Virus record (IMG/VR): IMGVR_UViG_3300033407_000007
Location: 6,546 to 70,545 of that record
Direction: 5' to 3' (one strand)
Source of the DNA: a virus
Lineage: Duplodnaviria > Caudoviricetes
Length of the DNA: 64,000 nt
The notes under the pieces are model-generated. The model searched no databases. It was not told the DNA's origin and saw only the letters and a program-made list of their open reading frames with translations. The translations under genes were made by a program, and so were the position numbers. This document shows positions 1 to 64,000 of this stretch, piece by piece. Positions within the stretch are counted from its first letter, which is position 1, and each line of letters opens with the position of its first letter.

Positions 1-1
1 G

Positions 2-148
2 TCCAGTGCGATTATTGAGGTGCTAGAGAGCGACGATAACCAAGATATCCACAGACAGGAAAAGGCCAGAGCCGATGAGCTACAGCAACAGCAGCAGTCC
101 AATATGCCGCAGGATCGACCCGAGGGACTGGCGGACGTGGCCCGATGA
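2..148 (+). CDS. 3' end of upstream gene, probably portal protein (partial)
   Basis: Open frame ...SSAIIEVLESDDNQDIHRQEKARADELQQQQQSNMPQDRPEGLADVAR* runs in from the window edge; portal identity from synteny only. Confidence 0.4.
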   Translation, partial: SSAIIEVLESDDNQDIHRQEKARADELQQQQQSNMPQDRPEGLADVAR

Positions 149-611
149 CCTTTGCCGTCGTATACTGGTAGACTACGGTGCCGGTGAGCTGGTCAAGGAT
201 ATAGCCGCAAAGGAGGGAATCGACCTGGTGACTGCTGGGAAGTTTTTGCGCAGTGCAGGCGTGGATACCAGAAATAACGCCAGTATCCAGTCAGCACCGT
301 CCGGCAAGCTGGACCTGGAGCTGCGATCTGTTATTGCCAAGCAGTTTCGCGGTGCTCATATCAGTGACTGGGATTTCGACGCGCGTACTAAGTCTGTGGA
401 GGCCGGGTTGAGAGCCGTTGCCGATAAGTGCAATGTGGAGTACACGGTAACTAGATCCATGTACATGTCCCTGGGTAGGATAGAATGGGTGAGCCTGGTG
501 TGTAATGCTGACCGCGAGGATCTGATCCCCAGTAAGGAATTACGGTCCAGACTGTTAGTGGAGATCACCTCGGCAATAAGGAGAGCCCTAGATGCCAGTG
601 AATCCATGTAG
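75..611 (+). CDS. hypothetical protein with N-terminal HTH-like segment (start uncertain)
   Basis: RRILVDYGAGELVKDIAAKEGIDLVTAGKFLRSAGV resembles an HTH; start overlaps the upstream frame. Confidence 0.5.
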   Translation: MSYSNSSSPICRRIDPRDWRTWPDDLCRRILVDYGAGELVKDIAAKEGIDLVTAGKFLRSAGVDTRNNASIQSAPSGKLDLELRSVIAKQFRGAHISDWDFDARTKSVEAGLRAVADKCNVEYTVTRSMYMSLGRIEWVSLVCNADREDLIPSKELRSRLLVEITSAIRRALDASESM

Positions 612-1620
612 CGTAGACGGAGTGTCTGGATACCGATGGGGTGAGCACGGTAAGTGCTACACAGGTACTGGTGCTAAGGCCAAGGCATCCATGCAGGGCA
701 GAGCCGCGAGGGCCAGTGGCTGGACTGGTAACATCCGGAGGTCCGTCACGGGTATAGACCCTACCCGCACCAAGACCCTGCGCAAGGCGTTCGAGCGTGA
801 GGTACTGCGCAGGATCAACTACGTCAAGCGCATGATAACGGAAGAGGTGGCTATACTGGATGGGTTCGGCCTAAAGCGTACGACCAACGCTACGTCCGAT
901 ATTACGACCAATGCCCGCTTTCAGTTTTCTAGTACCGTAGCCCAGGTGGATGCCTTTGAGAAGTACATCCGAGATCAACTCGGAGTATTGGCCAGTCAGG
1001 CAGAAGACCAATACTGGCAGGAGTACATCCGTCAAGGATACGAGAAGGGGGCTGGCCGCGCGTTCAGCGATGTAAACCAGGCTAAGCGTGCCAATGCTTT
1101 CGGCAGCGACACGGCCATGGCCCACTACGAAGGCACTAGGGAGGAATTTCTACGTAGTTCGTTCGCTGCTCAGGAAACAGTGGAGAAGGTCAAGCTGCTG
1201 GCCAGCCGTACCTTCACGGACCTGAAGAACGTGGAGGAAGCTACTGCTACTTCCCTCAGGAGGGTACTGACCGACGGACTGGTCAAGGGTGACAACCCCT
1301 GGACGATAGCCCGCGAGTTGAACAAGACGGTGGATAGTATCGGCAAGAACAGGTCGCTGATCATAGCCCGCACGGAGATTATCCGAGCCCATGCCGAGGG
1401 GCAACTGGACGCCTTGGAGCGAATGGGCGTGGCGGAGGTAGGAGTCCAGGTTGAGTGGTCCAGTGCTGGTGACGACCGGGTGTGCGAGCAGTGCCAGCCG
1501 CTAGAGGGCCAGATATTCAAGATCACTGACTCGCATGGGGTGATCCCTCTCCATCCACAGTGTAGGTGCGCGTGGATACCCTATACCGAGAGCGTGACTA
1601 AGGGACCGGTACGAGGTTAA
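592..1620 (+). CDS. head morphogenesis protein (SPP1 gp7 / Mu F-like)
   Basis: IARTEIIRAH...EWSSAGDDRVCEQC...PLHPQCRC motifs; position before the protease gene. Confidence 0.9.
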   Translation: MPVNPCSVDGVSGYRWGEHGKCYTGTGAKAKASMQGRAARASGWTGNIRRSVTGIDPTRTKTLRKAFEREVLRRINYVKRMITEEVAILDGFGLKRTTNATSDITTNARFQFSSTVAQVDAFEKYIRDQLGVLASQAEDQYWQEYIRQGYEKGAGRAFSDVNQAKRANAFGSDTAMAHYEGTREEFLRSSFAAQETVEKVKLLASRTFTDLKNVEEATATSLRRVLTDGLVKGDNPWTIARELNKTVDSIGKNRSLIIARTEIIRAHAEGQLDALERMGVAEVGVQVEWSSAGDDRVCEQCQPLEGQIFKITDSHGVIPLHPQCRCAWIPYTESVTKGPVRG

Positions 1621-1622
1621 CA

Positions 1623-1865
1623 ATGGATCGGCTGAGACCGACTGAGCAGGCGATATTTGACGTGCTGAGTGACGGCAGGCTGCACAAGCGGGACGACCTA
1701 ATGGCTTGTCTGCTGGACCCGCTGGCCGAGCGGTTGCATCTACAGAAGCACATCAGTTCATTACGTAAGAAGCTGCCTACCGACCTGATCATCGACGCCG
1801 TAGCTCGTGACCATACCATATGGTACCGCCTGGCTCGTAGGTACAACGGTCACAATGATGAGTAG
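1623..1865 (+). CDS. small winged-helix DNA-binding protein (OmpR C-terminal-like)
   Basis: LHKRDDLMACL...LQKHISSLRKKL...WYRL pattern. Confidence 0.65.
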   Translation: MDRLRPTEQAIFDVLSDGRLHKRDDLMACLLDPLAERLHLQKHISSLRKKLPTDLIIDAVARDHTIWYRLARRYNGHNDE

Positions 1866-1898
1866 CTATTACCCTCTTAAATTATGGAGTAGCTATTA
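1860..1898. promoter_or_regulatory. 12-bp direct repeat GAGTAGCTATTA x2, candidate operator
   Basis: Exact copies at 1860-1871 and 1887-1898, between the wHTH gene and the DUF2213 gene. Confidence 0.5.
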
Positions 1899-1958
1899 GA
1901 ACCTAATAAGGTGGGCTAGAGTTTTACAGAACGTAGCCTGAGGTAATGATATTGCGGT

Positions 1959-3422
1959 ATGCTACCGCAGCACCTCAGGGACTACGTGATGGAAAAACTG
2001 GTCGCTAATCTGACAGGACGTGCCAAGCGCCAGACCTACCAAGGTCGTGAATACCTGGTTGCACCAGCCACACTGATTGTCCCCGGGGTGCTGAACGGTA
2101 GCCAAGGTCCCCTCTTCTACCCTGAGGAAGAGCTGCAGCTCAACCCGGTTGCATGGGACGACTTACCCATCATCGTCTACCATCCTGCTAACAACACCAG
2201 CGGTCGCAAGACCGACGTGCTGGACAGGCAGGGGATAGGACGCATCTATAACACCCGCTACTCTGGCGGGCTAAAAGCCGACTTGTGGTTTGAAGAGGAC
2301 CGCGTCAAGGCGGTCGACCCCAGGGTCTACGATGCCTTACTCAACGGCACCAGCATCGAGCTGTCTACCGGCCTGGGCGTGGATCAGGAGAATGCTCCTG
2401 AGGGTAGTGTCCACAACGGCGTGGAGTACACCGCTGTAGCCCGCAACTACAGACCGGACCATTTGGCTATTCTGCCCGACCAGGTGGGTGCGTGCTCACT
2501 GAAGGACGGCTGTGGTGTGTACAACGAGCAGAGTATGGATGACCTGCGCATGGCCATAGACTCCGCTGTGCGTGAGAGGTATGGCAATGCTAGTAGTACA
2601 GAGAACGACGTGTGGGTGGTGGACGTATACTCTAACTACCTGATTTACCGCAGCGGCGAGGGTCTGTATCGCATAGGGTACAGCACCCCAGATGGTAAGA
2701 TCACAATAGCTGACGCCGATCCGGTGGAGGTGCGCCGCAAGACGGAGTATGAACCTGTGTCTAACTTGGACGGCCAGGTTGGCTCGTCCGATTCACTCTT
2801 GAATAGGGAGCCAGATATGGCCAACATGAAGCCCGAAGAGCGTAAGACCATCATCGATGGTCTAATTAGCAACAGTTGTTGCTGGGATGAGAAGGATCGA
2901 CCGGAGTTGGAGGCAATGACCGACAACCAACTGCGGCGTACCAAGGAGGCCGCTGACAAGGCGGTGGAGAACGAACAGATACTCACTGCTGCCGAGAAGG
3001 GATTCAATGATGGCAGGGACGAGATCAATTTTAACCGCGAGAAGCGGGAGTGGGCACGAACAACCAAGGAGACGCCAGTGGGAAACCAGGCAGCAGTACT
3101 CAGCGATGAGGACAGAGCCACATTGAACGCCGCTAAGGTGATCGTGGAAAACGAGGCCAAGCGACAGGCTGAAGAGAAGTCCGGCATTATAAGCCACATT
3201 CTCGGCAAGTACGCTGAAAACGATAGGGCGAAGCATAAGGCAGCTCTTGAAACGATGAACATCGACCAGTTGAGAGCTGCGTCGGGGTTGATTCAGGAAC
3301 AGCCAAACCGTTACGTGGGCCAGCCCTATGACACTCACAACCAACAGAAGTTGGACCAGACCGACATGTTGGTCGAGCCCGAACCTGAAGAGTATATTGT
3401 CAATAATGTCATCAAGAAGTGA
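1959..3422 (+). CDS. DUF2213-type prohead protease fused to a scaffold-like coiled region
   Basis: VPGVLNG, ELSTG, DHLAILPDQVGACS motifs; charged helical C-terminal half. Confidence 0.85.
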   Translation: MLPQHLRDYVMEKLVANLTGRAKRQTYQGREYLVAPATLIVPGVLNGSQGPLFYPEEELQLNPVAWDDLPIIVYHPANNTSGRKTDVLDRQGIGRIYNTRYSGGLKADLWFEEDRVKAVDPRVYDALLNGTSIELSTGLGVDQENAPEGSVHNGVEYTAVARNYRPDHLAILPDQVGACSLKDGCGVYNEQSMDDLRMAIDSAVRERYGNASSTENDVWVVDVYSNYLIYRSGEGLYRIGYSTPDGKITIADADPVEVRRKTEYEPVSNLDGQVGSSDSLLNREPDMANMKPEERKTIIDGLISNSCCWDEKDRPELEAMTDNQLRRTKEAADKAVENEQILTAAEKGFNDGRDEINFNREKREWARTTKETPVGNQAAVLSDEDRATLNAAKVIVENEAKRQAEEKSGIISHILGKYAENDRAKHKAALETMNIDQLRAASGLIQEQPNRYVGQPYDTHNQQKLDQTDMLVEPEPEEYIVNNVIKK

Positions 3423-3460
3423 TGGCCAGTACCAAAACATCAGTATAAGGAGAATGGCCC

Positions 3461-3943
3461 ATGCTGGGTACAAAAGTTTTGATCACCGGAGAGCCCAAAG
3501 GACGCGTGATAAACGGTATTGTTAGCGGTACCCCGAGTCCTGGAACTATTATGCAGATCGCTAATGCCGTGGAACCAGTGTCCGGCCGCTACACCTGGGA
3601 AGTGTTTGATCAGGCGGCAGATGGTGACCGTCCTAGCGGACCGGTTGCCGTGCTCCTGGAGAAGGGCGAGGGGTACGATTACAGTACAGCGTACGAGGAT
3701 GGCTATGACTGCCGGGTGTATATTCCACTACATGGTGATGAGTTGAATATGCTCGTGGCAGCCAGTGGTACCGCCACCAGTGATGCACAGGCCATCGGCG
3801 ATAAGTATATCATCGAAGACGGTACTGGCCTACTGATTGCCACAACTGGAACGCCGGAATGCGAGCCGTTTACGTGCATGGAAACGCTTACCGACGTGGT
3901 AGCTGCCGGTACCATGACTCATGTGATCTTTACGGGCTTCTGA
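3461..3943 (+). CDS. head decoration/cement protein
   Basis: 160 aa gene between protease and major capsid; G/T-rich beta-type sequence. Confidence 0.65.
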   Translation: MLGTKVLITGEPKGRVINGIVSGTPSPGTIMQIANAVEPVSGRYTWEVFDQAADGDRPSGPVAVLLEKGEGYDYSTAYEDGYDCRVYIPLHGDELNMLVAASGTATSDAQAIGDKYIIEDGTGLLIATTGTPECEPFTCMETLTDVVAAGTMTHVIFTGF

Positions 3944-3987
3944 TCCTACTGGGATCACCAGCTATAACCATACACGAGGAGAAAACA

Positions 3988-5178
3988 ATGACCCCAGTAT
4001 CAGACTACTTGATTGACGGCCAACCCCACGGGGACTTGGCCAATGAGTTTGCCGACAGCGGTTACAATAGCGGCGTCTGGCGACCCTACCTGGACCGCAA
4101 TGGCAACAAGTGCGTTACCGTCAATGTTGGTAAGCAGTACGATCCCACTAAGGGTCGCGAAGTTCCGACACGTGAGAAGATGACATTGCGTGAAGCAAGG
4201 TTCCGCGGTTATGACGCGCCTACATTGCACGTTAGCAATGCTACGATTCTCCGCAAAGATGAATGGATCATGTTTGACCGCGTGGTAGTAGAATCATCTA
4301 TGCAGAGACTGCGGGCATGGTCGGACCTGGCAGCGGCCAACACGATGACGCTCGACGGAATGAGTAATGAGATGCTGGAGCACGAGACCATTAATGATCC
4401 CGGGCAAGCCAGCGTGGATATGGATGGACTCAGCGACGGCACGGCAGATGGGGTGCTCTACCAGCTAGAGGGGATGCCCCTACCGTTCACCTATGAGTCC
4501 TTCTTCATCCCAGAGCGTAAGCTGGCCGTTAGCCGTAAGAACGGCAAGCCGCTTAGCACGCTGATGGCCAGCATCTGCGGCAGACGTGTCGCTGAGGTTA
4601 TTGAAAAGACTACCCTAGGTGTACTCGCAGGCATGCTCTATGGTACGAGCACTAACTACAGCCGAGCGCCTCAGGTTACCGGCTATACCAATCACCCTGC
4701 CCGCAATACGGCCACCCTCACTACGCCGACAGGTAGTAACAGCTCTACTACGGTTAGCGAAGTGTTGGCTATGCGCACCACCCTGTACGATGACGGGTTC
4801 TATGGGCCGTTCGTCTGTTACAACGGTACAGACTGGGACCGGTACCTGGACGACGATCACTTCAAATACGTGACCTCCGGTGGTGCTGCGCCGACCGGTA
4901 CGCTGCGGCAGCGTCTGATGCAGATTGAGGACATTACCGCCGTGCGTAGGGCGGACTACCTTACACCAACTTTAACCGGTGGTACATTTGACTTTGTCAT
5001 GGTCAGCCTCAGTCGGCCCGAGGTGTGCCGAGCAATCGTCGGTATGCCCATCAAGGTGCTCCAGTGGCCCAGCCGCGGCGGGGCGCAATTGAACTTCAAG
5101 GTAATCTGCATTAAGGCTCCTCAGATCCGTGCTGATTATAGTGGCAATAGCGGAATCAATCATGCCAGTGTCACCTGA
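3988..5178 (+). CDS. major capsid protein (HK97 fold)
   Basis: GAGGAG RBS before ATG 3988; about 396 aa; PLPFTYESF and GRRVAEVIE segments; synteny. Confidence 0.85.
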   Translation: MTPVSDYLIDGQPHGDLANEFADSGYNSGVWRPYLDRNGNKCVTVNVGKQYDPTKGREVPTREKMTLREARFRGYDAPTLHVSNATILRKDEWIMFDRVVVESSMQRLRAWSDLAAANTMTLDGMSNEMLEHETINDPGQASVDMDGLSDGTADGVLYQLEGMPLPFTYESFFIPERKLAVSRKNGKPLSTLMASICGRRVAEVIEKTTLGVLAGMLYGTSTNYSRAPQVTGYTNHPARNTATLTTPTGSNSSTTVSEVLAMRTTLYDDGFYGPFVCYNGTDWDRYLDDDHFKYVTSGGAAPTGTLRQRLMQIEDITAVRRADYLTPTLTGGTFDFVMVSLSRPEVCRAIVGMPIKVLQWPSRGGAQLNFKVICIKAPQIRADYSGNSGINHASVT

Positions 5179-5196
5179 CCTCCAGCCCGAGGTTAG

Positions 5197-5232
5197 CCCC
5201 CGCCTGGTCTGAAGCCCTGGGCTGGGCGGGGG
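5197..5232 (+). terminator. GC-rich hairpin after the capsid gene
   Basis: CCCCCGCCTGG...CTGGGCGGGGG stem with G-U pairs; no clear U-tail. Confidence 0.4.
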
Positions 5233-5264
5233 TGTATCTACCCAGGGTTGTAATTGGAGCGAAC

Positions 5265-5630
5265 ATGAAATTCAAGAATCTTATTGGGACCTATCAGGCC
5301 CCCAATCCGGACGGTCAACCGATCGTCTATCCTCAAGGTAGCGTGTTCGAGTCTAACATCGATCTGGCTAAAAGATTTAATGACCGCAGGGCCATTAAAT
5401 TCAAGCGCATGCCGGATGACTCTGAAGTACACGTAGCGGAAGTAGGTAAGTCTCGTCTGGATGAGGTAGACGATTCACCCTCAGAACCTGACGACGTGTT
5501 CAGCAGCATGACCTTGGCCGAGCTGCGCGAGGAGGCCCGCGAACACGACATTGACGTCAGTGGTGCTCGTACCAAGCGGGACGTGCTAAAGATCATTCGT
5601 GGAGCATCTACTGGCCTGGCTGGGGAGTAG
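5265..5630 (+). CDS. protein with C-terminal Rho-N/HeH-like domain
   Basis: SSMTLAELREEAREHDIDVSGARTKRDVLKII; common position after the MCP gene. Confidence 0.7.
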   Translation: MKFKNLIGTYQAPNPDGQPIVYPQGSVFESNIDLAKRFNDRRAIKFKRMPDDSEVHVAEVGKSRLDEVDDSPSEPDDVFSSMTLAELREEAREHDIDVSGARTKRDVLKIIRGASTGLAGE

Positions 5631-5634
5631 TCCT

Positions 5635-6051
5635 ATGGCTTGGCGAGTTAATCCAGAAGAGGTTGAGGCCATCATAAGAGATTATGACTCGGCTATCAAC
5701 CTGAAGCCCATGATCGTTGCGGCAAATGCCCTGACTGACGTGGTCAGTAGTAAGGACAGTGGGAGTCTACTCAATGCCAATCTTCTCCAGGAGATAGAGC
5801 GGCACTTGGCGGCGCACGTCTACGACGCCACAGACCATGAGGCTGCTGCCGAAACTACGGGTAAGTCAAATACCCAATACACTGGCCTGTATGGTAAGGG
5901 ATGTTTAGATGGCACTAGGCACGGCAAGCTAGCCATGATGCTGGACGTGACGGGGTATCTCTCTAGGCTCAACGAGGGGCGCAAGACGGCTACAGCTTCA
6001 TGGCTGGGCAAGCGAGTCAGTGAGCAGACCGACTACATAGACAGGTTCTGA
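5635..6051 (+). CDS. head-tail adaptor (DUF4054-like)
   Basis: IERHLAAH...LDGTRHGKLAMMLD pattern; synteny. Confidence 0.7.
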   Translation: MAWRVNPEEVEAIIRDYDSAINLKPMIVAANALTDVVSSKDSGSLLNANLLQEIERHLAAHVYDATDHEAAAETTGKSNTQYTGLYGKGCLDGTRHGKLAMMLDVTGYLSRLNEGRKTATASWLGKRVSEQTDYIDRF

Positions 6052-6053
6052 CC

Positions 6054-6434
6054 ATGGTAAGACCAGGTAGGACTGGGCGGCGACAGCAGGCAGTCTACTG
6101 GGCCCCACTAACCGGGGCAGGCAGTAAGACCAGTACAGGACGGCTGAAGGTCAGTAGCTCTAAGGTGCAGTTGGACGTGCGATGGGAGGCAGTTCAGCAG
6201 GATGCTCTGGACGGACAGGGTGACGTGATTAGGCTAGATGTTCAAGTTAAGGTATACCAGGACGTGGCCATAGGCGGGATTATGTGGCTTGGTAAGTTGA
6301 CTGCGTTGCCCGCGTCCCCCACGGACCTGTACGAGGTAGTGACATTTGATAAGGTCCCTGGCACTAAGGGTGCGGACTACGAGCGATGGGCTGGGTTGCA
6401 ACGGTACAGCAACGAACTACCGCCTACTGGATGA
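6054..6434 (+). CDS. head closure/stopper protein
   Basis: 126 aa, QQAVYWAP..., follows the adaptor gene. Confidence 0.6.
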   Translation: MVRPGRTGRRQQAVYWAPLTGAGSKTSTGRLKVSSSKVQLDVRWEAVQQDALDGQGDVIRLDVQVKVYQDVAIGGIMWLGKLTALPASPTDLYEVVTFDKVPGTKGADYERWAGLQRYSNELPPTG

Positions 6435-8005
6435 GATACATGCGTAGGATGCTGCTCGTCATAATCCTGATGTCCCCGTGGTGCGGGGGTGCGATTGCCC
6501 AGAGTACTACCACGTACAAGGGGATTACGGTGCAAGACCCGGCACCCACGGGGGCCGCTGGTCTGAGGTATGATAATAACTTCAAGGCTCTTGCTGACCG
6601 AGTCCCAGGGGCATCATACATCAAGACTACAGATCCCACCGTAGATGACGACGTGGACTTGGGATACTACCCAGGGTACATCTGGGTGAACGTGAACGGA
6701 CCTCTGTGGTGGGGATGTACGGACAACACGGATGGTGCCGCGAACTGGGAGCAGTTGAATGCGGCTGGAGATTCTGCGTATATCTCTGACGCTGTATACG
6801 GATCAGGCTGGGATGGTGTAACCACAATTGCACCTAGTAAGAATACTCTTTATGACCTATTGAGCACGTACGGAACAATGGCTACGCAGGACGCCGATGC
6901 CGTGGCAATAACGGGCGGCAGCGCCAGCGGCCTGACATCGCTGGGTATTGATATCACGCCGACTGAGGCTCTGCATCTGGAGTCTGCGGTGGCGACCGGC
7001 GAATTCTACGGCATGAAGATCCGCGACACGGCGCAGGTCCAGAAGGCGGAAGCCTATATTGGCGTCCAGGACGTAGGTGATTTCCCCCTGGCCGGCATTT
7101 GGCTGGGCGAGACGATGGTGCCCGACTTCGAGAATTACTCATTACTGTACTCCGCCAGCGGCATTTTATTTGGCAGTCCCGCGGGGCAATCGATGTATTT
7201 TCGCATCGGCAACGTCGACAAAATGATCGTCAGAAGCGGTGGCAACTTGGAGATGCCGAACGATTCGGCCTACCTGCTCTTGGGCGCTGGCCTGGACTAC
7301 GGCATCGCATGGGACGGCACCAACGCGGTACATTCGATCCCGTCCGGAAAATTCGATTTCAATGGGCCACTACAAATTTCGCCTGGCGCGTCCGTTGATC
7401 CGAGCAATAACGGAGACATGGTATTCGAGCTGACGTCCGATACTGTGCTGGCCGTAAAAGCAAAGGGCTCGGATGCTACTGTTCGGGCTGTGACGATCCC
7501 GTTGACTGATAGTACCGCGCTAATGGCAACCGATGTTGGTATTGCCGACAACAACCTCTTGGAGGTCGACGATGCCGACAACCTGGCTGTCGATGATTAT
7601 GCCAAGGTCACCGCCAGCGGGATCGTCGGCAGAACCTACGCGCAGGTCAAATCTGATCTGCAAATAGCCCAAGCTGCAGGAACAATCGATGCAGATGGCA
7701 CTGATGATATTGATTGGAGTTCAAATCATTTTTGGATCGTGACCGTCGATATCAATGAGGTCTTAACGTTTACCGATCCGCCCGCTGCTGGTGAATCTCT
7801 CCGTATGGTGGCAATCCAGTCCGGTGGTAGTAACACCCTAGACGTGGCGAGTGCGACTGAGACGATCTATTGGCCCGATACAGATAGCGACGGGGATGGG
7901 GATGTCCCTACGTTTCCGGCGACGGCTGGGCAAAGGATGGCCTACACATTTCTGTTCGACGGAACGAATTACTATGCGACTGGAATTCCGTATGGAACTC
8001 CGTGA
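6431..8005 (+). CDS. fibre/appendage-like protein with apparent Sec signal peptide
   Basis: MRYMRRMLLVIILMSPWCGGAIA|Q; GTMATQDADAVAITGG fibre-type motif; beta-rich C-terminus. Confidence 0.6.
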   Translation: MRYMRRMLLVIILMSPWCGGAIAQSTTTYKGITVQDPAPTGAAGLRYDNNFKALADRVPGASYIKTTDPTVDDDVDLGYYPGYIWVNVNGPLWWGCTDNTDGAANWEQLNAAGDSAYISDAVYGSGWDGVTTIAPSKNTLYDLLSTYGTMATQDADAVAITGGSASGLTSLGIDITPTEALHLESAVATGEFYGMKIRDTAQVQKAEAYIGVQDVGDFPLAGIWLGETMVPDFENYSLLYSASGILFGSPAGQSMYFRIGNVDKMIVRSGGNLEMPNDSAYLLLGAGLDYGIAWDGTNAVHSIPSGKFDFNGPLQISPGASVDPSNNGDMVFELTSDTVLAVKAKGSDATVRAVTIPLTDSTALMATDVGIADNNLLEVDDADNLAVDDYAKVTASGIVGRTYAQVKSDLQIAQAAGTIDADGTDDIDWSSNHFWIVTVDINEVLTFTDPPAAGESLRMVAIQSGGSNTLDVASATETIYWPDTDSDGDGDVPTFPATAGQRMAYTFLFDGTNYYATGIPYGTP

Positions 8006-8043
8006 TAATCACAGCAGATTAGGGAATCAAAGAGGAGCGAAAC

Positions 8044-8313
8044 ATGGATTGGTCGTCATTCATTTCGTCGATGCTAGGGGCGATGGTAGCCGTTAGCGGT
8101 TTCGCCTTCTGGCTCGGCGGGCTGGCCCGATCGGTTAAATCGATTCGCGAGTCGATGATCGAGGCGGTTAACGCCATCCGCCAGACATGCGAGGAACGCA
8201 AGGGCGACCACTGCCATCATTACCAGGCGATCAGCGACCACAATGTCCAGATCGGCCGGCTCGATACGCGGGTAATGTCGTTGGAGGCGTGGCGGCAGAA
8301 AGCCGATGGGTGA
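8044..8313 (+). CDS. holin-like small membrane protein
   Basis: One N-terminal TM segment followed by coiled coil (GRLDTRVMSLE). Confidence 0.5.
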   Translation: MDWSSFISSMLGAMVAVSGFAFWLGGLARSVKSIRESMIEAVNAIRQTCEERKGDHCHHYQAISDHNVQIGRLDTRVMSLEAWRQKADG

Positions 8314-8380
8314 ATGCGATGGAAAACCCCAACAACTACGGCAAATGTGATGATCAAGTAACCGAAAGAAAGGATAGACA

Positions 8381-8839
8381 ATGGCACGATCACAGGCGGA
8401 CATTGCGGCACTTTATACGGAGTTGACGACCGATCCAAACACACTCGGATTGACGCCGCCTCCAACGATTAACGACGTTGGAAATGCCGACTTGCTCAAC
8501 GAAGTGCTCGTAGCCCAGCAGGTCGACCGCAAAGCGATTCCGGTCAACGAGTTGGCCCAGCAGGTCGACCGCACGGAGTTCAATGCCCTGTCTCCGGGAG
8601 ATCAAAATTGGTTGATGCTCGTTATGCAAACGGGCTCGCTCGACATAAACGATACAGGCCAGATCAAGCAGGGCCTATTGCAATGTTTCGGTGTCGGAAG
8701 CGAGACGCGCCAGGGCATGGCATCGCGGTTGACTGAGGCGGTGAACCGTGTCGAGCAGATGTACCGACAAGGACTGTTGGAAGTTGGCGGCTACGTGACT
8801 CCGAGTGACATCTCAGCAGCGAGGCAATACACGCCGTGA
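8381..8839 (+). CDS. hypothetical protein
   Basis: 152 aa ORF with AAGGA RBS; overlaps the next gene. Confidence 0.6.
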   Translation: MARSQADIAALYTELTTDPNTLGLTPPPTINDVGNADLLNEVLVAQQVDRKAIPVNELAQQVDRTEFNALSPGDQNWLMLVMQTGSLDINDTGQIKQGLLQCFGVGSETRQGMASRLTEAVNRVEQMYRQGLLEVGGYVTPSDISAARQYTP

Positions 8840-9585
8840 CGCTCGATGAAATGGCACTTGCTCTCGCCGTGGAGTTGATTCGTAAAAGCGGTGTGCGTGA
8901 GTGGGATGAGGATCAGTCTACGATGCGGGCCAACCTCGCGGCGGCTGCGAGGGAGATGGCCGTTGACCTTTATTTTGGAGATTTAGAACTGATGGTGACC
9001 AAGATTCTCATCACAGAGATGGACGGCACGCCGAAGCAGATTTGCTTCGCGGATCATGCCACCGACTTCAACCCGACAGCGGCAAACGACCTCCGCAAGA
9101 CAACAGATGCCAGCCAGGAAACCGACGTGCAGTTGGACCTGACGAGCCTGGCTGATTCGGCCTACCGGCAAAGTACAAAGGTTGACTTAGGCGCGGATCG
9201 GGCTGCGACCTACATGGTGCGAGCCGCGTTTGAGCTGGCGGCAACGCCGACTGCTGGTGATGTGATTTCGCTGTACTGGGCGCCGTCCTGGTCCGCGACC
9301 GCTGGAACCGGAAACCCAGGCGGTGCGAGCGGTGCCGATGCGGCCTACGACGGCTATTCAGCGAACGGCGACAGTGCGGTGAATCAACTGGTTCACATCG
9401 GCGATTTCATCTGCACCGTTCAGGCGACGGCGACTGTTCAGGTTGCCGAGGTGGGAATGTTCACGCCGACGGAGCGGTACGGTTCGCTGATCGTGCGGAA
9501 CGAGAGCGGGGCGGCATTCCACACCGACGCGGTCGAGTCTCATGTCGTGTTTGACCCAGTAATTGACGAGTTCCAAAACGCATGA
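8836..9585 (+). CDS. putative virion structural protein
   Basis: A/T/G-rich beta-type sequence; coupled overlap with neighbours. Confidence 0.5.
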   Translation: MTLDEMALALAVELIRKSGVREWDEDQSTMRANLAAAAREMAVDLYFGDLELMVTKILITEMDGTPKQICFADHATDFNPTAANDLRKTTDASQETDVQLDLTSLADSAYRQSTKVDLGADRAATYMVRAAFELAATPTAGDVISLYWAPSWSATAGTGNPGGASGADAAYDGYSANGDSAVNQLVHIGDFICTVQATATVQVAEVGMFTPTERYGSLIVRNESGAAFHTDAVESHVVFDPVIDEFQNA

Positions 9586-10433
9586 TCGCTTTACGTGAAC
9601 GCCCCAGAGACTGGCGATACACACCGCGGCCGCATCCACTGAAGCGCGGGCTGATGTTCCACATGGGCGGCTGGATGGCTGGCTCGAACATCGCCCGCGA
9701 TGGCGACGGAATGCCTGGTCGCGTGAAGAACCACGGCACGCTCACGAACATGGACCCGGCGACGGACTGGCTGTGGAGTGATTACTTGGGGCGGTGGGTG
9801 CAGGATTTTGATCGGGTCAATGACCACATCCTGGTCCCCCGTCCAGGCATCCTGACTAGCGGAACTGTGTACACCTATTCGGTCTGGCTGAATTGGACCG
9901 GCGGTGCCGCTTACGGTTTGTCTTGGTCGATTGGGGACGGAGCATCACACGTTGGCGCTGCCGACATTAACAATATCGCTGGACGATACGTGTTCAAGGG
10001 CCAGTCGGCCAGTAACGTCCCCTACTGGACTTGGACAACGGGGTGGCATCATCTAGCCCACGTTTGGGATGGAACGAATGCAGTAATGTACGTTGATGGC
10101 CACGCACCAACTGCATCGTCTGGAGGTGCTTATGGCGGCGGGCTGGTCACTTATGATGAGTTTCGTATTGGGGGGAAGGTCAATTTCACTGGGTACTTTT
10201 TTGGCGGACAACAATGCGACCAATTATTGCACAGCCGCGTTCTCTCCCCCACCGAAATCTCCGAACTAGCCGACCCCACCAACGTGATGCTATCCGGCCT
10301 GCTGCTGCCACCGATGGCGGCACGGGATAGCGGGCTGGCGTCGGTGGTTGCAAGCGTGGGTTCTAACAATCCACTACGCCGGAGGGGCGTTCCCGGCATG
10401 ACACATAAACACCATATCGGTACAGGATGGTAA
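9582..10433 (+). CDS. LamG/concanavalin A-like lectin domain protein
   Basis: YTYSVWLN...GWHHLAHVWDGTNAVMYVDG...LLHSRVLSPTEI. Confidence 0.85.
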   Translation: MIALRERPRDWRYTPRPHPLKRGLMFHMGGWMAGSNIARDGDGMPGRVKNHGTLTNMDPATDWLWSDYLGRWVQDFDRVNDHILVPRPGILTSGTVYTYSVWLNWTGGAAYGLSWSIGDGASHVGAADINNIAGRYVFKGQSASNVPYWTWTTGWHHLAHVWDGTNAVMYVDGHAPTASSGGAYGGGLVTYDEFRIGGKVNFTGYFFGGQQCDQLLHSRVLSPTEISELADPTNVMLSGLLLPPMAARDSGLASVVASVGSNNPLRRRGVPGMTHKHHIGTGW

Positions 10434-10434
10434 C

Positions 10435-10971
10435 ATGGCAGCTACCGACGCACGACCGTTTCCGATCAAAGGTGCGGCCTATCGAGTAACGTTCCCTATC
10501 TTCGACAACGATGGGGATTTAGTGACCGGAGCAGCGGGCTTGGATTCAGAGGTCAGTAAAGACGGCGCGGGATTCAGCGATTGCACGAACGAAGCAACAG
10601 AAATCGCTACAGCAAGCGGTATGTACTATCTCGATCTGACGGCCGCTGAAATGAGCGCCGATACGGTCGCGATCATTATCAAAACGACCACGACCGATGC
10701 CAAGACGACGCCGATCGTGCTCTATCCCGACAAGACCATCGTGTTCGGCACGGTGGACGACGTCGGGGCCACGACGACCGTGTTCGACACCTCCATCACC
10801 GAGGCGACTGCCGACCATTACAACGGCAGAGTGCTCGTGTGGATTTCCGGGAGCCTGCTCGGGCAGGCGTGCACGATCGATGATTACCGCCTTGATACCG
10901 CCAAGGGCGAATTTACTGTTTCGACTTTAACCGAAGCGCCGGCAAACGGCGATGCGTTCCTGATCTATTAA
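10435..10971 (+). CDS. putative virion structural protein
   Basis: SEVSKDGAGF...GMYYLDLTAAEM; ORF coupled in the operon. Confidence 0.55.
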   Translation: MAATDARPFPIKGAAYRVTFPIFDNDGDLVTGAAGLDSEVSKDGAGFSDCTNEATEIATASGMYYLDLTAAEMSADTVAIIIKTTTTDAKTTPIVLYPDKTIVFGTVDDVGATTTVFDTSITEATADHYNGRVLVWISGSLLGQACTIDDYRLDTAKGEFTVSTLTEAPANGDAFLIY

Positions 10972-10981
10972 GGAGTAGGCT

Positions 10982-11446
10982 ATGGCTCGCGGTGATTTTA
11001 CCCTATTTGACGAGTTCGTCGCCCAGATCGGACTCAAGAAACACAACCTCGATACCGACGTGCTGAAGCTGGCGTTTATCGACAACTTCATAACGCCGAC
11101 TGCGGGTGATGCCACGCCGCAGTGGGGCGTAGGCTCCGGGGTCGATTACGATGGCAACGAAGTCAGCACGGCCGGCGGTTACGTGGCGGGCGGCTTCACG
11201 ATTTCCGCCCCATCGTACGTGGAAGCGGCCGGCACAGGCACGCTCAATGACGACGACTCGAATCTATCGCTTGCACAAAACGGCAGCGGATTCACCAATG
11301 CTTACTGGGCGATACTCTACAACGACACGGCGACCAACAAGGACGCCATCGGATTCTACGATCTGGGCGGGCCAGTATCCGAGGTGGCTGGGCCGATCAA
11401 CTTCAACTTCAACGCCTCTGGGATTCTAACGATTGCGAACGCATAA
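10982..11446 (+). CDS. putative fibre-associated structural protein
   Basis: LDTDVLKLA...AILYNDT...DLGG pattern; AAGGAG RBS. Confidence 0.6.
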   Translation: MARGDFTLFDEFVAQIGLKKHNLDTDVLKLAFIDNFITPTAGDATPQWGVGSGVDYDGNEVSTAGGYVAGGFTISAPSYVEAAGTGTLNDDDSNLSLAQNGSGFTNAYWAILYNDTATNKDAIGFYDLGGPVSEVAGPINFNFNASGILTIANA

Positions 11447-11796
11447 TGGATTGGCGGATCTACTACGATGACGAGTCCACGCTAAGCGGCGATCGCACAA
11501 CGCGGATCGACGTCAGGACCGGCGTTGTCGCAGTGGCTGAACGTGATCGCAATCACAACTGGATGTTTTGGTTCGGCCGGGATAGAGCGTATTACCTATT
11601 GCAAAACGACGGCTATTGGATGGGCGTAGACCAAGCTGGATTCGAGGACCAAATGGTCAGCCGATGCGAGGAAATTCGTTATTGTCTGCGGGGCCGCACA
11701 GTAGTCCCGCAGTCGCGTTACGAGGCCATCATCAACCGGATGATGCGTGACTGCAAGCCGCAAAAAACAGGCTGGCACGCCAACGAGAGAGCGTAA
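11446..11796 (+). CDS. hypothetical protein
   Basis: TAATG-coupled 116 aa ORF. Confidence 0.55.
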   Translation: MDWRIYYDDESTLSGDRTTRIDVRTGVVAVAERDRNHNWMFWFGRDRAYYLLQNDGYWMGVDQAGFEDQMVSRCEEIRYCLRGRTVVPQSRYEAIINRMMRDCKPQKTGWHANERA

Positions 11797-13190
11797 TGGG
11801 TACAACCCCCACACTAACGCAAAACGGCTACGTCTGGGTCAACGACGATGGCTCGGAGTCCGGCTCGACGCTCTACACCGAGGGTACGACGCAGGACTTC
11901 GACGTGTCTTCTGGGAATGTTATCAAGCGGGTTCGACTCGAAGCGGACTGCACCGGTAATGATTACATTGACGGGTTTCATCTCTTTGTCAGCCGTAACA
12001 GTGGTGCCTATTCGCGGGTCACCACCATCAGCAGCTACGTGCGGTCGGTGGCTAGTGCGGAAACATCATGGTCGTACACCGACGGCAGTTCCACCACCGA
12101 TCGTATGACGACGGGCAGCGGCACGAATACCGGGTACATCGACACCGATGCGGCAATCGCCTCGTTCACCGTCACGAAAAACCAGCACACACAGTGCGAA
12201 TTCTGCATCGAGTTCGTTTCCGCCGACTTGGCCGATAACGACACTCTGGACTTCCGCCTCTACAACGATGACGGCACGGAAATTAACGGCGGCTACACGG
12301 CGAGCGCCCAATCGACGATCACCAAGACAGCATCGGGCACAACGATTGATGCCGCGGCTGGTTCGGTTACGGTCACCGGATACGCGGTCGAAGTCGAAGT
12401 GGGCACAACCATCGATGCCGCGGCTGGATCAGTTGTTGCTACCGGGTACGCGGTCACAGTCGAGCCTTACACAGCGATCGATGCTGCGATCGGTTCGGTT
12501 ACGGTTACCGGATATCAGGCCACAGTTGAGCCGTACACGATAATCGATGCTGCGGTTGGGAGCGTTGCGGTCGCAGGATACGCGGTCCAGGTTGATCCGT
12601 ACACGACGATTGATGCCGCGGCTGGCACCATCACGGTCACCGGATACCAGGCCCTTGTCGGCGTGGCGTCCCGCACCCAGGTAAGTCCTATCGGGCTTAT
12701 CATGCGGCCCTACGGCAACCTCGACTCGAAGGTGGCATCGGGTACGACGATCAGCGCTGCGGTCGGATCAGTTGTTGCCACCGGATACGCCGTTGAGGTC
12801 GAGGTTGGCACCACGATTGACGCAGCATCTGGCAGCATCACGATCACCGGATACGCTGCGGAGGTGGAAGTCGGTACGACGATCGATACCGCGGCCGGTG
12901 CCATCACTGTCACCGGGTATCAGGCCACAGTCGAGCCATACACAGCGATCAACGCTACCGCTGGATCAGTTGCCGTTACCGGCTATGCGGTCGAAGTCGA
13001 AGTTGGTACAACAATCAACGCCGTAGCTGAAAGTGTTGTTGTTACTGGGTATCAGGCCGTAATAGAAGCAGCCATAACAATCAACGCCGCGGCTGGAAGC
13101 GTTGTCATTACTGGCTATACAGTAACAATAACAATAGGTGGGACAACTATTGATCCTGCTCTAATTTCTCACCACGGGATGAGTATGTAG
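11796..13190 (+). CDS. repeat-containing fibre-like protein
   Basis: N-terminal beta domain plus about 11 copies of a 22-aa unit TTIDAAAGSVTVTGY[A/Q]xxVE[VG/PY]. Confidence 0.75.
   Translation: MGTTPTLTQNGYVWVNDDGSESGSTLYTEGTTQDFDVSSGNVIKRVRLEADCTGNDYIDGFHLFVSRNSGAYSRVTTISSYVRSVASAETSWSYTDGSSTTDRMTTGSGTNTGYIDTDAAIASFTVTKNQHTQCEFCIEFVSADLADNDTLDFRLYNDDGTEINGGYTASAQSTITKTASGTTIDAAAGSVTVTGYAVEVEVGTTIDAAAGSVVATGYAVTVEPYTAIDAAIGSVTVTGYQATVEPYTIIDAAVGSVAVAGYAVQVDPYTTIDAAAGTITVTGYQALVGVASRTQVSPIGLIMRPYGNLDSKVASGTTISAAVGSVVATGYAVEVEVGTTIDAASGSITITGYAAEVEVGTTIDTAAGAITVTGYQATVEPYTAINATAGSVAVTGYAVEVEVGTTINAVAESVVVTGYQAVIEAAITINAAAGSVVITGYTVTITIGGTTIDPALISHHGMSM
12336..13150 (+). repeat. degenerate 66-bp coding tandem repeat (5 + 6 units split by a 27-aa spacer)
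   Basis: Read directly from the translation. Confidence 0.85.
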
Positions 13191-13233
13191 ATCGTGTTAT
13201 CATAATACGTAAACTGTTTCAAGAGAGGTAGAG

Positions 13234-13455
13234 ATGGCAGCGAGAATCAGGCAGAGCGTTGCAGCGATGGCTAACGACGTTGACCGGACGAGCCACCGTG
13301 TTGATGCTTTAATTGCAAGGGCAGACGCCCTACTTGTTGCAATTCATGAACTTGTGGACGTTATCAAACATAATGGCATCTCGATAGGTGCCGAAGTGGC
13401 TGGGCACGAAATACCCGGAAGTATCACGTTGAAACCCAATGACGAAGGAGAGTAA
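13234..13455 (+). CDS. hypothetical protein
   Basis: 73 aa, GAGG RBS, coiled-coil-like. Confidence 0.55.
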   Translation: MAARIRQSVAAMANDVDRTSHRVDALIARADALLVAIHELVDVIKHNGISIGAEVAGHEIPGSITLKPNDEGE

Positions 13456-13456
13456 A

Positions 13457-13855
13457 ATGAACAATGAGACTTTGGATCTGTTCTACGAGAGCGCAGCAAC
13501 CTACAACGGCCAGACGGCATGGGGCGACGGCTCGTTCCTTGAAATGCTCAAGGGACTGATCCCGATCATCGTTCAGTTGATCCCGATGTGTTTTCCGGCG
13601 AAGGAACTGAAGCAAGCCGCGATAGTCAGTGTTCGTGAATTGACACGAAAGCAACTGCGCCAAATGGATGCCACGGCAACTCAGAACGCCAGGGCGATCG
13701 TTCGTGAAAAATACGGGAATGAACTTGGCGTTATCGCCAGAATCCAGAAGGTCCGCTCATTGTCCGAAGCGGCTCAGAACTGTGTGTTGTACCAGTGTGA
13801 GACGGCATCGGACAAAGTGCTCGGCGACGTGTTCGATCAACTCGTGGCAGCGTAA
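13457..13855 (+). CDS. hypothetical protein with hydrophobic segment
   Basis: AAGGAG RBS before ATG 13457; LKGLIPIIVQLIPMCF. Confidence 0.55.
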   Translation: MNNETLDLFYESAATYNGQTAWGDGSFLEMLKGLIPIIVQLIPMCFPAKELKQAAIVSVRELTRKQLRQMDATATQNARAIVREKYGNELGVIARIQKVRSLSEAAQNCVLYQCETASDKVLGDVFDQLVAA

Positions 13856-13862
13856 TCCTCTC

Positions 13863-13902
13863 GTCAGTTCCCGGTGCGGAGGGATTCGTGCCGGGGGCTG
13901 AC
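13863..13902 (+). ncRNA. 18-bp RNA hairpin with GGGA (GNRA) tetraloop just upstream of the tRNA
   Basis: GTCAGTTCCCGGTGCGGA-GGGA-TTCGTGCCGGGGGCTGAC pairs fully once G-U pairs are allowed. Confidence 0.65.
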
Positions 13903-13905
13903 CGG

Positions 13906-13976
13906 CGCCGCGTGGAGAAGTAGTATCTCACGAGCCTCATACGCTCGGGACGCTGGTGCAATTCCAGCCGCGGCCA
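13906..13976 (+). tRNA. tRNA with CAT anticodon (Met/fMet-like or Ile2), no encoded CCA
   Basis: Acceptor C-GCCGCG/CGCGGC-C with C1:C72 mismatch; D stem GAGA/TCTC; anticodon stem CGAGC-CT CAT AC-GCTCG; T stem GCTGG-TGCAATT-CCAGC; discriminator A. Confidence 0.85.
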
Positions 13977-14009
13977 TTTCCGCTTACCAAACCCTGACGG
14001 GAGAAACTT

Positions 14010-14240
14010 ATGGACACACGAACTGGGGAAATCTACGAAGCTTCTGTGATCAAACAATTGATCGCGTCTGGGGCAATCAAGGAAAGAAATCGTTTTCGGG
14101 AAATGGCATTGCCTCCGACGAAAACACAGATGGCAAGGAAGCCTCCAAGGATTGGCAGAAATGATCCATGCCCGTGCGGCAGTGGCAGAAAATTCAAAGC
14201 GTGCTGCCTCCGAGACGAAAACGACAAGCGTTTTACCTAA
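14010..14240 (+). CDS. SEC-C motif (zinc-binding) mini-protein
   Basis: [20 protein letters not shown]. Confidence 0.9.
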
Positions 14241-14263
14241 GCAAACCCTAACGGGAGAAACCA

Positions 14264-14950
14264 ATGAAAACCCTCTACGCTCTGCTGCTGGCCTGCTGTC
14301 TGGCGTCTGCATCCAAGAGCCAGGAGATCACCGGGCCGGATGAAGTTGGCGTGAATCAACCCGCCCTGCTGTTGCTCAGCGAACTGCCCGAGGGATCGAA
14401 AGGCAAATTCGATGACGGCATACGCGGCGTTACGCTCAACACCGACCCGGTGTATTTCGCCCCAGGGGCGGCGATGTTCTTCGCGTCCGTCGCCGGAGAA
14501 TACCGGATTGTTGCGGCAGTCGTATCGGACTCGCTCGATATTTCGTTTATCGAGAAGTTGATCGTCGTTAAAGCCGACGGCGCACCCCCGACACCCAGCA
14601 AGGCCATCACCCGAGAGAACGTGCAGGAGTGGCTGGAGCAGGTGCCGTTGCTAACGCGCATGGGAAAAATCGTGCATCCAGCAACGGGCGAAAGCATGAC
14701 GAGGCAACAGGCGGTAGGCCGGTCTTTCGAGAACATCGGCGTGGCTGCTAGTGTAATCAAATCAGTGGCGGGAATGGACCTGATGCTGAGCACGGCCCTT
14801 GTGCCTGCCCTGGGCGACTCGGCAACCAAGTGGACGCCGCTGATGGAAGCACTCGACGCCGGCTTGGCCGAACTGAAAAGCAAGGATGTGTCATACACCG
14901 ACTATGCCACGGCGTTTTTGCTGATTGCGGAGGTGCTTGGCAATGACTGA
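14264..14950 (+). CDS. secreted hypothetical protein
   Basis: Signal peptide MKTLYALLLACCLASASKS|Q. Confidence 0.7.
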   Translation: MKTLYALLLACCLASASKSQEITGPDEVGVNQPALLLLSELPEGSKGKFDDGIRGVTLNTDPVYFAPGAAMFFASVAGEYRIVAAVVSDSLDISFIEKLIVVKADGAPPTPSKAITRENVQEWLEQVPLLTRMGKIVHPATGESMTRQQAVGRSFENIGVAASVIKSVAGMDLMLSTALVPALGDSATKWTPLMEALDAGLAELKSKDVSYTDYATAFLLIAEVLGND

Positions 14951-15815
14951 GCAAGAGATCTACGATTTTCTGAAGCAGACAGGGCACCTCGAATACGCTC
15001 ACGGCGTGCAACAGCCCGTGCCGACCGGCCCTTGCATGGCCGCGATCCGAACGGCCGAGGGCATGAAGGCTATTGCCTCGTTCCAGGAATTCATGGCTGA
15101 GGCGATGGACCGCGAATGCCTCAGGTATCACGGAAGGCCCGCACGTTTCAACGGCGAATCTGGCCCAGCTACGTTGGCTGTGATGAATATGCCGAGGTGC
15201 GGACATCCGGATTACGGGCCGGAAGTCGGCAAGGCAATTGGCTATGGCGGAGGCTGGGCGGGTTGCCACGGCATCGGAGACTACCACTGCGCGAATGTTG
15301 CTATCGATCGTGGTTCGATGCCGTCGTTTCTTTCCCCGGTATTTGACGATGTTTGGGAGCGGGTGCAATTTGCCTACATGGATATCGGCCTGAAGTATCA
15401 GATAGCCGATCCGCCGAACACAAGCATTTCGTTCGTGACTCGATCCAATGGTTGGATCGGTCTGGCCATCGTCGGGCAGGGTGAGTCTTGTTCTTCACAG
15501 ATATGGGCCAAATTTCTCGCGACATACAAGCCGGCCAATGTGCTGAACGAGTGGACAACTCTCATCATGCACGAACTTGGCCACAACGCGGGGCTCGACC
15601 ACTCGCGCGGCGGCGTGATGAATCCGAGCATCGTACCCGGGTTACCGCCGACATGGCGCGGTGACCCGAGCGAACCGATTCTCGTGCGGGCGTACGGCGG
15701 CGTACCGATCGCACCGAAAGACGACGGCGACGAATACTGGATCGAGCAGGGATTCAGATCGAACAAAGGCCAGGTCGTGTGGACCAAGATCACCCCAATC
15801 AAACTGGAAAAGTGA
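14943..15815 (+). CDS. matrixin-family (M10) zinc metallopeptidase with cysteine-switch propeptide
   Basis: PRCGHPD switch; HELGHNAGLDH zinc motif; VMNP Met-turn. Confidence 0.9.
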   Translation: MTEQEIYDFLKQTGHLEYAHGVQQPVPTGPCMAAIRTAEGMKAIASFQEFMAEAMDRECLRYHGRPARFNGESGPATLAVMNMPRCGHPDYGPEVGKAIGYGGGWAGCHGIGDYHCANVAIDRGSMPSFLSPVFDDVWERVQFAYMDIGLKYQIADPPNTSISFVTRSNGWIGLAIVGQGESCSSQIWAKFLATYKPANVLNEWTTLIMHELGHNAGLDHSRGGVMNPSIVPGLPPTWRGDPSEPILVRAYGGVPIAPKDDGDEYWIEQGFRSNKGQVVWTKITPIKLEK

Positions 15816-15823
15816 GGGAGCAA

Positions 15824-16390
15824 GTGAATACACTACTGATACTATCAGCCCTTGTCGCGGCCGGTCCGTGCATGGCGGCTGTTCACCAAGCCGAGCCGGT
15901 TCCCGCTGCTGCCGGCGTATCGGACGACCAACAGTGGAACCTGGTTGCCGTCGGCAACACGACGATCGAGCTGCCGGTTCCCGAGGCGATCGAGACTGCG
16001 GAATATCGGCGGACGGCACCGGACAACTACAAGATCCCGTCGGTTCACTGGACGAAGCGGGTGCCCGCCTGGTGCCCCGCACAACCGACGTGGAGACATG
16101 GTTACTCGTGCAATATGCAGAGGACCGTCGAGGACCTTGCGGGCCATCTGCAATCCGCTCACGGTGTCTCTCTCGAAACACTGAACGAAATGGGCCGAGA
16201 CAAGTGGCAGTCGTTTCACGAAGACCAACATTGGTGTGACGAAACGCCCGAGCGGCAAGAGATGTTTTTACACCCGGCCCCCGCGAAGCCGGCAGCGAAG
16301 TCTGCTTGCGGACCCAGTGGATGCCCGAGCGGCAATTGTCCGCGTCCGAGCTACCAGCCGAGGCTTGGGTTGTTTCCGAGGTGGCGGTGA
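15824..16390 (+). CDS. secreted protein with His/Cys motifs and Cys-rich tail
   Basis: Hydrophobic N-terminus; LAGHLQSAHG...HEDQH; ends ACGPSGCPSGNCPRP...GLFPRWR. Confidence 0.65.
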   Translation: MNTLLILSALVAAGPCMAAVHQAEPVPAAAGVSDDQQWNLVAVGNTTIELPVPEAIETAEYRRTAPDNYKIPSVHWTKRVPAWCPAQPTWRHGYSCNMQRTVEDLAGHLQSAHGVSLETLNEMGRDKWQSFHEDQHWCDETPERQEMFLHPAPAKPAAKSACGPSGCPSGNCPRPSYQPRLGLFPRWR

Positions 16391-16888
16391 ATGGGTGAAG
16401 GAGAATCTTGGGCAATGAGCGAACCAGCATACCTGATTATCGCCGAGAAGAATCGTGCCATAGAGGCGTTTCGCCTAATGGGCAACGAACTATCTCGTGA
16501 TCTTGAGGCGGCAAAGGCCGAAATCGAGCGGCTGAAACCCCTAGCCGTCCGAGCCTGGCATTCGTTTCGGTCAACGTTGCCGCATCCCGAGTGCGAACGC
16601 GGACTGAGAAACGAGGATATCGAAGCGTTGGTCAAGTTGGCCACAGAAGTTGACTGTAAAGAGTCGGAGGATGAACCACACTGCCCGACGTGCGGTGTTG
16701 CCTATCCGGCTCATCCTACGATGTTTGAGCTATGCGATGAGAACAAGCGGCTGAAGGATGCTGTTCGAGTTCGCGGCGGATGTCGGATGTTGAGTCTTGG
16801 GGATCAATGCGACTGTGGCCTTTGTCTACGCGACGCTGAAATCAAGCGGCTACAATTCGAGATCGACAAGCGGCCCGCTGGAATGTAG
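16391..16888 (+). CDS. hypothetical protein with CxxC motifs
   Basis: HCPTCG and CDCGLC; coiled segments. Confidence 0.5.
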   Translation: MGEGESWAMSEPAYLIIAEKNRAIEAFRLMGNELSRDLEAAKAEIERLKPLAVRAWHSFRSTLPHPECERGLRNEDIEALVKLATEVDCKESEDEPHCPTCGVAYPAHPTMFELCDENKRLKDAVRVRGGCRMLSLGDQCDCGLCLRDAEIKRLQFEIDKRPAGM

Positions 16889-17119
16889 GTGGAGATGATG
16901 CACTGCCGGAAAAAACATCGCCGACGTTGGCGGCACCGAATAGCCGAGAACCGTAGCCGATGCAAACCGCGAGGCGAGACGGTTCAGACGCCGACTGTAC
17001 GCGAGACGATGTGGGTATCGTCGAAAGGCGTGTTACTATTCGACTTGATCGGATGGTGGAAAAATAAGTGCCGGGCGATTCGGCGGCGGACACGGCAGAA
17101 ACTGACGAGGGCGCGATGA
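16889..17119 (+). CDS. small basic hypothetical protein
   Basis: 76 aa Arg-rich ORF; GGAG RBS. Confidence 0.35.
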   Translation: MEMMHCRKKHRRRWRHRIAENRSRCKPRGETVQTPTVRETMWVSSKGVLLFDLIGWWKNKCRAIRRRTRQKLTRAR

Positions 17120-17140
17120 TGGACGATACTCCGATGAAGG

Positions 17141-18088
17141 GTGAGCACGGGTAATAACGTGAACGCACTCCCTCTCCTCCTACTCCTGATCGGACAGAGC
17201 GGCTATGCCGGCTCGCCGTTGCCTGCGATCGACGCCGCACTCCAAGCGGCACACGTCCAGCAGTCTGACGTCGTGATGGATATCGGCAGCGGCGATGGTC
17301 GTGTCTGTATCCTGGCGGCCAAGCTCCACGGCTGCCGTGCAATTGGGCTGGAATTCGATGCGAACCTGGCGGCTCTCTCCCGCCGCACGGTCGAGCGAAA
17401 CCGCGTAGCCCACCTGGTTGAGATTCGGCACGCCGATGCGTTGCGAGCCGATCTCAGCCGGGCCACGGTAGTGTATCTATACCACCAAAGCGATTTCTTG
17501 ACGTTGCTCCGTCCGCAACTGGAGAGTCTGAAGCCCGGTACCCGGATCGTCTGCCTGGACTATCCACCTCCGTGGCTGGACCTGGAGCCAGTGACCACGC
17601 TCACGGTGGATGGGCACGAGCACCGCATCTACGTGTGGGAGGTGGGCATGGAGAGCCGACGAAACGATTCAGTGTTATTAGCCTGCGCGAAGTCGTATCC
17701 GGGGGCTCGGTTCTATCGTGGGGAACGAGATATGTTACTCGTTGAGTTGGCGCAGCAAGCTGCAAACTTGTTGGCACAACGTGGTGAATCAGGGTATTGG
17801 TGGGATGGCCACCCGGATTGGAATGTCAATGCGAACAGCCGATATCAAGTAATTAGATCGAGGTATGGTGTGTCTCCCGTTGAGGTGACTGCGATGTCTT
17901 CAATCAAATCATCCGAGATAACTGCTGAGATTGCCTATGGGTTCTTTTATGATTGGTATCGTTCATCCAGTCCAAAAGAGAGAAGTTCACACTGGACGGT
18001 TGTTTCGACAGAGCATAAGCGGTATGGTGATGCAGTTGCTAGATCGCGGAGTGGCACTTGGTTTGGGGTAGTAATCGTAGCCGACTAG
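17141..18088 (+). CDS. class I SAM methyltransferase fused to a CAP/SCP-like C-terminal domain
   Basis: VVMDIGSGDGR, GLEFD, ATVVYLY; C-terminal W..S...H...YGDAVARSRSGTWFGV. Confidence 0.7.
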   Translation: MSTGNNVNALPLLLLLIGQSGYAGSPLPAIDAALQAAHVQQSDVVMDIGSGDGRVCILAAKLHGCRAIGLEFDANLAALSRRTVERNRVAHLVEIRHADALRADLSRATVVYLYHQSDFLTLLRPQLESLKPGTRIVCLDYPPPWLDLEPVTTLTVDGHEHRIYVWEVGMESRRNDSVLLACAKSYPGARFYRGERDMLLVELAQQAANLLAQRGESGYWWDGHPDWNVNANSRYQVIRSRYGVSPVEVTAMSSIKSSEITAEIAYGFFYDWYRSSSPKERSSHWTVVSTEHKRYGDAVARSRSGTWFGVVIVAD

Positions 18089-18117
18089 GCATCACTATAG
18101 TATGAGTTTGTACGGAC

Positions 18118-18531
18118 ATGAAGAAACCTTTCTTTACTGGGTATTTTACTGTTGACGGAAAACGATTAGGCCCTGATGATCCAATCATCCAGTGCGAGTA
18201 CCATCGTAATGATGCTGGTGTAACAGTAGTCAAGGAAGTCGAGTTCCATGACAGGTTTGGCGAGACATGGCAAGTCCTTGTTGGAGATCTGAACAACGGA
18301 GCTAGCATACCTAGGATATTTTGGCGTATCTGGACTCCTTATTCATGCCGAATACGGGATGCTTCGGCGTTCCACGATCCCTATTGTGTAAACAAAGTCA
18401 GGAGGCAATCAAAAACGCACTACATGTATTGGGAAATGTTGAGGACATTAGGGGTTAATCCAACAGTATCTCTTCTACATTGGTGTGGCATACGCCTTTG
18501 GTGCAGGCTATGTTATTGGGATTGGAAGTAA
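18118..18531 (+). CDS. DUF1353-like protein
   Basis: NGASIPRIFW...ASAFHDPYC. Confidence 0.7.
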   Translation: MKKPFFTGYFTVDGKRLGPDDPIIQCEYHRNDAGVTVVKEVEFHDRFGETWQVLVGDLNNGASIPRIFWRIWTPYSCRIRDASAFHDPYCVNKVRRQSKTHYMYWEMLRTLGVNPTVSLLHWCGIRLWCRLCYWDWK

Positions 18532-18534
18532 GTA

Positions 18535-18789
18535 GTGGTTATTACCTACAGTAACAGTCCTGAATACTCCAAGCGGCAGCCGTCTGGTGATACGTTAACC
18601 GAGGCCCAGGCCGCTGAATTGAATGAGCGACAGGCCATGCTACTGCCAGATGTAAATACTGGAATGATCCGTGGCAATATGGACACTAGCAGTCGTCTAG
18701 AAGGATCGCTTAGCCTCGGTTCCATGATGGATGGTGTATTCCGATGCTCTCCCAGGATATCAGGTATAATGCGAGTGAGGAGACTATGA
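18535..18789 (+). CDS. hypothetical protein
   Basis: 84 aa ORF filling the gap. Confidence 0.35.
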   Translation: MVITYSNSPEYSKRQPSGDTLTEAQAAELNERQAMLLPDVNTGMIRGNMDTSSRLEGSLSLGSMMDGVFRCSPRISGIMRVRRL

Positions 18790-19103
18790 GCAACCAACTA
18801 GCTATAGGCTGTGACAACTTGGTATGGTGGGAGTATCCCGAGGATGCCGTAGACGGCTCTAGTATCGGAAGCGATGCTACAGGTACTGTCACAGTCAAGG
18901 ATTCTACTGACAGTGAGGTGACTGGAGCGATTGATTTAGCCGCTACTTATGATGCCGGACCTCCAATCAGGTACTACGCCACAATACCCAACACAGTGGA
19001 CCTGACTGAAGGTAGTACCTACTACGTGGAGTTTACGCTAACCAGTAGCGCTGGCCTACATGGGTTCCGCCGTAAGGCATATACAGCGGAGTACGCTGAC
19101 TGA
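18786..19103 (+). CDS. small Ig-like structural protein (putative)
   Basis: GAGG RBS; beta-rich TVTVKD...YYVEFTLT. Confidence 0.5.
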   Translation: MSNQLAIGCDNLVWWEYPEDAVDGSSIGSDATGTVTVKDSTDSEVTGAIDLAATYDAGPPIRYYATIPNTVDLTEGSTYYVEFTLTSSAGLHGFRRKAYTAEYAD

Positions 19104-19621
19104 TGAGAGTAGACCGTGTAGAAGCAGTGATCAAGGCGCTGATGAAAGCCAAGATCAAGTATGGTAAGCCCGGTAACAGCGTGATTGTAGGCTACACGGC
19201 CAACTACGCACTACACGTGCACGAGATGGTGGACAAGGAAGGATTACCCAGGATAGGCGAGGGTATTCCCCGGCGCAAGCCGCACAAGGGTAAATACTGG
19301 GACCCGCAGGGTAGAGGACAAAGTAAGTTCCTGGAGCAGCCGTTCATTGAGAACCGGGACATGTTGGCACGCACGGTCATTGATACTACCCGAGCTACTA
19401 AGAGTTTAGAAAAAGGGCTCCTAGTAGCCGGGTTAAGACTACAGGCACTGAGCCAAAAGCTGGTACCAGTAGACACCGGGAACTTAAAGGCTAGTGCATT
19501 TACAACACTAGATCGTACTTCTGACGAGGCTATGATAATCAGTCATTACAAGTTGGCCAGACGAACAACAGCCCAGAAAGAACGGGCACTGTTGAAAAAA
19601 CTCAAGAAGGGCAGTAAATGA
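19103..19621 (+). CDS. neck/tail completion protein (HK97 gp10-like)
   Basis: VGYTANYALHVHE, QSKFLEQP, PVDTGNLKAS motifs. Confidence 0.8.
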   Translation: MRVDRVEAVIKALMKAKIKYGKPGNSVIVGYTANYALHVHEMVDKEGLPRIGEGIPRRKPHKGKYWDPQGRGQSKFLEQPFIENRDMLARTVIDTTRATKSLEKGLLVAGLRLQALSQKLVPVDTGNLKASAFTTLDRTSDEAMIISHYKLARRTTAQKERALLKKLKKGSK

Positions 19622-20079
19622 GCGGAACAATGAGCCATGCTCCTGATCAGGTGATCAGGCAACTACTAGTGGACCTGGGACTGGCCAGCGATGGGACACT
19701 AGTGTGGCCTGTATTCGCAGGGCAGGAGCCTGATGTCCCCGATGATTGCATCACGGTTTACGATACAGGGATCACCAGGGAGGGCCGGTTTCAAATTGGT
19801 GGTGAGGAACAGACGGCATACAACCTACAGATAAAAATCCGTAGTGCCACGCAGCAAGAGGGCTACGTCAAGGCTAACTCTATCCAGACTACGCTGGCGT
19901 CTAGTGTACATAACACAGTGACTACTACGGTAACAGACGATGAGGGCGTTGGCACCGCTACACAGAGTTACATGATCTACGCAATCAGTCTACGAAGTTT
20001 TTTCAGGGTTCCTGTCCCCTACAGCGACAGAAAGATTTGGACCTGCAATATCCAAGCAACAATAACCCAATCACCCTAA
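19618..20079 (+). CDS. tail terminator-like protein
   Basis: EPDVPDDCITVYDT...LQIKIRS; precedes the tube gene. Confidence 0.75.
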   Translation: MSGTMSHAPDQVIRQLLVDLGLASDGTLVWPVFAGQEPDVPDDCITVYDTGITREGRFQIGGEEQTAYNLQIKIRSATQQEGYVKANSIQTTLASSVHNTVTTTVTDDEGVGTATQSYMIYAISLRSFFRVPVPYSDRKIWTCNIQATITQSP

Positions 20080-20095
20080 TACGAGGAGAATCTAA

Positions 20096-20569
20096 ATGGC
20101 AGCCCCAGCAGCAACAGCACGCAGTACTCCCGGAGCACTTCCCCTCAGGGACGGCTTCGCCACAATGATCACCTTCGGGGATGACCCCGACCTCTCCGTC
20201 TGGGAGAAGGCCACGACCCCTCCTGGGGTAGACGGGGGAGATCCCGTAGATACGACTACATTCCACAATTCGAGCTACCGCACCAAGTGGCCTCGCCAGT
20301 TGAAGGAGTACACTGACATTAGTATGCGCGTATCCTACGCCGGAGAAGTTCGTACGCAGATCGAGTCTCTCGTCAATGTCAATGACGAAATTACGGTCAC
20401 TTACCCAGACGGCACCACTGATGCATTCTGGGGGTACCTCCGTAGTTTTACCCCTCAAGAATGCGCCGATGGCAGCCAGCCCGAGGCAAACATTGTAGTG
20501 GTCATTACCAATACTGACGCCAGCTACGCCGAGCAAGGTCCGGTGATGGCGGCTGTCGCCGGTACCTAG
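20096..20569 (+). CDS. major tail tube protein
   Basis: PPGVDGGDPVDTTTF...YPDGTTDAFWGYL; strong GAGGAG RBS. Confidence 0.8.
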   Translation: MAAPAATARSTPGALPLRDGFATMITFGDDPDLSVWEKATTPPGVDGGDPVDTTTFHNSSYRTKWPRQLKEYTDISMRVSYAGEVRTQIESLVNVNDEITVTYPDGTTDAFWGYLRSFTPQECADGSQPEANIVVVITNTDASYAEQGPVMAAVAGT

Positions 20570-20691
20570 TCGCTCCGAAGGCCCCGCAGGGTCGCAGGGC
20601 ATAATACTCCCCCAACCCCTGCCGGAGGCCCTTACGCGACGTACTAGGCCCCTTAAAACGTGTATTAGGCCCTCTAACTTAGGAGCGAACC

Positions 20692-21168
20692 GTGAAAGAT
20701 CTAAATTTTGGCAGCCTAGAAGTTATCCGTGTCCACGTAACTGGCCCCAACCGCAAGCATTACCTTTTGTGTGAGGCGTCTGGTGACGCGGTGGCCAAGT
20801 TCAACAACGCCAGATCCAAGACCGCCAAGCTGCGAGACGGCCAGGTCGTTGGAGTGGACGGGGTAGGCGAACTGGAATGCCTGCTCGTATCCTACTGTTT
20901 ATTCCATGCCCAAGAAGACCCTAACAACATAGTAGAGTTCATCCTCACCAGTCCGGTTGAGACTGAGAGTCTACAGGTAATCAAGGCATGGCCATCTCGT
21001 GTCACTCGTAAGCTGTACGATACAGCCAGAAAGATCAGCGAGATTGACATGGATGATAGTCTTGAGTCCTTGTACAAACAACGGGACGAACTAACCAAAC
21101 AGATCGAGAAGATCGAGCAGGATGCAGCAAAAAACGAGCAAACGAACTCCACCAGTGGCTCCGACTAG
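20692..21168 (+). CDS. tail assembly chaperone (G-like)
   Basis: Between tube and tape measure; slippery site near its 3' end. Confidence 0.8.
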   Translation: MKDLNFGSLEVIRVHVTGPNRKHYLLCEASGDAVAKFNNARSKTAKLRDGQVVGVDGVGELECLLVSYCLFHAQEDPNNIVEFILTSPVETESLQVIKAWPSRVTRKLYDTARKISEIDMDDSLESLYKQRDELTKQIEKIEQDAAKNEQTNSTSGSD

Positions 21169-21458
21169 CAAACGACCTAGGGGTCGATTACCCTCTGGAG
21201 GAGTTCCAACGAAAGATCACCCATCGAGAGTTCAGGACGAGGGTCGCGTGGTATGACCTACAGCTTAACATCCCGGACCGCGGGGACTTCTATCTCATGC
21301 AGATAGCTGGATGTGTAGCCCACGTGATGAGCAACAAGTCATGGAGCCCTAGTGAGTACCTGATCAAGTTCAAGCAGCCTACGGAAAAGACCCTAGAAGA
21401 GCGAACCCGCGAAGCTAAGGCAGTGTGGTCTCAGAGACTAAGCCGTAACAGGAGATAG
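21129..21458 (+). CDS. -1 frameshift extension of the tail chaperone (GT-like)
   Basis: A AAA AAC at 21129-21135; -1 frame KRANELHQWLRLANDLG...SRNRR* is open to TAG 21458, just before the TMP. Confidence 0.8.
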   Translation, partial: KKRANELHQWLRLANDLGVDYPLEEFQRKITHREFRTRVAWYDLQLNIPDRGDFYLMQIAGCVAHVMSNKSWSPSEYLIKFKQPTEKTLEERTREAKAVWSQRLSRNRR

Positions 21459-21462
21459 ATGT

Positions 21463-23706
21463 ATGGCAGGCGAGGCTGAGATTGAACGGATGATCGTCCG
21501 CCTGATTGGCGATGCGTCCCAGTATTACAAGACCCTTGACACCGCGACTGCCAAGACTAAATCGTTTGCCACTGATGCCGGTATGCAACTGAAAAAGATA
21601 GGGGACGGGATGAAGAGGCTCGGTCGTCAAATGACGATGAGGTTGACCCTACCTATCATCGGTGTCGGCGCTGGGTCTCTGAAGGTGTTCTCGGACTTCG
21701 ACCAGGCCATGACTGAGAGCTTGTCTATCATGAAGGCGACGGATGAGCAGGCTCAACAAATGCGCAGCTTGGCATTAGAACTTCCGTTCAGTGGAAAAGT
21801 TATACAGGCACCTAAGGACCTGGCACAAGCGTACTTCTTCCTGGCGTCCGCTGGACTATCTGTAGAGCAGCAGCTCAAGGCGCTCAAGCCGATGGCTGAC
21901 TTCAGTACGGCTGGGGCCTTTGACATGGCCAGAGCTACCGACATTCTTACGGATGCTCTGTCAGGTCTTGGACTAGCCAGTAAGGATGCCGCCGAATACG
22001 AAAAGAACATGATGTTCGTATCAGATCATTTATCTAAGGCCAACCAGTCAGCTAATGCTTCTATAGAGCAATTTGGCAAGGCACTGACCAACGGAGCGGC
22101 TCCCGCTACCAAGAAGATCAGCGGGGAATTGAAGACTACCATTGCCTTTCTGGAGGTACTGGCTGATACCGGATTCGCCAAGGGAGAATCGGCAGGTACA
22201 GACTTCCAAACTACCATCAACGGCCTCGAGCAGTCTTACGCCATGCACAAGAAGGAGTACGAACGTCTGGGGATCAGCTTGTTCAACAGCAGTGGTCAGT
22301 GGCTCGACCTGGTGGACATCGTCGATAACTTCAACAATGCCTTAGGGCAGTTATCCCCAGAGATGCGAGCTGTCGAGATGCAGAATATGGCCATCAACCG
22401 TTCTACTAAAAACGTAATGACCATATGGATGCAGAATATCGAGCACGCTAAAGAACTGAAGAAGGCTCATGAAGACGTGGCGGGGGCAACGAAGGAGATC
22501 GCAGACAAGCAACTCAAGTCGTTCTCCAACCAGATGAAGGTACTCTGGAACCAAGTCAAGGTAGTGGCTATTGAACTAGGTGAAGTATTGGCCCCAGTCG
22601 TCATCTGGTTAAATGAGAAACTACAAGTTGCAATCGGGTGGTGGAGAGGGTTGAGCGATTCAATCAAGATGAATACAGCCATCGTGCTAGCGGTCGTAGC
22701 CGCGATGGGGCCGTTGTTTATAGTCCTAGGGTCCATTATCTCTACATTAGGTAGTTTAGCCCTAGCCCTTCCTCTCATGGGTACCGCGTTCTCGGCCATA
22801 CTCCCATTCCTGCCCATCGTAGCCGCGGGCGTGGCTGCCGTCGCAGCGGCTGTAGCTTGGATGGTCTATAACTGGAAGCATGTTCTACCACTTTGGGAGT
22901 CGCTTAAGAACTTCTGGAGTAATGCGATGCTTCCTCTTATCAAAGAACTGTGGAAAGAATTGAAGCAAGTATGGCAGTTGTTCGTAGACATTGGGTTGGT
23001 GGCCTTTGTCAGCAACGGAATCAAGGGTCTGATCCTCTTAGCTTCTTATCTCCTGGATGCAGTCACCAAGATGGTAGAAGGGATGCTATGGCTCAAGGGA
23101 TTGGTGGTTGGGTCAGAAGCTGGGATCAAGAGAGTGACTAAGGGAGGTAAGTACGACGTCTACGAACCAGACAAACCAGGCAGCAACCCTTACCTCAACT
23201 CCATGAAGAGCAAGTATGACGTGTACGCTCCAGACATCACAGGTAGTAATCCTTACATGGATTCAATGAAGAGTGAGTATGACGTCTATGCCCCAGACAA
23301 ACCAGATAGTAACCCTTACCTAGACTCGATGAAAGGTAAGGGGGAGTACGACGTGTATAAATGGATTGATGACGCTAAAACTGAAGCTGAATTCGCTGCT
23401 AAGCACGGGTGGAAGGGTCAACCAAATTGGGGACCTACCCAACTGCCCCCACCTCCAAAAATGACCGGCTTAGCTAATGGGTTTGCTGCTCTTCAAGATA
23501 TTACAGCGTCTAGGTCAGGTACCGCCGATGCTGCTAGCCTCATAGCTAATAATATGTTGGCAATGTCCTCCAGGAACACTGGCAAGGAAGAATCAACTGG
23601 AGAGCGCACGGCTAACGCTACTGAGGGTATCTTAGGCGTGGTCACTCGCATAGCAGACGAAGGTGGAAGTCTGAGCCCTGCTAATCTAGCTTCGGGAGGT
23701 TCATGA
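21463..23706 (+). CDS. tail tape measure protein (TP901-type core)
   Basis: FSDFDQAMTESLSI, YFFLASAG, GAFDMARATDIL; hydrophobic middle section; 747 aa. Confidence 0.9.
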   Translation: MAGEAEIERMIVRLIGDASQYYKTLDTATAKTKSFATDAGMQLKKIGDGMKRLGRQMTMRLTLPIIGVGAGSLKVFSDFDQAMTESLSIMKATDEQAQQMRSLALELPFSGKVIQAPKDLAQAYFFLASAGLSVEQQLKALKPMADFSTAGAFDMARATDILTDALSGLGLASKDAAEYEKNMMFVSDHLSKANQSANASIEQFGKALTNGAAPATKKISGELKTTIAFLEVLADTGFAKGESAGTDFQTTINGLEQSYAMHKKEYERLGISLFNSSGQWLDLVDIVDNFNNALGQLSPEMRAVEMQNMAINRSTKNVMTIWMQNIEHAKELKKAHEDVAGATKEIADKQLKSFSNQMKVLWNQVKVVAIELGEVLAPVVIWLNEKLQVAIGWWRGLSDSIKMNTAIVLAVVAAMGPLFIVLGSIISTLGSLALALPLMGTAFSAILPFLPIVAAGVAAVAAAVAWMVYNWKHVLPLWESLKNFWSNAMLPLIKELWKELKQVWQLFVDIGLVAFVSNGIKGLILLASYLLDAVTKMVEGMLWLKGLVVGSEAGIKRVTKGGKYDVYEPDKPGSNPYLNSMKSKYDVYAPDITGSNPYMDSMKSEYDVYAPDKPDSNPYLDSMKGKGEYDVYKWIDDAKTEAEFAAKHGWKGQPNWGPTQLPPPPKMTGLANGFAALQDITASRSGTADAASLIANNMLAMSSRNTGKEESTGERTANATEGILGVVTRIADEGGSLSPANLASGGS
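23149..23355 (+). repeat. about 3.3 copies of a 21-aa repeat inside the TMP
   Basis: KYDVYEPDKPGSNPYLNSMKS / KYDVYAPDITGSNPYMDSMKS / EYDVYAPDKPDSNPYLDSMKG. Confidence 0.9.
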
Positions 23707-24773
23707 TGGCCGTAGAATACGCTAGGCCGTTTCGCTGGGAGGTCAGCCAAGATGGTGAGTTATACCGCGACTACTGGGTGACGTTCCTAGTCAAAGTATC
23801 GGCCCCTTATAACTCCAATACAGGCGTGGGAGATGGTCCATATACAGTAGGTAGTTCTGGATTATTACCGTCTGTGGGTGACCCCTGGAGCTATGGTAAT
23901 GATAATGACCCGTGGAGCATCTGCCACCCGGATCGTACGATCAAGCCGTCATCCCAGCACAACGATAAGGACGGCCGTATAGCATTCTATGATGTGCGGA
24001 TACTGTTCAGTAATCGCCCCATGAAGAGGTGCTTGACAGACGATAGGGGCAATCCCCTATTGGAGCCGCAAAGGGTCAGTGGCAGTATGATCAAGAGTAA
24101 GATCGAGGCTATCAAGGACCGCAATGGGACTCCATTCAAATCATCGAGCCACGAGATGTTCCGTGGTCCCCAGGTCGAGTACGACAGCAGTCATCCTACC
24201 GTGCACATAGAGCAGAATGTGTCAACACTGGAGTTGCCACTGTGCACCAGTCTGATGGATCACCTCAACGACGATACTCTGTGGGGCCTGGATGCTCGCA
24301 GGATCAAGCTGAGTAATTTCTCCTGGGAGGAGAAGTGGTATGACGTGTGTTCGTACTACTACACTCGCATATTCGACTTCGAGGTGAAGAACAACGCCAA
24401 TGACAGTTGGGATAACACCATATTGGACGAGGGCACTCGCGTGCTCAACGGACGATGGGCGGACACGGATGACGCTGAATGTACCGCCGACGACCGCTGG
24501 GTGACAGTGGACGTGTGCGGGGCCGCTCCCGATCAGGCTAATCCCCAGGACTTTACCCGGTACAAGGATCGTAATGGGGAGAACAGCCGGGTGCTGCTCA
24601 ATGGCGCGGGTAAACCCGCCAACGCTACCACCTTGCAGGTGATCAGCGGTACGGGTGAAACAGGTACAGGTAATACTGGGGAAATAGCTGAACTACAGTT
24701 TGAGTATTACCCAGAGGGTGACTTCACCCAACTGAATATCCCAACTACGATTGACTTCGGAACTGCAACCTAG
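23703..24773 (+). CDS. tail tip/distal tail protein (putative)
   Basis: First gene after the TMP; overlaps it. Confidence 0.55.
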   Translation: MMAVEYARPFRWEVSQDGELYRDYWVTFLVKVSAPYNSNTGVGDGPYTVGSSGLLPSVGDPWSYGNDNDPWSICHPDRTIKPSSQHNDKDGRIAFYDVRILFSNRPMKRCLTDDRGNPLLEPQRVSGSMIKSKIEAIKDRNGTPFKSSSHEMFRGPQVEYDSSHPTVHIEQNVSTLELPLCTSLMDHLNDDTLWGLDARRIKLSNFSWEEKWYDVCSYYYTRIFDFEVKNNANDSWDNTILDEGTRVLNGRWADTDDAECTADDRWVTVDVCGAAPDQANPQDFTRYKDRNGENSRVLLNGAGKPANATTLQVISGTGETGTGNTGEIAELQFEYYPEGDFTQLNIPTTIDFGTAT

Positions 24774-24792
24774 TTAGCGCGGAGGAGCGACT

Positions 24793-25218
24793 GTGGCTAA
24801 CACTCGTGTGAGATTCACGGTAGGTGGGAACATCTACTATCAGATACCGGGCAGCGACCCGGTGCACGTCCCTATGAAGTACGACAGGGGCGTTCTTACC
24901 CCCGAGCAACCCTGGCAGCATAGCCCGTCCGGAGGGGTCGGCCCAGAGTGGATTCCTGTAGACCTGGGGTGGCTAGCAGACTGCTGCGGCACAGTGGTGA
25001 TAACTAATCGCGAGAAGTCCAGCGATTACCCCCAGGAGAATGACAAGATCATCGAATTGGCATACGGTGACCAAGACCCGTACGACACGCTGGAGCGCAG
25101 GCACCTAAAGATCCCGCCTGGTGAGGTGCAGCCAGTTTACCCTAGCCATCCTAAGGAACTGTACCTGCGCTGCGTCAACGGTCCGGCGAAGTACTCTATC
25201 ACGGTGTTCCCACGATGA
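24793..25218 (+). CDS. putative tail protein
   Basis: GGAGGAG RBS; in the tail operon. Confidence 0.5.
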   Translation: MANTRVRFTVGGNIYYQIPGSDPVHVPMKYDRGVLTPEQPWQHSPSGGVGPEWIPVDLGWLADCCGTVVITNREKSSDYPQENDKIIELAYGDQDPYDTLERRHLKIPPGEVQPVYPSHPKELYLRCVNGPAKYSITVFPR

Positions 25219-26015
25219 ACCTATATGGATTGACAGAAGCTGACCTAAGGTGGCTCAAGACCAACATCGCCGAGCTACGCGAAGTAGTGGCTAACCGCAG
25301 CAGGCCGGGTATGGAGAGTAGCTGGTCTGACCGGGAAGACCACCAGGCTCCAGAGTCCTACGTGGCCAGGCCGTTGGACAGCTACGCTAACTACTATTCC
25401 AACAACCTGGGTACTGGCACCGGAGGTCCGGACAGCCTGTTGCCGGCGCTCGTACCCGCTACTGGTACAGGGTCTTTCGACTATGACGTGCCAGGAATGG
25501 CCAAGTGCGCCATCTACCGCGTAATTGATGATGCATTTGGTAACCCCACGCTACGCCCGTTAGGCGGAGCAGGCAGTGAGGATCACTACCAGTGGGTGTA
25601 CAACGTCACTACCCAGTCAGCCACCAATAAGTTCTTTCCGATCACTCGGGACAAGTACGGATTCTGGATCCCGATGTTAGGTGGTAGTAGTGCAGAGATT
25701 ATTAGGTTCCAAGTGCTAAGCGCTGGTAGCTTCTACGATGACACCAGCGTTGAGTGTAACACTGTAATCGCAGAAGTGCTGGACATTAGCTGCGGTGGGT
25801 CTGGAGTAAGTGTTGGAGATGAAATAACTGTGTGGGACCCGAGTGGCTGTTGGTTTAGCATCCCCATTGAGAACATCGAAAACTCATATGGCATAGCCCA
25901 GCGTATGAACAAGGGCGGCGATTTTGCTATTGACGAGTGTACCCAGGATAACGACAGCGCCGGTTGCTTCTGGATGGTAATCAACCTATGCTGTGCTGAA
26001 GAGGTACTACTATGA
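25215..26015 (+). CDS. putative tail protein
   Basis: ATGA overlap; GTGTGG tracts; Cys-rich end. Confidence 0.5.
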   Translation: MNLYGLTEADLRWLKTNIAELREVVANRSRPGMESSWSDREDHQAPESYVARPLDSYANYYSNNLGTGTGGPDSLLPALVPATGTGSFDYDVPGMAKCAIYRVIDDAFGNPTLRPLGGAGSEDHYQWVYNVTTQSATNKFFPITRDKYGFWIPMLGGSSAEIIRFQVLSAGSFYDDTSVECNTVIAEVLDISCGGSGVSVGDEITVWDPSGCWFSIPIENIENSYGIAQRMNKGGDFAIDECTQDNDSAGCFWMVINLCCAEEVLL

Positions 26016-27904
26016 CCAGGGAATCCCATGGGCCTGATCCCTGTAACGGTAGTCTCAAGTGTCAGGACTTTCATGACAGTCTTGGTCGTCAAGTCGGTAC
26101 CGGTAGCGGGGAAGTTACCCCACTAGGAGGGATCTATAACTGCTGCTGCTGCGATCCTTGTAGATTTGTCCGCCCTAGTCCATTCACTGATGAGGATGAT
26201 GAAAGGTACTATTGCTGCCGCTGCGTACCTAGAGTCATATTCTTGAAGTTTGTACCTAACGATCTAGACGCTAACTGCTGTAAGGTCATTGGTCTACCAT
26301 TGTTTGCAGAGGCCGGTGATCCAGGTTCCTACTTGACCACATACCAAGGATCTATGCTTGGGTTAACGGTCTATGTAGAAGTCGGCAGGCTAACGGGTAC
26401 TGGTACTGGGACAGCACTTGGCTGCGGTTGGCGGTTTACGGCTACTATCAATGGTACTGGTAGCGGTACCGGTGAAATTGAAATTTATAGCATAGACCAT
26501 GATGATCCATCGTGCCTATACGTGCCTGAGGGGATGAACCTAGGTAGTGTGGAAGGTCCTAATGGTTGCAGCGGCTACTTGACTGTTGAGGATGTGTACA
26601 AGGTAAAACTACCGTTCCAAGAAAGGTACGTGACTGAAAACTGGATAGGCCCAAACTATATAGACATATCTAACGATCCAAGCGGTCAATGCACTGAGGT
26701 GTGTGCTCGCGTGTGTGTAGCTGGTATCCGCCATGCAGGCGGTAACTACGAACGAGTTGAATTCGATTGGTTCGATGATGATATAACGGGTACGGGAACT
26801 GCCGCTGACAGAGGGTGGTCTTACGACAATGGTAGCTACGTGGAAAAGTTACTACTCAGTCACGGCGGGACTGACGCAGTAATAACCCCAGAGTTTGAAG
26901 GTGGAGCTGAGATATTCAGCCCTAAAACAGTCAGTAGTACGACCAGGTGTAGCTGTGATATGAAGGAGATTATCACGGGCTCTTTCGGGGGTAGCTCCTA
27001 TACCGCTACTATACGCTGTGGGTTTTGTACTTGCTGGGAGTATGTTTGCGGCACCTGTCGCTGTGTCCCCTACAGTCTCTGCGTTATGTTGTATGACGGC
27101 AGTCAGATGTGGGACAATCTCCAAGCGTACTGGAACGAAACCGACAAGTCTTGGGACGTGGCTAGTACAGAGACAGGTACTGGTTATACCAATCTGCTCC
27201 GTCTGTACTTAGTGGATGAGAACGGCCAGTGCGTTATCAAGCCGGCACTATATGACGGTGATGTACTGACTATGAATAGCTACCCGGTCTACGACTGCGG
27301 CGCAGAAACTGTAACAGGACAATTCACAGGACAACACGACATAGTCACCATATCTGTTGAGGACCAAGACACTATCCTCACTGGCACCGGTACAGATACC
27401 GGATTGATCCTAATCATTGCCAGTAGCTTGCAACCCAACTGTGAAACTGGACCTTGCCAAGAGGCTACGCCATGTTATGATGATTGTGATAGCCATCCGG
27501 ATTCACTGTGGGTTGAAATAAAGCAGTGGTGTGAAGCTGGCGACTGGTCTGGAGGCTACTACTTTGAAGGCGTATTGAGTGTTAAGGTGTACTATTGGCA
27601 GACCATAGATTACCTAGAAACTTCACCCCTAAGGCCGAAATACTCATGCGGGTACATAGGCTATGGTCAACTCTGCGGTGATTGTAGGGTCAAAGTGGAA
27701 CTACGTAACGGTATGATCTACATAGACGGTGCGCCTAGTGGCTGCACTGGAGTATCCTACAGTGAGTGGGAACTCACCACAGAGACCTGTGATCCCTACT
27801 ATGGTCAAACAACTGAAGATGCCGGTAGCGCAGGCCCAATAAACCACGTATGCTTAGGATTAGTCGATGATACGTGTAGGACGCAGATCACGGTGACAGA
27901 ATGA
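26012..27904 (+). CDS. large Cys-rich putative tail tip/host-binding protein
   Basis: NCCCCDPC, YYCCRCVP, CGFCTCWEYVCGTCRCVP, CDSHPDSL; about four internal modules. Confidence 0.55.
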   Translation: MTRESHGPDPCNGSLKCQDFHDSLGRQVGTGSGEVTPLGGIYNCCCCDPCRFVRPSPFTDEDDERYYCCRCVPRVIFLKFVPNDLDANCCKVIGLPLFAEAGDPGSYLTTYQGSMLGLTVYVEVGRLTGTGTGTALGCGWRFTATINGTGSGTGEIEIYSIDHDDPSCLYVPEGMNLGSVEGPNGCSGYLTVEDVYKVKLPFQERYVTENWIGPNYIDISNDPSGQCTEVCARVCVAGIRHAGGNYERVEFDWFDDDITGTGTAADRGWSYDNGSYVEKLLLSHGGTDAVITPEFEGGAEIFSPKTVSSTTRCSCDMKEIITGSFGGSSYTATIRCGFCTCWEYVCGTCRCVPYSLCVMLYDGSQMWDNLQAYWNETDKSWDVASTETGTGYTNLLRLYLVDENGQCVIKPALYDGDVLTMNSYPVYDCGAETVTGQFTGQHDIVTISVEDQDTILTGTGTDTGLILIIASSLQPNCETGPCQEATPCYDDCDSHPDSLWVEIKQWCEAGDWSGGYYFEGVLSVKVYYWQTIDYLETSPLRPKYSCGYIGYGQLCGDCRVKVELRNGMIYIDGAPSGCTGVSYSEWELTTETCDPYYGQTTEDAGSAGPINHVCLGLVDDTCRTQITVTE

Positions 27905-28359
27905 ACAGTACAGAATGCAATCAATTCGCTGTAGGTTCTCAGCGATACAGTATATGCACCGGTAGCCCAGAGTGTGGATTGACGTTAGAGAAGATAAACA
28001 AGTACCGTGCTAGGTGGAACCTACCACCATTAGATAAAGGGGGCACAGAGCCTATAAATACCGTAACTGAAAGTACCAGGGAGCACTTGGTAAGGCTACC
28101 AGCTTCTACTCCTGCTTCTACGGTAGCCAGAGTACGCAAAAGTAGGCCATCCCATAAGCGGCCTGGATTAGGTGACATCGTAGGGATGGGCTTAACTAAG
28201 TTCGGCGTCACAGAAGAGCGAGTAACCAAGTGGCTCGGTAGACCATGTGGTTGTGGTAGGCGTAAGAAGAAACTGAATGCACTTGGCGAGTGGGTTATAC
28301 GCGCAATGAGCCTGAGTCAAGAGGAAGCTGAGCAAGAACTAGAAGAACTCATTGGTTAG
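27901..28359 (+). CDS. hypothetical protein with C-terminal CGCxxR motif
   Basis: GLGDIV...WLGRPCGCGRRKKKLN. Confidence 0.6.
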   Translation: MNSTECNQFAVGSQRYSICTGSPECGLTLEKINKYRARWNLPPLDKGGTEPINTVTESTREHLVRLPASTPASTVARVRKSRPSHKRPGLGDIVGMGLTKFGVTEERVTKWLGRPCGCGRRKKKLNALGEWVIRAMSLSQEEAEQELEELIG

Positions 28360-28576
28360 CCTTTAACTCTGCCAGTTCTTCTTTTAACTGTCGGTTCTCA
28401 TCTAGTAGTTTGTTGAAATGTTCGCTGAGTACGCTATGAACTTGATCATCGTACTGTTTTTGTTTTAGCACCGCGTTGTCGATTGCCTCTTGATCTACTC
28501 GTGGCGGTGTACTACTCACAATGCATACACCGAACAATATGGTTAACAGCAACGTGCTTACTAGTAAATTTCTCAT
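28349..28576 (-). CDS. small signal-anchored coiled-coil protein, antisense to the operon
   Basis: GGAG RBS; MRNLLVSTLLLTILFGVCIVSS followed by coiled coil. Confidence 0.6.
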   Translation of the reverse strand: MRNLLVSTLLLTILFGVCIVSSTPPRVDQEAIDNAVLKQKQYDDQVHSVLSEHFNKLLDENRQLKEELAELKANQ

Positions 28577-28637
28577 CGTACGTCTCCTAATTTTGGTGGC
28601 GCCCCATAACGGCATTATAACCGCGTAAGGTAAATCT

Positions 28638-29549
28638 GTGAAGTGGTCCTACGGAATAACGACCGTCCCTAGCCGGATGCAGACTCTGTTACCTCGTACT
28701 GTAGCTTCCCTGGCTGCTGCCGGGTTTGACAATCCCAGACTATTCGTCGACGGCTGGCATGGTGATCCTACATACCTGGGGCTCCCCGTAACTACCAGGG
28801 ATACACCGGTGAGGCTGGTGGGCAACTGGTATGCCGGCATGTATGAGCTGTACTCCAGAGAGCCTAATGCTAATCGTTACGCCATGTTCCAGGACGATGT
28901 GCTAGCCGTAGGCAATCTGCGCAAGTACCTGGAGCGTTGCATCTACCCTAGAGATGGCTACCTGAACCTGTACACATTCCCGGAGAACACCAAGAAGGGC
29001 CATACCAGCGGATGGGCACAGAGCAACCAGCGAGGTATGGGAGCACTGGGGTTAGTATTCAACCGTGATGTACTCCAGATGCTACTCCAATCCAAGCGGA
29101 TGGCCAATAAGCCTGCGGACGCAGGGATGCGCAGTTGGAAGCGACTGGACGGAGGCGTGGTCGAGGGACTGAAGGAATTCAAGGTGTACGAGTACGTCCA
29201 CTTTCCCAGCCTACTGCAGCACACTGGAACAGAAGTCAGCAGCCTCGGCAATCTGATAGGGCGTAAACCTTACCAGGGGGTCAAGTCTTTTCCTGGGGAA
29301 TCCCAAAATGCCTTGGAGTATCTGCTGCCGGAGCAGTCAATACCAGTAGAGCGGTCAGAAGATCCGGTAGCCAAGGCCATAGAACTGATCGGCGCAAATA
29401 GCGAGATGATACGGCTGTGGATAAACAAGGACTGCCCCGGGTGTATGCGCCATGAGCGCAAGCGAAAGCTAGGTGCTTGGGCCAGCCGCGTACTGCTTGG
29501 TAAGGTAGACGGTGCTGAAGATTATCTAAGAAAGATATTGGAGGACTGA
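28638..29549 (+). CDS. GT-A fold glycosyltransferase with extra C-terminal CPGC domain
   Basis: GITTVPSR, LFVDG, YAMFQDDVL (DxD-like), PSLLQH. Confidence 0.7.
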   Translation: MKWSYGITTVPSRMQTLLPRTVASLAAAGFDNPRLFVDGWHGDPTYLGLPVTTRDTPVRLVGNWYAGMYELYSREPNANRYAMFQDDVLAVGNLRKYLERCIYPRDGYLNLYTFPENTKKGHTSGWAQSNQRGMGALGLVFNRDVLQMLLQSKRMANKPADAGMRSWKRLDGGVVEGLKEFKVYEYVHFPSLLQHTGTEVSSLGNLIGRKPYQGVKSFPGESQNALEYLLPEQSIPVERSEDPVAKAIELIGANSEMIRLWINKDCPGCMRHERKRKLGAWASRVLLGKVDGAEDYLRKILED

Positions 29550-30787
29550 TGGACTACACTACGAGAACGACCTGTAGAGTCTGTGGTAGCAGCGATCTTG
29601 TGCCATTGTTCTCCCTGGGGAGCCAGTACGTAAATGACTTCCTTCTTCCAGGAGAGAAGCCCAAGCACAGAGTCCCGATCGACATAGAACAATGCACTGA
29701 CTGCACCTTGGTGCAGGCCAAGCACACTGCACCCCAGGAGTTTATGTACTCCCGGTTCTACTGGTACAGATCGGGAGTCACCGAGACAATGCGTGGGATA
29801 CTCCAGGGCATCGCCGACTTGGCTGGAGGGTACTTGCAGCCGGGGGACACGGTGCTGGACATCGGCTCCAACGATGGCACCTTGCTCAGGAGCTACCCAG
29901 AGGGTATGTACACTACAGTCGGGGTAGAACCGGCGGTCAACCTGGCTGAAGAAGGAACGAAGGGCGTGGACGTATTCATCAACGACTTCTGGACTGCCTC
30001 CAACTACAGAGACCACTGGAACTACCCGGCCAAGGTAGTAACGGCCATCGGTATGTTCTATGACTTGGAGGACCCCAACCAGTTCATCGGGGACATCGCC
30101 GAGGTAATGGACGAGGACGGGGTATTTATCGCCCAGTTGATGTGCCTCTACGACACCGTTGTCAATCGTGACGTAGGTAACTTCTCCCACGAACACCTGG
30201 AGTTCTACACATTCAAGTCATTGGAGCACCTATACCAATCCAACGGACTGGAAATCATAGACGTGGAGCACAACTCGGTCAACGGTGGCAGTTACCTCAT
30301 TACTGCCAGGAAGACTAGTGGTGAAGTAATCCCTTTACCGAGGGCAGCGGAACGGATAGCCCGAGTCAGAGAACAAGAGTTGATGCTTGAAGATCTGAAC
30401 ACCTACTGTAAATTCAAACAGGACTTACTTAACAACAAAGCCAAGACGGTTACGTTCATCAAGCACGCCAAGCAGCGAGGGCAAAGCGTCTGGGTCTACG
30501 GAGCTAGTACCAAGGGCAACGTCATCCTCCAGTATTATGGGCTGAACTCCATCACGATCACCGGGGCAGCCGAGCGTTCTCCCGAGAAGTACGGAAGGGT
30601 GACGGTGGGCACCAACATCCCCATCTTCTCAGAGGAGCAAGCCAGGGCTGAACGACCGGACTACTTCTTGGTTCTACCATATGCCTTCATAGACGAGTTC
30701 GTGGCTCGTGAGCAGAAGTTCCTACAGCAAGGAGGTAAGTTCATCGTACCCCTCCCAAAGTTCACTGTGATTGGAGCGAGTCGATGA
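29549..30787 (+). CDS. NDP-hexose C-methyltransferase (zinc-binding N-terminus, SAM domain, C-terminal domain)
   Basis: CRVCG, VLDIGSNDGTLL, SHEHLEFY, VYGASTKGNV, PDYFLVLPY. Confidence 0.9.
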   Translation: MDYTTRTTCRVCGSSDLVPLFSLGSQYVNDFLLPGEKPKHRVPIDIEQCTDCTLVQAKHTAPQEFMYSRFYWYRSGVTETMRGILQGIADLAGGYLQPGDTVLDIGSNDGTLLRSYPEGMYTTVGVEPAVNLAEEGTKGVDVFINDFWTASNYRDHWNYPAKVVTAIGMFYDLEDPNQFIGDIAEVMDEDGVFIAQLMCLYDTVVNRDVGNFSHEHLEFYTFKSLEHLYQSNGLEIIDVEHNSVNGGSYLITARKTSGEVIPLPRAAERIARVREQELMLEDLNTYCKFKQDLLNNKAKTVTFIKHAKQRGQSVWVYGASTKGNVILQYYGLNSITITGAAERSPEKYGRVTVGTNIPIFSEEQARAERPDYFLVLPYAFIDEFVAREQKFLQQGGKFIVPLPKFTVIGASR

Positions 30788-31731
30788 AGTGTCTCATACT
30801 CGGCATAGGGGGCCAAGACGGCTCCTACCTCGCTGACATACTGCTAGAGCAGGGCCACGAGGTCTATGGACTGGTCAGACACAGTAGTGCGGACAACCTG
30901 TGGAGGGTAAGGCACTGCTTGGATAGTCTGCACCTCGTGCAGGGGGACGTCACGGATCAGACTCTGGTGCCCCGTGTCATTGACGACTTGCTCCCGGACG
31001 AAGTCTACAACGTGGCCGATCAGGACCACGTAGAGTATAGCTACTCCAATCCGATGATCTCCTGGGACGTGACGGCCAGAGCGGCAGTAGGGGTCATGGA
31101 GGCGATCAGGCGATACAGCCCTGCATCTAGGATGTATCAGCCCTGCTCGGCGACCGTATTTGGTCACGCACCGTACCCGCAGAATGAATCTACTACGTTC
31201 AACCCCCTGAGCCCCTACGCTTGTGCTAAGGCAGCCGCGTACTACGCCACTAGGTATTACCGAGAGGTGTGTGGCGTGGGGGTTTGTCAGGCCATTCTGT
31301 ATAATCATGACTCACCGCGCAGAGGTCCTGGATATCTTCTCCAGGAGATCGCACGCAAAGCTGTTGACTGCTTTTTCAACCACAGTACAGAGATGCTCCT
31401 GGGAGACCCCAGTTGCATAGTGGACGTGGGATACGCCAGGGATTACATGGAGGCCGTAGTGACGATGATGAGGCTGTCTGAGCCCGACGACTTCGTGCTA
31501 TCTTCCGGCAACGCCCGTCCGATACGATTCATCGCTCAGAAGGCCCTGGAAATCGTCGGGGTGGATGTTCCCATTAATGCTGACCTGGACTTCAACTTCA
31601 AGAGACCTGACAGCCGCTCCAGGCTGGTTGGAGATTCCACTAAGGCCGCGATGTTGTTTGGATTTAACCCTAAGAGTACGTGGGAAGTGGTCCTGCGTAT
31701 GATCATCGACAGAATGTTGAGGAGCGAATGA
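30784..31731 (+). CDS. gmd: GDP-mannose 4,6-dehydratase-like SDR
   Basis: GIGGQDGSYLAD, PLSPYACAK, YNHDSPRRG, VGYARDYM; the usual T/S-S-E catalytic Glu reads S-A-T here. Confidence 0.75.
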   Translation: MKCLILGIGGQDGSYLADILLEQGHEVYGLVRHSSADNLWRVRHCLDSLHLVQGDVTDQTLVPRVIDDLLPDEVYNVADQDHVEYSYSNPMISWDVTARAAVGVMEAIRRYSPASRMYQPCSATVFGHAPYPQNESTTFNPLSPYACAKAAAYYATRYYREVCGVGVCQAILYNHDSPRRGPGYLLQEIARKAVDCFFNHSTEMLLGDPSCIVDVGYARDYMEAVVTMMRLSEPDDFVLSSGNARPIRFIAQKALEIVGVDVPINADLDFNFKRPDSRSRLVGDSTKAAMLFGFNPKSTWEVVLRMIIDRMLRSE

Positions 31732-32726
31732 TTATAGGCTCAATGGGATATGAAGTGCACAGTGGGCTGGGCCATCTCCTGCGAGACTTCTATCAGCACG
31801 GAATAGTCAACAGGGTGTTCCCCATCAAGCACTCCCACTACCAAAACTACCCTGGGCAGTGGATTGCCGGGAGAGACCGATATGATAACCCTAACAGGTT
31901 TGTTGAGGGACTGGAGGTGCTTCTACTATTTGAGAACGCATTCAACTGGTCAGCCGTCAAGCGTGCCAAGCGTAATGGCACCAAGGTCGTTATGATACCG
32001 AACTATGAGTACACCCCGTTCCCACTGCCGGTCGTACCAGACCTGATGCTGTGTGGGTCATCTCTGGATGTGGACTACTATAAGGACCTGTATAAGACTG
32101 AGATGCTGACTATCCCAGTGGATACGGATAGGTTTCCTTGGCGAGAGAGGACCACAGCTAGAACATTCATCCATAACGCAGGTCATGGTCAGCGAGGATT
32201 TGCCAAGGGTACTCTTCAAGTAGTTGACGCGATGCAGTACGTTCAATCTCCGGTCACTCTGATAGTACGAGGACAGCCTGGGGAGAAACGAATCAGAGAT
32301 CTGTTCGGCTCTTGCAAGGGCAACCAGAGGATCGATCTGAGGTACGGAGAGTATGACGAGTTTGAGTTATACGCTGATGGTGACGTGTTCATCAACGCGG
32401 AGCAGTATAACGGTATGAGCCTTCCTCTCCAAGAAGCATATGCCAGCGGTATGGTCGTGATGACTACCGACCGCTACCCTACCAATACATGGTTGCCCCC
32501 AGAACCCTTACTACCAGTATCACACTACGAGCCAGACAAGATATGCGTAGAGTTCGACCGTGCCGTAGTAGATCCACGCGCGATAGCCGATAGCATAGAC
32601 TCGTGGTACGGTCGCGACGTGTCGGGGCTATCAGCGGCCGGGAGAAAGTGGGCCGCTGAACACTCGTGGAGCGCGATGAAACCCAAGTACCTAGATGTAC
32701 TGAGTGATGTACTGAGTAACCTATGA
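31728..32726 (+). CDS. GT-B (GT4-like) glycosyltransferase
   Basis: SGLGHL; FIHNAG; DVFINAEQYNGMSLPLQEAYASGMVVMT. Confidence 0.85.
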   Translation: MIIGSMGYEVHSGLGHLLRDFYQHGIVNRVFPIKHSHYQNYPGQWIAGRDRYDNPNRFVEGLEVLLLFENAFNWSAVKRAKRNGTKVVMIPNYEYTPFPLPVVPDLMLCGSSLDVDYYKDLYKTEMLTIPVDTDRFPWRERTTARTFIHNAGHGQRGFAKGTLQVVDAMQYVQSPVTLIVRGQPGEKRIRDLFGSCKGNQRIDLRYGEYDEFELYADGDVFINAEQYNGMSLPLQEAYASGMVVMTTDRYPTNTWLPPEPLLPVSHYEPDKICVEFDRAVVDPRAIADSIDSWYGRDVSGLSAAGRKWAAEHSWSAMKPKYLDVLSDVLSNL

Positions 32727-33577
32727 ACATTGCACTGTGCACCTTAGTCCTGAACGAGATGGAGTGGCTACCCAAGCTGTACGAGCAGCACAAGAACTGG
32801 CCCGGGCTAGTCAAGTGGGTATTCGTTGAGAGTGCAGACCAAGTCTACGCTCAGACCAACCCCAGGATGGTGGACCGTTGCGGTCTCAGCACGGACGGTA
32901 CGACGAAGTACCTGCACGACTTGGCGTATTGCGACCCCAGAGTGGTGCATATTCCTTACGGGTTTTCCAACAGCGCCAACCCTGCCCAAGGCAAGTGTGA
33001 ATCCAGGAGCCAGTATCTTCGAGCACTGGACGACGTAAAACCAGACTTCTTCTTCGTGCTGGATGGAGATGAGTTCTACCCCAAGGTATTCCAGCAGCAA
33101 GTCAATGATCTGATGTGGATGTGTCATCGGTCGCACACTGGGTACTGCTTCAAGCATCTGCATCCGTGGCGACCTCCCAGTATCCAGAATGAACCCCTGT
33201 TCCGTTACGAGGTGACGGGGGGATTCTGGGACATCCCACTGTGCCGGGGATGGAGGTGGAATTCTGGCCTTGAGTATGCCAAGAACCACAACACCCCACA
33301 GGACAGCAACGGGGTGATGTTGGATTGCAGGCTCAAGCGACTCGATGAGCGCAGAGAGACTCCGTACTGCGTGCACATGGCATTCTCTTCCGATGTAAAG
33401 AACCGACACGCCAAACACCAATACTACGCGGACAGGGGTGAAGCAGTGGACCCCAAGCGCAGTTGGTACGTGGAGAGCCGTGCAGCATTCGAGACGTGGA
33501 AACCCGGAGACCAACTGCCTAGAAATGCCAGAGTAATGTTCTATGATGGAGAGGTGCCAGAATGCTTCAGACAGTGA
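32723..33577 (+). CDS. GT-A (GT2-like) glycosyltransferase
   Basis: CTLVLNEMEWL...FFVLDGDEFY. Confidence 0.75.
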   Translation: MNIALCTLVLNEMEWLPKLYEQHKNWPGLVKWVFVESADQVYAQTNPRMVDRCGLSTDGTTKYLHDLAYCDPRVVHIPYGFSNSANPAQGKCESRSQYLRALDDVKPDFFFVLDGDEFYPKVFQQQVNDLMWMCHRSHTGYCFKHLHPWRPPSIQNEPLFRYEVTGGFWDIPLCRGWRWNSGLEYAKNHNTPQDSNGVMLDCRLKRLDERRETPYCVHMAFSSDVKNRHAKHQYYADRGEAVDPKRSWYVESRAAFETWKPGDQLPRNARVMFYDGEVPECFRQ

Positions 33578-34383
33578 TGAATGATGATTACTGGCTAGCT
33601 AGACTACGTATGGCTCGTATCTCAGGAATGCACTATGCAGCCTACGACGTGGACGAGGTGGTATGGGACGATATCCAACAGGCGCACTCCGAGATCCTAG
33701 CGTCACTGATTCCCCACGACAGAGAGACCAGAATACTTGACATAGCTTGTAACTATGGATCGTTGATGGAGTGCCTTCCTCCTGGAATCCAGTACACGGG
33801 GGTGGACTACCACAAGTGCTTAGTGGACGCGGCTGCCAGAAGGCACCCTCACAGGAAGTTCGTGCGAACGGACGACTACAAAGAATTACCGCCAGGGAAC
33901 TACGACTTGGCAGTGTGCAGATCCCTAGACGGCAGCATCAAGGAGCAGTTGGGATTCGCCGAATGGCGCAGGATCGAGAATGCTATTCTGGACATATCCG
34001 ACTCCCTGCTGCTGCTCAACTACAGCGACCCGCGAACGTACCGCATGTCAGACTCGGTGCGCAACCCCGAAGAGTTCACCCACAACACGATCTGCTTCGA
34101 CGGGGGGCAGTTGGTCTACCGAGTGGGACAGGACGCGACGTGCGAGATATACGACTTGTTGGTTCCAGAAGAGAAACGGCGCAGCGGCATAGCCACCAAG
34201 CTGATCGACGAGCTGTTCACAGTGCACCCAGGTACTGTCTATGGGTTCACTCGCAGTACCAACAGAGAGGCGCAGGCGTTTTATTCGGCCGTAGGATTTA
34301 CCCTACAGACCGTACCTAATCTATACCGAGGCGAGGACGGAGTATTGTTCTCACAGCAACGACTACCAGGAGCAATCGAGTGA
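33577..34383 (+). CDS. SAM methyltransferase fused to GNAT acetyltransferase
   Basis: RILDIACNYG/GVDY; C-terminal VPEEKRRSGIATKL...NREAQAFYSAVGF. Confidence 0.85.
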   Translation: MNDDYWLARLRMARISGMHYAAYDVDEVVWDDIQQAHSEILASLIPHDRETRILDIACNYGSLMECLPPGIQYTGVDYHKCLVDAAARRHPHRKFVRTDDYKELPPGNYDLAVCRSLDGSIKEQLGFAEWRRIENAILDISDSLLLLNYSDPRTYRMSDSVRNPEEFTHNTICFDGGQLVYRVGQDATCEIYDLLVPEEKRRSGIATKLIDELFTVHPGTVYGFTRSTNREAQAFYSAVGFTLQTVPNLYRGEDGVLFSQQRLPGAIE

Positions 34384-34991
34384 TCTACCAACCAGGACAA
34401 GTAAAACCCCTGCTGAAGTACGTAACCGAAGATACGGGACTGTTCTTACTAGGAGGACCAGCAGACGCTAATGAGGCCCAGGTATTTCATGACCATTTTC
34501 CCTTCATCCCAATCATCGGTATAGAGCCCAACCGTCGCATGTTACGGTACCAGGAGCAGGTAGGGTTTCCTGGTGTCATGATTCCAAAAGCGTTATTCGA
34601 CCGAGAGACGGTGATGCCATTTTATCTCTTGGGAGAAGACGACCGTAGCAGTCGCTTGTCAGCAGAACAGGCTCCAGCCTACTTCGTCCAGACAACTACC
34701 ATCGACAGCGTGGTGCGGTTGATGGGCCAATCCTTCACAGGCAAGATTGCCTTGTGGCTGGACATTGAGAGGTCCGAGCTGTCTGCCCTTATGGGAGCCA
34801 CCTACTGCTTTACCCATGACTTGATCCAGACAGTCTATCTGGAGGTTCTACCGGATACAGAGGAGTCATTAAATGGGCTTCTCAAGTGTTATGGGTTTAC
34901 GCAGGCTGAGCGGGTCAATGAGCATGGCAGTACCAAGGACGTGCACATCCCCATGGATTATCGCTACGACGCCATCTACACACGAGGGTGA
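34380..34991 (+). CDS. FkbM-like methyltransferase
   Basis: IGIEPN, KALFD, TTIDS, LWLDIERSEL, VYLEV. Confidence 0.75.
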   Translation: MIYQPGQVKPLLKYVTEDTGLFLLGGPADANEAQVFHDHFPFIPIIGIEPNRRMLRYQEQVGFPGVMIPKALFDRETVMPFYLLGEDDRSSRLSAEQAPAYFVQTTTIDSVVRLMGQSFTGKIALWLDIERSELSALMGATYCFTHDLIQTVYLEVLPDTEESLNGLLKCYGFTQAERVNEHGSTKDVHIPMDYRYDAIYTRG

Positions 34992-34992
34992 T

Positions 34993-35622
34993 ATGAGTTT
35001 ACGTTTTGCAAACTCTTGTTTTATGCACATACCCAGAACCGGTGGTATGTGGCTAGAAGAAGTCACCGAACGACTTGGTATCATACGTCAGAAATTCAAA
35101 GGAGATATAGACGCTCATTTAGCATGGAACAGTATGCCGCCCTTTTGGAGACAACTGCATCCATTCTCCTTCATCAGGCACCCTTGGTCCTGGGTGCGTA
35201 GTAGGTGGTCGCACAGCGTAGAACACGGCATTGCAGCAGACTACCGCCACTATGGCATCAACAGGGTATTTGATACCTATGTAATGCCGTCATTCGCAGA
35301 CACTCTACGTAAGATCCTAGCTGAAAATCCAGGCGTTGTGTCATGGACATTCAATAAAATAACTGAGGGTATCCCCAGAGAAAACCTGCGGTGTACTGAA
35401 GACCTGCCAGAAGCTGCCTGGGAACTATTGCACCGCTTTGAAGGGATTAGCCGAGAACAACTCCAAGTAATAGAAAGGGTACTGCCGATTAACGGTACGT
35501 CTAAAATGGACAAGTATCGCTTGGAACTTGATTCTGTGCCTACATCAATAATTCAAGATTTTATAACATCTGAAGACAGCCTAGTCCAACTCTGGCAGGA
35601 TTCCCGAATGATAAAGGATTAA
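34993..35622 (+). CDS. sulfotransferase family 2-like protein
   Basis: FMHIPRTGG (5'PSB) and FSFIRHPWSWVRSRW (3'PB). Confidence 0.8.
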   Translation: MSLRFANSCFMHIPRTGGMWLEEVTERLGIIRQKFKGDIDAHLAWNSMPPFWRQLHPFSFIRHPWSWVRSRWSHSVEHGIAADYRHYGINRVFDTYVMPSFADTLRKILAENPGVVSWTFNKITEGIPRENLRCTEDLPEAAWELLHRFEGISREQLQVIERVLPINGTSKMDKYRLELDSVPTSIIQDFITSEDSLVQLWQDSRMIKD

Positions 35623-35624
35623 CA

Positions 35625-36761
35625 ATGAATTATCAACACGGTAACTACGCAGACGAGTTCCGCAGCAGGAGCGGAGCCTATTGGACAGCGGCATCAGCGT
35701 ACGCCATAGGCAGCGGACCTCCACCGTGCAGGCCCTACCAGGTGGAAGTCCACCCAGTGCTGGTGGGCTCCCCAATCTGTCTTCAGCGGTGCGTGGACTG
35801 CCACGGGCAGTTTCATCGGGAGCGAGGAGTACTCACCCAATCCCACTACAACGAACTGATAGATGACTTGATCGCTATGAGGGTGCCATCGGTCGTACTG
35901 TCAGGGGTGTACTCCGACCCTTCATGCAACGAGTCCTTGCTAATGTCGTTTCTCTACCGCGGAGGCCCGCACTGGGGCGTCAAACTACACACCTACGGAC
36001 TAGGGATCACTCCCATGGTGCGAGAAGCCATCGTGCAGGCGTCGTTAGATGATCCATACAACCAGTCCTACGTTACGCTGTCAAAGAGCACGACTGACCC
36101 CGCTGTCTTCCGCGATATGTGCCGTCCTCTCGCTAATGCTCCAAATTTACAGGCGGAAGAGGCCAACCTCAGGGATCTGTTCAACCTAGTTGGTAGGCAC
36201 GGGTCCCGCATAGAGGTACGACTGAACTACCGCATCACGCGGATGAACGGGAGACCACACCAGATCGCCGACATTCTGCGATGGCTGGCCGACACTCCGC
36301 AGTTCGTCAAGATCAGATTCACTACAGACTACGTACCATCTGGAGCCTCTCTAGAGTACCTGAGCTGGTTCGCCAACAACGTATATATCCCACCAGGAGT
36401 CGCTCAAAATTCCATTAGCAAGGCCATCGTTGACGCCGAGTTCTGGGAAGTAGACCGCATCAGCTTCCGCGATCCAGAAGCATCCAACTACTCAGGCAAT
36501 ACTTGCTACAACGGACTCCTGTTCAGCACGGTGGCAGCCAACGGACGGCTGTACCCGTGTCAGGGAGTGGCCGTCAGCGCCTATGACCGACTGTCCTACG
36601 GCGACCTTACGCAGCGCAGGTTCTCTGAATGTTGGAAAGAGTACGTCGAGTTATGGAGGGATAGTAACCCTATCGAAGATGGCTGTCCCAAGTGCGCCGC
36701 ATCTTGTGAGCGTATGATCAACGATGCTATGGCCAAGGAGATCAACCGTGGAAGCCTATAG
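35625..36761 (+). CDS. radical SAM protein with SPASM/Twitch domain
   Basis: CLQRCVDC; CYNG...AANGRLYPC...CPKCAASC. Confidence 0.85.
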   Translation: MNYQHGNYADEFRSRSGAYWTAASAYAIGSGPPPCRPYQVEVHPVLVGSPICLQRCVDCHGQFHRERGVLTQSHYNELIDDLIAMRVPSVVLSGVYSDPSCNESLLMSFLYRGGPHWGVKLHTYGLGITPMVREAIVQASLDDPYNQSYVTLSKSTTDPAVFRDMCRPLANAPNLQAEEANLRDLFNLVGRHGSRIEVRLNYRITRMNGRPHQIADILRWLADTPQFVKIRFTTDYVPSGASLEYLSWFANNVYIPPGVAQNSISKAIVDAEFWEVDRISFRDPEASNYSGNTCYNGLLFSTVAANGRLYPCQGVAVSAYDRLSYGDLTQRRFSECWKEYVELWRDSNPIEDGCPKCAASCERMINDAMAKEINRGSL

Positions 36762-37683
36762 ACAGTTAGAGGTCAAGTTGGCAGAGTGGATTGAAACGCA
36801 TCCACGGCAGATGGTGGCGTGCAGCAGCGGTACCGCCGCGTTGCACCTAGCACTGGAGACTCTACGATCTGAATTCACCGGACCTGTCGTAGTACCAGAC
36901 TACACGATGGTGGCTTGTGCTAGAGCGGTCACCCTGGCTGACCGCAGGTGCGTGTTCGTGGGGTGCCGGGACGATCTACTGATGGACTTGGACGGTGTTC
37001 CCGAGAGTGCCAACGCGGTCATGCTGGTGCATATTTACGGCAGGCAGTCCGTTCCAGAGAGACACTACCCAGTCCAGATAGAGGACATGGCAGAACTGCA
37101 TGGACCCAAGCCCCAGATCAATAGTCGTGCGGCATGTTGGTCATTTTACCAGAACAAGGTGGTCCACGGAGAGGAAGGCGGAGCGGTTTGGTTCAAGAAT
37201 CCCAGAGATGCGGACCATGCGCGTCAGCTCCGGTGCGTGGGGTTCACCCCGGCCCATGACTTCATCCACATACCGAGAGGTCACAACTACCGGATGGCGA
37301 ACTGCTTGGCTGAAAAGATCATAGACAGCCTAGCTAACTTCTCCCAGGAAGTGACAAGACGACGTGAGGTAGAGTCCTACTACGACGGGCTAATCCCCGA
37401 CGGATGGCGCATGCCCAGCCGACTATCTCCGTGGGTCTATGACTTGAGGATACCCCATCTCACCCGCAGTAGGTTACTGGCGTCAGTCAACAAGCTGAAT
37501 TCTCGGGACGTGGAAGCCCGGGCCGGATTCGCCCCCATGACTATGCAGCCAGAGTACCACTCAGGGGTAACCACCCCCAGAACCCGCAGGGCCTACGACG
37601 AGGTGATGTACCTGCCCCTGACTCCCAGCCTAGGATACCGGGACGCAACCAGGGCCGTCGATCTACTGTGCGAGGGAGTCTGA
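36748..37683 (+). CDS. DegT/DnrJ/EryC1/StrS PLP sugar aminotransferase
   Basis: SSGTAALHLAL, IEDMAE, SFYQNK (PLP Lys), GEEGG, GHNYRM. Confidence 0.9.
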   Translation: MEAYRQLEVKLAEWIETHPRQMVACSSGTAALHLALETLRSEFTGPVVVPDYTMVACARAVTLADRRCVFVGCRDDLLMDLDGVPESANAVMLVHIYGRQSVPERHYPVQIEDMAELHGPKPQINSRAACWSFYQNKVVHGEEGGAVWFKNPRDADHARQLRCVGFTPAHDFIHIPRGHNYRMANCLAEKIIDSLANFSQEVTRRREVESYYDGLIPDGWRMPSRLSPWVYDLRIPHLTRSRLLASVNKLNSRDVEARAGFAPMTMQPEYHSGVTTPRTRRAYDEVMYLPLTPSLGYRDATRAVDLLCEGV

Positions 37684-37864
37684 CCGTCAGCTTTACCCCC
37701 TAAAGGGGTTAGGTGTATCGCTCCCGCCTAGCCCCCGGGGGTAAGGCGTAGGCATAATATCCCGTTTAAGGCCTCTAGCAGGCCCATTTAGGGCCTCCGG
37801 CACCTAGGCCCTAGTAACCCTACCCGCGGCCCCGGCAAGCCCTTAGGCGACGACGTAGGCGCAT

Positions 37865-37906
37865 AAAAATAGCCCCAGCTCCCCTACGCGGGGAGCTGGG
37901 GCTATC
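37865..37906 (-). terminator. intrinsic terminator between convergent units
   Basis: AAAAATAGCCCCAGCTCCC...GGGAGCTGGGGCTAT; U-tail on the minus strand. Confidence 0.85.
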
Positions 37907-37927
37907 TAAGAGGTTCCTCGGGGGACG

Positions 37928-38104
37928 CTAAGCTGGGTGAGTGGTGCCGCGCAGTCGGCTGCCGTTGTGTCCGACTAGCTTGAGCACCCTGTTACTGATT
38001 CGGTCAGGGGCAGTAACCTTTGGCGGGTCTTGCCTCTTACGCTCCAGTTCCATCCGCAGGGCCTTGGGGATAGACTCCCCAGTGTAATTGACGATCTCAT
38101 TCAT
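37928..38104 (-). CDS. small hypothetical protein (58 aa, not in ORF track)
   Basis: AGGAG RBS; MNEIVNYTGESIPKALRMELERKRQ...HPA*. Confidence 0.5.
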   Translation of the reverse strand: MNEIVNYTGESIPKALRMELERKRQDPPKVTAPDRISNRVLKLVGHNGSRLRGTTHPA

Positions 38105-38203
38105 CGCCGTTCTCCTATAGGTATAAGTAACTAGCTACTGCTATTCCTAGGCAAAAGCCTGAAGCAAACACGAACACCAAAGTAAGAATCCATTCTTCCC
38201 TCA

Positions 38204-38416
38204 TCATCTGGCGGCCCTCCTTTTCTTCAGTTGGGTGTAAACCCGGTCTACCGTCATGGAGATTTTTTCCTCCCCAGGGTATGGACGGTCAGGGTGGAAC
38301 ACACTATTGTTGGGGTAGTCGTAGCTGGGCATAGGACTGAGGCCGCACCGTTCACACGTATTGCGTTTGCCATTATCCTCCTGCTGCCGGTTACACACTG
38401 GGCATCGTACTTGCAT
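38204..38416 (-). CDS. small zinc-ribbon protein
   Basis: AGGAGG RBS; CPVC...CERCG. Confidence 0.65.
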   Translation of the reverse strand: MQVRCPVCNRQQEDNGKRNTCERCGLSPMPSYDYPNNSVFHPDRPYPGEEKISMTVDRVYTQLKKRRAAR

Positions 38417-38432
38417 CACAATCCTCCTTATG

Positions 38433-40241
38433 TTAGTCGATGCTGTAGACTGTAGCGTCCTGAAATTCTGCGAGTGGTTTACCCAACGTCTTGCGCTGGC
38501 AGCTGCCATCTCTGCGGTATACGTCCACGACCTCTCCCTCTCGGTCGTAGGGGCCTTGCACGCACCAACGACCTTCCCACTTGCGCCAGGTGAACTTGTC
38601 ACTGGCAGATCGTTGGGGTTGGGCAGGTGCCTCCGGTGCAGCATACTTACCGCTGGAGATAATTCGGTCCACGTTCATCGAGTCGTTACCCGTGAAGAAC
38701 GGGCACTCGCTTACATCCAGCGTCTCCTTGGCCCGGGTCAGGGCCACGTAGAGCAACTTCAATTCAGCGTCGCCGCACTTGCTCTTGACTGCAAAGTCGC
38801 TGGCCAGCTTGACGTGCCTCCACTCCCGTCCCTTACTCTTGTGAGCCGTGCTGATGACCAGATCAGCGTCCTCTTCCTGGGGCATACCTCGCAGGGCATC
38901 CAGGATGGTAGTGACGCCGAAGCTGTCGATCAGCTTGACCATCAACTGAAGGTCCTTACCCTCGTCCATGGAAACGTACTGCTGTAATTCACCCCAACTG
39001 CTGAAGCACGCCAGCTCCGGGTGACTGGTATTACCTGTCTCTTGCAGGTCCTTGGCCCCCTGGACGAACGAGATGAGCTGGCTGCTGCCTCCCACCAGGT
39101 AGGGATGCTTACCATGGTCGATGGCCTCCAGTAGGTAGCCCACGGCCATCGCGTTGGTACGGCACAGGATGGCATCCGGTTGCTCACTGGTAGCTCCACT
39201 GACGACCGTAGAGTTAATGGCCTCGTAGCCTCGCAGCCGTAACTGGGTCTGCTCCTGGAGGAGACTCAGCACCGCATTGGCCACCTCAGCGATGGCCGGA
39301 CCGAACCGGAATGACTGACTAAGGTATAACCTAGGGGCTCCGGGGAATGCCGCTAGGGCGTTCACGGCCCCCCGCCACTCGTAGATCTGCTGGGCACTAT
39401 CGCCGACCAAGATCACCTGCGGACGGTACTCACGGTCTGGGTTAACCTGCTGAGCCAGTATGTCCAGCATCACTGGTGCGGTGTCCTGCGCCTCATCTAG
39501 GAGTATGTAATCTGCAGAGATCACAGGGTCGTTCAACTGCCACAGCTTAACATAATGGTCATGGGTGAAAGGCATCGTGCCGTCCGGGTCGGCGATGTCA
39601 GCCCACGCCTTCTGGGCGAACGGTACGAGGTACTCCTTGACCGCGTCGTTGTTGTCATAGGTCCGCTTACCATCTGCGGGCTGATCCAGGCCGTCCATGT
39701 AGGCAAAGTGTTTACCCCCTATCTCGCGGTCAGCAGACTGGCAGAAGTTGCCAATGGCCATCATCACGCGGGTGGCCAGGAACTGGGCTGCCAACTCCTT
39801 CTCCTTTACCTCCTTGCCCTCACTGTCCTTGATCGACGGCAACGAGAAGTTCTTGATGCCGATCATCTCGGCAATAGCTTTGGCCCTAACCCGGTTGCCG
39901 CCCAGGCGATGGCTGTACTTGCTGCCGATCGCTCTGAACGCGAGGCTGTGGGTGGTATTGCACTGGCATGCGGTACCACGGAACTTGCCGGAGCTGTCCA
40001 CCACGAGGCTCTTGTTGAATGCTGTGTACTGCCCTCTTCCCTGGAGCACGTCCACCAGCATCCGGTCCGTTGTTGTCTTACCCGTGCCTGCTCCGGCCTC
40101 GATCATGATGACCGGCGTGCCCCTAGATGCCTCCTCCATGATGGCCTGTTGCTCCGGTGTGGGCGTCCTACCATTAGAGGATGGCTTACTAACGGCCGAC
40201 GCCTTGCGGATAGCCTTATCTAAATTCTGACTCTTTTTCAT
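38433..40241 (-). CDS. UvrD/Rep-like SF1 helicase
   Basis: AGAGTGKT, LLDEAQD, VGDSAQQIYEWRGA, STAHKSKGREW, LLYVALTRAK. Confidence 0.92.
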   Translation of the reverse strand: MKKSQNLDKAIRKASAVSKPSSNGRTPTPEQQAIMEEASRGTPVIMIEAGAGTGKTTTDRMLVDVLQGRGQYTAFNKSLVVDSSGKFRGTACQCNTTHSLAFRAIGSKYSHRLGGNRVRAKAIAEMIGIKNFSLPSIKDSEGKEVKEKELAAQFLATRVMMAIGNFCQSADREIGGKHFAYMDGLDQPADGKRTYDNNDAVKEYLVPFAQKAWADIADPDGTMPFTHDHYVKLWQLNDPVISADYILLDEAQDTAPVMLDILAQQVNPDREYRPQVILVGDSAQQIYEWRGAVNALAAFPGAPRLYLSQSFRFGPAIAEVANAVLSLLQEQTQLRLRGYEAINSTVVSGATSEQPDAILCRTNAMAVGYLLEAIDHGKHPYLVGGSSQLISFVQGAKDLQETGNTSHPELACFSSWGELQQYVSMDEGKDLQLMVKLIDSFGVTTILDALRGMPQEEDADLVISTAHKSKGREWRHVKLASDFAVKSKCGDAELKLLYVALTRAKETLDVSECPFFTGNDSMNVDRIISSGKYAAPEAPAQPQRSASDKFTWRKWEGRWCVQGPYDREGEVVDVYRRDGSCQRKTLGKPLAEFQDATVYSID

Positions 40242-40267
40242 CGTATCGCTCCTTGGTAGGGGTAAAA

Positions 40268-40693
40268 TTATTCCCAGTAGGTTCTGCCCATGGCCCCACG
40301 CACCTTCTTGAGGCCAAGTGAACGCATAACCTCGTCCTTGTCCTTGCGTGCTTGCCTCCTGCGGGCTAGGGTCTTCTTGTGCTTCATGTCGATCTCCATC
40401 TCACACTTCTCGCAGACGTTCTCGCCGTCCTTAGTGTAGATTTCGTTTCCGCAATAGTTGCATAGTTGCTTGGTTTCATCATGTACCCGCTGCCACACGG
40501 TGCGCTTTTGACCGCGAGGGTATCCCTGCCGCTGTGGGGCATCGGCGTATGCCTGGACCGATGATGGGTCCAGGACGTAGTAGAATCCACCCGGCATACT
40601 GCGTCGCCGGGATTTAAGGGTGCCCTGCTGACAGAGCACCCTCACTTGCCGTACCGAGCAGCCGATGACGGCTGCCGCTTCTTTTGGGGTCAT
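40268..40693 (-). CDS. excisionase-like HTH protein with zinc ribbon
   Basis: MTPKEAAAVIGCSVRQVRVLCQQG; CNYC...CEKC. Confidence 0.75.
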   Translation of the reverse strand: MTPKEAAAVIGCSVRQVRVLCQQGTLKSRRRSMPGGFYYVLDPSSVQAYADAPQRQGYPRGQKRTVWQRVHDETKQLCNYCGNEIYTKDGENVCEKCEMEIDMKHKKTLARRRQARKDKDEVMRSLGLKKVRGAMGRTYWE

Positions 40694-41310
40694 TTATTAA
40701 TCCTCGAACATGCCTCTCTCGAACATGCCTCTCTCGAACATGCCTCTTCGGCGATCGCGATTAAGTCTAAGTCGCATGGACACGCCCTCGCTGCCCTCTC
40801 CGCCGCCCCCGCCGCACACGCCGCCGCCCACGCCGCCGCCCACGCCGCCGCCGCCCGCGCCGCCGCCTCCTCCGCCGCCAAAGCCGCCGCCGCCGCCCAC
40901 GCCGCCGCTTTCTTACTGCGGTCCCTTCCGCTCATCCAGTTGTCCGCCCATTCACGCCAGCCGGGATGGACGCAGCCAGCCGCTCTCGCGCAGAGGATCG
41001 CGAATCGCACGCGCTGTTCGGTCGTGATTTTCGGTAGCGGGATCTGCTTGATCGTGGTTAGGCTGGTCGTGCCAACCTTGAGGCCGTGATCAGTTTTGCC
41101 CACCTCGCCTTCCGCTTCCCAGAGAATTGGGCTACGAAAATCGGCATGAATCGAATTCAGTAATACGGCCAACAATGGATGGGTGTAGGCATGAATCCAA
41201 CCGGGTCCGCAAAGCTCGCCCTCGCCGCTAGCGGTGTGCGTGACATTTTCGCCCCATTGTGTGTTGTTGTATGTTTGGCCATATTCGTCGGTTAGTTTGT
41301 ACAGTCTCAT
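40690..41310 (-). CDS. hypothetical protein with Ala/Trp low-complexity tail
   Basis: AGGAG RBS before ATG 41310; AAAWAAAAALAAEEAAARAAAAWAAAWAAAC; (EACSR)x3. Confidence 0.7.
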   Translation of the reverse strand: MRLYKLTDEYGQTYNNTQWGENVTHTASGEGELCGPGWIHAYTHPLLAVLLNSIHADFRSPILWEAEGEVGKTDHGLKVGTTSLTTIKQIPLPKITTEQRVRFAILCARAAGCVHPGWREWADNWMSGRDRSKKAAAWAAAAALAAEEAAARAAAAWAAAWAAACAAGAAERAARACPCDLDLIAIAEEACSREACSREACSRINK

Positions 41311-41331
41311 GTATCGCTCCTGATGAAATCC

Positions 41332-41364
41332 CCCCACCCCGCCGCCACGGGCGACGGAGTGGGG
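41332..41364 (-). repeat. GC-rich 14-bp hairpin, copy 1
   Basis: Near-identical to 42140-42172; G-U pairs favour the minus-strand RNA. Confidence 0.8.
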
Positions 41365-41380
41365 TAACGAGGTGAGTGAA

Positions 41381-41578
41381 TTACAACTTTCCCTCTTGTC
41401 GCAGTCGCGTCTTCAGATCATCCGGAATGTACACCGGGTGGCTATAGCGTCGCGTGGCGACGGAGATCGCCTCTTTGACTGTGCGTCCTGTCCCCCACAT
41501 GTAGCCGTCTTCGGCCGAAACGACGCCGAAACGTCGGTTTCCCTGGCCGGTCCAGTATTCTACGATTGCTCCGAACAT
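41381..41578 (-). CDS. small hypothetical protein (MFGAIVEY...)
   Basis: GAGGTG RBS inside the 62-bp repeat. Confidence 0.65.
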   Translation of the reverse strand: MFGAIVEYWTGQGNRRFGVVSAEDGYMWGTGRTVKEAISVATRRYSHPVYIPDDLKTRLRQEGKL

Positions 41579-41624
41579 GTTTCACCTCATCGTCTAATGC
41601 GCCTCCCCGAAGTGGTTCGGCAAG
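41563..41624 (-). repeat. 62-bp exact direct repeat, copy 1 (leader, RBS and first codons)
   Basis: Identical to 42037-42098. Confidence 0.95.
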
Positions 41625-41674
41625 CCCCGGTTTGCGGCATCGAGCCGCGTAGCGATTCGCCGGGGGTGGTGAGA

Positions 41675-42052
41675 TCAGCCTTGGGTCTCGGCCACGTACG
41701 CGCCATCATCATCGGCCAGAGCGATCCAGCCGAGATTTTCCATCGCCGAAACGAGAGCCTCTTTATCCACGGCCAACTCCTCATCGCGGCCTAGGGCCTC
41801 CAGTCCGTCAAGGAGCACGATCGGAAAGGACTGCCAATCGTTGCAGTCCACCTCGTACAGTTCCTGCACGATTCCCCGCGTGGGGGATGATTGATTGTGG
41901 CCGAGTCGGTAAGCCCTCGCCTGCGGATCATAGGCGGCTTCCGAGATCGCTTCTGCGGCTGCCTTGGCCTCTGCCTCGGTATCGTGCACCGATATCAGGC
42001 GGTACTCCGTGCTGGGACCGTAGAAATCGGTTTTCGCGATTGCTCCGAACAT
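41675..42052 (-). CDS. acidic hypothetical protein (MFGAIAKT...)
   Basis: Same leader and first five codons as 41381-41578. Confidence 0.7.
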   Translation of the reverse strand: MFGAIAKTDFYGPSTEYRLISVHDTEAEAKAAAEAISEAAYDPQARAYRLGHNQSSPTRGIVQELYEVDCNDWQSFPIVLLDGLEALGRDEELAVDKEALVSAMENLGWIALADDDGAYVAETQG

Positions 42053-42098
42053 GTTTCACCTCATCGTCTAATGCGCCTCCCCGAAGTGGTTCGGCAAG
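42037..42098 (-). repeat. 62-bp exact direct repeat, copy 2
   Basis: Identical to 41563-41624. Confidence 0.95.
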
Positions 42099-42139
42099 TC
42101 CCCGTCCGGATCGCGAGTCCCGGTTACGCTGCGGGGAAG

Positions 42140-42172
42140 CCCCACCCCGCCGCCACGAGCGACGGAGTGGGG
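42140..42172 (-). repeat. GC-rich 14-bp hairpin, copy 2
   Basis: Differs from copy 1 at one loop base. Confidence 0.8.
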
Positions 42173-42215
42173 GAACGAGATTCGTTCAGATCGGCTACCC
42201 GCCGTGGGTTGCGGC

Positions 42216-42605
42216 TCAGTTGCCGCGGGGGTCTTCTGTCTCGCCGGCGATGATCGCTTTGGCTAGCCGGCGGTAGGGGCGGATCGACCGGCGAGTCAGC
42301 CGGCGGATGTCGGCTCGGGTCTCGGGGCCGGCGAAGCGATTGATCGGCCTGTCCTGCCGGCTGCAATTGCAGGCTCGGCAAGCGGTGACCAGATTGGCCG
42401 GCTCGTTGCTGCCGCCGTCGCTGTCGGGTCGCACGTGGTCGAGCGTAATGTCGCTCGGGTGGGCGCCGTGCAGGTCCCGGCAGCAATACACGCAGCGGAA
42501 TGAGTCTCGGAGGTAGATGGCCAGCCTGAGATCTTTGCGGCAGACGACGCCTTTGTAGCCGGCTTTGCTGTTTCGGCCGTTCGTGGCTTTTTTCGTCTTG
42601 GTCAT
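42216..42605 (-). CDS. HNH endonuclease
   Basis: CVYC...TLDHVRP...GGSNEPANLVTACRACN; GAGGTG RBS. Confidence 0.9.
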   Translation of the reverse strand: MTKTKKATNGRNSKAGYKGVVCRKDLRLAIYLRDSFRCVYCCRDLHGAHPSDITLDHVRPDSDGGSNEPANLVTACRACNCSRQDRPINRFAGPETRADIRRLTRRSIRPYRRLAKAIIAGETEDPRGN

Positions 42606-42630
42606 CGTCTCACCTCGTTGTTGGGGGTTA

Positions 42631-42680
42631 GCCTCATCAGTGCCGGTTCGTCCGGCAGACGCCCCGGAGGGCGTTTCGGC
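42631..42680 (-). ncRNA. hammerhead ribozyme, type II topology
   Basis: Minus strand GCC-GAAA-CGCCC(TCCG)GGGCG-TC^TGCCGG(ACGAA)CCGGCA-CTGATGA-GGC; intact core; predicted GUC cut between 42658 and 42657. Confidence 0.85.
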
Positions 42681-42684
42681 GGTT

Positions 42685-42743
42685 CAGGTTTCGTGTGGTA
42701 ATGGTAACTCATCAGGCACGGCTACCAATGCCGTGCGACCTAG
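42685..42743 (-). ncRNA. hammerhead ribozyme, type III topology with loop I-loop II pseudoknot
   Basis: Minus strand TAGG-TC^GCACGGC(ATTGGTA)GCCGTGC-CTGATGA-GT(TACCATTACCAC)AC-GAAA-CCTG; TGGTA can pair with TACCA; predicted cut between 42737 and 42736. Confidence 0.88.
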
Positions 42744-42825
42744 TGTCTGCCTGCGGTGGGGATGAGGGGTAACTCATGCCATCCGTTGTTCGGCAGGTAA
42801 GATTTAGTTTTCAAAGAACACCCTT

Positions 42826-42853
42826 ACTATACGCCTTATCGGCCTCAAGTAAA
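42826..42853 (-). promoter_or_regulatory. sigma70-like early promoter TTTACT-16-TATAGT
   Basis: Shares TTTACT and the spacer motif GCCGATAAGG with the promoter at 57871-57899; -35 overlaps an AAATAGCC/GGCTATTT inverted repeat. Confidence 0.6.
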
Positions 42854-42963
42854 TAGCCGGGGTAGGCTATTTTGAGATATTTATAAAAGTATTTATAAGG
42901 GTATTACTAAATAGTTGCTGGGTAAGGACTTACGACTTAAAGATATTTTGCCGTAACCAACAG

Positions 42964-43020
42964 AAAAGGCCCCCGATTAGGGGGCCTGTGTGGTAGAAAA
43001 TGGGGCCATCCGTGGCCCCT
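42964..43020 (-). terminator. two tandem intrinsic terminators
   Basis: AAAAGGCCCCC-GATTA-GGGGGCCT and AAAATGGGGCCA...TGGCCCC downstream of the 43037-44578 gene. Confidence 0.7.
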
Positions 43021-43036
43021 GGCGGTAGCGGCTAGG

Positions 43037-44578
43037 CTACGCGGTAGGTTGTCGAGGGGATGGCTGCTGAGATAGTAGCTTCGCAAACGGCTCGACCACC
43101 TCTGACCCGGCACCCTGGAACCCGTTAGCTATCTTGCACACGGCACTCTTGCCGCGGACGCCGACCACGCGAACCTGGTAAGGTTCGCCGTCATCGCTCA
43201 TGATCCAGCGGGTCTTGCCTAGCAGGCCAGTGATGTTATTGGAATCCTTGGGCGGCTTAGGGGTCTTTTGTTTACGCTCCGCTGGAGGCAGCTCACCATT
43301 AGTCTGCTTCTGTTGCTTGATCGTCTTGATCTTCTCCTCTTGCTCCTCCTTGGGCGGTGCCTTGGTTACCTGCTCCTCGTTCAGGTCGGCTAGGCTGCCA
43401 ATGTCGATGCCCCCGACTACGGGATGTTCGTCCAAGTAAGCGAACCCATCTTCGTCCTCCTGGTAGTGGAGCGTGAGGTTGGCTTCGGTCAGCTTCTTGC
43501 CCTGGGTGGTGAGATTCCACGCCTTGATTAACAGAGCCATCTTGCCGTCCAAGCTGTTGTCGCCGTCCTCGATCATCGCGGCCAAGCACTTGCGGATGGG
43601 GGCCATGCTGCCGTCATCTCCGGCCAGCATCACGAACCAGTCGCACGCCACGCCCCACTGACTGAAGTCGATGATGGACTCGTCGTGCCGCTCGCTGTTC
43701 AGGTACGCGGTCTGATCGGTCTTGCTGGTGGCGAACAGGTACAGCAGGGCAGCGCAGTAGCCGCGGCCCAGAAACCGACACAGCTTGCCCTCGCTGTCCT
43801 CCGTACTGACGTGGTCAATAGCCCCTAGGATACGCTGATGGCGCTCCAGGAAGTTCACCGACTCGCTGTGCGTCCTGCGGGGTGAGAACCCATCGAGGTT
43901 CTCGGCAGTACGCACCCACAGCAACCGTATGGCGTAGTCAGTAGCCCTGGCGGCCTGCTTGCGTTCTCCTGGAGGAAGATCAGCGAAATAGGGGCTGCGG
44001 TAGATCACGTCGGCCAGCGTGCGCGGCTTGCACGTGTCCATCGTGTTGACCACCGCGTCGTCCTCGTCTACTCCAACGGCCACTAGCTTGTCGATGGTAG
44101 GCGGTCCGTGCAAGGCCGGATACAGTCCCGGGTCCTTGGCGTAGTCCTTGTCGGCGAGTACCAGGGCGATCAACTGGTGCTGGCCGTTCAGTACGTGTCC
44201 CATTTTGCCGATGATGACCGGCTCGCCGTTGTACCTCCAACGTCCTCGTAGGATCTCCTGCTTCAGAGCCAGCACGTTGCCCAGCGACAGTGGGCGGTTC
44301 ATCACGTTGTATTTGCACCGTACCTTAACGCTACTGTCATCTCCGTTCTTGCAACTAAAGAGGTAGTCGCCGCCGTATCTGACGTTACTGCCTCCCTTGC
44401 CCTCCTCCATCCATCCGAGGATCTCCTTGGCAGTCTCCGCGTCCAGTGGTGGCTTGTCGCCGCCTTCCTTGCACAGTGACACCTTCTCTGTTGGGTAGAG
44501 CACCTTAACTTCAGGCTGGTCTGATGTTACTACTGATGCATTGGTCCTGGTCTTGCTAGCCGCTTTTGCCTTAGCCAT
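43037..44578 (-). CDS. ParB/Srx-like (xGQH motif) domain protein, paralog 1
   Basis: NRPLS...RWRYNGEPVII...LNGQHQLIAL; KPRTLADV; C-terminal SH3/KOW-like segment. Confidence 0.7.
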   Translation of the reverse strand: MAKAKAASKTRTNASVVTSDQPEVKVLYPTEKVSLCKEGGDKPPLDAETAKEILGWMEEGKGGSNVRYGGDYLFSCKNGDDSSVKVRCKYNVMNRPLSLGNVLALKQEILRGRWRYNGEPVIIGKMGHVLNGQHQLIALVLADKDYAKDPGLYPALHGPPTIDKLVAVGVDEDDAVVNTMDTCKPRTLADVIYRSPYFADLPPGERKQAARATDYAIRLLWVRTAENLDGFSPRRTHSESVNFLERHQRILGAIDHVSTEDSEGKLCRFLGRGYCAALLYLFATSKTDQTAYLNSERHDESIIDFSQWGVACDWFVMLAGDDGSMAPIRKCLAAMIEDGDNSLDGKMALLIKAWNLTTQGKKLTEANLTLHYQEDEDGFAYLDEHPVVGGIDIGSLADLNEEQVTKAPPKEEQEEKIKTIKQQKQTNGELPPAERKQKTPKPPKDSNNITGLLGKTRWIMSDDGEPYQVRVVGVRGKSAVCKIANGFQGAGSEVVEPFAKLLSQQPSPRQPTA

Positions 44579-44636
44579 TGTCACACTCCTAGTAATAGGT
44601 GTTATGTCTACCGTGCGACGTGCACGGTAGGCCCTA

Positions 44637-44665
44637 TTTATAATAGTTACGCGAGTAAAAGTAAA
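44637..44665 (-). promoter_or_regulatory. sigma70-like promoter TTTACT-17-TATAAA
   Basis: In an AT-rich divergent intergenic region; a 9-bp hairpin (44608-44630) follows in the leader. Confidence 0.5.
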
Positions 44666-44876
44666 TACATATCTTAAACCCTTATATACTACGTACTTAC
44701 GTACTTACGTAACGATATTGCCCCACTATATTATAATGTATTTCTGCGTTGCGTAAGTTTGCTTAGGGGGTAGGGCAGGGGGATCGGGGGGCCGCGGCGG
44801 TATAGCGTTCTGGGGATAGGGTATTATTAAAGGGTACGTGTCACGCATCTGATACACAATACATGGGAGGACCGAG

Positions 44877-45092
44877 ATGGCTAAGAACCACATGACCGAG
44901 TACCCTCTGCGATACCCTTGGGATGACTGGTTTGCTAGGGCATCCAAACGACCCATCAAACTTCGTAGGGGTGAACATTTCCCATGCATGATACATAGTA
45001 TGGGAGTTCAGATCCGTACAGCAGCCGCAGAGCGAGGCTTGCGAGTGAAGGTATTAACCGCAGACAATATCCTTACTGTGGAGGTACTGTGA
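44877..45092 (+). CDS. small hypothetical, possibly DNA-binding
   Basis: GGGAGG RBS; YPWDDWF...SMGVQIRTAAAERG. Confidence 0.6.
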   Translation: MAKNHMTEYPLRYPWDDWFARASKRPIKLRRGEHFPCMIHSMGVQIRTAAAERGLRVKVLTADNILTVEVL

Positions 45093-45571
45093 CAATGCCT
45101 GAGATGCCATGTAATAAGACATTCATTGGCGTCGATCCTGGTAAACATGGAGGATTAGTGTGCATGGACTACGATGGCCGAGTGCTCGACCTGATTAGAA
45201 TGCCATCCACCGAATCTGACGTTTGGAAATGGTTCATCGAGATATATGATCCTAGCGTTCGCACAGTCGCCGTGATCGAGAAGGTGCATAGTATGCCCAA
45301 GCAGGGTGTAGCTTCATCATTCACGTTTGGGATGGGGTATGGCGGGTTGCGGATGGCGTTAATTGCCGCTGGTATTCCGTTTGATCAGGTCACGCCGCAG
45401 AAGTGGATGAAGGCGATAGGCATCCCGCCGCGCAAGAAGACCGACACTAACAACCAATGGAAGAACCGTCTTAAGGCGCACGCTCAGCAACTCTTCCCCC
45501 AGGAAAATATCACGTTGGCCACAGCCGACGCTCTTTTGATCGCCGAGTATTGTAGGAGGGCCTACCGATGA
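45089..45571 (+). CDS. RuvC-like Holliday junction resolvase
   Basis: IGVDPGKHGG, VIEKV, SSFTFGMGYG, ADALLIA. Confidence 0.88.
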   Translation: MTMPEMPCNKTFIGVDPGKHGGLVCMDYDGRVLDLIRMPSTESDVWKWFIEIYDPSVRTVAVIEKVHSMPKQGVASSFTFGMGYGGLRMALIAAGIPFDQVTPQKWMKAIGIPPRKKTDTNNQWKNRLKAHAQQLFPQENITLATADALLIAEYCRRAYR

Positions 45572-45816
45572 TGATAGATCCAGATCTATCATGTATATTC
45601 GGGGAGTACAGTGTCTACGCTGCTACGTTAGACGCCAGTCTTGGGTTGAATAACCCTATGATCACACAACCCGAAAATCGGGGAATAATGATCCCGTTAA
45701 TGCTATGCGCCGAGCTATTTCTGATGGGTCCTCCTGAGCACCGCGCGAATATCTATGAGCGCGTGGGTATGAATCTATTGGAGCAGCACAACCACAAACT
45801 ACCAAAGGTACAATGA
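45568..45816 (+). CDS. hypothetical protein
   Basis: Overlap-coupled 82 aa ORF. Confidence 0.45.
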   Translation: MMIDPDLSCIFGEYSVYAATLDASLGLNNPMITQPENRGIMIPLMLCAELFLMGPPEHRANIYERVGMNLLEQHNHKLPKVQ

Positions 45817-46370
45817 TGAACTACTCTCAATTTAAGGTCACGTATACGGATTGTCAGTCATGCCCGCTGTGCGATCAGCGCAGGAATATGGTATTCGCTC
45901 GGGGTAGAGTGCCGGCTCCGCTGCTACTGGTGGGTGAGGCTCCTGGGGCCAGCGAGGACACGCTCGGCATACCATTCATTGGGCCTGCTGGGAAACTACT
46001 GGACAAGATTTTGAATATGGCCTTAGATGGTCAGATGGATTATGCAATCACTAACCTGGTCTGTTGTTTCCCCAGAGATGCCAAGGCTACGCCGAACCAC
46101 CAGCCACCGAGGGAATCCATTCAGGCATGTTCCGCTCGTCTGGCCGACTTCATCGTGTTGTGCCAGCCACAGGTGATCGTGACGGTCGGTAGCCTATCCG
46201 ATAAGTGGTTGCCCTACGTACTAGATCGCTGGGTGGAAGATTGGGATGGTGTACTAGTAAGTATTATCCATCCATCCGCAGTCATCCGCATGGATGAGTC
46301 CCAGCAGAGCCTTGCCGTGCGCCGTTGCGTGGCTACGCTGGAGGATGTAGCGGCTAAAATACTCGGTTAG
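45813..46370 (+). CDS. uracil-DNA glycosylase family 4 (Fe-S)
   Basis: CQSCPLC, VGEAPGASED..G.PFIGPAG, ITNLVCC, IHPS. Confidence 0.9.
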   Translation: MMNYSQFKVTYTDCQSCPLCDQRRNMVFARGRVPAPLLLVGEAPGASEDTLGIPFIGPAGKLLDKILNMALDGQMDYAITNLVCCFPRDAKATPNHQPPRESIQACSARLADFIVLCQPQVIVTVGSLSDKWLPYVLDRWVEDWDGVLVSIIHPSAVIRMDESQQSLAVRRCVATLEDVAAKILG

Positions 46371-46439
46371 TAATACCGTTTATAATAGGAGCATCGCTAG
46401 TCGCGCGACTGGCACTTAGGGCAATAAGTAAGAGGGTGG

Positions 46440-46859
46440 TTGTGTATGATGTATTCATGGTGGGTAGAATTAACAGAAGTCTACAACGACGCTGTATTAT
46501 TCTTAGGTAAATGGTACGACGTACCATTTCTGCCGGTAATTGGTTTGGTAGTAGAATGCCGAAACTCCTGGAAAGATGCTGATATTAATAATGCTACTAT
46601 CACCAATTGGTACTACGTACTGGATGACGGTGGAACAATAGTTGTAGAATTATCCATAACAGACCTTAGATGCGGTAAATGTATTGTAGGAACTCCTTGC
46701 TTAGACGAAGATTGCGTAAGTCTCCTTGGCAATGACAATGATAAACAAGATTACCCTAAGGTTGATGATGTATTAGGTAACGATTGGAACGTTACTAGAA
46801 TTGACATAAACCCTGTTCCAGGGACCACCCAAGATGAGATTTGGAAAACTCGGAGATAA
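46440..46859 (+). CDS. AT-richer hypothetical protein (moron-like)
   Basis: Visibly AT-richer than its neighbours; TATAAT at 46381. Confidence 0.5.
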   Translation: MCMMYSWWVELTEVYNDAVLFLGKWYDVPFLPVIGLVVECRNSWKDADINNATITNWYYVLDDGGTIVVELSITDLRCGKCIVGTPCLDEDCVSLLGNDNDKQDYPKVDDVLGNDWNVTRIDINPVPGTTQDEIWKTRR

Positions 46860-46874
46860 AAACAGGAGCGAATT

Positions 46875-48044
46875 ATGGCTAAGAAGAAGACGATTACGAG
46901 AGCGTTGAAGAAACAGGCAGCTAAGAGGCGGCAGGAACCAGTATGGGACGGGCCGTGTGACCCTGGACCGCGTGGGGGCGTGACACAATCACTGCTGTCG
47001 GTGTTCCTCTGCTGCCGGGAACGGTTCAGGCTGCGGGTGGTGGAGGGGTTATCACCTCCAGACCAGTTCAACCACCGCATCGAGTACGGGAGCATGTGGC
47101 ACATTTGTGAAGAGGAACACGCAAGACACGGGTTGGAGAAAAAGGTAAAGGGAAGGACTCTAATTTCCGATCACTGGATAGACCCGCTTAGATCTTACGT
47201 CCAAGATCTATGCCGTAAGTACCCGATGAGCCAACAGCATATCGTACACTGGATGCGGGTTTGCATGACCCAGTTCCCGGTCTACATGGACTACTGGGCC
47301 AAGAATGCTGACGAGAAGCGTAGGAAGCCAGTATTGCAAGAGCAGGTATTCCACGTGCCTTATCATCTTCCCTCAGGAAGGAGAGTGTGGCTACGCGGTA
47401 AGTGGGATGGTGTAAGCCAGTATGGTAAGCAGTTCTACATGGACGAGAACAAAACCAAGGGCGACGTCAAGCCGGAGCAGATTCGTCGTCAGATGGATTT
47501 TGACCTACAGACCATGCTATACTTAACGGCTCTAAGGTCGTTAGATGCAAACTGCCCTATAGCGTCTGATAAAGTGGCTGGGGTAAGGTATAATGTTATA
47601 CTACGCCCTTTGAGTGGCGGAAAACACAGTATCCGTCAGCACCAGCCCACTAAAAAGAACCCTAGTGGTGAGAGTGACAGCGAATTCTACGTTAGGTTGG
47701 GAGAGTTGATCTCCAGTGAACCGGACTACTATTTTCATCGTTGGGTCGTTGACATCACGGATAAGGATGTGGAGCGATTTCGTCTACAGTTTCTGACTCC
47801 TATACTAGAGCAGCTATGTGACTGGTGGGAGTGGCTATCCTATTGGAGTAGCAAGTTGGCTACTAATGACATGGGTGTATTGGCAGAATGGTCCGAGTGC
47901 TATGTACACTGGCGGACTCCGTATGGATTCTACAACGTGCTGGGGGAGGGTGGTAGTACGGACATGGATGAGTACCTGGCGACGGGGAGTGAGATCGGGC
48001 TGGAGCGTGGTATACCGTTGTTTAACGAGCTAAAGGAGGAGTAG
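46875..48044 (+). CDS. PD-(D/E)xK exonuclease (RecB/Cas4-like)
   Basis: LRGKWDGV, MDENKTKG, QTMLY; sits before the Sak4-like ATPase. Confidence 0.8.
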   Translation: MAKKKTITRALKKQAAKRRQEPVWDGPCDPGPRGGVTQSLLSVFLCCRERFRLRVVEGLSPPDQFNHRIEYGSMWHICEEEHARHGLEKKVKGRTLISDHWIDPLRSYVQDLCRKYPMSQQHIVHWMRVCMTQFPVYMDYWAKNADEKRRKPVLQEQVFHVPYHLPSGRRVWLRGKWDGVSQYGKQFYMDENKTKGDVKPEQIRRQMDFDLQTMLYLTALRSLDANCPIASDKVAGVRYNVILRPLSGGKHSIRQHQPTKKNPSGESDSEFYVRLGELISSEPDYYFHRWVVDITDKDVERFRLQFLTPILEQLCDWWEWLSYWSSKLATNDMGVLAEWSECYVHWRTPYGFYNVLGEGGSTDMDEYLATGSEIGLERGIPLFNELKEE

Positions 48045-48863
48045 ATGCCTGTAGTTAAGAAACAGACTCAACTGAAGAAGCCAGCCGGTAAGGCTAGAGG
48101 AATCGCCGGCAGAATCAAGCCGGTGGAGTTGCACGGTGGCGTGAAGCTGTTGGTGTATGGCAAGGGTAAAACCGGCAAGACCAGGTTCGCCAGTACGTTC
48201 CCTAAGAAGGTGCTGATCGCTGGGACAGAGGATGGCACTCGTAGTGTGGTCAACGTGAAAGGAGTAGATTTTGTACTACTCAAGTCAAGTCAGGACATGG
48301 AGGATGTGATCGATCTGGCCAGAGACGGCGGGTACAGTACATTGTGCCTGGACCACGCCGGAGGCTTGCAGGATCTGATCCTGAAGGAGATCCTGGGGCT
48401 AGAGGACATGCCCGTGCAGAAGTCATGGGGCATTGCCAAGCAGCAGGATTGGGGCACGTCGTCTATGCAGACCAAGGAGAGGCTGCGCCACCTACTGGAT
48501 CTGGCAGACACCCACGAAACCAACGTGGTGATAATCGCCCACGAGCGTAACTTCAATGATAACGAGGAGTCTGACCTAATCTTCCCAACGGTGGGCGCGG
48601 CACTGACTCCCAGCGTGGCTGGGTGGCTCAACGGCGCAGTAGAATATATCTGCCAGACGTTCATACGTGAGGAGACCAAGGAGGTGTCGATGGTCAAGGG
48701 CAAGACTACCCAGAAGAAGACCGGCAAGGTGGAGTATTGCCTACGCATTGGACCCCACCCGGTCTACATGACCGGGTTCCGCGTACCGATGGGGGTGGAG
48801 ATCCCGGACTCGGTATCTGACCCGTCTTACGAGAAGATCCGCAAACTAATCGAGGGTAAGTAA
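48045..48863 (+). CDS. AAA_24/Sak4-like ATPase
   Basis: [11 protein letters not shown] Walker A; TLCLD; VVIIAHE. Confidence 0.8.
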
Positions 48864-48882
48864 AGCAATCAAGGAGGTTATC

Positions 48883-49086
48883 ATGCTGGTACTGAGTAGG
48901 AAGAAGAACGAGTCGATAGTAATCGGTGAGGATGTCATGATCTATGTCGTTGAGATCCTGGGGGACAAGGTCCGCATCGGGGTAGAAGCCCCTAAGGAGG
49001 TATCGGTTCACCGTCGGGAGGTATCGGTTCACCGTCGGGAGGTATTCGACGCGATACGCCGTAACCGCGAGCACGTGGGGGAGTAG
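48883..49086 (+). CDS. csrA: carbon storage regulator CsrA homolog
   Basis: [15 protein letters not shown]...[17 protein letters not shown]. Confidence 0.95.
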
Positions 49087-49148
49087 TCACCCGCCTAGGG
49101 TATAATAGGGTTAGTACGTACTGCAACTTAACACAGGAGTAACTACAG

Positions 49149-50390
49149 ATGGCAAAGAAACAGAGTGCCTTGGCTGGACGGCTTGGAAAAGCATTGAAGA
49201 AGCACGCCAACGATGAGACTAACTACGGGGTCGACCTGACTGATCCACCTCCGGGTATTACTGGAGGGATAGCGCAGCTCACGTCTGCCACTATCGGCGA
49301 GTACAAGAGCGGCAAGTACCAGGGCGAAAAGTTCTGCCGTATGGCGGGTAGCATCATCAGCCCTAAGAAGCACACGTACAGTCCACGGACGTTCTCCAGC
49401 GGTAAGATCGTCGTCGGCGAACCTACGACTGTGGACGTGGCTGGGCTGTTTACCTCAATCATGATCCCGCTATGCGACACGGTCAAGGGCGACGGTACCG
49501 TGGTGGACATGGAAGAGCACGTGGCCGCCGTAGAAAACGAGCTGCGCAAGCTGGGTGCGGACACGTCTGAGCTGGAAAGCGAGGAGGACCTGGTTGCCCT
49601 GCTGGAGGCACTAGTAGAAGCCGGTCCCTACTTTCGCTTCGGCACCAGTAGCGGTGACCCCACCAAGGACTACCCAACGCCTCGTACGTGGCAGAACTGG
49701 TATGGCAGTAAGGGCCTGGAGGACTATACGACCGAGGATATGGAAGACGAGGTGGAAGATGCCACGGAGGAAGAAGAGGATGACATCCCTTTTGACGATG
49801 CAGAGGAATCTGTTACTGAGGAGGAAGAGGACGAAGGCCAGACGCTGGAGGAACTGGCTGATGCAGCAGATGGCGGGGATGAGGCTGCCCAAATTGAGAT
49901 AGCCAATCGCGCCAAGGGCTGCGGTGTTGACCCGGAAGACGAGCGGTATGCTACCTGGACTGCCGTGGCCACTGCCATTGAGGGAGGTGGCGACCCAGAG
50001 GCTAGCGAAGAAGAAGAGGATGAGTCTGACGATCCGGATGTGATCGCTTTAGGCAACGCCGCTGACAAGGGTGATGAAGATGCCATCGATCAGCTTACGT
50101 CGCTGGCTGAGGAGCAGGGCCTCGACCCCAATGACTACCCAGATAGTTGGCTGTCCATGGCAGAGACTATGACTGGTGACGCCGAAGAGAAGGAGGCTGG
50201 GGAAGAAGAGGAAGAAGACGTGTACGTGCCAGAGAAAGGAGACACGATCCTCTATAAACCTAAAGGTGCTCGCAAGTCCATTGAGTGCAACGTGCTAACT
50301 GTCAATAATAGTGACAGCACTAGTACGATCCAATCACTGGATGATGGCAAGAAATACAGCAACGTGCCTTGGTCCGCGTTTGTTATCTGA
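49149..50390 (+). CDS. SSB-like protein with long acidic repeated C-terminus
   Basis: Exo-Sak4-SSB synteny; D/E-rich half with duplicated L..AAD.GDE.A unit; terminal SH3-like segment. Confidence 0.55.
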   Translation: MAKKQSALAGRLGKALKKHANDETNYGVDLTDPPPGITGGIAQLTSATIGEYKSGKYQGEKFCRMAGSIISPKKHTYSPRTFSSGKIVVGEPTTVDVAGLFTSIMIPLCDTVKGDGTVVDMEEHVAAVENELRKLGADTSELESEEDLVALLEALVEAGPYFRFGTSSGDPTKDYPTPRTWQNWYGSKGLEDYTTEDMEDEVEDATEEEEDDIPFDDAEESVTEEEEDEGQTLEELADAADGGDEAAQIEIANRAKGCGVDPEDERYATWTAVATAIEGGGDPEASEEEEDESDDPDVIALGNAADKGDEDAIDQLTSLAEEQGLDPNDYPDSWLSMAETMTGDAEEKEAGEEEEEDVYVPEKGDTILYKPKGARKSIECNVLTVNNSDSTSTIQSLDDGKKYSNVPWSAFVI

Positions 50391-50663
50391 TGCTTATAGT
50401 CTACTTTGTCGTGGTGATTAATTACCGATGAAATTAATCACCGATGGTATGGGAATAGCATCAAGGTGTGCCATACCCCTGAAAGAACGCCCAGGCGTTC
50501 CACGAATGAATGCTATACGACAGAGTAGACTAATAATGTCCCCCAGGCATCGCAAACTGTGGCACCCGCTGGAGGCGTTAGGTGGTGGGCTGGGTAACGA
50601 TACCCTCGTAATAGCGCGTGCTATACCAGCCCACCACTACTTTTACTCTATAGGAGCGAATCA

Positions 50664-50849
50664 ATGGAGATCAGACTGGTGGTTGAGATGGACGAAAAGG
50701 AAGTCAAGGATGCAATTATGATTGCTGCAAAAGTCAAGGCAACTGCTGCAAAAGTCAAGGCAGGAGACCCTAAGGGCGGATCGTCTATTCACTTTGTGTA
50801 TGACGGCGACGAAATAGCAAGCGCTATCGTTACATTCCAGTATCAATAG
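50664..50849 (+). CDS. small hypothetical protein
   Basis: AGGAG RBS; contains tandem duplications. Confidence 0.5.
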   Translation: MEIRLVVEMDEKEVKDAIMIAAKVKATAAKVKAGDPKGGSSIHFVYDGDEIASAIVTFQYQ

Positions 50850-50986
50850 CAAGCGCTATCGTTACATTCCAGTATCAGAAGAACTGATCGTGCCAAGAGT
50901 ACCTAAGACTAAGTGTCTGGCGTGCGGCGGTACTGGTGTCAGTAGTAAGGACGCAACATGCCCGTGCAGAATAATAAGAAGAATCG

Positions 50987-51547
50987 ATGGTCAAGGATCT
51001 AAGCAAGGTACTGCGGCGGGTAAAACGTCTGAACGATTCGTGGCAGAGAAGGCCAGAGATTCTGTTGTGCGGAAACGTACCAAAGCCGATGCACGGACTA
51101 GCCCCAAGGATCGTGCTGGGAGCTAAGTGGTGGAATCAGACGCGGCAGGCAGCGTACCGCAGCACGTTATGGCACTGTGTGGCCTGCGGAGTACCTAATC
51201 GCATCGCTAGGTTTCGGCAGTGGTTGGAGGGGCACGAGTTATACGAAGTAGATTATCCAGCAGGGCGTTTATACTACGTGGAAACCGTGCCCCTCTGCCA
51301 CTGCTGTCACAATTACGTACATGACGGCAGGCTTTGTAGCCTATTGAAAAAGGACCAGGTTAGTTGCCAGAAGTACGTAGCTATAATACAGCATGGTGAT
51401 GCGGTGCTAGCCCAGGCCGGGCTGAGTAAACCAGAACCATATCATGGTCCATTTGCCGAGTGGAGTAGTTGGCGGCTGGTATTACTCGGTAAGAAGTATC
51501 CGCCGATTTACAAAACCTATGAAGAATGGGAGCGAGCACATGGGTAG
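50987..51547 (+). CDS. HNH-like/zinc-finger nuclease
   Basis: CVACG...LEGHE...PLCHCCHNYVH. Confidence 0.65.
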   Translation: MVKDLSKVLRRVKRLNDSWQRRPEILLCGNVPKPMHGLAPRIVLGAKWWNQTRQAAYRSTLWHCVACGVPNRIARFRQWLEGHELYEVDYPAGRLYYVETVPLCHCCHNYVHDGRLCSLLKKDQVSCQKYVAIIQHGDAVLAQAGLSKPEPYHGPFAEWSSWRLVLLGKKYPPIYKTYEEWERAHG

Positions 51548-51764
51548 CGATACACGTACAGAACGAGTGTTTAATCTACATGATCATGCTAGGCTACCTA
51601 GCGGGACGGTGTGTGTAGTGTGGGGCTACGAGTGGAGTGACGGTAATAACACGGCTGGTAAACCGCGTATCAGATACCATGGGTGGTTCTACCATATCCG
51701 TGAAGAAGGCAGCGGCGATGAGTCCATTGTGCCAGAAGATACGCTGAAACGGGTGATAGAATAG
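51540..51764 (+). CDS. small hypothetical protein
   Basis: Overlap-coupled with both neighbours. Confidence 0.5.
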   Translation: MGSDTRTERVFNLHDHARLPSGTVCVVWGYEWSDGNNTAGKPRIRYHGWFYHIREEGSGDESIVPEDTLKRVIE

Positions 51765-53917
51765 TGCGTATCTCGCTAGATACTGAAACTACCGGACTGG
51801 ACCTTAGGCATGGGGCCAGACCGTTCCTGGTTACTACTGCATTTGAGGAGGATAGCCAGGTTTACACGGACTATTGGGGACAGTGGCCAGTCGATCCTTA
51901 CACCCGCAAGGTGCGAGCCAGGTGTAGTGACCTGGTCAAGATCCAGAGGTGGATGGACGATGCTACAGAGTACGTGTTCCAAAATCCCAAGTTTGACTTG
52001 ACCGCGTTGTCTCTGCTGTTTGCTGACTACGGCATGACGTTCCGCTGGGACTGGAGTAAGGTACGTGATACTCTATTGGCCGGTCACTTACTGAAGAGCA
52101 ATCAGCCTCATGACCTAACTACCATGACACTGGTGTACCTAGGGATCAACGTGCAGCCCTATGAGGACGAGATCAAGCGATGCACGGTAGAGTGCCGGCG
52201 CATGGCCCAGGGCCGTAACCCACAGTACAACTGGCGTATTGCCAAGGAGGACAGCCCAAAAGACCCTAGACCAGAAATGCCTAGTGCCAAGGGTGAAACG
52301 TGGAAGAACGACATGTGGCTGCCCAGCTATGTGGCCAAAGTAATGGACTACCACCAAGATCACGAGTACCGCATCGCCTGTGTGGACTATAGCGTCAGTG
52401 ACAGTGACAGCACCTATAGGCTCTACGGTCATATGGAGCAGTTGCTGAAGGAACGAGGTTTGTGGTGTATCTACCAGGAGCGGCTCAAGCTGCTGCCTGT
52501 AGTCTATCAGATGGAGCAGTACGGCGTAACAGTCAACAAGGCCCGCTTGCGCAAGCTGCGGGACGAGTACCTGGCTGAGTCTGGCAAGGCTGGCAGTACG
52601 TGCTTGCGAATAGCCAAGGATTATGACTACAACCTACAACTGCCTAAGAGTGGGCGTAACGGCTCACTGACCAAGTTTGTTTTCGGTAGTCAGTACCTAG
52701 GTCTGGAGCCGTACGAAACCAGCGACAAGACCGGTGATCCCAGCCTCAACAAGCGGTGTAAGGAGCACTACGAGGTGGCACTAGACGAGGGATCACCGGC
52801 CTACGAGTTTATCACTAACCTAGGAGCCAAAACTAAACGGGATACTGCTCTGGGGTACATGGCAAGCTACGAGCGGTACTGGTTGCCCATGTCATTCCCT
52901 GATGGTGTAGAGTTCAATGTACTAGAGATGGCCAATGGCAAACCAGGTATTCACACTAGAATACGCCAAAGTGATACTTGGTTTAGACTACACCCCAGCC
53001 TGAACGCTACGGGTACGGATACCCTAAGATGGAGTAGCAGCAACCCGAACGAGCAGAACATCAGCAAGAAGGAGGGATTCAACCTGCGGTATGGGTTTGG
53101 TCCTGCTCCTGGTAGAGAGTGGTGGAGCGGTGATGCCAAGAACATCGAGCTGCGCATACCGGCCTACGAGAGCGAGCAGCAGGAGCTGATCGAGCTGTTT
53201 GAGCACCCAGACACGCCGCCGTACTACGGCAGCACGCATCTACTGAACTTTCACACGGTCTACCCTGACATCTGGGACGCCGCCCTGAAGAAAGTAGGAC
53301 TAGAGAAGGTAGGCCCGTACTGTAAGAATATCTACGCCAGTAGTTGGTATCAGTACTGTAAGAATGGTGGATTTGCGGTACAGTACGGCGCCATAGAGAT
53401 TGAGGGTAAGGAAGGCACGGCCGACAAGGCGTTTCACCGGCTAGGCAGCCACGCTAAGCTTAAGGCTAGGTTTGACAAGCTGGAGGCATTGAACAACGGC
53501 TGGATAGCAGTGGCCAACGACTGTGGCTACGTCGAAACTTTGCCAGACAAAACAGTAGACCCTGACCGTGGCTACCCTATCTGGTGCAGCCGTAGCCGAC
53601 ACGGACACGTCAAGCCCACCATCCCGCTGAACTACCACGTGCAGTCCACGGCGATGTGGTGGATGATGAAGGCCATGATCCGAGTGCAAGCGTACCTGGA
53701 CGATCTAAACGCCGTTGAGCCCAAGTACTTCATGGTCTGTCAAGTTCATGATGAACTCGTATTCGACTTCCCATACAGACCCAACAAAGGAAATATGCCT
53801 AAGATTAGGAAGCTTAGAAGACTGATGGAGCAAGGCGGAGACGATATCGGACTACCGACCCCAGTAGCATTCACCTATCATCCAGAAACATGGGCAACTG
53901 GAGAGTCAATACTATGA
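51764..53917 (+). CDS. family A DNA polymerase with 3'-5' exonuclease
   Basis: SLDTETTG; QNPKFD; TLRWSSSNPNEQN; SGDAKNIELR (motif A); KNGGFAVQYG (B); QVHDEL (C). Confidence 0.93.
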   Translation: MRISLDTETTGLDLRHGARPFLVTTAFEEDSQVYTDYWGQWPVDPYTRKVRARCSDLVKIQRWMDDATEYVFQNPKFDLTALSLLFADYGMTFRWDWSKVRDTLLAGHLLKSNQPHDLTTMTLVYLGINVQPYEDEIKRCTVECRRMAQGRNPQYNWRIAKEDSPKDPRPEMPSAKGETWKNDMWLPSYVAKVMDYHQDHEYRIACVDYSVSDSDSTYRLYGHMEQLLKERGLWCIYQERLKLLPVVYQMEQYGVTVNKARLRKLRDEYLAESGKAGSTCLRIAKDYDYNLQLPKSGRNGSLTKFVFGSQYLGLEPYETSDKTGDPSLNKRCKEHYEVALDEGSPAYEFITNLGAKTKRDTALGYMASYERYWLPMSFPDGVEFNVLEMANGKPGIHTRIRQSDTWFRLHPSLNATGTDTLRWSSSNPNEQNISKKEGFNLRYGFGPAPGREWWSGDAKNIELRIPAYESEQQELIELFEHPDTPPYYGSTHLLNFHTVYPDIWDAALKKVGLEKVGPYCKNIYASSWYQYCKNGGFAVQYGAIEIEGKEGTADKAFHRLGSHAKLKARFDKLEALNNGWIAVANDCGYVETLPDKTVDPDRGYPIWCSRSRHGHVKPTIPLNYHVQSTAMWWMMKAMIRVQAYLDDLNAVEPKYFMVCQVHDELVFDFPYRPNKGNMPKIRKLRRLMEQGGDDIGLPTPVAFTYHPETWATGESIL

Positions 53918-53949
53918 GCCTAACTGGTAGATTGGAGTGAAGTAGTCAA

Positions 53950-54360
53950 ATGCCAAAATTACCGACTAGTAAATTCAACATACCGATTAAGTTGTGCCAT
54001 GGTAAAGGTCCAGCATATAGTCGAGACGGTATGTGGGTTGAATGCACCTACCACAAAGCATCCACTGTTGTTGTGTGTTGTATTCAAGTGGACTATTGCG
54101 GATGTCAAAGAGGGGTACACCTGGAGATTAAATGGCTGGATCATAAAGGCGTGTACTTGTTAGATGGTTATTCAGAACCATCCATGTCGCCTACCAAGAG
54201 TATGCAGTGCAATGTAATGGCTTATGCTGATACGTTTGAACAATCCATAACAGATGGCAAGGCGTATGTGGTCAAGGCGCTGGAGTTTGTTACAACGAAG
54301 ATCAGGCAAGAGATAACTAGGCTGCATAAAGACCTGAACAAACTGGAGAACTACAGATGA
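53950..54360 (+). CDS. hypothetical protein
   Basis: 136 aa ORF, AT-richer. Confidence 0.5.
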   Translation: MPKLPTSKFNIPIKLCHGKGPAYSRDGMWVECTYHKASTVVVCCIQVDYCGCQRGVHLEIKWLDHKGVYLLDGYSEPSMSPTKSMQCNVMAYADTFEQSITDGKAYVVKALEFVTTKIRQEITRLHKDLNKLENYR

Positions 54361-55493
54361 AAATCTTAGAAGTAGCTAAGCTGTCGCCACAGGAACGGTT
54401 CCTATACTGGATTAAGGAGCGTGAGTCTATACGCTTGAAGAAAGAGGCTGGTAAACCTAAGCCATGGACTGATGATGAGATATTGCAGCTGTATAGGTTC
54501 TGCAATGTACGTCGCATGGACGACCGCGTCAGCCAGTGGTTGCTACACAACTGGTATGAGCCTAACTATGACCACGAAAACATGGTAGTGGCTTGCGTGT
54601 TGGCTAGACACTTCAATACCGAGGGTGCGTGTAAGTGTTTACACTTCCCCTCTGTATGGGCTCCCAAGGTTTTAATGAGTAGGTTGTCTAAGTACAAAGC
54701 ACAGGGGCATAACTTGTTCAATGCAGCCTACACTATCCACGCTAGCAAGGACTTCCCAAATAAATCCCGGATGGTGATCATGCAAACGTGTCAGCAATTC
54801 GTTGATGCACCCATTGTCCCGCATGATTACGATACTATGGAGAGATTCGTAATTGACTTGCAAAGGTACAAGAGCATCGGTAGTTTTATGGCTGGACAAA
54901 TTGCAGCGGATTTGAGATGGTCTACTAGTTGCCGTTGGAGCGATATTGGATCATGGGCACCGTTAGGGCCAGGTTCAAGCAGGGGGATCAATAGGTTGCT
55001 CGGATTGCGTACTGAGTCTAAGATCAACCAACATGTCTTTAATGACCACATGGACAAAGTTATCAGCTTATGTGCATGCCGCTTACAGTCTATAACTAGC
55101 AGATTGGAAGCAATCGATATACAAAATTGCTTGTGTGAGTTCGATAAGTATTGTAGGGCACTGTTAGGCGACGGCAAACCGAAACAATACTATGACGGGG
55201 TGGGTGTAATTGAGCTACGTAAGCCTCAACGTATGATATTACAATCGCTGTTAAGGTCTCGCAATGCGCTGTCAAGAAATCAGATTGCTGAAAGATCGGG
55301 CGTTGATCCTACGAAGATAGGTGATTATGCTGGGCCACGGCCCTACAATCAAGCTGACAAAGCTGTTAAGCGATGGAACTTTCCGGCTTTAGATACGCTA
55401 GGGATGGTTGCCATTAAGCAGCACGATGTTGGTGGAAGGGATTTAATGTTGTACACAATAACCCCACTAGGTGTAAGTACCCTAAAGGAGTAA
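54357..55493 (+). CDS. alpha-glutamyl/putrescinyl-thymine pyrophosphorylase (clade 1-like) with C-terminal HTH
   Basis: ERESIR...KPWTDDEIL..YRFCNVRR.DDRV; IQNCLCEFDKYCR; extension LSRNQIAERSGVD. Confidence 0.85.
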   Translation: MKILEVAKLSPQERFLYWIKERESIRLKKEAGKPKPWTDDEILQLYRFCNVRRMDDRVSQWLLHNWYEPNYDHENMVVACVLARHFNTEGACKCLHFPSVWAPKVLMSRLSKYKAQGHNLFNAAYTIHASKDFPNKSRMVIMQTCQQFVDAPIVPHDYDTMERFVIDLQRYKSIGSFMAGQIAADLRWSTSCRWSDIGSWAPLGPGSSRGINRLLGLRTESKINQHVFNDHMDKVISLCACRLQSITSRLEAIDIQNCLCEFDKYCRALLGDGKPKQYYDGVGVIELRKPQRMILQSLLRSRNALSRNQIAERSGVDPTKIGDYAGPRPYNQADKAVKRWNFPALDTLGMVAIKQHDVGGRDLMLYTITPLGVSTLKE

Positions 55494-55497
55494 GATA

Positions 55498-56646
55498 ATG
55501 CCAAAAGTGCCTAAGAAGCATGTACCAAAAGTGCCTAAGAAGCATGTACCAAGTAGTGCAAAACGCTCATTGATATACCCAGAAGTTAGCGTCAGTATTT
55601 GCACTGGTCATGACTCGCTAACATGCGACCAAGCTGTGCAATTGATGGGGTGGGTTTCTGAGAGTACATCAGTAAAATTTCACGATGACTACTTGTTTAA
55701 GGACGATAACGGTGCGAAAGTGCGATGCACAAACAACTGCAAGAATAGGCCATTCGATGAATCGTGGGCTAGGTCTATCGCTCAAGATATACTCAATAAA
55801 CAGTGGAAGCTGAACTTGGAAACTGTCATCATAGGAAGTACAGGTCAAGTTCTCAGTGGTCAACACAGGTTGTGCGCTCTGATACTAGCATGCCAAATGT
55901 GGGCAAAACATGACTATTGGCACGAGACGTGGGATGGTGAGCCTACTATTGATACGTTGGTGGCGTTTGGCGGTGATGAAAGCGAGGAATTTACCAGGAC
56001 ATTGGATAATGTCAAGCCGCGTACACTAGCTGACGTATTATTTACGTCTGGTATGTTTTCCCATCACAGGCCTAAGGATCGTAAGCATGTTACTAGGATG
56101 CTGGACTACGCAATTAGATTGCTGTGGGAACGTACTGGAGCATCCAATAACGCATTCTTGCCGCGCAGAACCCACAGCGAGGCTTTAGAGTTCATTAGCA
56201 ACCACCCGTCAATCGTAAAGTATGTTAACCACATTTACGAAGAAGACGCCCGAGGTTCACTAAAGAAACTAATGAGTCTTGGGTACTCATCAGGGTTGAT
56301 GTACCTAATGGCTGTTTCTGCCAGTGATTATGGGTTATACGCAGATGGTGGTAGGTGTGAGAATGCATTAGATATGGAGTACGAAGAAATGTCCTATGCA
56401 TTCTGGACAGAGTTGGCTGTAGGCAATTCGCTAAATGCTGTAAAAATTGCATTCACCGCCAGTGACGAGAATGACGAGTTAATACGAGTTGACGAGAAGA
56501 TTGCGATGGTATGTAAGGCATGGAATGCGTTTAAGGTGGGTGAGATTGTTGACGATGCTACAGTAACACTCAAGTACTCCATGGATGATGCAGGATACCC
56601 TTACTTGGATGAGCATCCTAACGTAGGGGGCATTGATGTTAACTAG
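55498..56646 (+). CDS. ParB/Srx-like (xGQHR) domain protein, paralog 2
   Basis: NRPFD...QWKLNLETVII...LSGQHRLCAL; co-linear with 43037-44578. Confidence 0.75.
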   Translation: MPKVPKKHVPKVPKKHVPSSAKRSLIYPEVSVSICTGHDSLTCDQAVQLMGWVSESTSVKFHDDYLFKDDNGAKVRCTNNCKNRPFDESWARSIAQDILNKQWKLNLETVIIGSTGQVLSGQHRLCALILACQMWAKHDYWHETWDGEPTIDTLVAFGGDESEEFTRTLDNVKPRTLADVLFTSGMFSHHRPKDRKHVTRMLDYAIRLLWERTGASNNAFLPRRTHSEALEFISNHPSIVKYVNHIYEEDARGSLKKLMSLGYSSGLMYLMAVSASDYGLYADGGRCENALDMEYEEMSYAFWTELAVGNSLNAVKIAFTASDENDELIRVDEKIAMVCKAWNAFKVGEIVDDATVTLKYSMDDAGYPYLDEHPNVGGIDVN

Positions 56647-57394
56647 ATCATATAGGGAGGTTAGCTCAAGGGCATGCAAGAGACTGGTTTTAGATCACCA
56701 CTACAGCGGAAGAATGCCCTCTAATATCCAATTGTGCTACGCTGACACTACGTCACCACCTTTGACAGTATTGGCGTGTGCATTATTCTCCATAGCTGCT
56801 GGTCGGTGGGAAGCGTCGAACCTATGGGAATTGACCAGATTGGTCAGACTGGATGACTACGACACCCAGCTAACAAGGTTGATTGGAAAATCAATCGGCT
56901 ACATTAGATCGCGCAAGTTAACTGACTTAGTGTTATCGTTTGCAGATCTGGAGGAAGATCACCATGGTGGAATTTACCAGGCATCATCTTGGATCTATAG
57001 TGGTCCAACTGGATCTAGATTAGATGGGTTCAACGTAGACGGCGTATTTGTGCCAGCCAGGACGTGTAACGTGCGATACGGCACTAGTAGCGTGGATGGC
57101 GTAATCAGTGCTGTACCAGATTCGCTTGTTGAACCGCACTATGATCAAGGTAAGCACCTCTATTGGAAGCCTCTGAATAGGGTTGGAATGCAACAGGCAA
57201 TGCGTATGGGGCTAAAGAGCTTGCCATACCCTAAGCCGATGCTAATAAACGGGGTGCCTACCAATCGCAGCCAATCTGAGTTCATGGCCAAAGGCAAGGT
57301 AAATTTAACCGCCAGCACCCATACCATAAACCACGCCGATGCAAAGCCCCTGCAACTTGGAAAAGTAATGGCGCACAAAAAAGGCCCCAGGTAA
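56633..57394 (+). CDS. Mom-like GNAT DNA-modification protein
   Basis: HHYSGR, WELTRL, SFAD...HHGGIYQASSWIYSG. Confidence 0.8.
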   Translation: MMLTRSYREVSSRACKRLVLDHHYSGRMPSNIQLCYADTTSPPLTVLACALFSIAAGRWEASNLWELTRLVRLDDYDTQLTRLIGKSIGYIRSRKLTDLVLSFADLEEDHHGGIYQASSWIYSGPTGSRLDGFNVDGVFVPARTCNVRYGTSSVDGVISAVPDSLVEPHYDQGKHLYWKPLNRVGMQQAMRMGLKSLPYPKPMLINGVPTNRSQSEFMAKGKVNLTASTHTINHADAKPLQLGKVMAHKKGPR

Positions 57395-57404
57395 TCCTGA
57401 GGCC
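57376..57404 (-). terminator. intrinsic terminator for the 57429-57815 gene
   Basis: AAAAAA-GGCCCCAGG-TAAT-CCTGAGGCC. Confidence 0.7.
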
Positions 57405-57428
57405 TACGGTCGTTAGCGTTGCGCGATA

Positions 57429-57815
57429 TCATTGGCATTTCTTGGCGAGTGCACGACCCGCAGCCTCCAATGCATATACGTACCCTCGGACTCTCTCAAT
57501 GGTGGATATGGTGATGAGTTTCTTGGCCTCTAGATCTTTCAGGCTATTCAGCCACGCACCACTATATTTGCCGTCACGGCCGATGCCGACCCCGTCTTTG
57601 AGGTCATTCATACTGATTTGTTTTTTGGCAGCGAAGAGTACACGCAATATGCGTACCTGGTCAGTAGTAATTCCTAGCCTCTTGGATGCATCCTTAGCCC
57701 CGTCATCCTGCCGCTTGGATTGTGCATCCTTCTTCACTTGGGCCTTCTTGGGGGTTGCGGCCTTCTTGGTGGACTTGGTGGCGGGGGTCTTCTTCGTGGT
57801 CTTCTTGGTAGCCAT
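57429..57815 (-). CDS. winged-helix protein with histone-H1-like K/A/T-rich N-terminus
   Basis: MATKKTTKKTPATKSTKKAATPKK; QVRILRVL...SLKDLEAKKLI...YVYAL. Confidence 0.75.
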   Translation of the reverse strand: MATKKTTKKTPATKSTKKAATPKKAQVKKDAQSKRQDDGAKDASKRLGITTDQVRILRVLFAAKKQISMNDLKDGVGIGRDGKYSGAWLNSLKDLEAKKLITISTIERVRGYVYALEAAGRALAKKCQ

Positions 57816-57870
57816 CGTTTCGCTCCTTAGTTAGATTTTCGACAGGCTGGAACACCCAGTCAACAACCTT

Positions 57871-57899
57871 ATCATAGGGACCTTATCGGCAAAAGTAAA
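57871..57899 (-). promoter_or_regulatory. sigma70-like promoter TTTACT-17-TATGAT
   Basis: Good consensus and spacing; GCCGATAAGG spacer shared with 42834-42843. Confidence 0.65.
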
Positions 57900-57995
57900 G
57901 CACAAACCGCTGGAAATTTGAGCTGGAAATTTGAGGGGTTTTGGAAAGTATTTATAATACCTTATATAACAACACCTTACGACTGGAGAAATACC

Positions 57996-59036
57996 ATGCA
58001 ATTGACCGTCCGTAACGTGAATCACGCCTTCTACGAGCTGGTTTCTGGGATCGACTCCGGCAAAATTCCCACCGTTCGCAGGCCCAGTAGGGTGGGCGAG
58101 ATTCTTCAGATTCCGGAGCCTCTACTACTCACCTACACCCATCCACGGGAAAAGGTGTTGTTGAACCCTGCACGAGACTGCAACCCGTTTTTCCATCTGT
58201 ACGAATCTCTATGGATGCTGGCCGGTCGCAACGACGTAGCACCGCTGGCGTGCTACAACAGCCGGATGCCTGAATTCTCTGATGATGGCTCCACGTTCCA
58301 CGGTGCCTACGGCTATCGCTGGCGCAAGTGGTTCGGGTTCGACCAGTTGGATGCCATCGTAGACGAATTACGTAAAGACCCTAACAGCCGTCGATGTGTA
58401 CTTCAGATGTGGGACTCAACAGTGGAGCCGCCTCATACAATAGAATGTAGTGATCCGTACATGGCTGTCAACGGGGGCAAGGACGTGCCATGCAACACCC
58501 AAGCCTACTTCTCTGTAAGAAGGGAGTGTGTTACTCTCCCAGATTATCACGACCAAACAGATGGTAGCTACGCCGAATACCTGGACATGACAGTCTGCAA
58601 TCGCAGCAACGATATCGTTTGGGGTATGTTGGGAGCGAACGCTGTGCACTTCGCTATTCTCCAGGAGTACCTAGCCGCGAGAATCGGCGTGGAGGTAGGT
58701 GTGTACAACCAATTCACGAACAACGCTCACGTCTACACAGAACGGTTTACGCCTGAGAAGTGGCTAGATGGTTGGGAACCTAGTTACCCAATCTACAAGA
58801 AACGGGATATGGATATTCCTCAAGAAGAGTTGGAACAGTTCGTTGCAGACCAGTCGGCGTCAGATTGTACTGGTGAGTACAACCACCCGTTTTTGGAACA
58901 TGTAGCGAAGCCGATGTGTTGGGCATTTCATGCACATAAGGAACGGAATGGAATGGCCGTTGGTATAGCAGACACGATCGCTTCCCTCGATTGGCGGGAA
59001 GCTGCCATAACTTGGCTGTGTAGGAGGGCGAAGTGA
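57996..59036 (+). CDS. thymidylate-synthase-family enzyme, probably dUMP hydroxymethylase
   Basis: GAYGYRWR, NSRRCVLQMW, VPCN (catalytic Cys), NRSNDIVWGMLGAN (Asn indicates dUMP), HVY; C-terminal DW..A..WL.RR extension. Confidence 0.85.
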   Translation: MQLTVRNVNHAFYELVSGIDSGKIPTVRRPSRVGEILQIPEPLLLTYTHPREKVLLNPARDCNPFFHLYESLWMLAGRNDVAPLACYNSRMPEFSDDGSTFHGAYGYRWRKWFGFDQLDAIVDELRKDPNSRRCVLQMWDSTVEPPHTIECSDPYMAVNGGKDVPCNTQAYFSVRRECVTLPDYHDQTDGSYAEYLDMTVCNRSNDIVWGMLGANAVHFAILQEYLAARIGVEVGVYNQFTNNAHVYTERFTPEKWLDGWEPSYPIYKKRDMDIPQEELEQFVADQSASDCTGEYNHPFLEHVAKPMCWAFHAHKERNGMAVGIADTIASLDWREAAITWLCRRAK

Positions 59037-59194
59037 AATGCCTGATCCAGTGTTGACCGAGGCTGATTTCGTGCGTAGATACTATGGAGTTTGATAGTAA
59101 GGTATAATAAGTAGGGCACCAGTTAAGTGGAGGAAATACCATGGCGTGTGTGACAATTTAATACTTCAAATTATCAAAGGAAAAAGGTGGCCTC

Positions 59195-59736
59195 ATGTCT
59201 CATGATCCAGTTCTGACGAAGAAAGACTTCGTCAGGAGGTACTCTTAGCTGGCGAGTTCGGCAACGCAAGTCCTACTTGGCCTACGGTAGCCGACTATTT
59301 AGCATCATCTTATGATGGGTTAGTGCATTTACGTAATCGCGTAAAGGGTGGACCGACACATTATAACCAGACTCGCGATCAGGTTAACGGTAGATACTTT
59401 CTGCCTACTGACAATTTCTACGTATCAGCTATGGCCCCCCATGAGTACAATTTACTACAGGGTGAGGTGCAGCAAGGTGTGTGGGGGTTGGAATTATATT
59501 GCTCACCGTCTGTAGGATTGCCTATGCGCGATGCACTGCGCGAAGTATCCTACAGCCTGCGAGGATTATCAGCTACACAGATCCTACGTAGTAAAATGAA
59601 CGATTTAAGTTGGCAATGGCTGGAGTATCTACTTGAAACGTATCCAGATCATGTCGTAGAGTTCTCGTGCTTCAGTAAATGCTGGGGTACGGTCCCCGGC
59701 TATAATACAGTCTTTTGGGAGGTTCGTGCATTTTGA
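59195..59736 (+). pseudogene. hypothetical gene split by an apparent frameshift near 59243
   Basis: MSHDPVLTKKDFVRRYS* in one frame continues as LAGEFGNASPTW...FWEVRAF* in another. Confidence 0.5.
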
Positions 59737-59787
59737 CTAAACTTGGAAGACCACCTAAATCTAAGATAATTTGACTAAGGAGAAGTT

Positions 59788-60216
59788 ATGAACCCTACTG
59801 AGTACCAAAACCTGGCAGCGCGTACAGAATGCGATCAGGCAGCAGCTCGTGAGCGAATGACGGTTGCCAGACCGTACAGTGACGTACTCACCACGGTTGA
59901 TGGTAGTAGGCTATTCCCTATTCGCATGAATCACGCTCTAATGGGTATGATGGGCGAAGTCGGCGAGCTGGCTGGGGCAATTGAGAACTGGATTCAGTAC
60001 AATCGAGGACTGGACCTGGTAAACATCAAGGAAGAGTTGGGGGACCTGATGTGGTACATCGCCCTGATGTGTAATGCTTCAGGCATCTCACTAGAAGAGG
60101 TGATGGAGAAGAACATCGCCAAGCTGAGGCTGCGGTATCCAGACAAGTACAGCGACCATAATGCCGCGGAAGAGAACCGTGACCGTGCCGCAGAAAGGAA
60201 CGCCCTAGATGACTGA
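59788..60216 (+). CDS. MazG-like NTP pyrophosphohydrolase
   Basis: GMMGEVGE...KEELGDLMWY...KNIAKLRLRYP. Confidence 0.9.
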   Translation: MNPTEYQNLAARTECDQAAARERMTVARPYSDVLTTVDGSRLFPIRMNHALMGMMGEVGELAGAIENWIQYNRGLDLVNIKEELGDLMWYIALMCNASGISLEEVMEKNIAKLRLRYPDKYSDHNAAEENRDRAAERNALDD

Positions 60217-61078
60217 CGTACCAGAGGGAATAGCCCCCTACTTATCATTAGGAGTGGATCTAATCCCTGGTCAAGGTAATTGGACCGGAAATTGCCCGCT
60301 GTGCAATACTGATGGTAAACTATCAGTTGAAGAGAAGACCGGCAAGTACCGTTGTTGGTCGTGTGAATCTACCGGCAATGCTTGCTTGTTTGTAGAGAAA
60401 CTGTGGGAGTCTCTAGACTCTGCTACGAAGTCCTACACATCTCTGGCTGTAGATCGAGGGTTGCAACCAGATACTCTCATGCAATGGGGGTTTTGCTGGA
60501 ATTACCTGAATGCATCATGGTACTGTGCCGGTTACAACGAGTCTGGGAGTATCCGTAACATGTACCGCTACGCCAAGACTAGGGATGGTAAACGTAGATT
60601 GCAAGGCACCACCGGACTGAGCCAGCAGATGTACGGTGTCAACCTCTATGATGGTAGTAAAGAGCACGTTATGATCGCCGAGGGCGCATGGGACGCTATG
60701 GCCTTATGGGAGCACATGGCTACATGCCGCTGGAACGATGACCGTCTGGTATCCACTGCAAGCAGTCAGAACCTACTGGCTCAAACTAATATACTAGGAT
60801 TGCCGGGCTGTACTACGTTCTTCCCCAAGTGGGGCAAGTTACTGGCCGGTAAGATAGTGACAGTCATGTTTGATAACGATCATGAAAGAATTCACCCTTC
60901 TACTGGTAAGGTAATCGCTTCTGGTGCATTGATGGGCATGCATAATTTGATCGATAAGGTGGCTGGCACGGCTAACCAGCCTAAGGAGATTCACTACTTG
61001 CGCTGGGGAGACGAGCAGGACTACTGGACTAAGGACCTACCTCACGGTTACGACGTAACAAATGCACTGAGGAGCTAG
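60209..61078 (+). CDS. DNA primase (zinc-binding plus TOPRIM)
   Basis: CPLC...CWSC; IAEGAWDAMA; VMFDND. Confidence 0.85.
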   Translation: MTDVPEGIAPYLSLGVDLIPGQGNWTGNCPLCNTDGKLSVEEKTGKYRCWSCESTGNACLFVEKLWESLDSATKSYTSLAVDRGLQPDTLMQWGFCWNYLNASWYCAGYNESGSIRNMYRYAKTRDGKRRLQGTTGLSQQMYGVNLYDGSKEHVMIAEGAWDAMALWEHMATCRWNDDRLVSTASSQNLLAQTNILGLPGCTTFFPKWGKLLAGKIVTVMFDNDHERIHPSTGKVIASGALMGMHNLIDKVAGTANQPKEIHYLRWGDEQDYWTKDLPHGYDVTNALRS

Positions 61079-61080
61079 TT

Positions 61081-61311
61081 ATGCCTAAAATCATCATAGA
61101 TTACCCAGAGCAAGTTTCTAACATAGCTGCTCTGAACTACGTTCAGTCAGTAGTACGACAAGGAAAGGTCAGCGAAGCACGCGGCTACAAAAAATACTGT
61201 CATGCCACCGTGTTCAAAGTTGAGTCGCTCGGCAATCTGGTCGTGTACTGCCGGGACAAGCGTAAGAACGACGGCCCGGACTCGTTCGACGTACGACTGG
61301 GGACGACGTAG
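61081..61311 (+). CDS. small hypothetical protein
   Basis: 76 aa; TAG/GTG-coupled to the next gene. Confidence 0.5.
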   Translation: MPKIIIDYPEQVSNIAALNYVQSVVRQGKVSEARGYKKYCHATVFKVESLGNLVVYCRDKRKNDGPDSFDVRLGTT

Positions 61312-61796
61312 TGAAGGGCCATCGTACGATAGCTATCCTGGAGGTAATGTGGGGAGATCCGCCGAAGACCAGCATGGCCAATCCTAACTACCTGGCGCAG
61401 GCTCCGCGGTGCTTCCGGATTAACCCCCAGAACCATAGCGGACGCCGTTTGTACACTTTGCTGGGACATCGTAACCTACTGGTGACCAATGCCTGCCCAC
61501 AGTTAGTAGACTCGTCCAGAGGTTGTGGCAACCCGGACGCTGAGTGGCTCAAGGAGTCGCTGCTGGAACTATGGCCGTTCGATCTGCTGCTGGTCTGTGG
61601 TAGCGTTGCCCAGGATACGTATGGCCAGATTGATCTAGGCTATTCGTGCCGTACGCTGTACATACCTCACCCGGCAGCCAGGCAGTGGAGTCGACGCGAC
61701 CAGTCATTTGCTGCTGCTATCATCCAAGAAGGTAAGGCTGACCTCCACTTACGATTCCGTAATGGTAGACTCAGGGCACAAATCCTAACACAGTAG
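61311..61796 (+). CDS. divergent UDG-fold protein (putative)
   Basis: NHSGRRL, VTNAC, LLLVCGSVA, PHPAAR. Confidence 0.55.
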   Translation: MKGHRTIAILEVMWGDPPKTSMANPNYLAQAPRCFRINPQNHSGRRLYTLLGHRNLLVTNACPQLVDSSRGCGNPDAEWLKESLLELWPFDLLLVCGSVAQDTYGQIDLGYSCRTLYIPHPAARQWSRRDQSFAAAIIQEGKADLHLRFRNGRLRAQILTQ

Positions 61797-62316
61797 AGAT
61801 AGAGGGTTAGCTAACAAGCGGTCAGTGTGGACCGTGGCTTCGGAGGCATATGCTGGTGCACACTTTGCTACGTTCCCTCGTAAGCTGATCACACCTTGTA
61901 TTCTGGCTGGTACGTCTGAGAAAGGTTGCTGTAGTTCGTGTGGTAGTCCCTGGAGAAGAGTAACCGATGTGGAGAAGCTAACACGGGTTAGACCCAACGA
62001 TTATGTCAAGCGTACCGGGGAACCAGGTACTGGCAACAGTTGTGCTAACAGCGTAGCAGGTGTGTCAGTAAAGACCTTAGGGTGGGAACCTACGTGTAGC
62101 TGTGATGCTGACGTGAGGCCGTGCGTAGTGCTTGACCCATTCGTAGGCAGTGGTACGACGTGCTACGTGGCGGTGACGAACGGCCGATGGGGGTGGGGGA
62201 TCGACCTGAGTGAGGAGTACCTACGTAATAACGCGATACCCAGGCTGGAGGGTATAGGTATTTCCTACCCAGCATATTCGGGGATGTTTAGTTATCCCCA
62301 TAAAGCGGTATTCTAG
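61789..62316 (+). pseudogene. C-terminal half of an N4-C/N6-A DNA methyltransferase
   Basis: NKRSVWTV, HFATFP..LI.PCILAG, VLDPFVGSGTT, GIDL; in-frame stop at 61786, no SPPY/DPPY half. Confidence 0.7.
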
Positions 62317-62370
62317 GCCCCCTAAAGTAGGGTATAATATAGGTTTACAGGGCGACAGGAAGTACACGAT

Positions 62371-64000
62371 ATGCCGAGAGTACCCGTACCGAGCGAAACA
62401 TCCGATTTAAGGCCCCTAGCACGCCGTCTAAGGGCCTTGCAGGACCTCCTGAGTAATGTAGTACCCGTACCCGAGGAGTGGCTAGGAGGACGCGCTAGGG
62501 CTTCTGCGAATGTAGCTACCCTGACCCCCTGCACGTCGTACGCCAAGCTGGTCAACGCCTGGCGGCAGGCTCTGCGGTGGACGGACGGGCTGGACTGCTC
62601 TCTGAGCGTAATGCTGGCTGCCAGTGCCAGTACGTGCCTGATGGGAGAACAGCTCTGGTTCAAAATCATTGGCCCACCTAGCTGCATTGGTCCAGACACG
62701 CCAATCTATGACCCAGTGGCTAAGACCACCAAGACAGTGTATGAGCGATGGAAAGATGGCAGTAAGTTCTGGGTACTGTCAAGGAGGGTGGATGGCTCTT
62801 ACGTGACAGCAGAAGCGCTGCCCCCTCAACAGCACCCAGAAGCAGAACTCGTTAGATTGGATTTTGCATCTGGTAAGTCAATCGTGACTACTTATGGTCA
62901 CAGGATCTGGAATGGGTCTTCTTACTGTGACGTTGCTTCCATCGTTCGTGCCTTGCCTGAATGCGGGACTTACCGTCTTCCGTCTTGCGAGGAGGAACGC
63001 CAGATTGTTGAAGCGCACGACGCATCACAACCTGACCAATGTGTAGGTGCTGACATATCTCAGTATAGGTTTGACCGTTCTGGTACATCACCACAGCTTC
63101 ACGTTGCTTCCACTCAGGACATTTCACAGGCATCACTGTACTCCGTTGCTAAGGGTAAGGTATTGGCGAACCTATTAATCTTACCCGTATTTGATCACAT
63201 AGTAAACGCCACACCGTTAGGTCTTGGGCATTACTACGATTTCTGTGTGCCAGAGACGGGAAATTACTGGGCTCAAGGAGTATTTCACCACAACTGTGGC
63301 AAGACCACGGTGTTGGAAGGTCTCTCGATCAACAAGCAGTACGTGTTCAGCAAGGACAGTATACGAGGGTTTTATCAGGGATGGAAATCAGAAGACGGTA
63401 GTGACCTGTCCATCGCTGCGATGGCCAACCGCATGACGCTGGCTACCAAGGATGGGGACACGCTGCTGAAGAGCCCTAACCTGTCACAGATCCTCAGCGA
63501 GGCACGAGGGTTGTACGACCGTGTAGGGCGCACGCATTACCGCAACGCGGTAATGAACGAGTACGAGGGCCATCGTATGACATGGCTGCTGGCTGGCACT
63601 AAGTCTCTGCGTGAGATCGACGCGTCAGAACTAGGTACCAGATTCCTGGACTGCGTGGTTATGGATGATATAGATGATGAATTTGAGGATGAGGTAATGT
63701 GGCGTGCCGTCAATCAGGAGGCCGAGGCCATGATGGCCGAGAGCAACGGCGACCCAGACAATCACCATCCAGAGGCCCTAACTCGCGCCATGAAGATGAC
63801 CGGTGGGTACTTGTCCTATCTGCGTGAGAACGTGGTAGATCTATTGAGTCGCGTAGAGTCTCCTCCGGAAGACCGTCGTACCTGTGCTGCTTATGGTAAG
63901 TTTACGGCCTATATGCGTGCCAGACCGGTTAGGGGAGTGGACGACAACGAGGTGGACCGGGAGTTTGGGGCTAGGCTGGGCAAGCAAATGGCTCGCCTGG
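62371..64000 (+). CDS. P-loop ATPase/helicase, intein-containing, runs off the window (not in ORF track)
   Basis: Frame open from ATG 62371 to the edge; spliced Walker A GPPS|CGKT; KDGDTLL Walker B-like. Confidence 0.8.
   Translation, partial: MPRVPVPSETSDLRPLARRLRALQDLLSNVVPVPEEWLGGRARASANVATLTPCTSYAKLVNAWRQALRWTDGLDCSLSVMLAASASTCLMGEQLWFKIIGPPSCIGPDTPIYDPVAKTTKTVYERWKDGSKFWVLSRRVDGSYVTAEALPPQQHPEAELVRLDFASGKSIVTTYGHRIWNGSSYCDVASIVRALPECGTYRLPSCEEERQIVEAHDASQPDQCVGADISQYRFDRSGTSPQLHVASTQDISQASLYSVAKGKVLANLLILPVFDHIVNATPLGLGHYYDFCVPETGNYWAQGVFHHNCGKTTVLEGLSINKQYVFSKDSIRGFYQGWKSEDGSDLSIAAMANRMTLATKDGDTLLKSPNLSQILSEARGLYDRVGRTHYRNAVMNEYEGHRMTWLLAGTKSLREIDASELGTRFLDCVVMDDIDDEFEDEVMWRAVNQEAEAMMAESNGDPDNHHPEALTRAMKMTGGYLSYLRENVVDLLSRVESPPEDRRTCAAYGKFTAYMRARPVRGVDDNEVDREFGARLGKQMARL
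62683..63294 (+). mobile_element. mini-intein (204 aa) inserted in Walker A
   Basis: Block A CIGPDTPIYD; block B TTYGHRIW; block F YYDFCVP..GNYWAQG; block G HHN followed by Cys+1; no LAGLIDADG/HNH on the sense strand. Confidence 0.92.
62888..63133 (-). CDS. HTH protein encoded antisense inside the intein
   Basis: GGAG 7 nt before ATG 63133; KQREAVVMYQNGQTYTEICQHLHIGQVVMRRALQQSGV. Confidence 0.6.
   Translation of the reverse strand: MPVKCPEWKQREAVVMYQNGQTYTEICQHLHIGQVVMRRALQQSGVPPRKTEDGKSRIQARHERWKQRHSKKTHSRSCDHK

Follow-up and report, generated by a model that had tools for sequence, protein, structure and literature searches.

Two hammerhead ribozyme motifs, one of type III (HH1) and one of type II (HH2), lie side by side in a phage 5′ leader, downstream of a predicted promoter that is conserved in related phages. 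We consider it likely, at a probability of about 0.65, that these are genuine hammerhead motifs whose cleavage trims the leader and standardizes the 5′ end of the mRNA, and that their tandem arrangement reflects cassette shuffling. The window, by which we mean the whole 64-kb stretch of DNA that was analyzed, makes up most of a 70.5-kb IMG/VR virus record, and its DNA is present in soil and sediment metagenomes; no RNA run was listed among the sequencing runs that contain the locus. The majority of its genes are encoded on the plus strand. The hammerheads are part of a minus-strand gene block (Table 1) that opens with an 87-aa ORF and a 515-aa ORF and continues with the hammerhead region, an HNH endonuclease gene and several small ORFs, followed by a helix-turn-helix/zinc-ribbon gene and a UvrD-type helicase gene. 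The 515-aa protein could be assigned to no Pfam family, matches PHROG 5931 (a group of unknown function) and produced only weak, partial mycobacteriophage matches in tblastn searches. A blastn comparison of the hammerhead region with cultured phages gave zero matches.

Table 1. Features of the hammerhead locus and of related phage contigs. Positions are those of the window unless a contig (L number) is named.
Feature	Position	Strand	Details
Minus-strand gene block	about 44990-37930	-	about 7 kb
515-aa ORF	44584-43037	-	ends just upstream of the hammerhead leader region
Two terminator-like hairpins with T-runs	43019-43002 and 42987-42967	-	3′ of the 515-aa ORF
Predicted promoter	42826-42872	-	dyad; -35 TTTACT (42853-42848); -10 TATAGT (42831-42826); 16-nt spacer
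Untranslated leader, putative start to HH1	42743-42819	-	short
HH1, type III hammerhead	42742-42685	-	predicted cut 42737/42736
HH1 stem III	42742-42738 with 42689-42685	-	5 bp, one terminal G-U; C17 at 42737
HH1 stem I	42736-42730 with 42722-42716	-	7 bp; loop I AUUGGUA at 42729-42723
HH1 CUGAUGA core	42715-42709	-	
HH1 stem II	G42708-C42693, U42707-A42694	-	2 bp; 12-nt loop
HH1 GAA	42692-42690	-	
Fragment between the predicted cuts	42736-42658	-	79 nt; made up solely of HH1 3′ and HH2 5′ sequence
HH2, type II hammerhead	42680-42631	-	predicted cut 42658/42657
HH2 stem II	GCC 42680-42678 with GGC 42633-42631	-	3 bp
HH2 GAA	42677-42675	-	
HH2 stem III		-	6 bp; UCCG loop; C17 at 42658
HH2 stem I	42657-42652 with 42646-42641	-	6 bp
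HH2 core	42640-42634	-	
Mobile HNH cassette	42629-42190	-	440 nt; edges coincide with the limits of homology to L003
HNH ribosome-binding site	42616-42609	-	GAGGTGAG
HNH ORF	42605-42216	-	Pfam PF01844 and PF14279
Conserved promoter in related phages	L022 about 4595-4650; L026 about 5357-5400; L035 about 4631-4690		
Leader-start motif CTTTGAnAACTTGAACGGC	window about 42815-42800; L020 4946; L022 4663; L030/L031 4299; L035 4698		after a small 5′ hairpin
UUGAAGA core variants	L035 4942-4991; L127 5841-5896; L144 middle of 1780-2800	- (L144)	before ribosome-binding sites
TTGACA-abutted type II hammerheads	L127 about 5805-5840 and about 6520-6560; L144	- (L144)	

Two hammerhead motifs of different type

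A hammerhead descriptor of our own, covering all three permutations, was run on both strands of the 64-kb window and returned exactly two matches, HH1 and HH2, which are both on the minus strand and separated by a gap of 4 nt. In 300 dinucleotide-preserving shuffles, weak matches appeared at a rate of 0.057 per window and none was as strong as HH1 or HH2. The original prediction had placed two complete hammerhead cores, of types III and II, on this strand, and its coordinates, types and predicted cleavage sites are all correct. As criteria we used those given in the passages of PMC3088659 that define the motif and in Rfam clan CL00010, namely C3 U4 G5 A6 N7 G8 A9, G12 A13 A14, an A15.1-U16.1 pair and H17 (not G); the same passages of PMC3088659 add that stems I to III have no core-adjacent mispair and that the helices have no multiple mispairs. 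Both motifs contain CUGAUGA, GAA, A15.1-U16.1 and C at position 17, with zero mispairs adjoining the core and three helices each that are without multiple mispairs. The core-adjacent pairs are G-C (1.1/2.1), G-C (10.1/11.1) and A-U (15.1/16.1) in HH1, and U-A, G-C and A-U in HH2. When the 161-nt region was folded at minimum energy, both motifs formed their stems I and III unprompted.

Searches with Rfam models gave a mixed picture. At gathering thresholds, the whole window contained a single tRNA and no hammerhead; at permissive thresholds, no ribozyme class besides that of HH2 was found in positions 37800-45200 or in nine related loci. HH2 scored 34.6 bits against the type II model RF02276, 2.4 bits short of a gathering score (37) that is a database cut-off and not a biochemical property, with E-values of 4e-5 when 900 nt were searched and 3e-4 when 7.4 kb were. 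Its closest relative, in phage contig L026, exceeds the threshold at 42.1 bits. HH1 had no match at E ≤10, and the HH1-like copies of L016, L107 and L145 were unmatched at E ≤1.

Four HH1-like elements from unrelated phages (L016, L131, L107 and L145), located by pattern scans, were the basis of a covariance model (R1) that excluded the window. This model recognized HH1 at 52.1 bits (E about 1e-15), compared with 70-77 bits for compact HH1-like copies. An alignment of 11 copies showed pairing in 97.3% of cells and changes on both sides at 12 of the 18 pairs; 0 of 500 shuffles reached the observed values, and slid controls paired in no more than 52% of cells. This alignment was model-based, the fit involving the nested stems but not the pseudoknot; plain MAFFT misplaced the loop II insertions. 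The pseudoknot, which lies outside model R1, covaries at two pairs: the first is G-C, A-U or, in L116, U-A (visible in the sequence and masked by an alignment gap), and the second is U-A or, in L035, C-G. Covariation in homologs, which the original prediction had named as a test, is thus seen for the stems and pseudoknot of HH1, and stems I and III of HH2 show compensatory changes relative to L026, L064 and L036 (four sequences only). By structure, scan, model and covariation, and as far as sequence can tell, HH1 and HH2 are genuine hammerhead motifs.

HH1 has both the 2-bp stem II and the UGGUA/UACCA loop-loop pairing that had been described for it. The UGGUA of loop I can form a 5-bp pseudoknot with loop II, which offers two copies of UACCA as alternative partners: a duplicated UUACCA, 8 nt beyond the family minimum, gives two pseudoknot registers. 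In the sections of Perreault et al. 2011 (PMC3088659) that deal with motif structure, stems II of 1-2 bp are described, stem I-stem II pseudoknots are found in about 40% of representatives, and pseudoknot disruption or adjacent insertions lowered cleavage rates by orders of magnitude. HH1 resembles the pseudoknot-stabilized hammerheads of those sections (Figures 2 and 4 of PMC3088659) in its 2-bp stem II and 5-bp pseudoknot; it differs in belonging to a subclass, characterized by loop I AUUGGUA and a 7-bp stem I, that goes undetected by Rfam, and in the duplicated UUACCA of the window copy. This covarying, pseudoknotted type III subclass is invisible to current Rfam models. When species-representative genomes were scanned for the HH1 loop and core, the one match, within coding sequence of Peribacillus, was a chance occurrence. 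The leader (42768-42777) and the HH1 core/loop II (42703-42712) share a 10-nt direct repeat (ATGAGTTACC, minus strand), which may be a duplication relic.

HH2 is like other RF02276 members in its full core, its type II permutation and its hairpin stems I and III, but it shows no detectable loop I-3′ tail pseudoknot of the kind that most members have. The 5-nt loop I of HH2 finds no complement of at least 3 nt in the 3′ tail or the 5′ flank, and relatives have loops I of 10-12 nt with a 3-4-bp match to the 3′ tail. According to the parts of PMC3088659 on type II hammerheads, most of them use this pseudoknot, and its disruption slowed cleavage more than 100-fold in vitro. HH2 is possibly slow because the usual tertiary pseudoknot is not detectable in it, although loop I may make a non-Watson-Crick contact. 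The insertion in loop II may slow HH1, and, since pseudoknot disruption and adjacent insertions reduced rates in the sections of Perreault et al. cited above, either motif may be slow.

Promoter, leader and the proposed role of cleavage

The candidate upstream promoter of the original prediction, TTTACT/TATAGT, is the sole promoter-like site in the 1-kb region, and it is conserved in three related phages. It is predicted to be sigma-70-like, and its position defines a putative transcription start. The site sits in a stretch of 30-34% G+C, and an 8-bp dyad, AAATAGCC-N6-GGCTATTT, overlaps the -35 hexamer. The same dyad and -35, followed by a -10 that fits TATAnT, are present in phage contigs L022, L026 and L035, whose 515-aa homologs are only about 40% identical to that of the window. 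In L022 the dyad takes the compensatory form AAATAGGC/GCCTATTT, and it could function as an operator or as a hairpin.

HH1-like copies are located 3′ of the 515-aa homolog in L022, L030/L031 and L035. The conserved promoter lies upstream of the HH1-like copy in L022 and L035 and upstream of an HH2-like copy in L026, where a small ORF intervenes between promoter and ribozyme. In L030/L031 the dyad pattern was unmatched; their leader opens with the conserved motif CTTTGAnAACTTGAACGGC, and an HH1-like copy follows. The same motif is found at leader starts in the window and in other contigs (Table 1). From this motif to the HH1-like ribozyme, L022, L030 and L035 have a leader of 265-450 nt that appears to contain no ORF, and this long leader could be a non-coding RNA with a 3′ end made by the ribozyme. 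Counted from the promoter, the leader of L022 and L035 measures about 265-400 nt and shows no convincing ORF. In the short leader of the window, of about 83 nt, an ORF of 21 codons starting at the ATG at 42772 was rejected because its spacing to any ribosome-binding site is poor.

RNA processing at the head of the operon, the role originally put forward, is the best reading, because both motifs follow a conserved promoter at the head of the minus-strand gene block. Transcription would start at the sigma-70-like promoter, past the terminators of the 515-aa gene, and self-cleavage during transcription, at 42737/42736 and/or 42658/42657, would remove the promoter-proximal leader. The mRNA would then start with a 5′-OH. 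Following an HH2 cut, it would begin at 42657 with the 6-bp hairpin of stem I, which lies about 40 nt upstream of the ribosome-binding site; following an HH1 cut alone, it would begin at 42736. Probably, this would give the mRNA a standardized 5′ end and translation-initiation region irrespective of the upstream sequence. Thermodynamic prediction indicates that, before cleavage, a leader segment (about 42803-42796) can base-pair with the ribosome-binding site, whose predicted mean unpaired probability is 0.27-0.30 in uncut and 0.44-0.47 in cut RNA. The calculation suggests that the ribosome-binding site may be partly sequestered by the leader segment until cleavage, an effect that would be weak.

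The location of hammerheads relative to genes was examined in 91 distinct strong phage hammerheads, from loci chosen by ribozyme patterns and not by start-codon distance. With ORFs of at least 40 aa considered, 71% are located no more than 40 nt upstream of a ribosome-binding site and start codon, compared with 25% of random positions from the same loci. The median distance from hammerhead to start is 26 nt, and HH2 lies 25 nt from the start codon of HNH, as had been stated. RiboJ-type insulators, which were engineered from a satellite-RNA hammerhead, place the ribozyme between promoter and ribosome-binding site, where it removes a variable 5′ leader and leaves a 5′ hairpin; their purpose is expression that is independent of upstream context. 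The window is alike in placement, and its function we infer from position only. That hammerheads occupy a stereotyped position, 10-40 nt ahead of ribosome-binding sites, is in keeping with natural insulation, and of the roles considered we rate leader trimming or insulation as most likely. Ribozymes of both types, III and II, follow the same promoter, by a few hundred nt in relatives and directly in the window, which suggests that cleavage at that place, as opposed to a particular RNA, is selected. The functions of bacterial and phage hammerheads were described as still elusive in a 2019 review (PMC6765202). For this question the locus constitutes a well-documented case, of modest weight by itself.

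Origin of the tandem arrangement

Those parts of Perreault et al. 2011 (PMC3088659) that concern phages report all three hammerhead types from phages and prophages, with clusters that adjoin variable genes, and name processing of phage transcripts as a likely role. Closely spaced phage hammerheads are therefore a layout already described, and the window adds another case. As in the clusters of that account, hammerheads of mixed type lie close together on one phage strand. The difference is that the window's pair is 4 nt apart, has no gene between its members and runs from type III to type II, whereas the ribozymes flank genes in the passages describing those clusters.

Related phages carry an HH1-like or an HH2-like copy singly, and both are found together only in the window. 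Exact-pattern searches of IMG/VR and JGI metagenome contigs uncovered no HH1/HH2 tandem elsewhere. Three metagenome matches to an HH1-like core plus a second core were rejected as chance occurrences, all of them inside coding sequence. The original prediction had proposed searching related phages for the pair and for its linkage to HNH, and neither was found; because the tandem is absent from the other contigs searched, there is no sign of selection for the pair.

Contigs from Logan, which give partial cover of the hammerhead locus, include one from another soil/sediment sample in which HH2 (42631-42681) has unrelated sequence on both sides; it contains 5 extra nt in or beside loop I, followed by a ribosome-binding site and a different gene. 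In a further Logan sample, a contig break falls exactly at the 5′ edge of HH1 (42742/42743). Among L107, L145 and L180, a cassette of about 380 nt, starting 24 nt past the HH1-like element, is present or absent. Judged from these junctions, each hammerhead behaves as a discrete unit at mosaic boundaries. Most simply, HH1 is the copy that relatives have at this position, HH2 is a second module of the kind that relatives carry singly, and the tandem is a by-product of cassette or module exchange that may also give redundancy. The coincidence of mosaic breakpoints and of the HNH cassette edge with the exact edges of the ribozymes hints that such conserved 50-nt modules also serve as joints for cassette exchange.

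Shuffling of this kind might also have left behind a mere recombination scar, in which one or both ribozymes are decaying and make little or no present contribution, one copy being redundant and drifting. We regard this as rather unlikely. The uniqueness of the tandem to the window's phage and the mosaic breakpoints at hammerhead edges are in its favor, as are the 8-nt loop II insertion of HH1, with a model score below those of compact copies, and the loss by HH2 of both usual pseudoknot partners, the place of the 3′ tail being occupied by the HNH cassette. Decay would nevertheless have spared every core nucleotide and core-adjacent pair in HH1 and HH2, all of the stems, which are perfect, and the HH1 pseudoknot, which is intact in two registers; moreover, L022 and L030 have loop II insertions too and keep the fold.

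The inter-ribozyme fragment, the HNH cassette and further phage hammerheads

Cleavage at both predicted sites would yield a 79-nt piece, a length that had been calculated correctly. In the predicted fold of the 79-mer, the 5′ end is contained in the HH1 stem I hairpin and the 3′ end in the HH2 stem III hairpin; the spacer between these hairpins is single-stranded apart from one small hairpin, and no pairing joins the two ends. Most simply, the piece would be a by-product.

Short inter-ribozyme fragments do recur among phages, because pairs of type II hammerheads are conserved in at least eight contigs. In these divergent contigs the two type II motifs are 9-13 nt apart and would release 64-70 nt, and the same gene follows. 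L131 has a type II + type III pair, 67 nt apart. It is conceivable, if improbable, that back-to-back pairs at phage operon heads are a selected device. Double cleavage would in that case free a defined RNA of 65-80 nt, with a 5′-OH and a 2′,3′-cyclic phosphate, that acts in its own right, perhaps as a circle or by engaging RNA-repair/ligation enzymes of the host as their substrate or decoy. The window would then represent an independent type III + type II version.

Hammerhead cleavage leaves a 2′,3′-cyclic phosphate on the upstream product and a 5′-OH on the downstream product. On this basis the original prediction envisaged that double cleavage frees the 79-nt RNA and that a host RtcB-type ligase makes it into a small functional circle. 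The end chemistry is suitable in principle, type II back-to-back pairs that release pieces of 64-70 nt are conserved in at least eight other phage contigs, and, as in viroids, retrozymes and engineered circular RNAs, two cuts bracket an RNA with ligatable ends. In those systems, however, a rod or stem holds the ends together and there is cargo in the insert, whereas the ends of the 79-mer are apart and it is cargo-free, ribozyme halves being its whole content. With its 5′ and 3′ ends closed in different predicted hairpins that no pairing unites, and with a parent pair that is not conserved elsewhere, a functional circle is very improbable. Circular or spliced products of clustered phage hammerheads were sought by Perreault et al. 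2011, and none was detected in the experiments described in that part of their paper (PMC3088659).

The HNH gene is a mobile cassette, since homology between the window and L003 stops sharply at both edges, none of 13 HNH-homolog loci contains a hammerhead, and these loci have no gene in common with the window besides HNH. The HNH proteins of the window and L003 are 95% identical. The cassette begins 2 nt past HH2, and its 3′ tail extends 26 nt past the HNH stop codon. The linkage between HNH and the ribozymes that had been suspected is therefore not borne out; the association appears incidental, because the 13 homologs elsewhere are without a ribozyme. Most simply, the sequence comparisons would place the HNH insertion later than the ribozymes and unrelated to them, so that the tandem ribozymes were probably not built for HNH.

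It is correspondingly hard to credit that the ribozymes are a dedicated HNH control device, acting for example to limit expression of a toxic nuclease. HH2 does end only 25 nt before the HNH start codon, but the homology that delimits the cassette starts 2 nt past HH2 and ends 26 nt past the stop codon, all 13 homolog loci do without a hammerhead, L003 and L015 have their own consensus-like promoter where the window has ribozymes, and unrelated genes follow the HH1-like and HH2-like copies of relatives. The idea of an HNH enzyme that targets hammerhead DNA was rejected, since hammerheads adjoin no HNH locus besides this one. Finally, that the motifs are chance look-alikes and not ribozymes, as their scores below Rfam gathering levels might suggest, is effectively refuted by the shuffles, the independent model and the covariation, including that of the pseudoknot.

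Several further repeats occur in the gene block. Located 3′ of the HNH gene are two copies of a 69-nt leader (41563-41631 and 42037-42105), consisting of a hairpin, a ribosome-binding site and first codons, and two copies of a 40-nt G+C-rich hairpin (41332-41371 and 42140-42179); different genes follow the copies in each case, and Rfam searches of the duplicated leader/hairpin region identified no ribozyme. A G+C-rich repeat with a 9/12-nt period (40771-40920) lies within a 215-aa minus-strand ORF and would encode a glycine-rich repetitive stretch.

Other phage contigs provided additional observations on hammerheads. In L045, L048, L060/L096, L066, L068, L072, L073, L082, L094 and L098, type II hammerheads form arrays of 6-12 members in the space of a few kb, with one before nearly every small gene, and several of these arrays include the conserved back-to-back pair, 9-13 nt apart. 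A core variant, UUGAAGA (C3 changed to U, A at position 7), is present in three unrelated contigs in otherwise intact hammerhead folds (Table 1); these variants may be slow or altered in function. In L127 and L144, a perfect TTGACA abuts the 5′ end of type II hammerheads and a -10-like hexamer is found in the stem III loop. A promoter may thus be embedded in the type II ribozyme, in which case its transcripts would carry an incomplete ribozyme. The related contigs L018 (6312-6351) and L019 (3798-3835) contain an 8-bp hairpin, CTGGTACC...GGTACCAG, with CUGAUGA in its loop, which is not a canonical hammerhead.

Follow-up and report, generated by a model that had tools for sequence, protein, structure and literature searches.

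Gene content of the island

The window, as the whole 64,000-nucleotide stretch of DNA analysed here is called, belongs to an uncultured phage record of 70,545 bp with a CheckV completeness of 100%. An island of modification genes sits inside the replication module, beside the phage DNA polymerase. A preliminary description had named five of these genes, encoding an aGPT-pyrophosphorylase, a ParB-like protein, a Mom-like GNAT, a thymidylate synthase (TS)-family enzyme and a MazG-like pyrophosphatase. All five match open reading frame boundaries within 54357-60216 and were borne out by Pfam or PHROG assignments and, for the ParB-like protein, by structure. The features considered are the following, the last of them from the early region.

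51764..53917, plus strand: family A DNA polymerase with 3'-5' exonuclease (PF00476, E 4.4e-22; PF01612)
53950..54360, plus strand: orf136, a Cys-rich protein that matches no known family
54357..55493, plus strand: PF18723 domain (residues 1-280) with a MarR-like winged helix (residues 283-378); Pfam E 1.5e-49
55498..56646, plus strand: ParB1, a ParB/Srx-fold protein of the DGQHR type (AlphaFold model, structure matches, SGQHR motif)
56633..57394, plus strand: Mom-family GNAT (PF25680, phrog_1384), probably starting at ATG 56636
57382..57405, no strand assigned: G+C-rich hairpin between the convergent Mom and Lys-rich protein genes; 10-bp stem with 7 G-C pairs
57429..57815, minus strand: small protein with a winged helix and a Lys/Thr/Ala-rich tail, transcribed towards the Mom gene
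57996..59036, plus strand: TS-family enzyme, predicted dUMP hydroxymethylase; frame open from 57918, true start probably ATG 57996
59323..59736, plus strand: orf137, a conserved companion gene flanked by those for TS and MazG
59788..60216, plus strand: MazG-like nucleoside triphosphate pyrophosphohydrolase (PF03819, E 1.1e-12; phrog_229, E 1.2e-37)
43037..44584, minus strand: ParB2, a paralog of ParB1 (39% identical)

In all relatives the cluster is anchored upstream by the polymerase gene, which is syntenic in loci L003, L007, L092, L094 and L095. The position of orf136, which gave no significant Pfam or PHROG match, is not conserved in relatives; in L094 the polymerase gene directly abuts the PF18723 gene. 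A promoter-like site (57931-57958) lies ahead of ATG 57996, and the hairpin is followed by a T-run (TTTTTT on the minus strand). The phage genome also carries an operon of sugar-nucleotide and glycosyltransferase genes.

Set against about 250 related loci, the cluster resolves into modules that can occur apart. The TS-like gene, orf137 and the MazG gene form a 5-hmdU supply module, and the PF18723 protein fused to its winged helix forms a thymine module with ParB1, which it always adjoins. The Mom module is separable, since close Mom orthologs occur in complete phage genomes lacking a TS or PF18723 gene. The analysis established what the genes are, the folds and conserved residues of their products, their order and co-occurrence, and that a kinase and a transferase are absent; the chemistry is what we infer from this. 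In the reading we favour, both T and A are modified by the phage, with the ParB-like protein assisting the PF18723 enzyme; we credit this reading with about as much confidence as doubt. As predicted from the genes, thymine would then most likely be replaced by a hydroxymethyluracil-derived base and adenine decorated separately.

The predicted thymine branch and its missing partners

The TS-family enzyme (phrog_5131, E 1.4e-92) is 43% identical to gp51 of phage PaMx11 and has its catalytic Cys in the motif VPCN. The dUMP-specifying Asn reported in the preliminary description was found in GANAVHF, at the position of the Asp in the cytosine-specific MilA, and is uracil-specifying; the protein is predicted to be a dUMP hydroxymethylase, though its sequence would also be compatible with a methylase. 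The MazG match reached 48.5 bits against a cut-off of 22. No family match and no Atlas lead were obtained for orf137, which follows the TS gene in 17 loci and has homologs with 48-49% identity at the same position in L007 and L092. Before replication, as family membership and context suggest, the TS-family enzyme would convert dUMP to 5-hydroxymethyl-dUMP, the MazG-like pyrophosphatase, perhaps together with orf137, would clear competing dTTP or dUTP, and the phage polymerase would place 5-hmdU in DNA instead of T.

The PF18723 match (169 bits, cut-off 25) agrees with the accession proposed earlier for the aGPT-pyrophosphorylase: the family, formerly aGPT-Pplase clade 1, is now named HMUDK_hel in Pfam. 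It is not the clade with demonstrated transferase activity, which is PF18724. In the predicted model of the protein (pLDDT 92.5), residues 4-280 match the glycine:DNA transferase gp46 of PaMx11 (8z2m; Z 11.2, 224 residues aligned), that is, a PUGT/AADT fold, and residues 283-378 match MarR (Z 12.4). The pair Cys260-Glu261 is invariant in 38 family members and aligned with Cys247 of gp46, the catalytic Cys of that clade-2 enzyme (PMC11472151). With this pair and its modelled PUGT fold the protein looks like an enzyme. PF18723 is tied to the TS gene: of 76 PF18723 loci, 66 have it no more than 7 kb away. PF18723 proteins are perhaps not transferases, as glycine transfer in vitro works without M6 gp55, a clade-1 protein (PMC8989533).

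The preliminary comparison with phiW-14, SP10, ViI and M6 stood for the clade-1 protein, but the other two of the three defining post-replicative parts are absent. No P-loop 5-hmdU DNA kinase was matched in the complete genome by PF18748, PF18747 or a 14-sequence kinase profile (the same profile matches two control genomes at 6e-67 and 2e-45), nor in all six frames by unfiltered custom HMMs. The earlier observation of no such kinase in the window thus extends to the whole 70,545-bp record. The clade-2 aGPT-Pplase (PF18724), an amino-acid:DNA transferase that is the sole proven transferase of the known thymine pathway, had no match in the genome either (best custom HMM E 0.64). No Tet_JBP dioxygenase was found in the genome and no FAD, PLP or radical SAM tailoring enzyme in the cluster. 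In related phages, the slot of the PF18723-ParB1 pair holds a P-loop 5-hmdU DNA kinase gene and a further PF18723 gene; genome G004, for example, has the order polymerase, two PF18723 genes, P-loop kinase, then TS, orf137, MazG and primase, without ParB1 and Mom. PF18723 and TS without kinase or ParB1 were met in four complete genomes (G006, G007, G008 and G011, all 100% complete). ParB1 is therefore not a general requirement, and since such kinase-less genomes are common, the kinase is not obligatory for clade 1.

ParB1 consists of an N-terminal domain of the nucleotide-binding type and a helical C-terminal domain. Neither Pfam nor PDB entries gave a sequence-level match, and no Pfam family, including ParB_N and related families, was matched up to E 1. 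In the AlphaFold model (pLDDT 87) the six best structure matches of residues 28-175 are all of the ParB/Srx fold with middling scores (Z 4.2-6.4), among them PadC (6.4), pNOB8 ParB (5.1), KorB (5.0), SerK (4.4) and sulfiredoxin (4.2); SbnI matched at Z 3.2. The motif SGQHR is invariant in the ParB1 clade, and its Arg varies across the wider family. Fold and motif together uphold the earlier ParB-like call without a Pfam match. In the ESM Atlas, ParB1 lies structurally beside a 'DGQHR domain' cluster (TM 0.60/0.82); PF02195 is found on only 11% of the members of the near cluster. The nucleotide-binding-type domain has a GxxR-type motif, and ParB1 may bind or hydrolyse CTP or ATP. ParB1 clusters with its counterparts from L006-8 in a clade with 100% support, apart from the clade of ParB2, whose gene lies near that of a UvrD-like helicase (38433-40241).

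In every lineage with the long form of PF18723, ParB1 adjoins it, and the winged-helix extension occurs only in loci that also have ParB1 (the window, L006-8/L093 and L094). Contigs matched by equal length add two more long-form/ParB1 pairs (P0126 with P0003, P0123 with P0004). Prediction of the complex of the two proteins gave an ipSAE of 0.51 against 0.00 for the best control, with runs that agree in 42% or more of their contacts and a partner pLDDT of 80 or higher. Among 80 solved complexes 58 attained this ipSAE mark, as did 2 of 110 mismatched pairs, and values up to 0.60 comprise only 7 of the 80 solved complexes plus both mismatches that passed, so that the prediction lends weak support to the pairing. 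ParB-like genes in the same slot adjoin other DNA modifiers, namely N6/N4 methylases in L059 and L095. There is a precedent in ParB proteins that load or activate a subclass of phage thymine dioxygenases, thymine-modifying enzymes, on dsDNA (PMC13229309); the restriction of the winged-helix form to loci with a ParB-fold paralog would extend ParB activation of base-modifying enzymes to a second enzyme class. In the least certain step of the favoured two-base reading, the PF18723 protein would, after replication, flip out 5-hmdU and attack C6, which would let the 5-hydroxymethyl group swap for another group, while the fused winged helix and ParB1 would act as loading or activating partner on double-stranded DNA.

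It is also conceivable, if unlikely, that the thymine chemistry ends at 5-hmdU and that the base is left unchanged by ParB1 and the PF18723-winged-helix protein, which would read or organise hmdU DNA, for example in transcription control, replication or packaging. The dispensability of M6 gp55 (PMC8989533), the Pfam treatment of the PF18723 family as a helical, non-catalytic kinase domain, the MarR-type DNA-binding domain as fusion partner, the typical role of ParB-fold proteins as DNA clamps or switches and the lack of PLP, radical SAM and FAD enzymes in the cluster would fit such a function. The Cys-Glu pair, catalytic in clade 2 and invariant in 38 clade-1 sequences, is however hard to explain for a pure reader.

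We think it quite doubtful that ParB1 is the missing kinase, phosphorylating 5-hmdU in DNA before the PF18723 enzyme displaces the phosphate. The fold family does include true phosphotransferases, SerK, sulfiredoxin and SbnI are among the matches, SGQHR is invariant in the clade, the syntenic slot of G004 holds a P-loop kinase and such a kinase is absent from the whole genome. Against this, the four complete genomes without kinase and ParB1 indicate that the kinase is not obligatory, paralogs from this family are found with UvrD helicases and DNA methylases, for which no kinase is required, the motif Arg varies across the wider family, and nucleotide-site mutants of the 5mYOX-associated ParB are not completely inactive (PMC13229309). 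Just as doubtful is a hypermodification of thymine by the PF18723-winged-helix enzyme and ParB1 that dispenses with the P-loop kinase, after which the Mom-like enzyme would add an amino acid from a charged tRNA. Its first step might be nucleotide-dependent activation by the ParB-fold protein or direct hydroxyl exchange. If true, this route would yield a base not yet described and the first function for clade-1 aGPT-Pplases.

The Mom-family protein and adenine

The Mom-like GNAT of the preliminary description is a member of PF25680, scoring 64.7 bits where the cut-off is 27.1 and covering profile positions 5-202 of 202, and aligns with Mu Mom with an hhalign probability of 94.9% and 24% identity. 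The Mu Mom residues H58, Y59, R111, D149 and Y159 are retained. Thr81 (Ser in L005) stands at the position of S124, which with R111 is catalytic in Mu Mom, and Glu107 at that of the essential R151. The subfamily does not keep R151 and has instead an invariant HHGG after the Asp. Given the lost Arg and the low identity, base or donor of the protein could differ from those in Mu. Mom moves glycine from Gly-tRNA, not an acyl group from acetyl-CoA, onto adenine N6 (PMC13219725). By family membership, the window protein would do so independently of the thymine branch, and the glycyl group would rearrange to N6-carbamoylmethyl-adenine as in phage Mu.

The two alternatives of the preliminary description fared differently. 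Modification of both T and A is favoured by the comparative data, whereas acylation of a modified T by the GNAT was weakened because Mom is not an acetyl-CoA enzyme (PMC13219725), because gp48, the acetyltransferase of PaMx11, belongs to the ordinary GNATs (PF00583) and not to Mom, and because the genome lacks a known transferase placing an amine on T. The latter alternative keeps some standing because one contig (L246) has a 504-aa gene product that joins a Mom part (residues 3-192, E 2.7e-26) to an AADT part (230-463, E 2.1e-26), encoded beside a P-loop kinase, PF18723 and TS, in a canonical thymine cluster.

We consider least probable one joint pathway, in which the Mom-like GNAT acylates, with aminoacyl-tRNA, the 5-hmdU hydroxyl or an amine installed by the PF18723 enzyme and leaves adenine untouched. 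It draws on the L246 fusion, on the overlap of the Mom gene with the end of the ParB1 gene here and in L007, on the translational coupling of the ParB1, Mom and PF18723 genes, on the loss of Arg151 in the subfamily and on PaMx11, which shows that acyl transfer to a thymine-borne amine is feasible (PMC8989533). Yet orthologs with 57% and 36% identity occur in complete phage genomes without a 5-hmU source: L003/G001 and G003 (both 100% complete) have the layout polymerase-Mom-Lys-rich protein-primase and lack TS, PF18723 and Tet_JBP. Of 80 loci of the Mom subfamily, 75 are free of thymine-pathway genes out to 7 kb, and L094 has polymerase, long PF18723 and ParB1 without Mom. The L246 fusion stands alone among the 120 best homologs, and three fusions of Dam-type adenine methylases to AADT argue that proteins of this kind link a modifier of A to one of T.

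The Lys-rich small protein is conserved in L006-8 (53% identity) and L003 (36%). Proteins built in the same way are encoded on the minus strand immediately upstream of TS in canonical clusters (L114-L119, L151 and L154), and their winged helix has a match in the C-terminal extension of the PF18723 protein (E 2e-13). The protein may be a DNA-binding regulator or a coat protein that travels with such clusters.

If both partners of the A:T pair are modified, a wide range of restriction systems would be resisted, and the enzymes of the island could serve as reagents. Clade-1 aGPT-Pplases were predicted in 2013 and are abundant (372 records from cultured phages, thousands of metagenomic proteins), but proven activity exists only for clade 2. 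The cluster, with a clade-1 protein that has an intact catalytic Cys and neither kinase nor clade-2 transferase, is a compact natural test case, as are the complete genomes with only PF18723 and TS.

Comparison with known systems

The DndB and DGQHR-domain proteins of DNA phosphorothioation systems presumably resemble ParB1 in their ParB-like fold, their GQHR motif and their place beside DNA-modifying enzymes; ParB1 differs in being phage-encoded and in its partner enzymes. The ParB-dependent phage thymine dioxygenases (O'Toole et al. [quoted passage not shown] In the window, by contrast, the partner has the PF18723/PUGT and not the TET/JBP fold, 5-hmU would arise before replication from the TS-like enzyme, and the ParB protein, a DGQHR-type one, is missed by the Pfam ParB models.

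An aGPT-Pplase1 without a detectable 5-hmdU kinase is also known from SP-15-like phages, RP13 among them (PMC13697223). These phages share with the window phage the clade-1 gene and TS homolog without kinase, and the window genome also has a sugar-nucleotide/glycosyltransferase operon; polymerase type and genome size differ.

With Mu Mom (Silva et al. 2026, PMC13219725) the window protein shares the family, the five kept residues and an HTH-like insertion region of similar aligned length. It differs in the overall identity, in Ser124 to Thr and Arg151 to Glu, in the HHGG motif, in the lack of a Com-like regulator and in the location of its gene, which is coupled to a ParB-like gene in the replication module and not placed at the genome end.

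The clusters of PaMx11 and M6 (Lee et al. 2018, 2021; PMC5889632, PMC8989533) share with the island a TS-family enzyme, in their case a dUMP hydroxymethylase, a PF18723 gene beside it (gp50 in PaMx11), a MazG-type pyrophosphatase nearby and a placement in the replication module. In contrast to these phages, the window phage has neither the P-loop 5-hmdU DNA kinase nor the clade-2 transferase in its genome and none of the FAD, PLP or radical-SAM tailoring enzymes in its cluster, and its PF18723 protein has a fused winged helix and a ParB-fold partner.

Gene content and genomic setting

The segment 54357-60216 lies in the replication module, 3' of the family A DNA polymerase gene (51764-53917) and 5' of the primase and helicase genes. 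The five genes named there in the preliminary description were all real, are all encoded on the plus strand and have the coordinates listed here; a convergent gene and a distant paralog complete the list.

Features of the island and a related gene
54357-55493, plus strand, aGPT-pyrophosphorylase (Pfam PF18723, E 1.5e-49)
55498-56646, plus strand, ParB1, a ParB-like protein of the DGQHR type
56633-57394, plus strand, Mom-like GNAT (PF25680, 64.7 bits)
57429-57815, minus strand, K-rich gene, Lys/Thr/Ala-rich tail and winged helix
57918-59036, plus strand, thymidylate-synthase-family (TS) enzyme, predicted dUMP hydroxymethylase
59788-60216, plus strand, MazG (Pfam)
43037-44584, minus strand, ParB2, paralog with 39% identity to ParB1

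PF18723, formerly clade-1 aGPT-Pplase, is currently named "5-hmdU DNA kinase, helical domain" in Pfam. The TS-family enzyme retains the catalytic Cys and has the uracil-specifying Asn at the position occupied by Asp in the cytosine-specific MilA; it shares 43% identity with PaMx11 gp51, and its real start is probably the ATG at 57996, 3' of a promoter-like site. orf137 yielded no lead in Pfam, PHROGs or the Atlas, and phmmer searches of PDB sequences returned zero matches for both the Mom and the ParB-like protein. At the DNA level no likeness to cultured phages was detected across the region, except for the TS-like gene, which was best matched by the Pseudomonas phages PaMx11, Ab18 and ZC01, by Bordetella phages and by phiRSL1.

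The IMG/VR source record of 70,545 bp, of which the window comprises bases 6546-70545, was rated 100% complete by CheckV. Its ends overlap, since the helicase ORF at the window end (62371-63999) matches the first ORF of the record (genome 45-569) with 95.7% protein identity over 70 residues; a value of 95.7% and not 100% suggests a mixed-population assembly or an imperfect terminal repeat. Two small ORFs were also observed. One (61311-61796, 161 aa) weakly resembles the uracil-DNA glycosylase superfamily (E 0.004), which would bear on a genome that routes dUMP into DNA precursors. The other (61825-62316, 163 aa) aligns with an N6/N4 DNA methylase profile over the final 34 profile positions alone and could not encode a complete methylase at that length; it is conserved in the related locus L095 (55% identity), with weaker conservation in L005.

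Separable modules and the Mom-like GNAT

In a comparison set of about 250 related loci, the complete order from long PF18723 (fused to a MarR-like winged helix) through ParB-like, Mom, convergent K-rich, TS, orf137 and MazG to primase was found in one other lineage (L006-8, L093), with 35-61% identity to the window proteins. This sister lineage has an intein inside the TS gene and a 5'-deoxynucleotidase gene 5' of it. The intein of its TS-like gene L007:11131-13050 carries an HNH endonuclease, as does likewise that of the ThyX gene L095:10424-11947. Other relatives hold only parts of the island. The complete genome G001 encodes the polymerase, Mom (57% identity), the K-rich gene and the primase, and the complete genome G003 encodes a Mom of 36% identity; both lack PF18723, TS and Tet_JBP genes, the last according to a search run without a positive control and with a model reported to miss many phage dioxygenases. 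Locus L094 combines the polymerase, a long PF18723 and a ParB-like gene without Mom, and the syntenic G004 has the polymerase, two PF18723 genes, a P-loop kinase, a gene for a 330-aa protein of unknown function, TS, orf137, MazG and primase. The island thus divides into three separable units: Mom, PF18723 with its ParB-like neighbour, and TS with orf137 and MazG.

Mom of phage Mu takes glycine from Gly-tRNA and attaches it to N6 of adenine in dsDNA, and the adduct rearranges to 6-NcmdA (PMC13219725). The window lineage aligned with Mu Mom by hhalign with 94.9% probability over residues 17-201. H58, Y59, R111, D149 and Y159 are conserved in the window protein, whereas S124 is replaced by Thr and the essential R151 by Glu, with an invariant HHGG after it. 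Membership of the Mom family is sound, with donor and acceptor being putative. No tRNA-Gly is encoded within the window, the sole tRNA being one tRNA-Met. For the subfamily with the HHGGIYQ motif, viral contigs yielded at least 578 confirmed stretches, and of its 80 best loci, 75 had no thymine-pathway gene within 7 kb.

Two readings had been offered for the island: modification of both T and A, or acylation of the amine on a modified T by the GNAT. The second stays alive because of L246:6992-8506, a 504-aa fusion of a full Mom domain (PF25680) with an amino-acid:DNA transferase domain (AADT, PF18724). It is encoded on one 69.6-kb viral contig in a canonical cluster (PLP enzyme, Mom-AADT, P-loop 5-hmdU kinase, PF18723, GIY-YIG homing endonuclease, TS, HD nucleotidase) and shows a physical link between Mom domains and thymine chemistry to be possible; the fusion is, however, unique among the 120 best homologs. 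Three further proteins (P0288, P0321 and P0325; 528-547 aa) join a Dam-type adenine methylase (PF02086) to an AADT domain, so that, with the single Mom-AADT protein, a recurring pattern emerges in which one protein combines a modifier of adenine with one of thymine. The pattern fits the modification of both bases, which is the favoured reading: most likely, the phage modifies T and A through separable modules.

A sugar operon (28638-37683) encodes a GDP-mannose 4,6-dehydratase, a sugar C-methyltransferase, a DegT aminotransferase, a GT1-like protein and a methyltransferase-GNAT fusion. When it was compared with 5-hmdU genomes, DegT was seen only in the window genome and G004 among 11 related genomes. 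Since sugar blocks in SP-15-like phages glycosylate thymine-derived bases, the target of the operon could be DNA instead of the virion.

The PF18723 protein and its ParB-like partner

The model of the PF18723 protein (pLDDT 92.5) consists of two parts. Residues 4-280 best matched the crystal structure 8z2m of PaMx11 gp46 (PUGT fold; Z 11.2, 224 residues aligned, rmsd 4.3), followed by HhH DNA glycosylases and DUF2419, while residues 283-378 form a MarR-type winged helix (Z 12.4, rmsd 1.3). Foldseek recovered the winged helix only, and the N-terminal fold was found with VIA-align. Cys260-Glu261 is invariant in 38 of 38 diverse members, and Cys260 aligns with gp46 Cys247, the nucleophile attacking C6 (PMC11472151); on these grounds the family looks catalytic. 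Against this stands the observation that glycine transfer in vitro did not require M6 gp55 (PMC8989533).

The K-rich gene is conserved in L006-8 and L003, with a strong hairpin and T-run 3' of it. Genes of the same build, with a Lys/Ala/Thr-rich, histone-H1-like tail, are located directly 5' of TS in canonical thymine-hypermodification clusters.

K-rich winged-helix genes of canonical clusters
L154:11997-12398, minus strand
L115:12102-12686, minus strand
L114:12401-12802, minus strand
L116:11916-12533, minus strand
L119:12389-12733, minus strand
L151:13131-13460, minus strand

Because build and position recur, this small putative DNA-binding protein is a regular passenger of such clusters. Its winged helix in the canonical clusters matches the C-terminal extension of PF18723 (E 2e-13), and in the lineages with a paired ParB gene, PF18723 seems to have acquired a copy of this domain by fusion.

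The ParB-like character of ParB1, for which no Pfam match exists, was borne out by its predicted structure. In the model (pLDDT 87), all chains aligned with residues 28-175 have the ParB/Srx fold (PadC, Z 6.4; pNOB8 ParB, 5.1; KorB, 5.0; serine kinase, 4.4; sulfiredoxin, 4.2); the fold was seen with VIA-align, and Foldseek gave no significant match. By structure, the ESM Atlas placed ParB1 beside a "DGQHR domain" cluster, and its sequence bears SGQHR. A viral-contig search with the single sequence gave zero matches; an alignment search did find relatives. The family counts over 360 members, almost all of them viral and lacking annotation. A quick maximum-likelihood tree joined ParB1 and the L006-8 ortholog as a pair with 100% support and placed ParB2 in a different clade, the relatives of which usually adjoin a UvrD-like helicase in the early region (38433-40241, minus strand, in the window). 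In the slot 3' of the polymerase and before the primase, a ParB-like gene of the same family abuts an N6/N4 methylase gene in L059:8001-9943 and L095:5542-9182.

The winged-helix extension of PF18723 was found only where a ParB1 gene follows (the window, L006-8/L093/L127/L130 and L094). Two Logan contigs (74,593 bp and 7,833 bp) probably hold further such pairs, matched by equal size only. Complex prediction for the PF18723 protein with ParB1 gave an ipSAE of 0.51 (best control 0.00), with contact agreement of at least 42% and partner pLDDT of at least 80. This is weak support: the mark was passed by 58 of 80 solved complexes and 2 of 110 mismatched pairs, and values of 0.60 or less were obtained for only 7 of the 80 solved complexes and for both mismatches that passed. 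A recent study found that, on dsDNA, one subclass of phage thymine dioxygenases is turned on by ParB proteins (PMC13229309). The pairing with the long form, the modifier neighbours, the complex prediction and the dioxygenase precedent together make an accessory the most economical role for ParB1, which would load or activate the PF18723 enzyme on DNA.

The missing kinase and the known pathway

The preliminary description had reported no 5-hmdU kinase in the window, and this holds for the complete genome as well. Zero matches were obtained there with the Pfam models PF18724, PF18748 and PF18747, with phmmer searches of all six frames using the kinases of PaMx11 and G004, and with a 14-kinase profile that detected its controls in G004 (6e-67) and G010 (2e-45). 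Unfiltered HMMs for the kinase and the clade-2 transferase returned noise only, in a run that recovered PF18723, TS and Mom at E <1e-120.

ParB1 itself may possibly be the kinase, as its fold group includes SerK, SbnI and sulfiredoxin. Kinase-less genomes with PF18723 and TS are common, however, and their lack of a kinase is not enough to identify the ParB-like protein as one. Within 7 kb of 76 PF18723 loci, a TS-family gene was present in 66, a kinase in 43 and a clade-2 transferase in 20; about 26 showed PF18723 and TS alone. In four complete genomes (G006, G007, G008 and G011; loci L135, L171, L184 and L140), PF18723 adjoins TS and a P-loop kinase occurs nowhere in the genome, and the kinase-less state is likewise recorded for RP13-type phages (PMC13697223). 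The minimal PF18723 and TS pair seems to be a common configuration. For ParB1, the accessory role is preferred.

In PaMx11, the gene for the PF18723 protein gp50 is flanked by those for the P-loop kinase gp49 and the TS-like gp51, and the proven glycine:DNA transferase gp46 belongs to PF18724. The known pathway proceeds from the kinase through the clade-2 transferase to tailoring enzymes (PMC8989533); as P-loop kinase and clade-2 transferase are absent from the genome studied here, it is not present as such. The predicted thymine branch is an undescribed variant: in the place of the relatives' kinase it has a clade-1 enzyme fused to a winged helix, together with a partner of the ParB/DGQHR fold.
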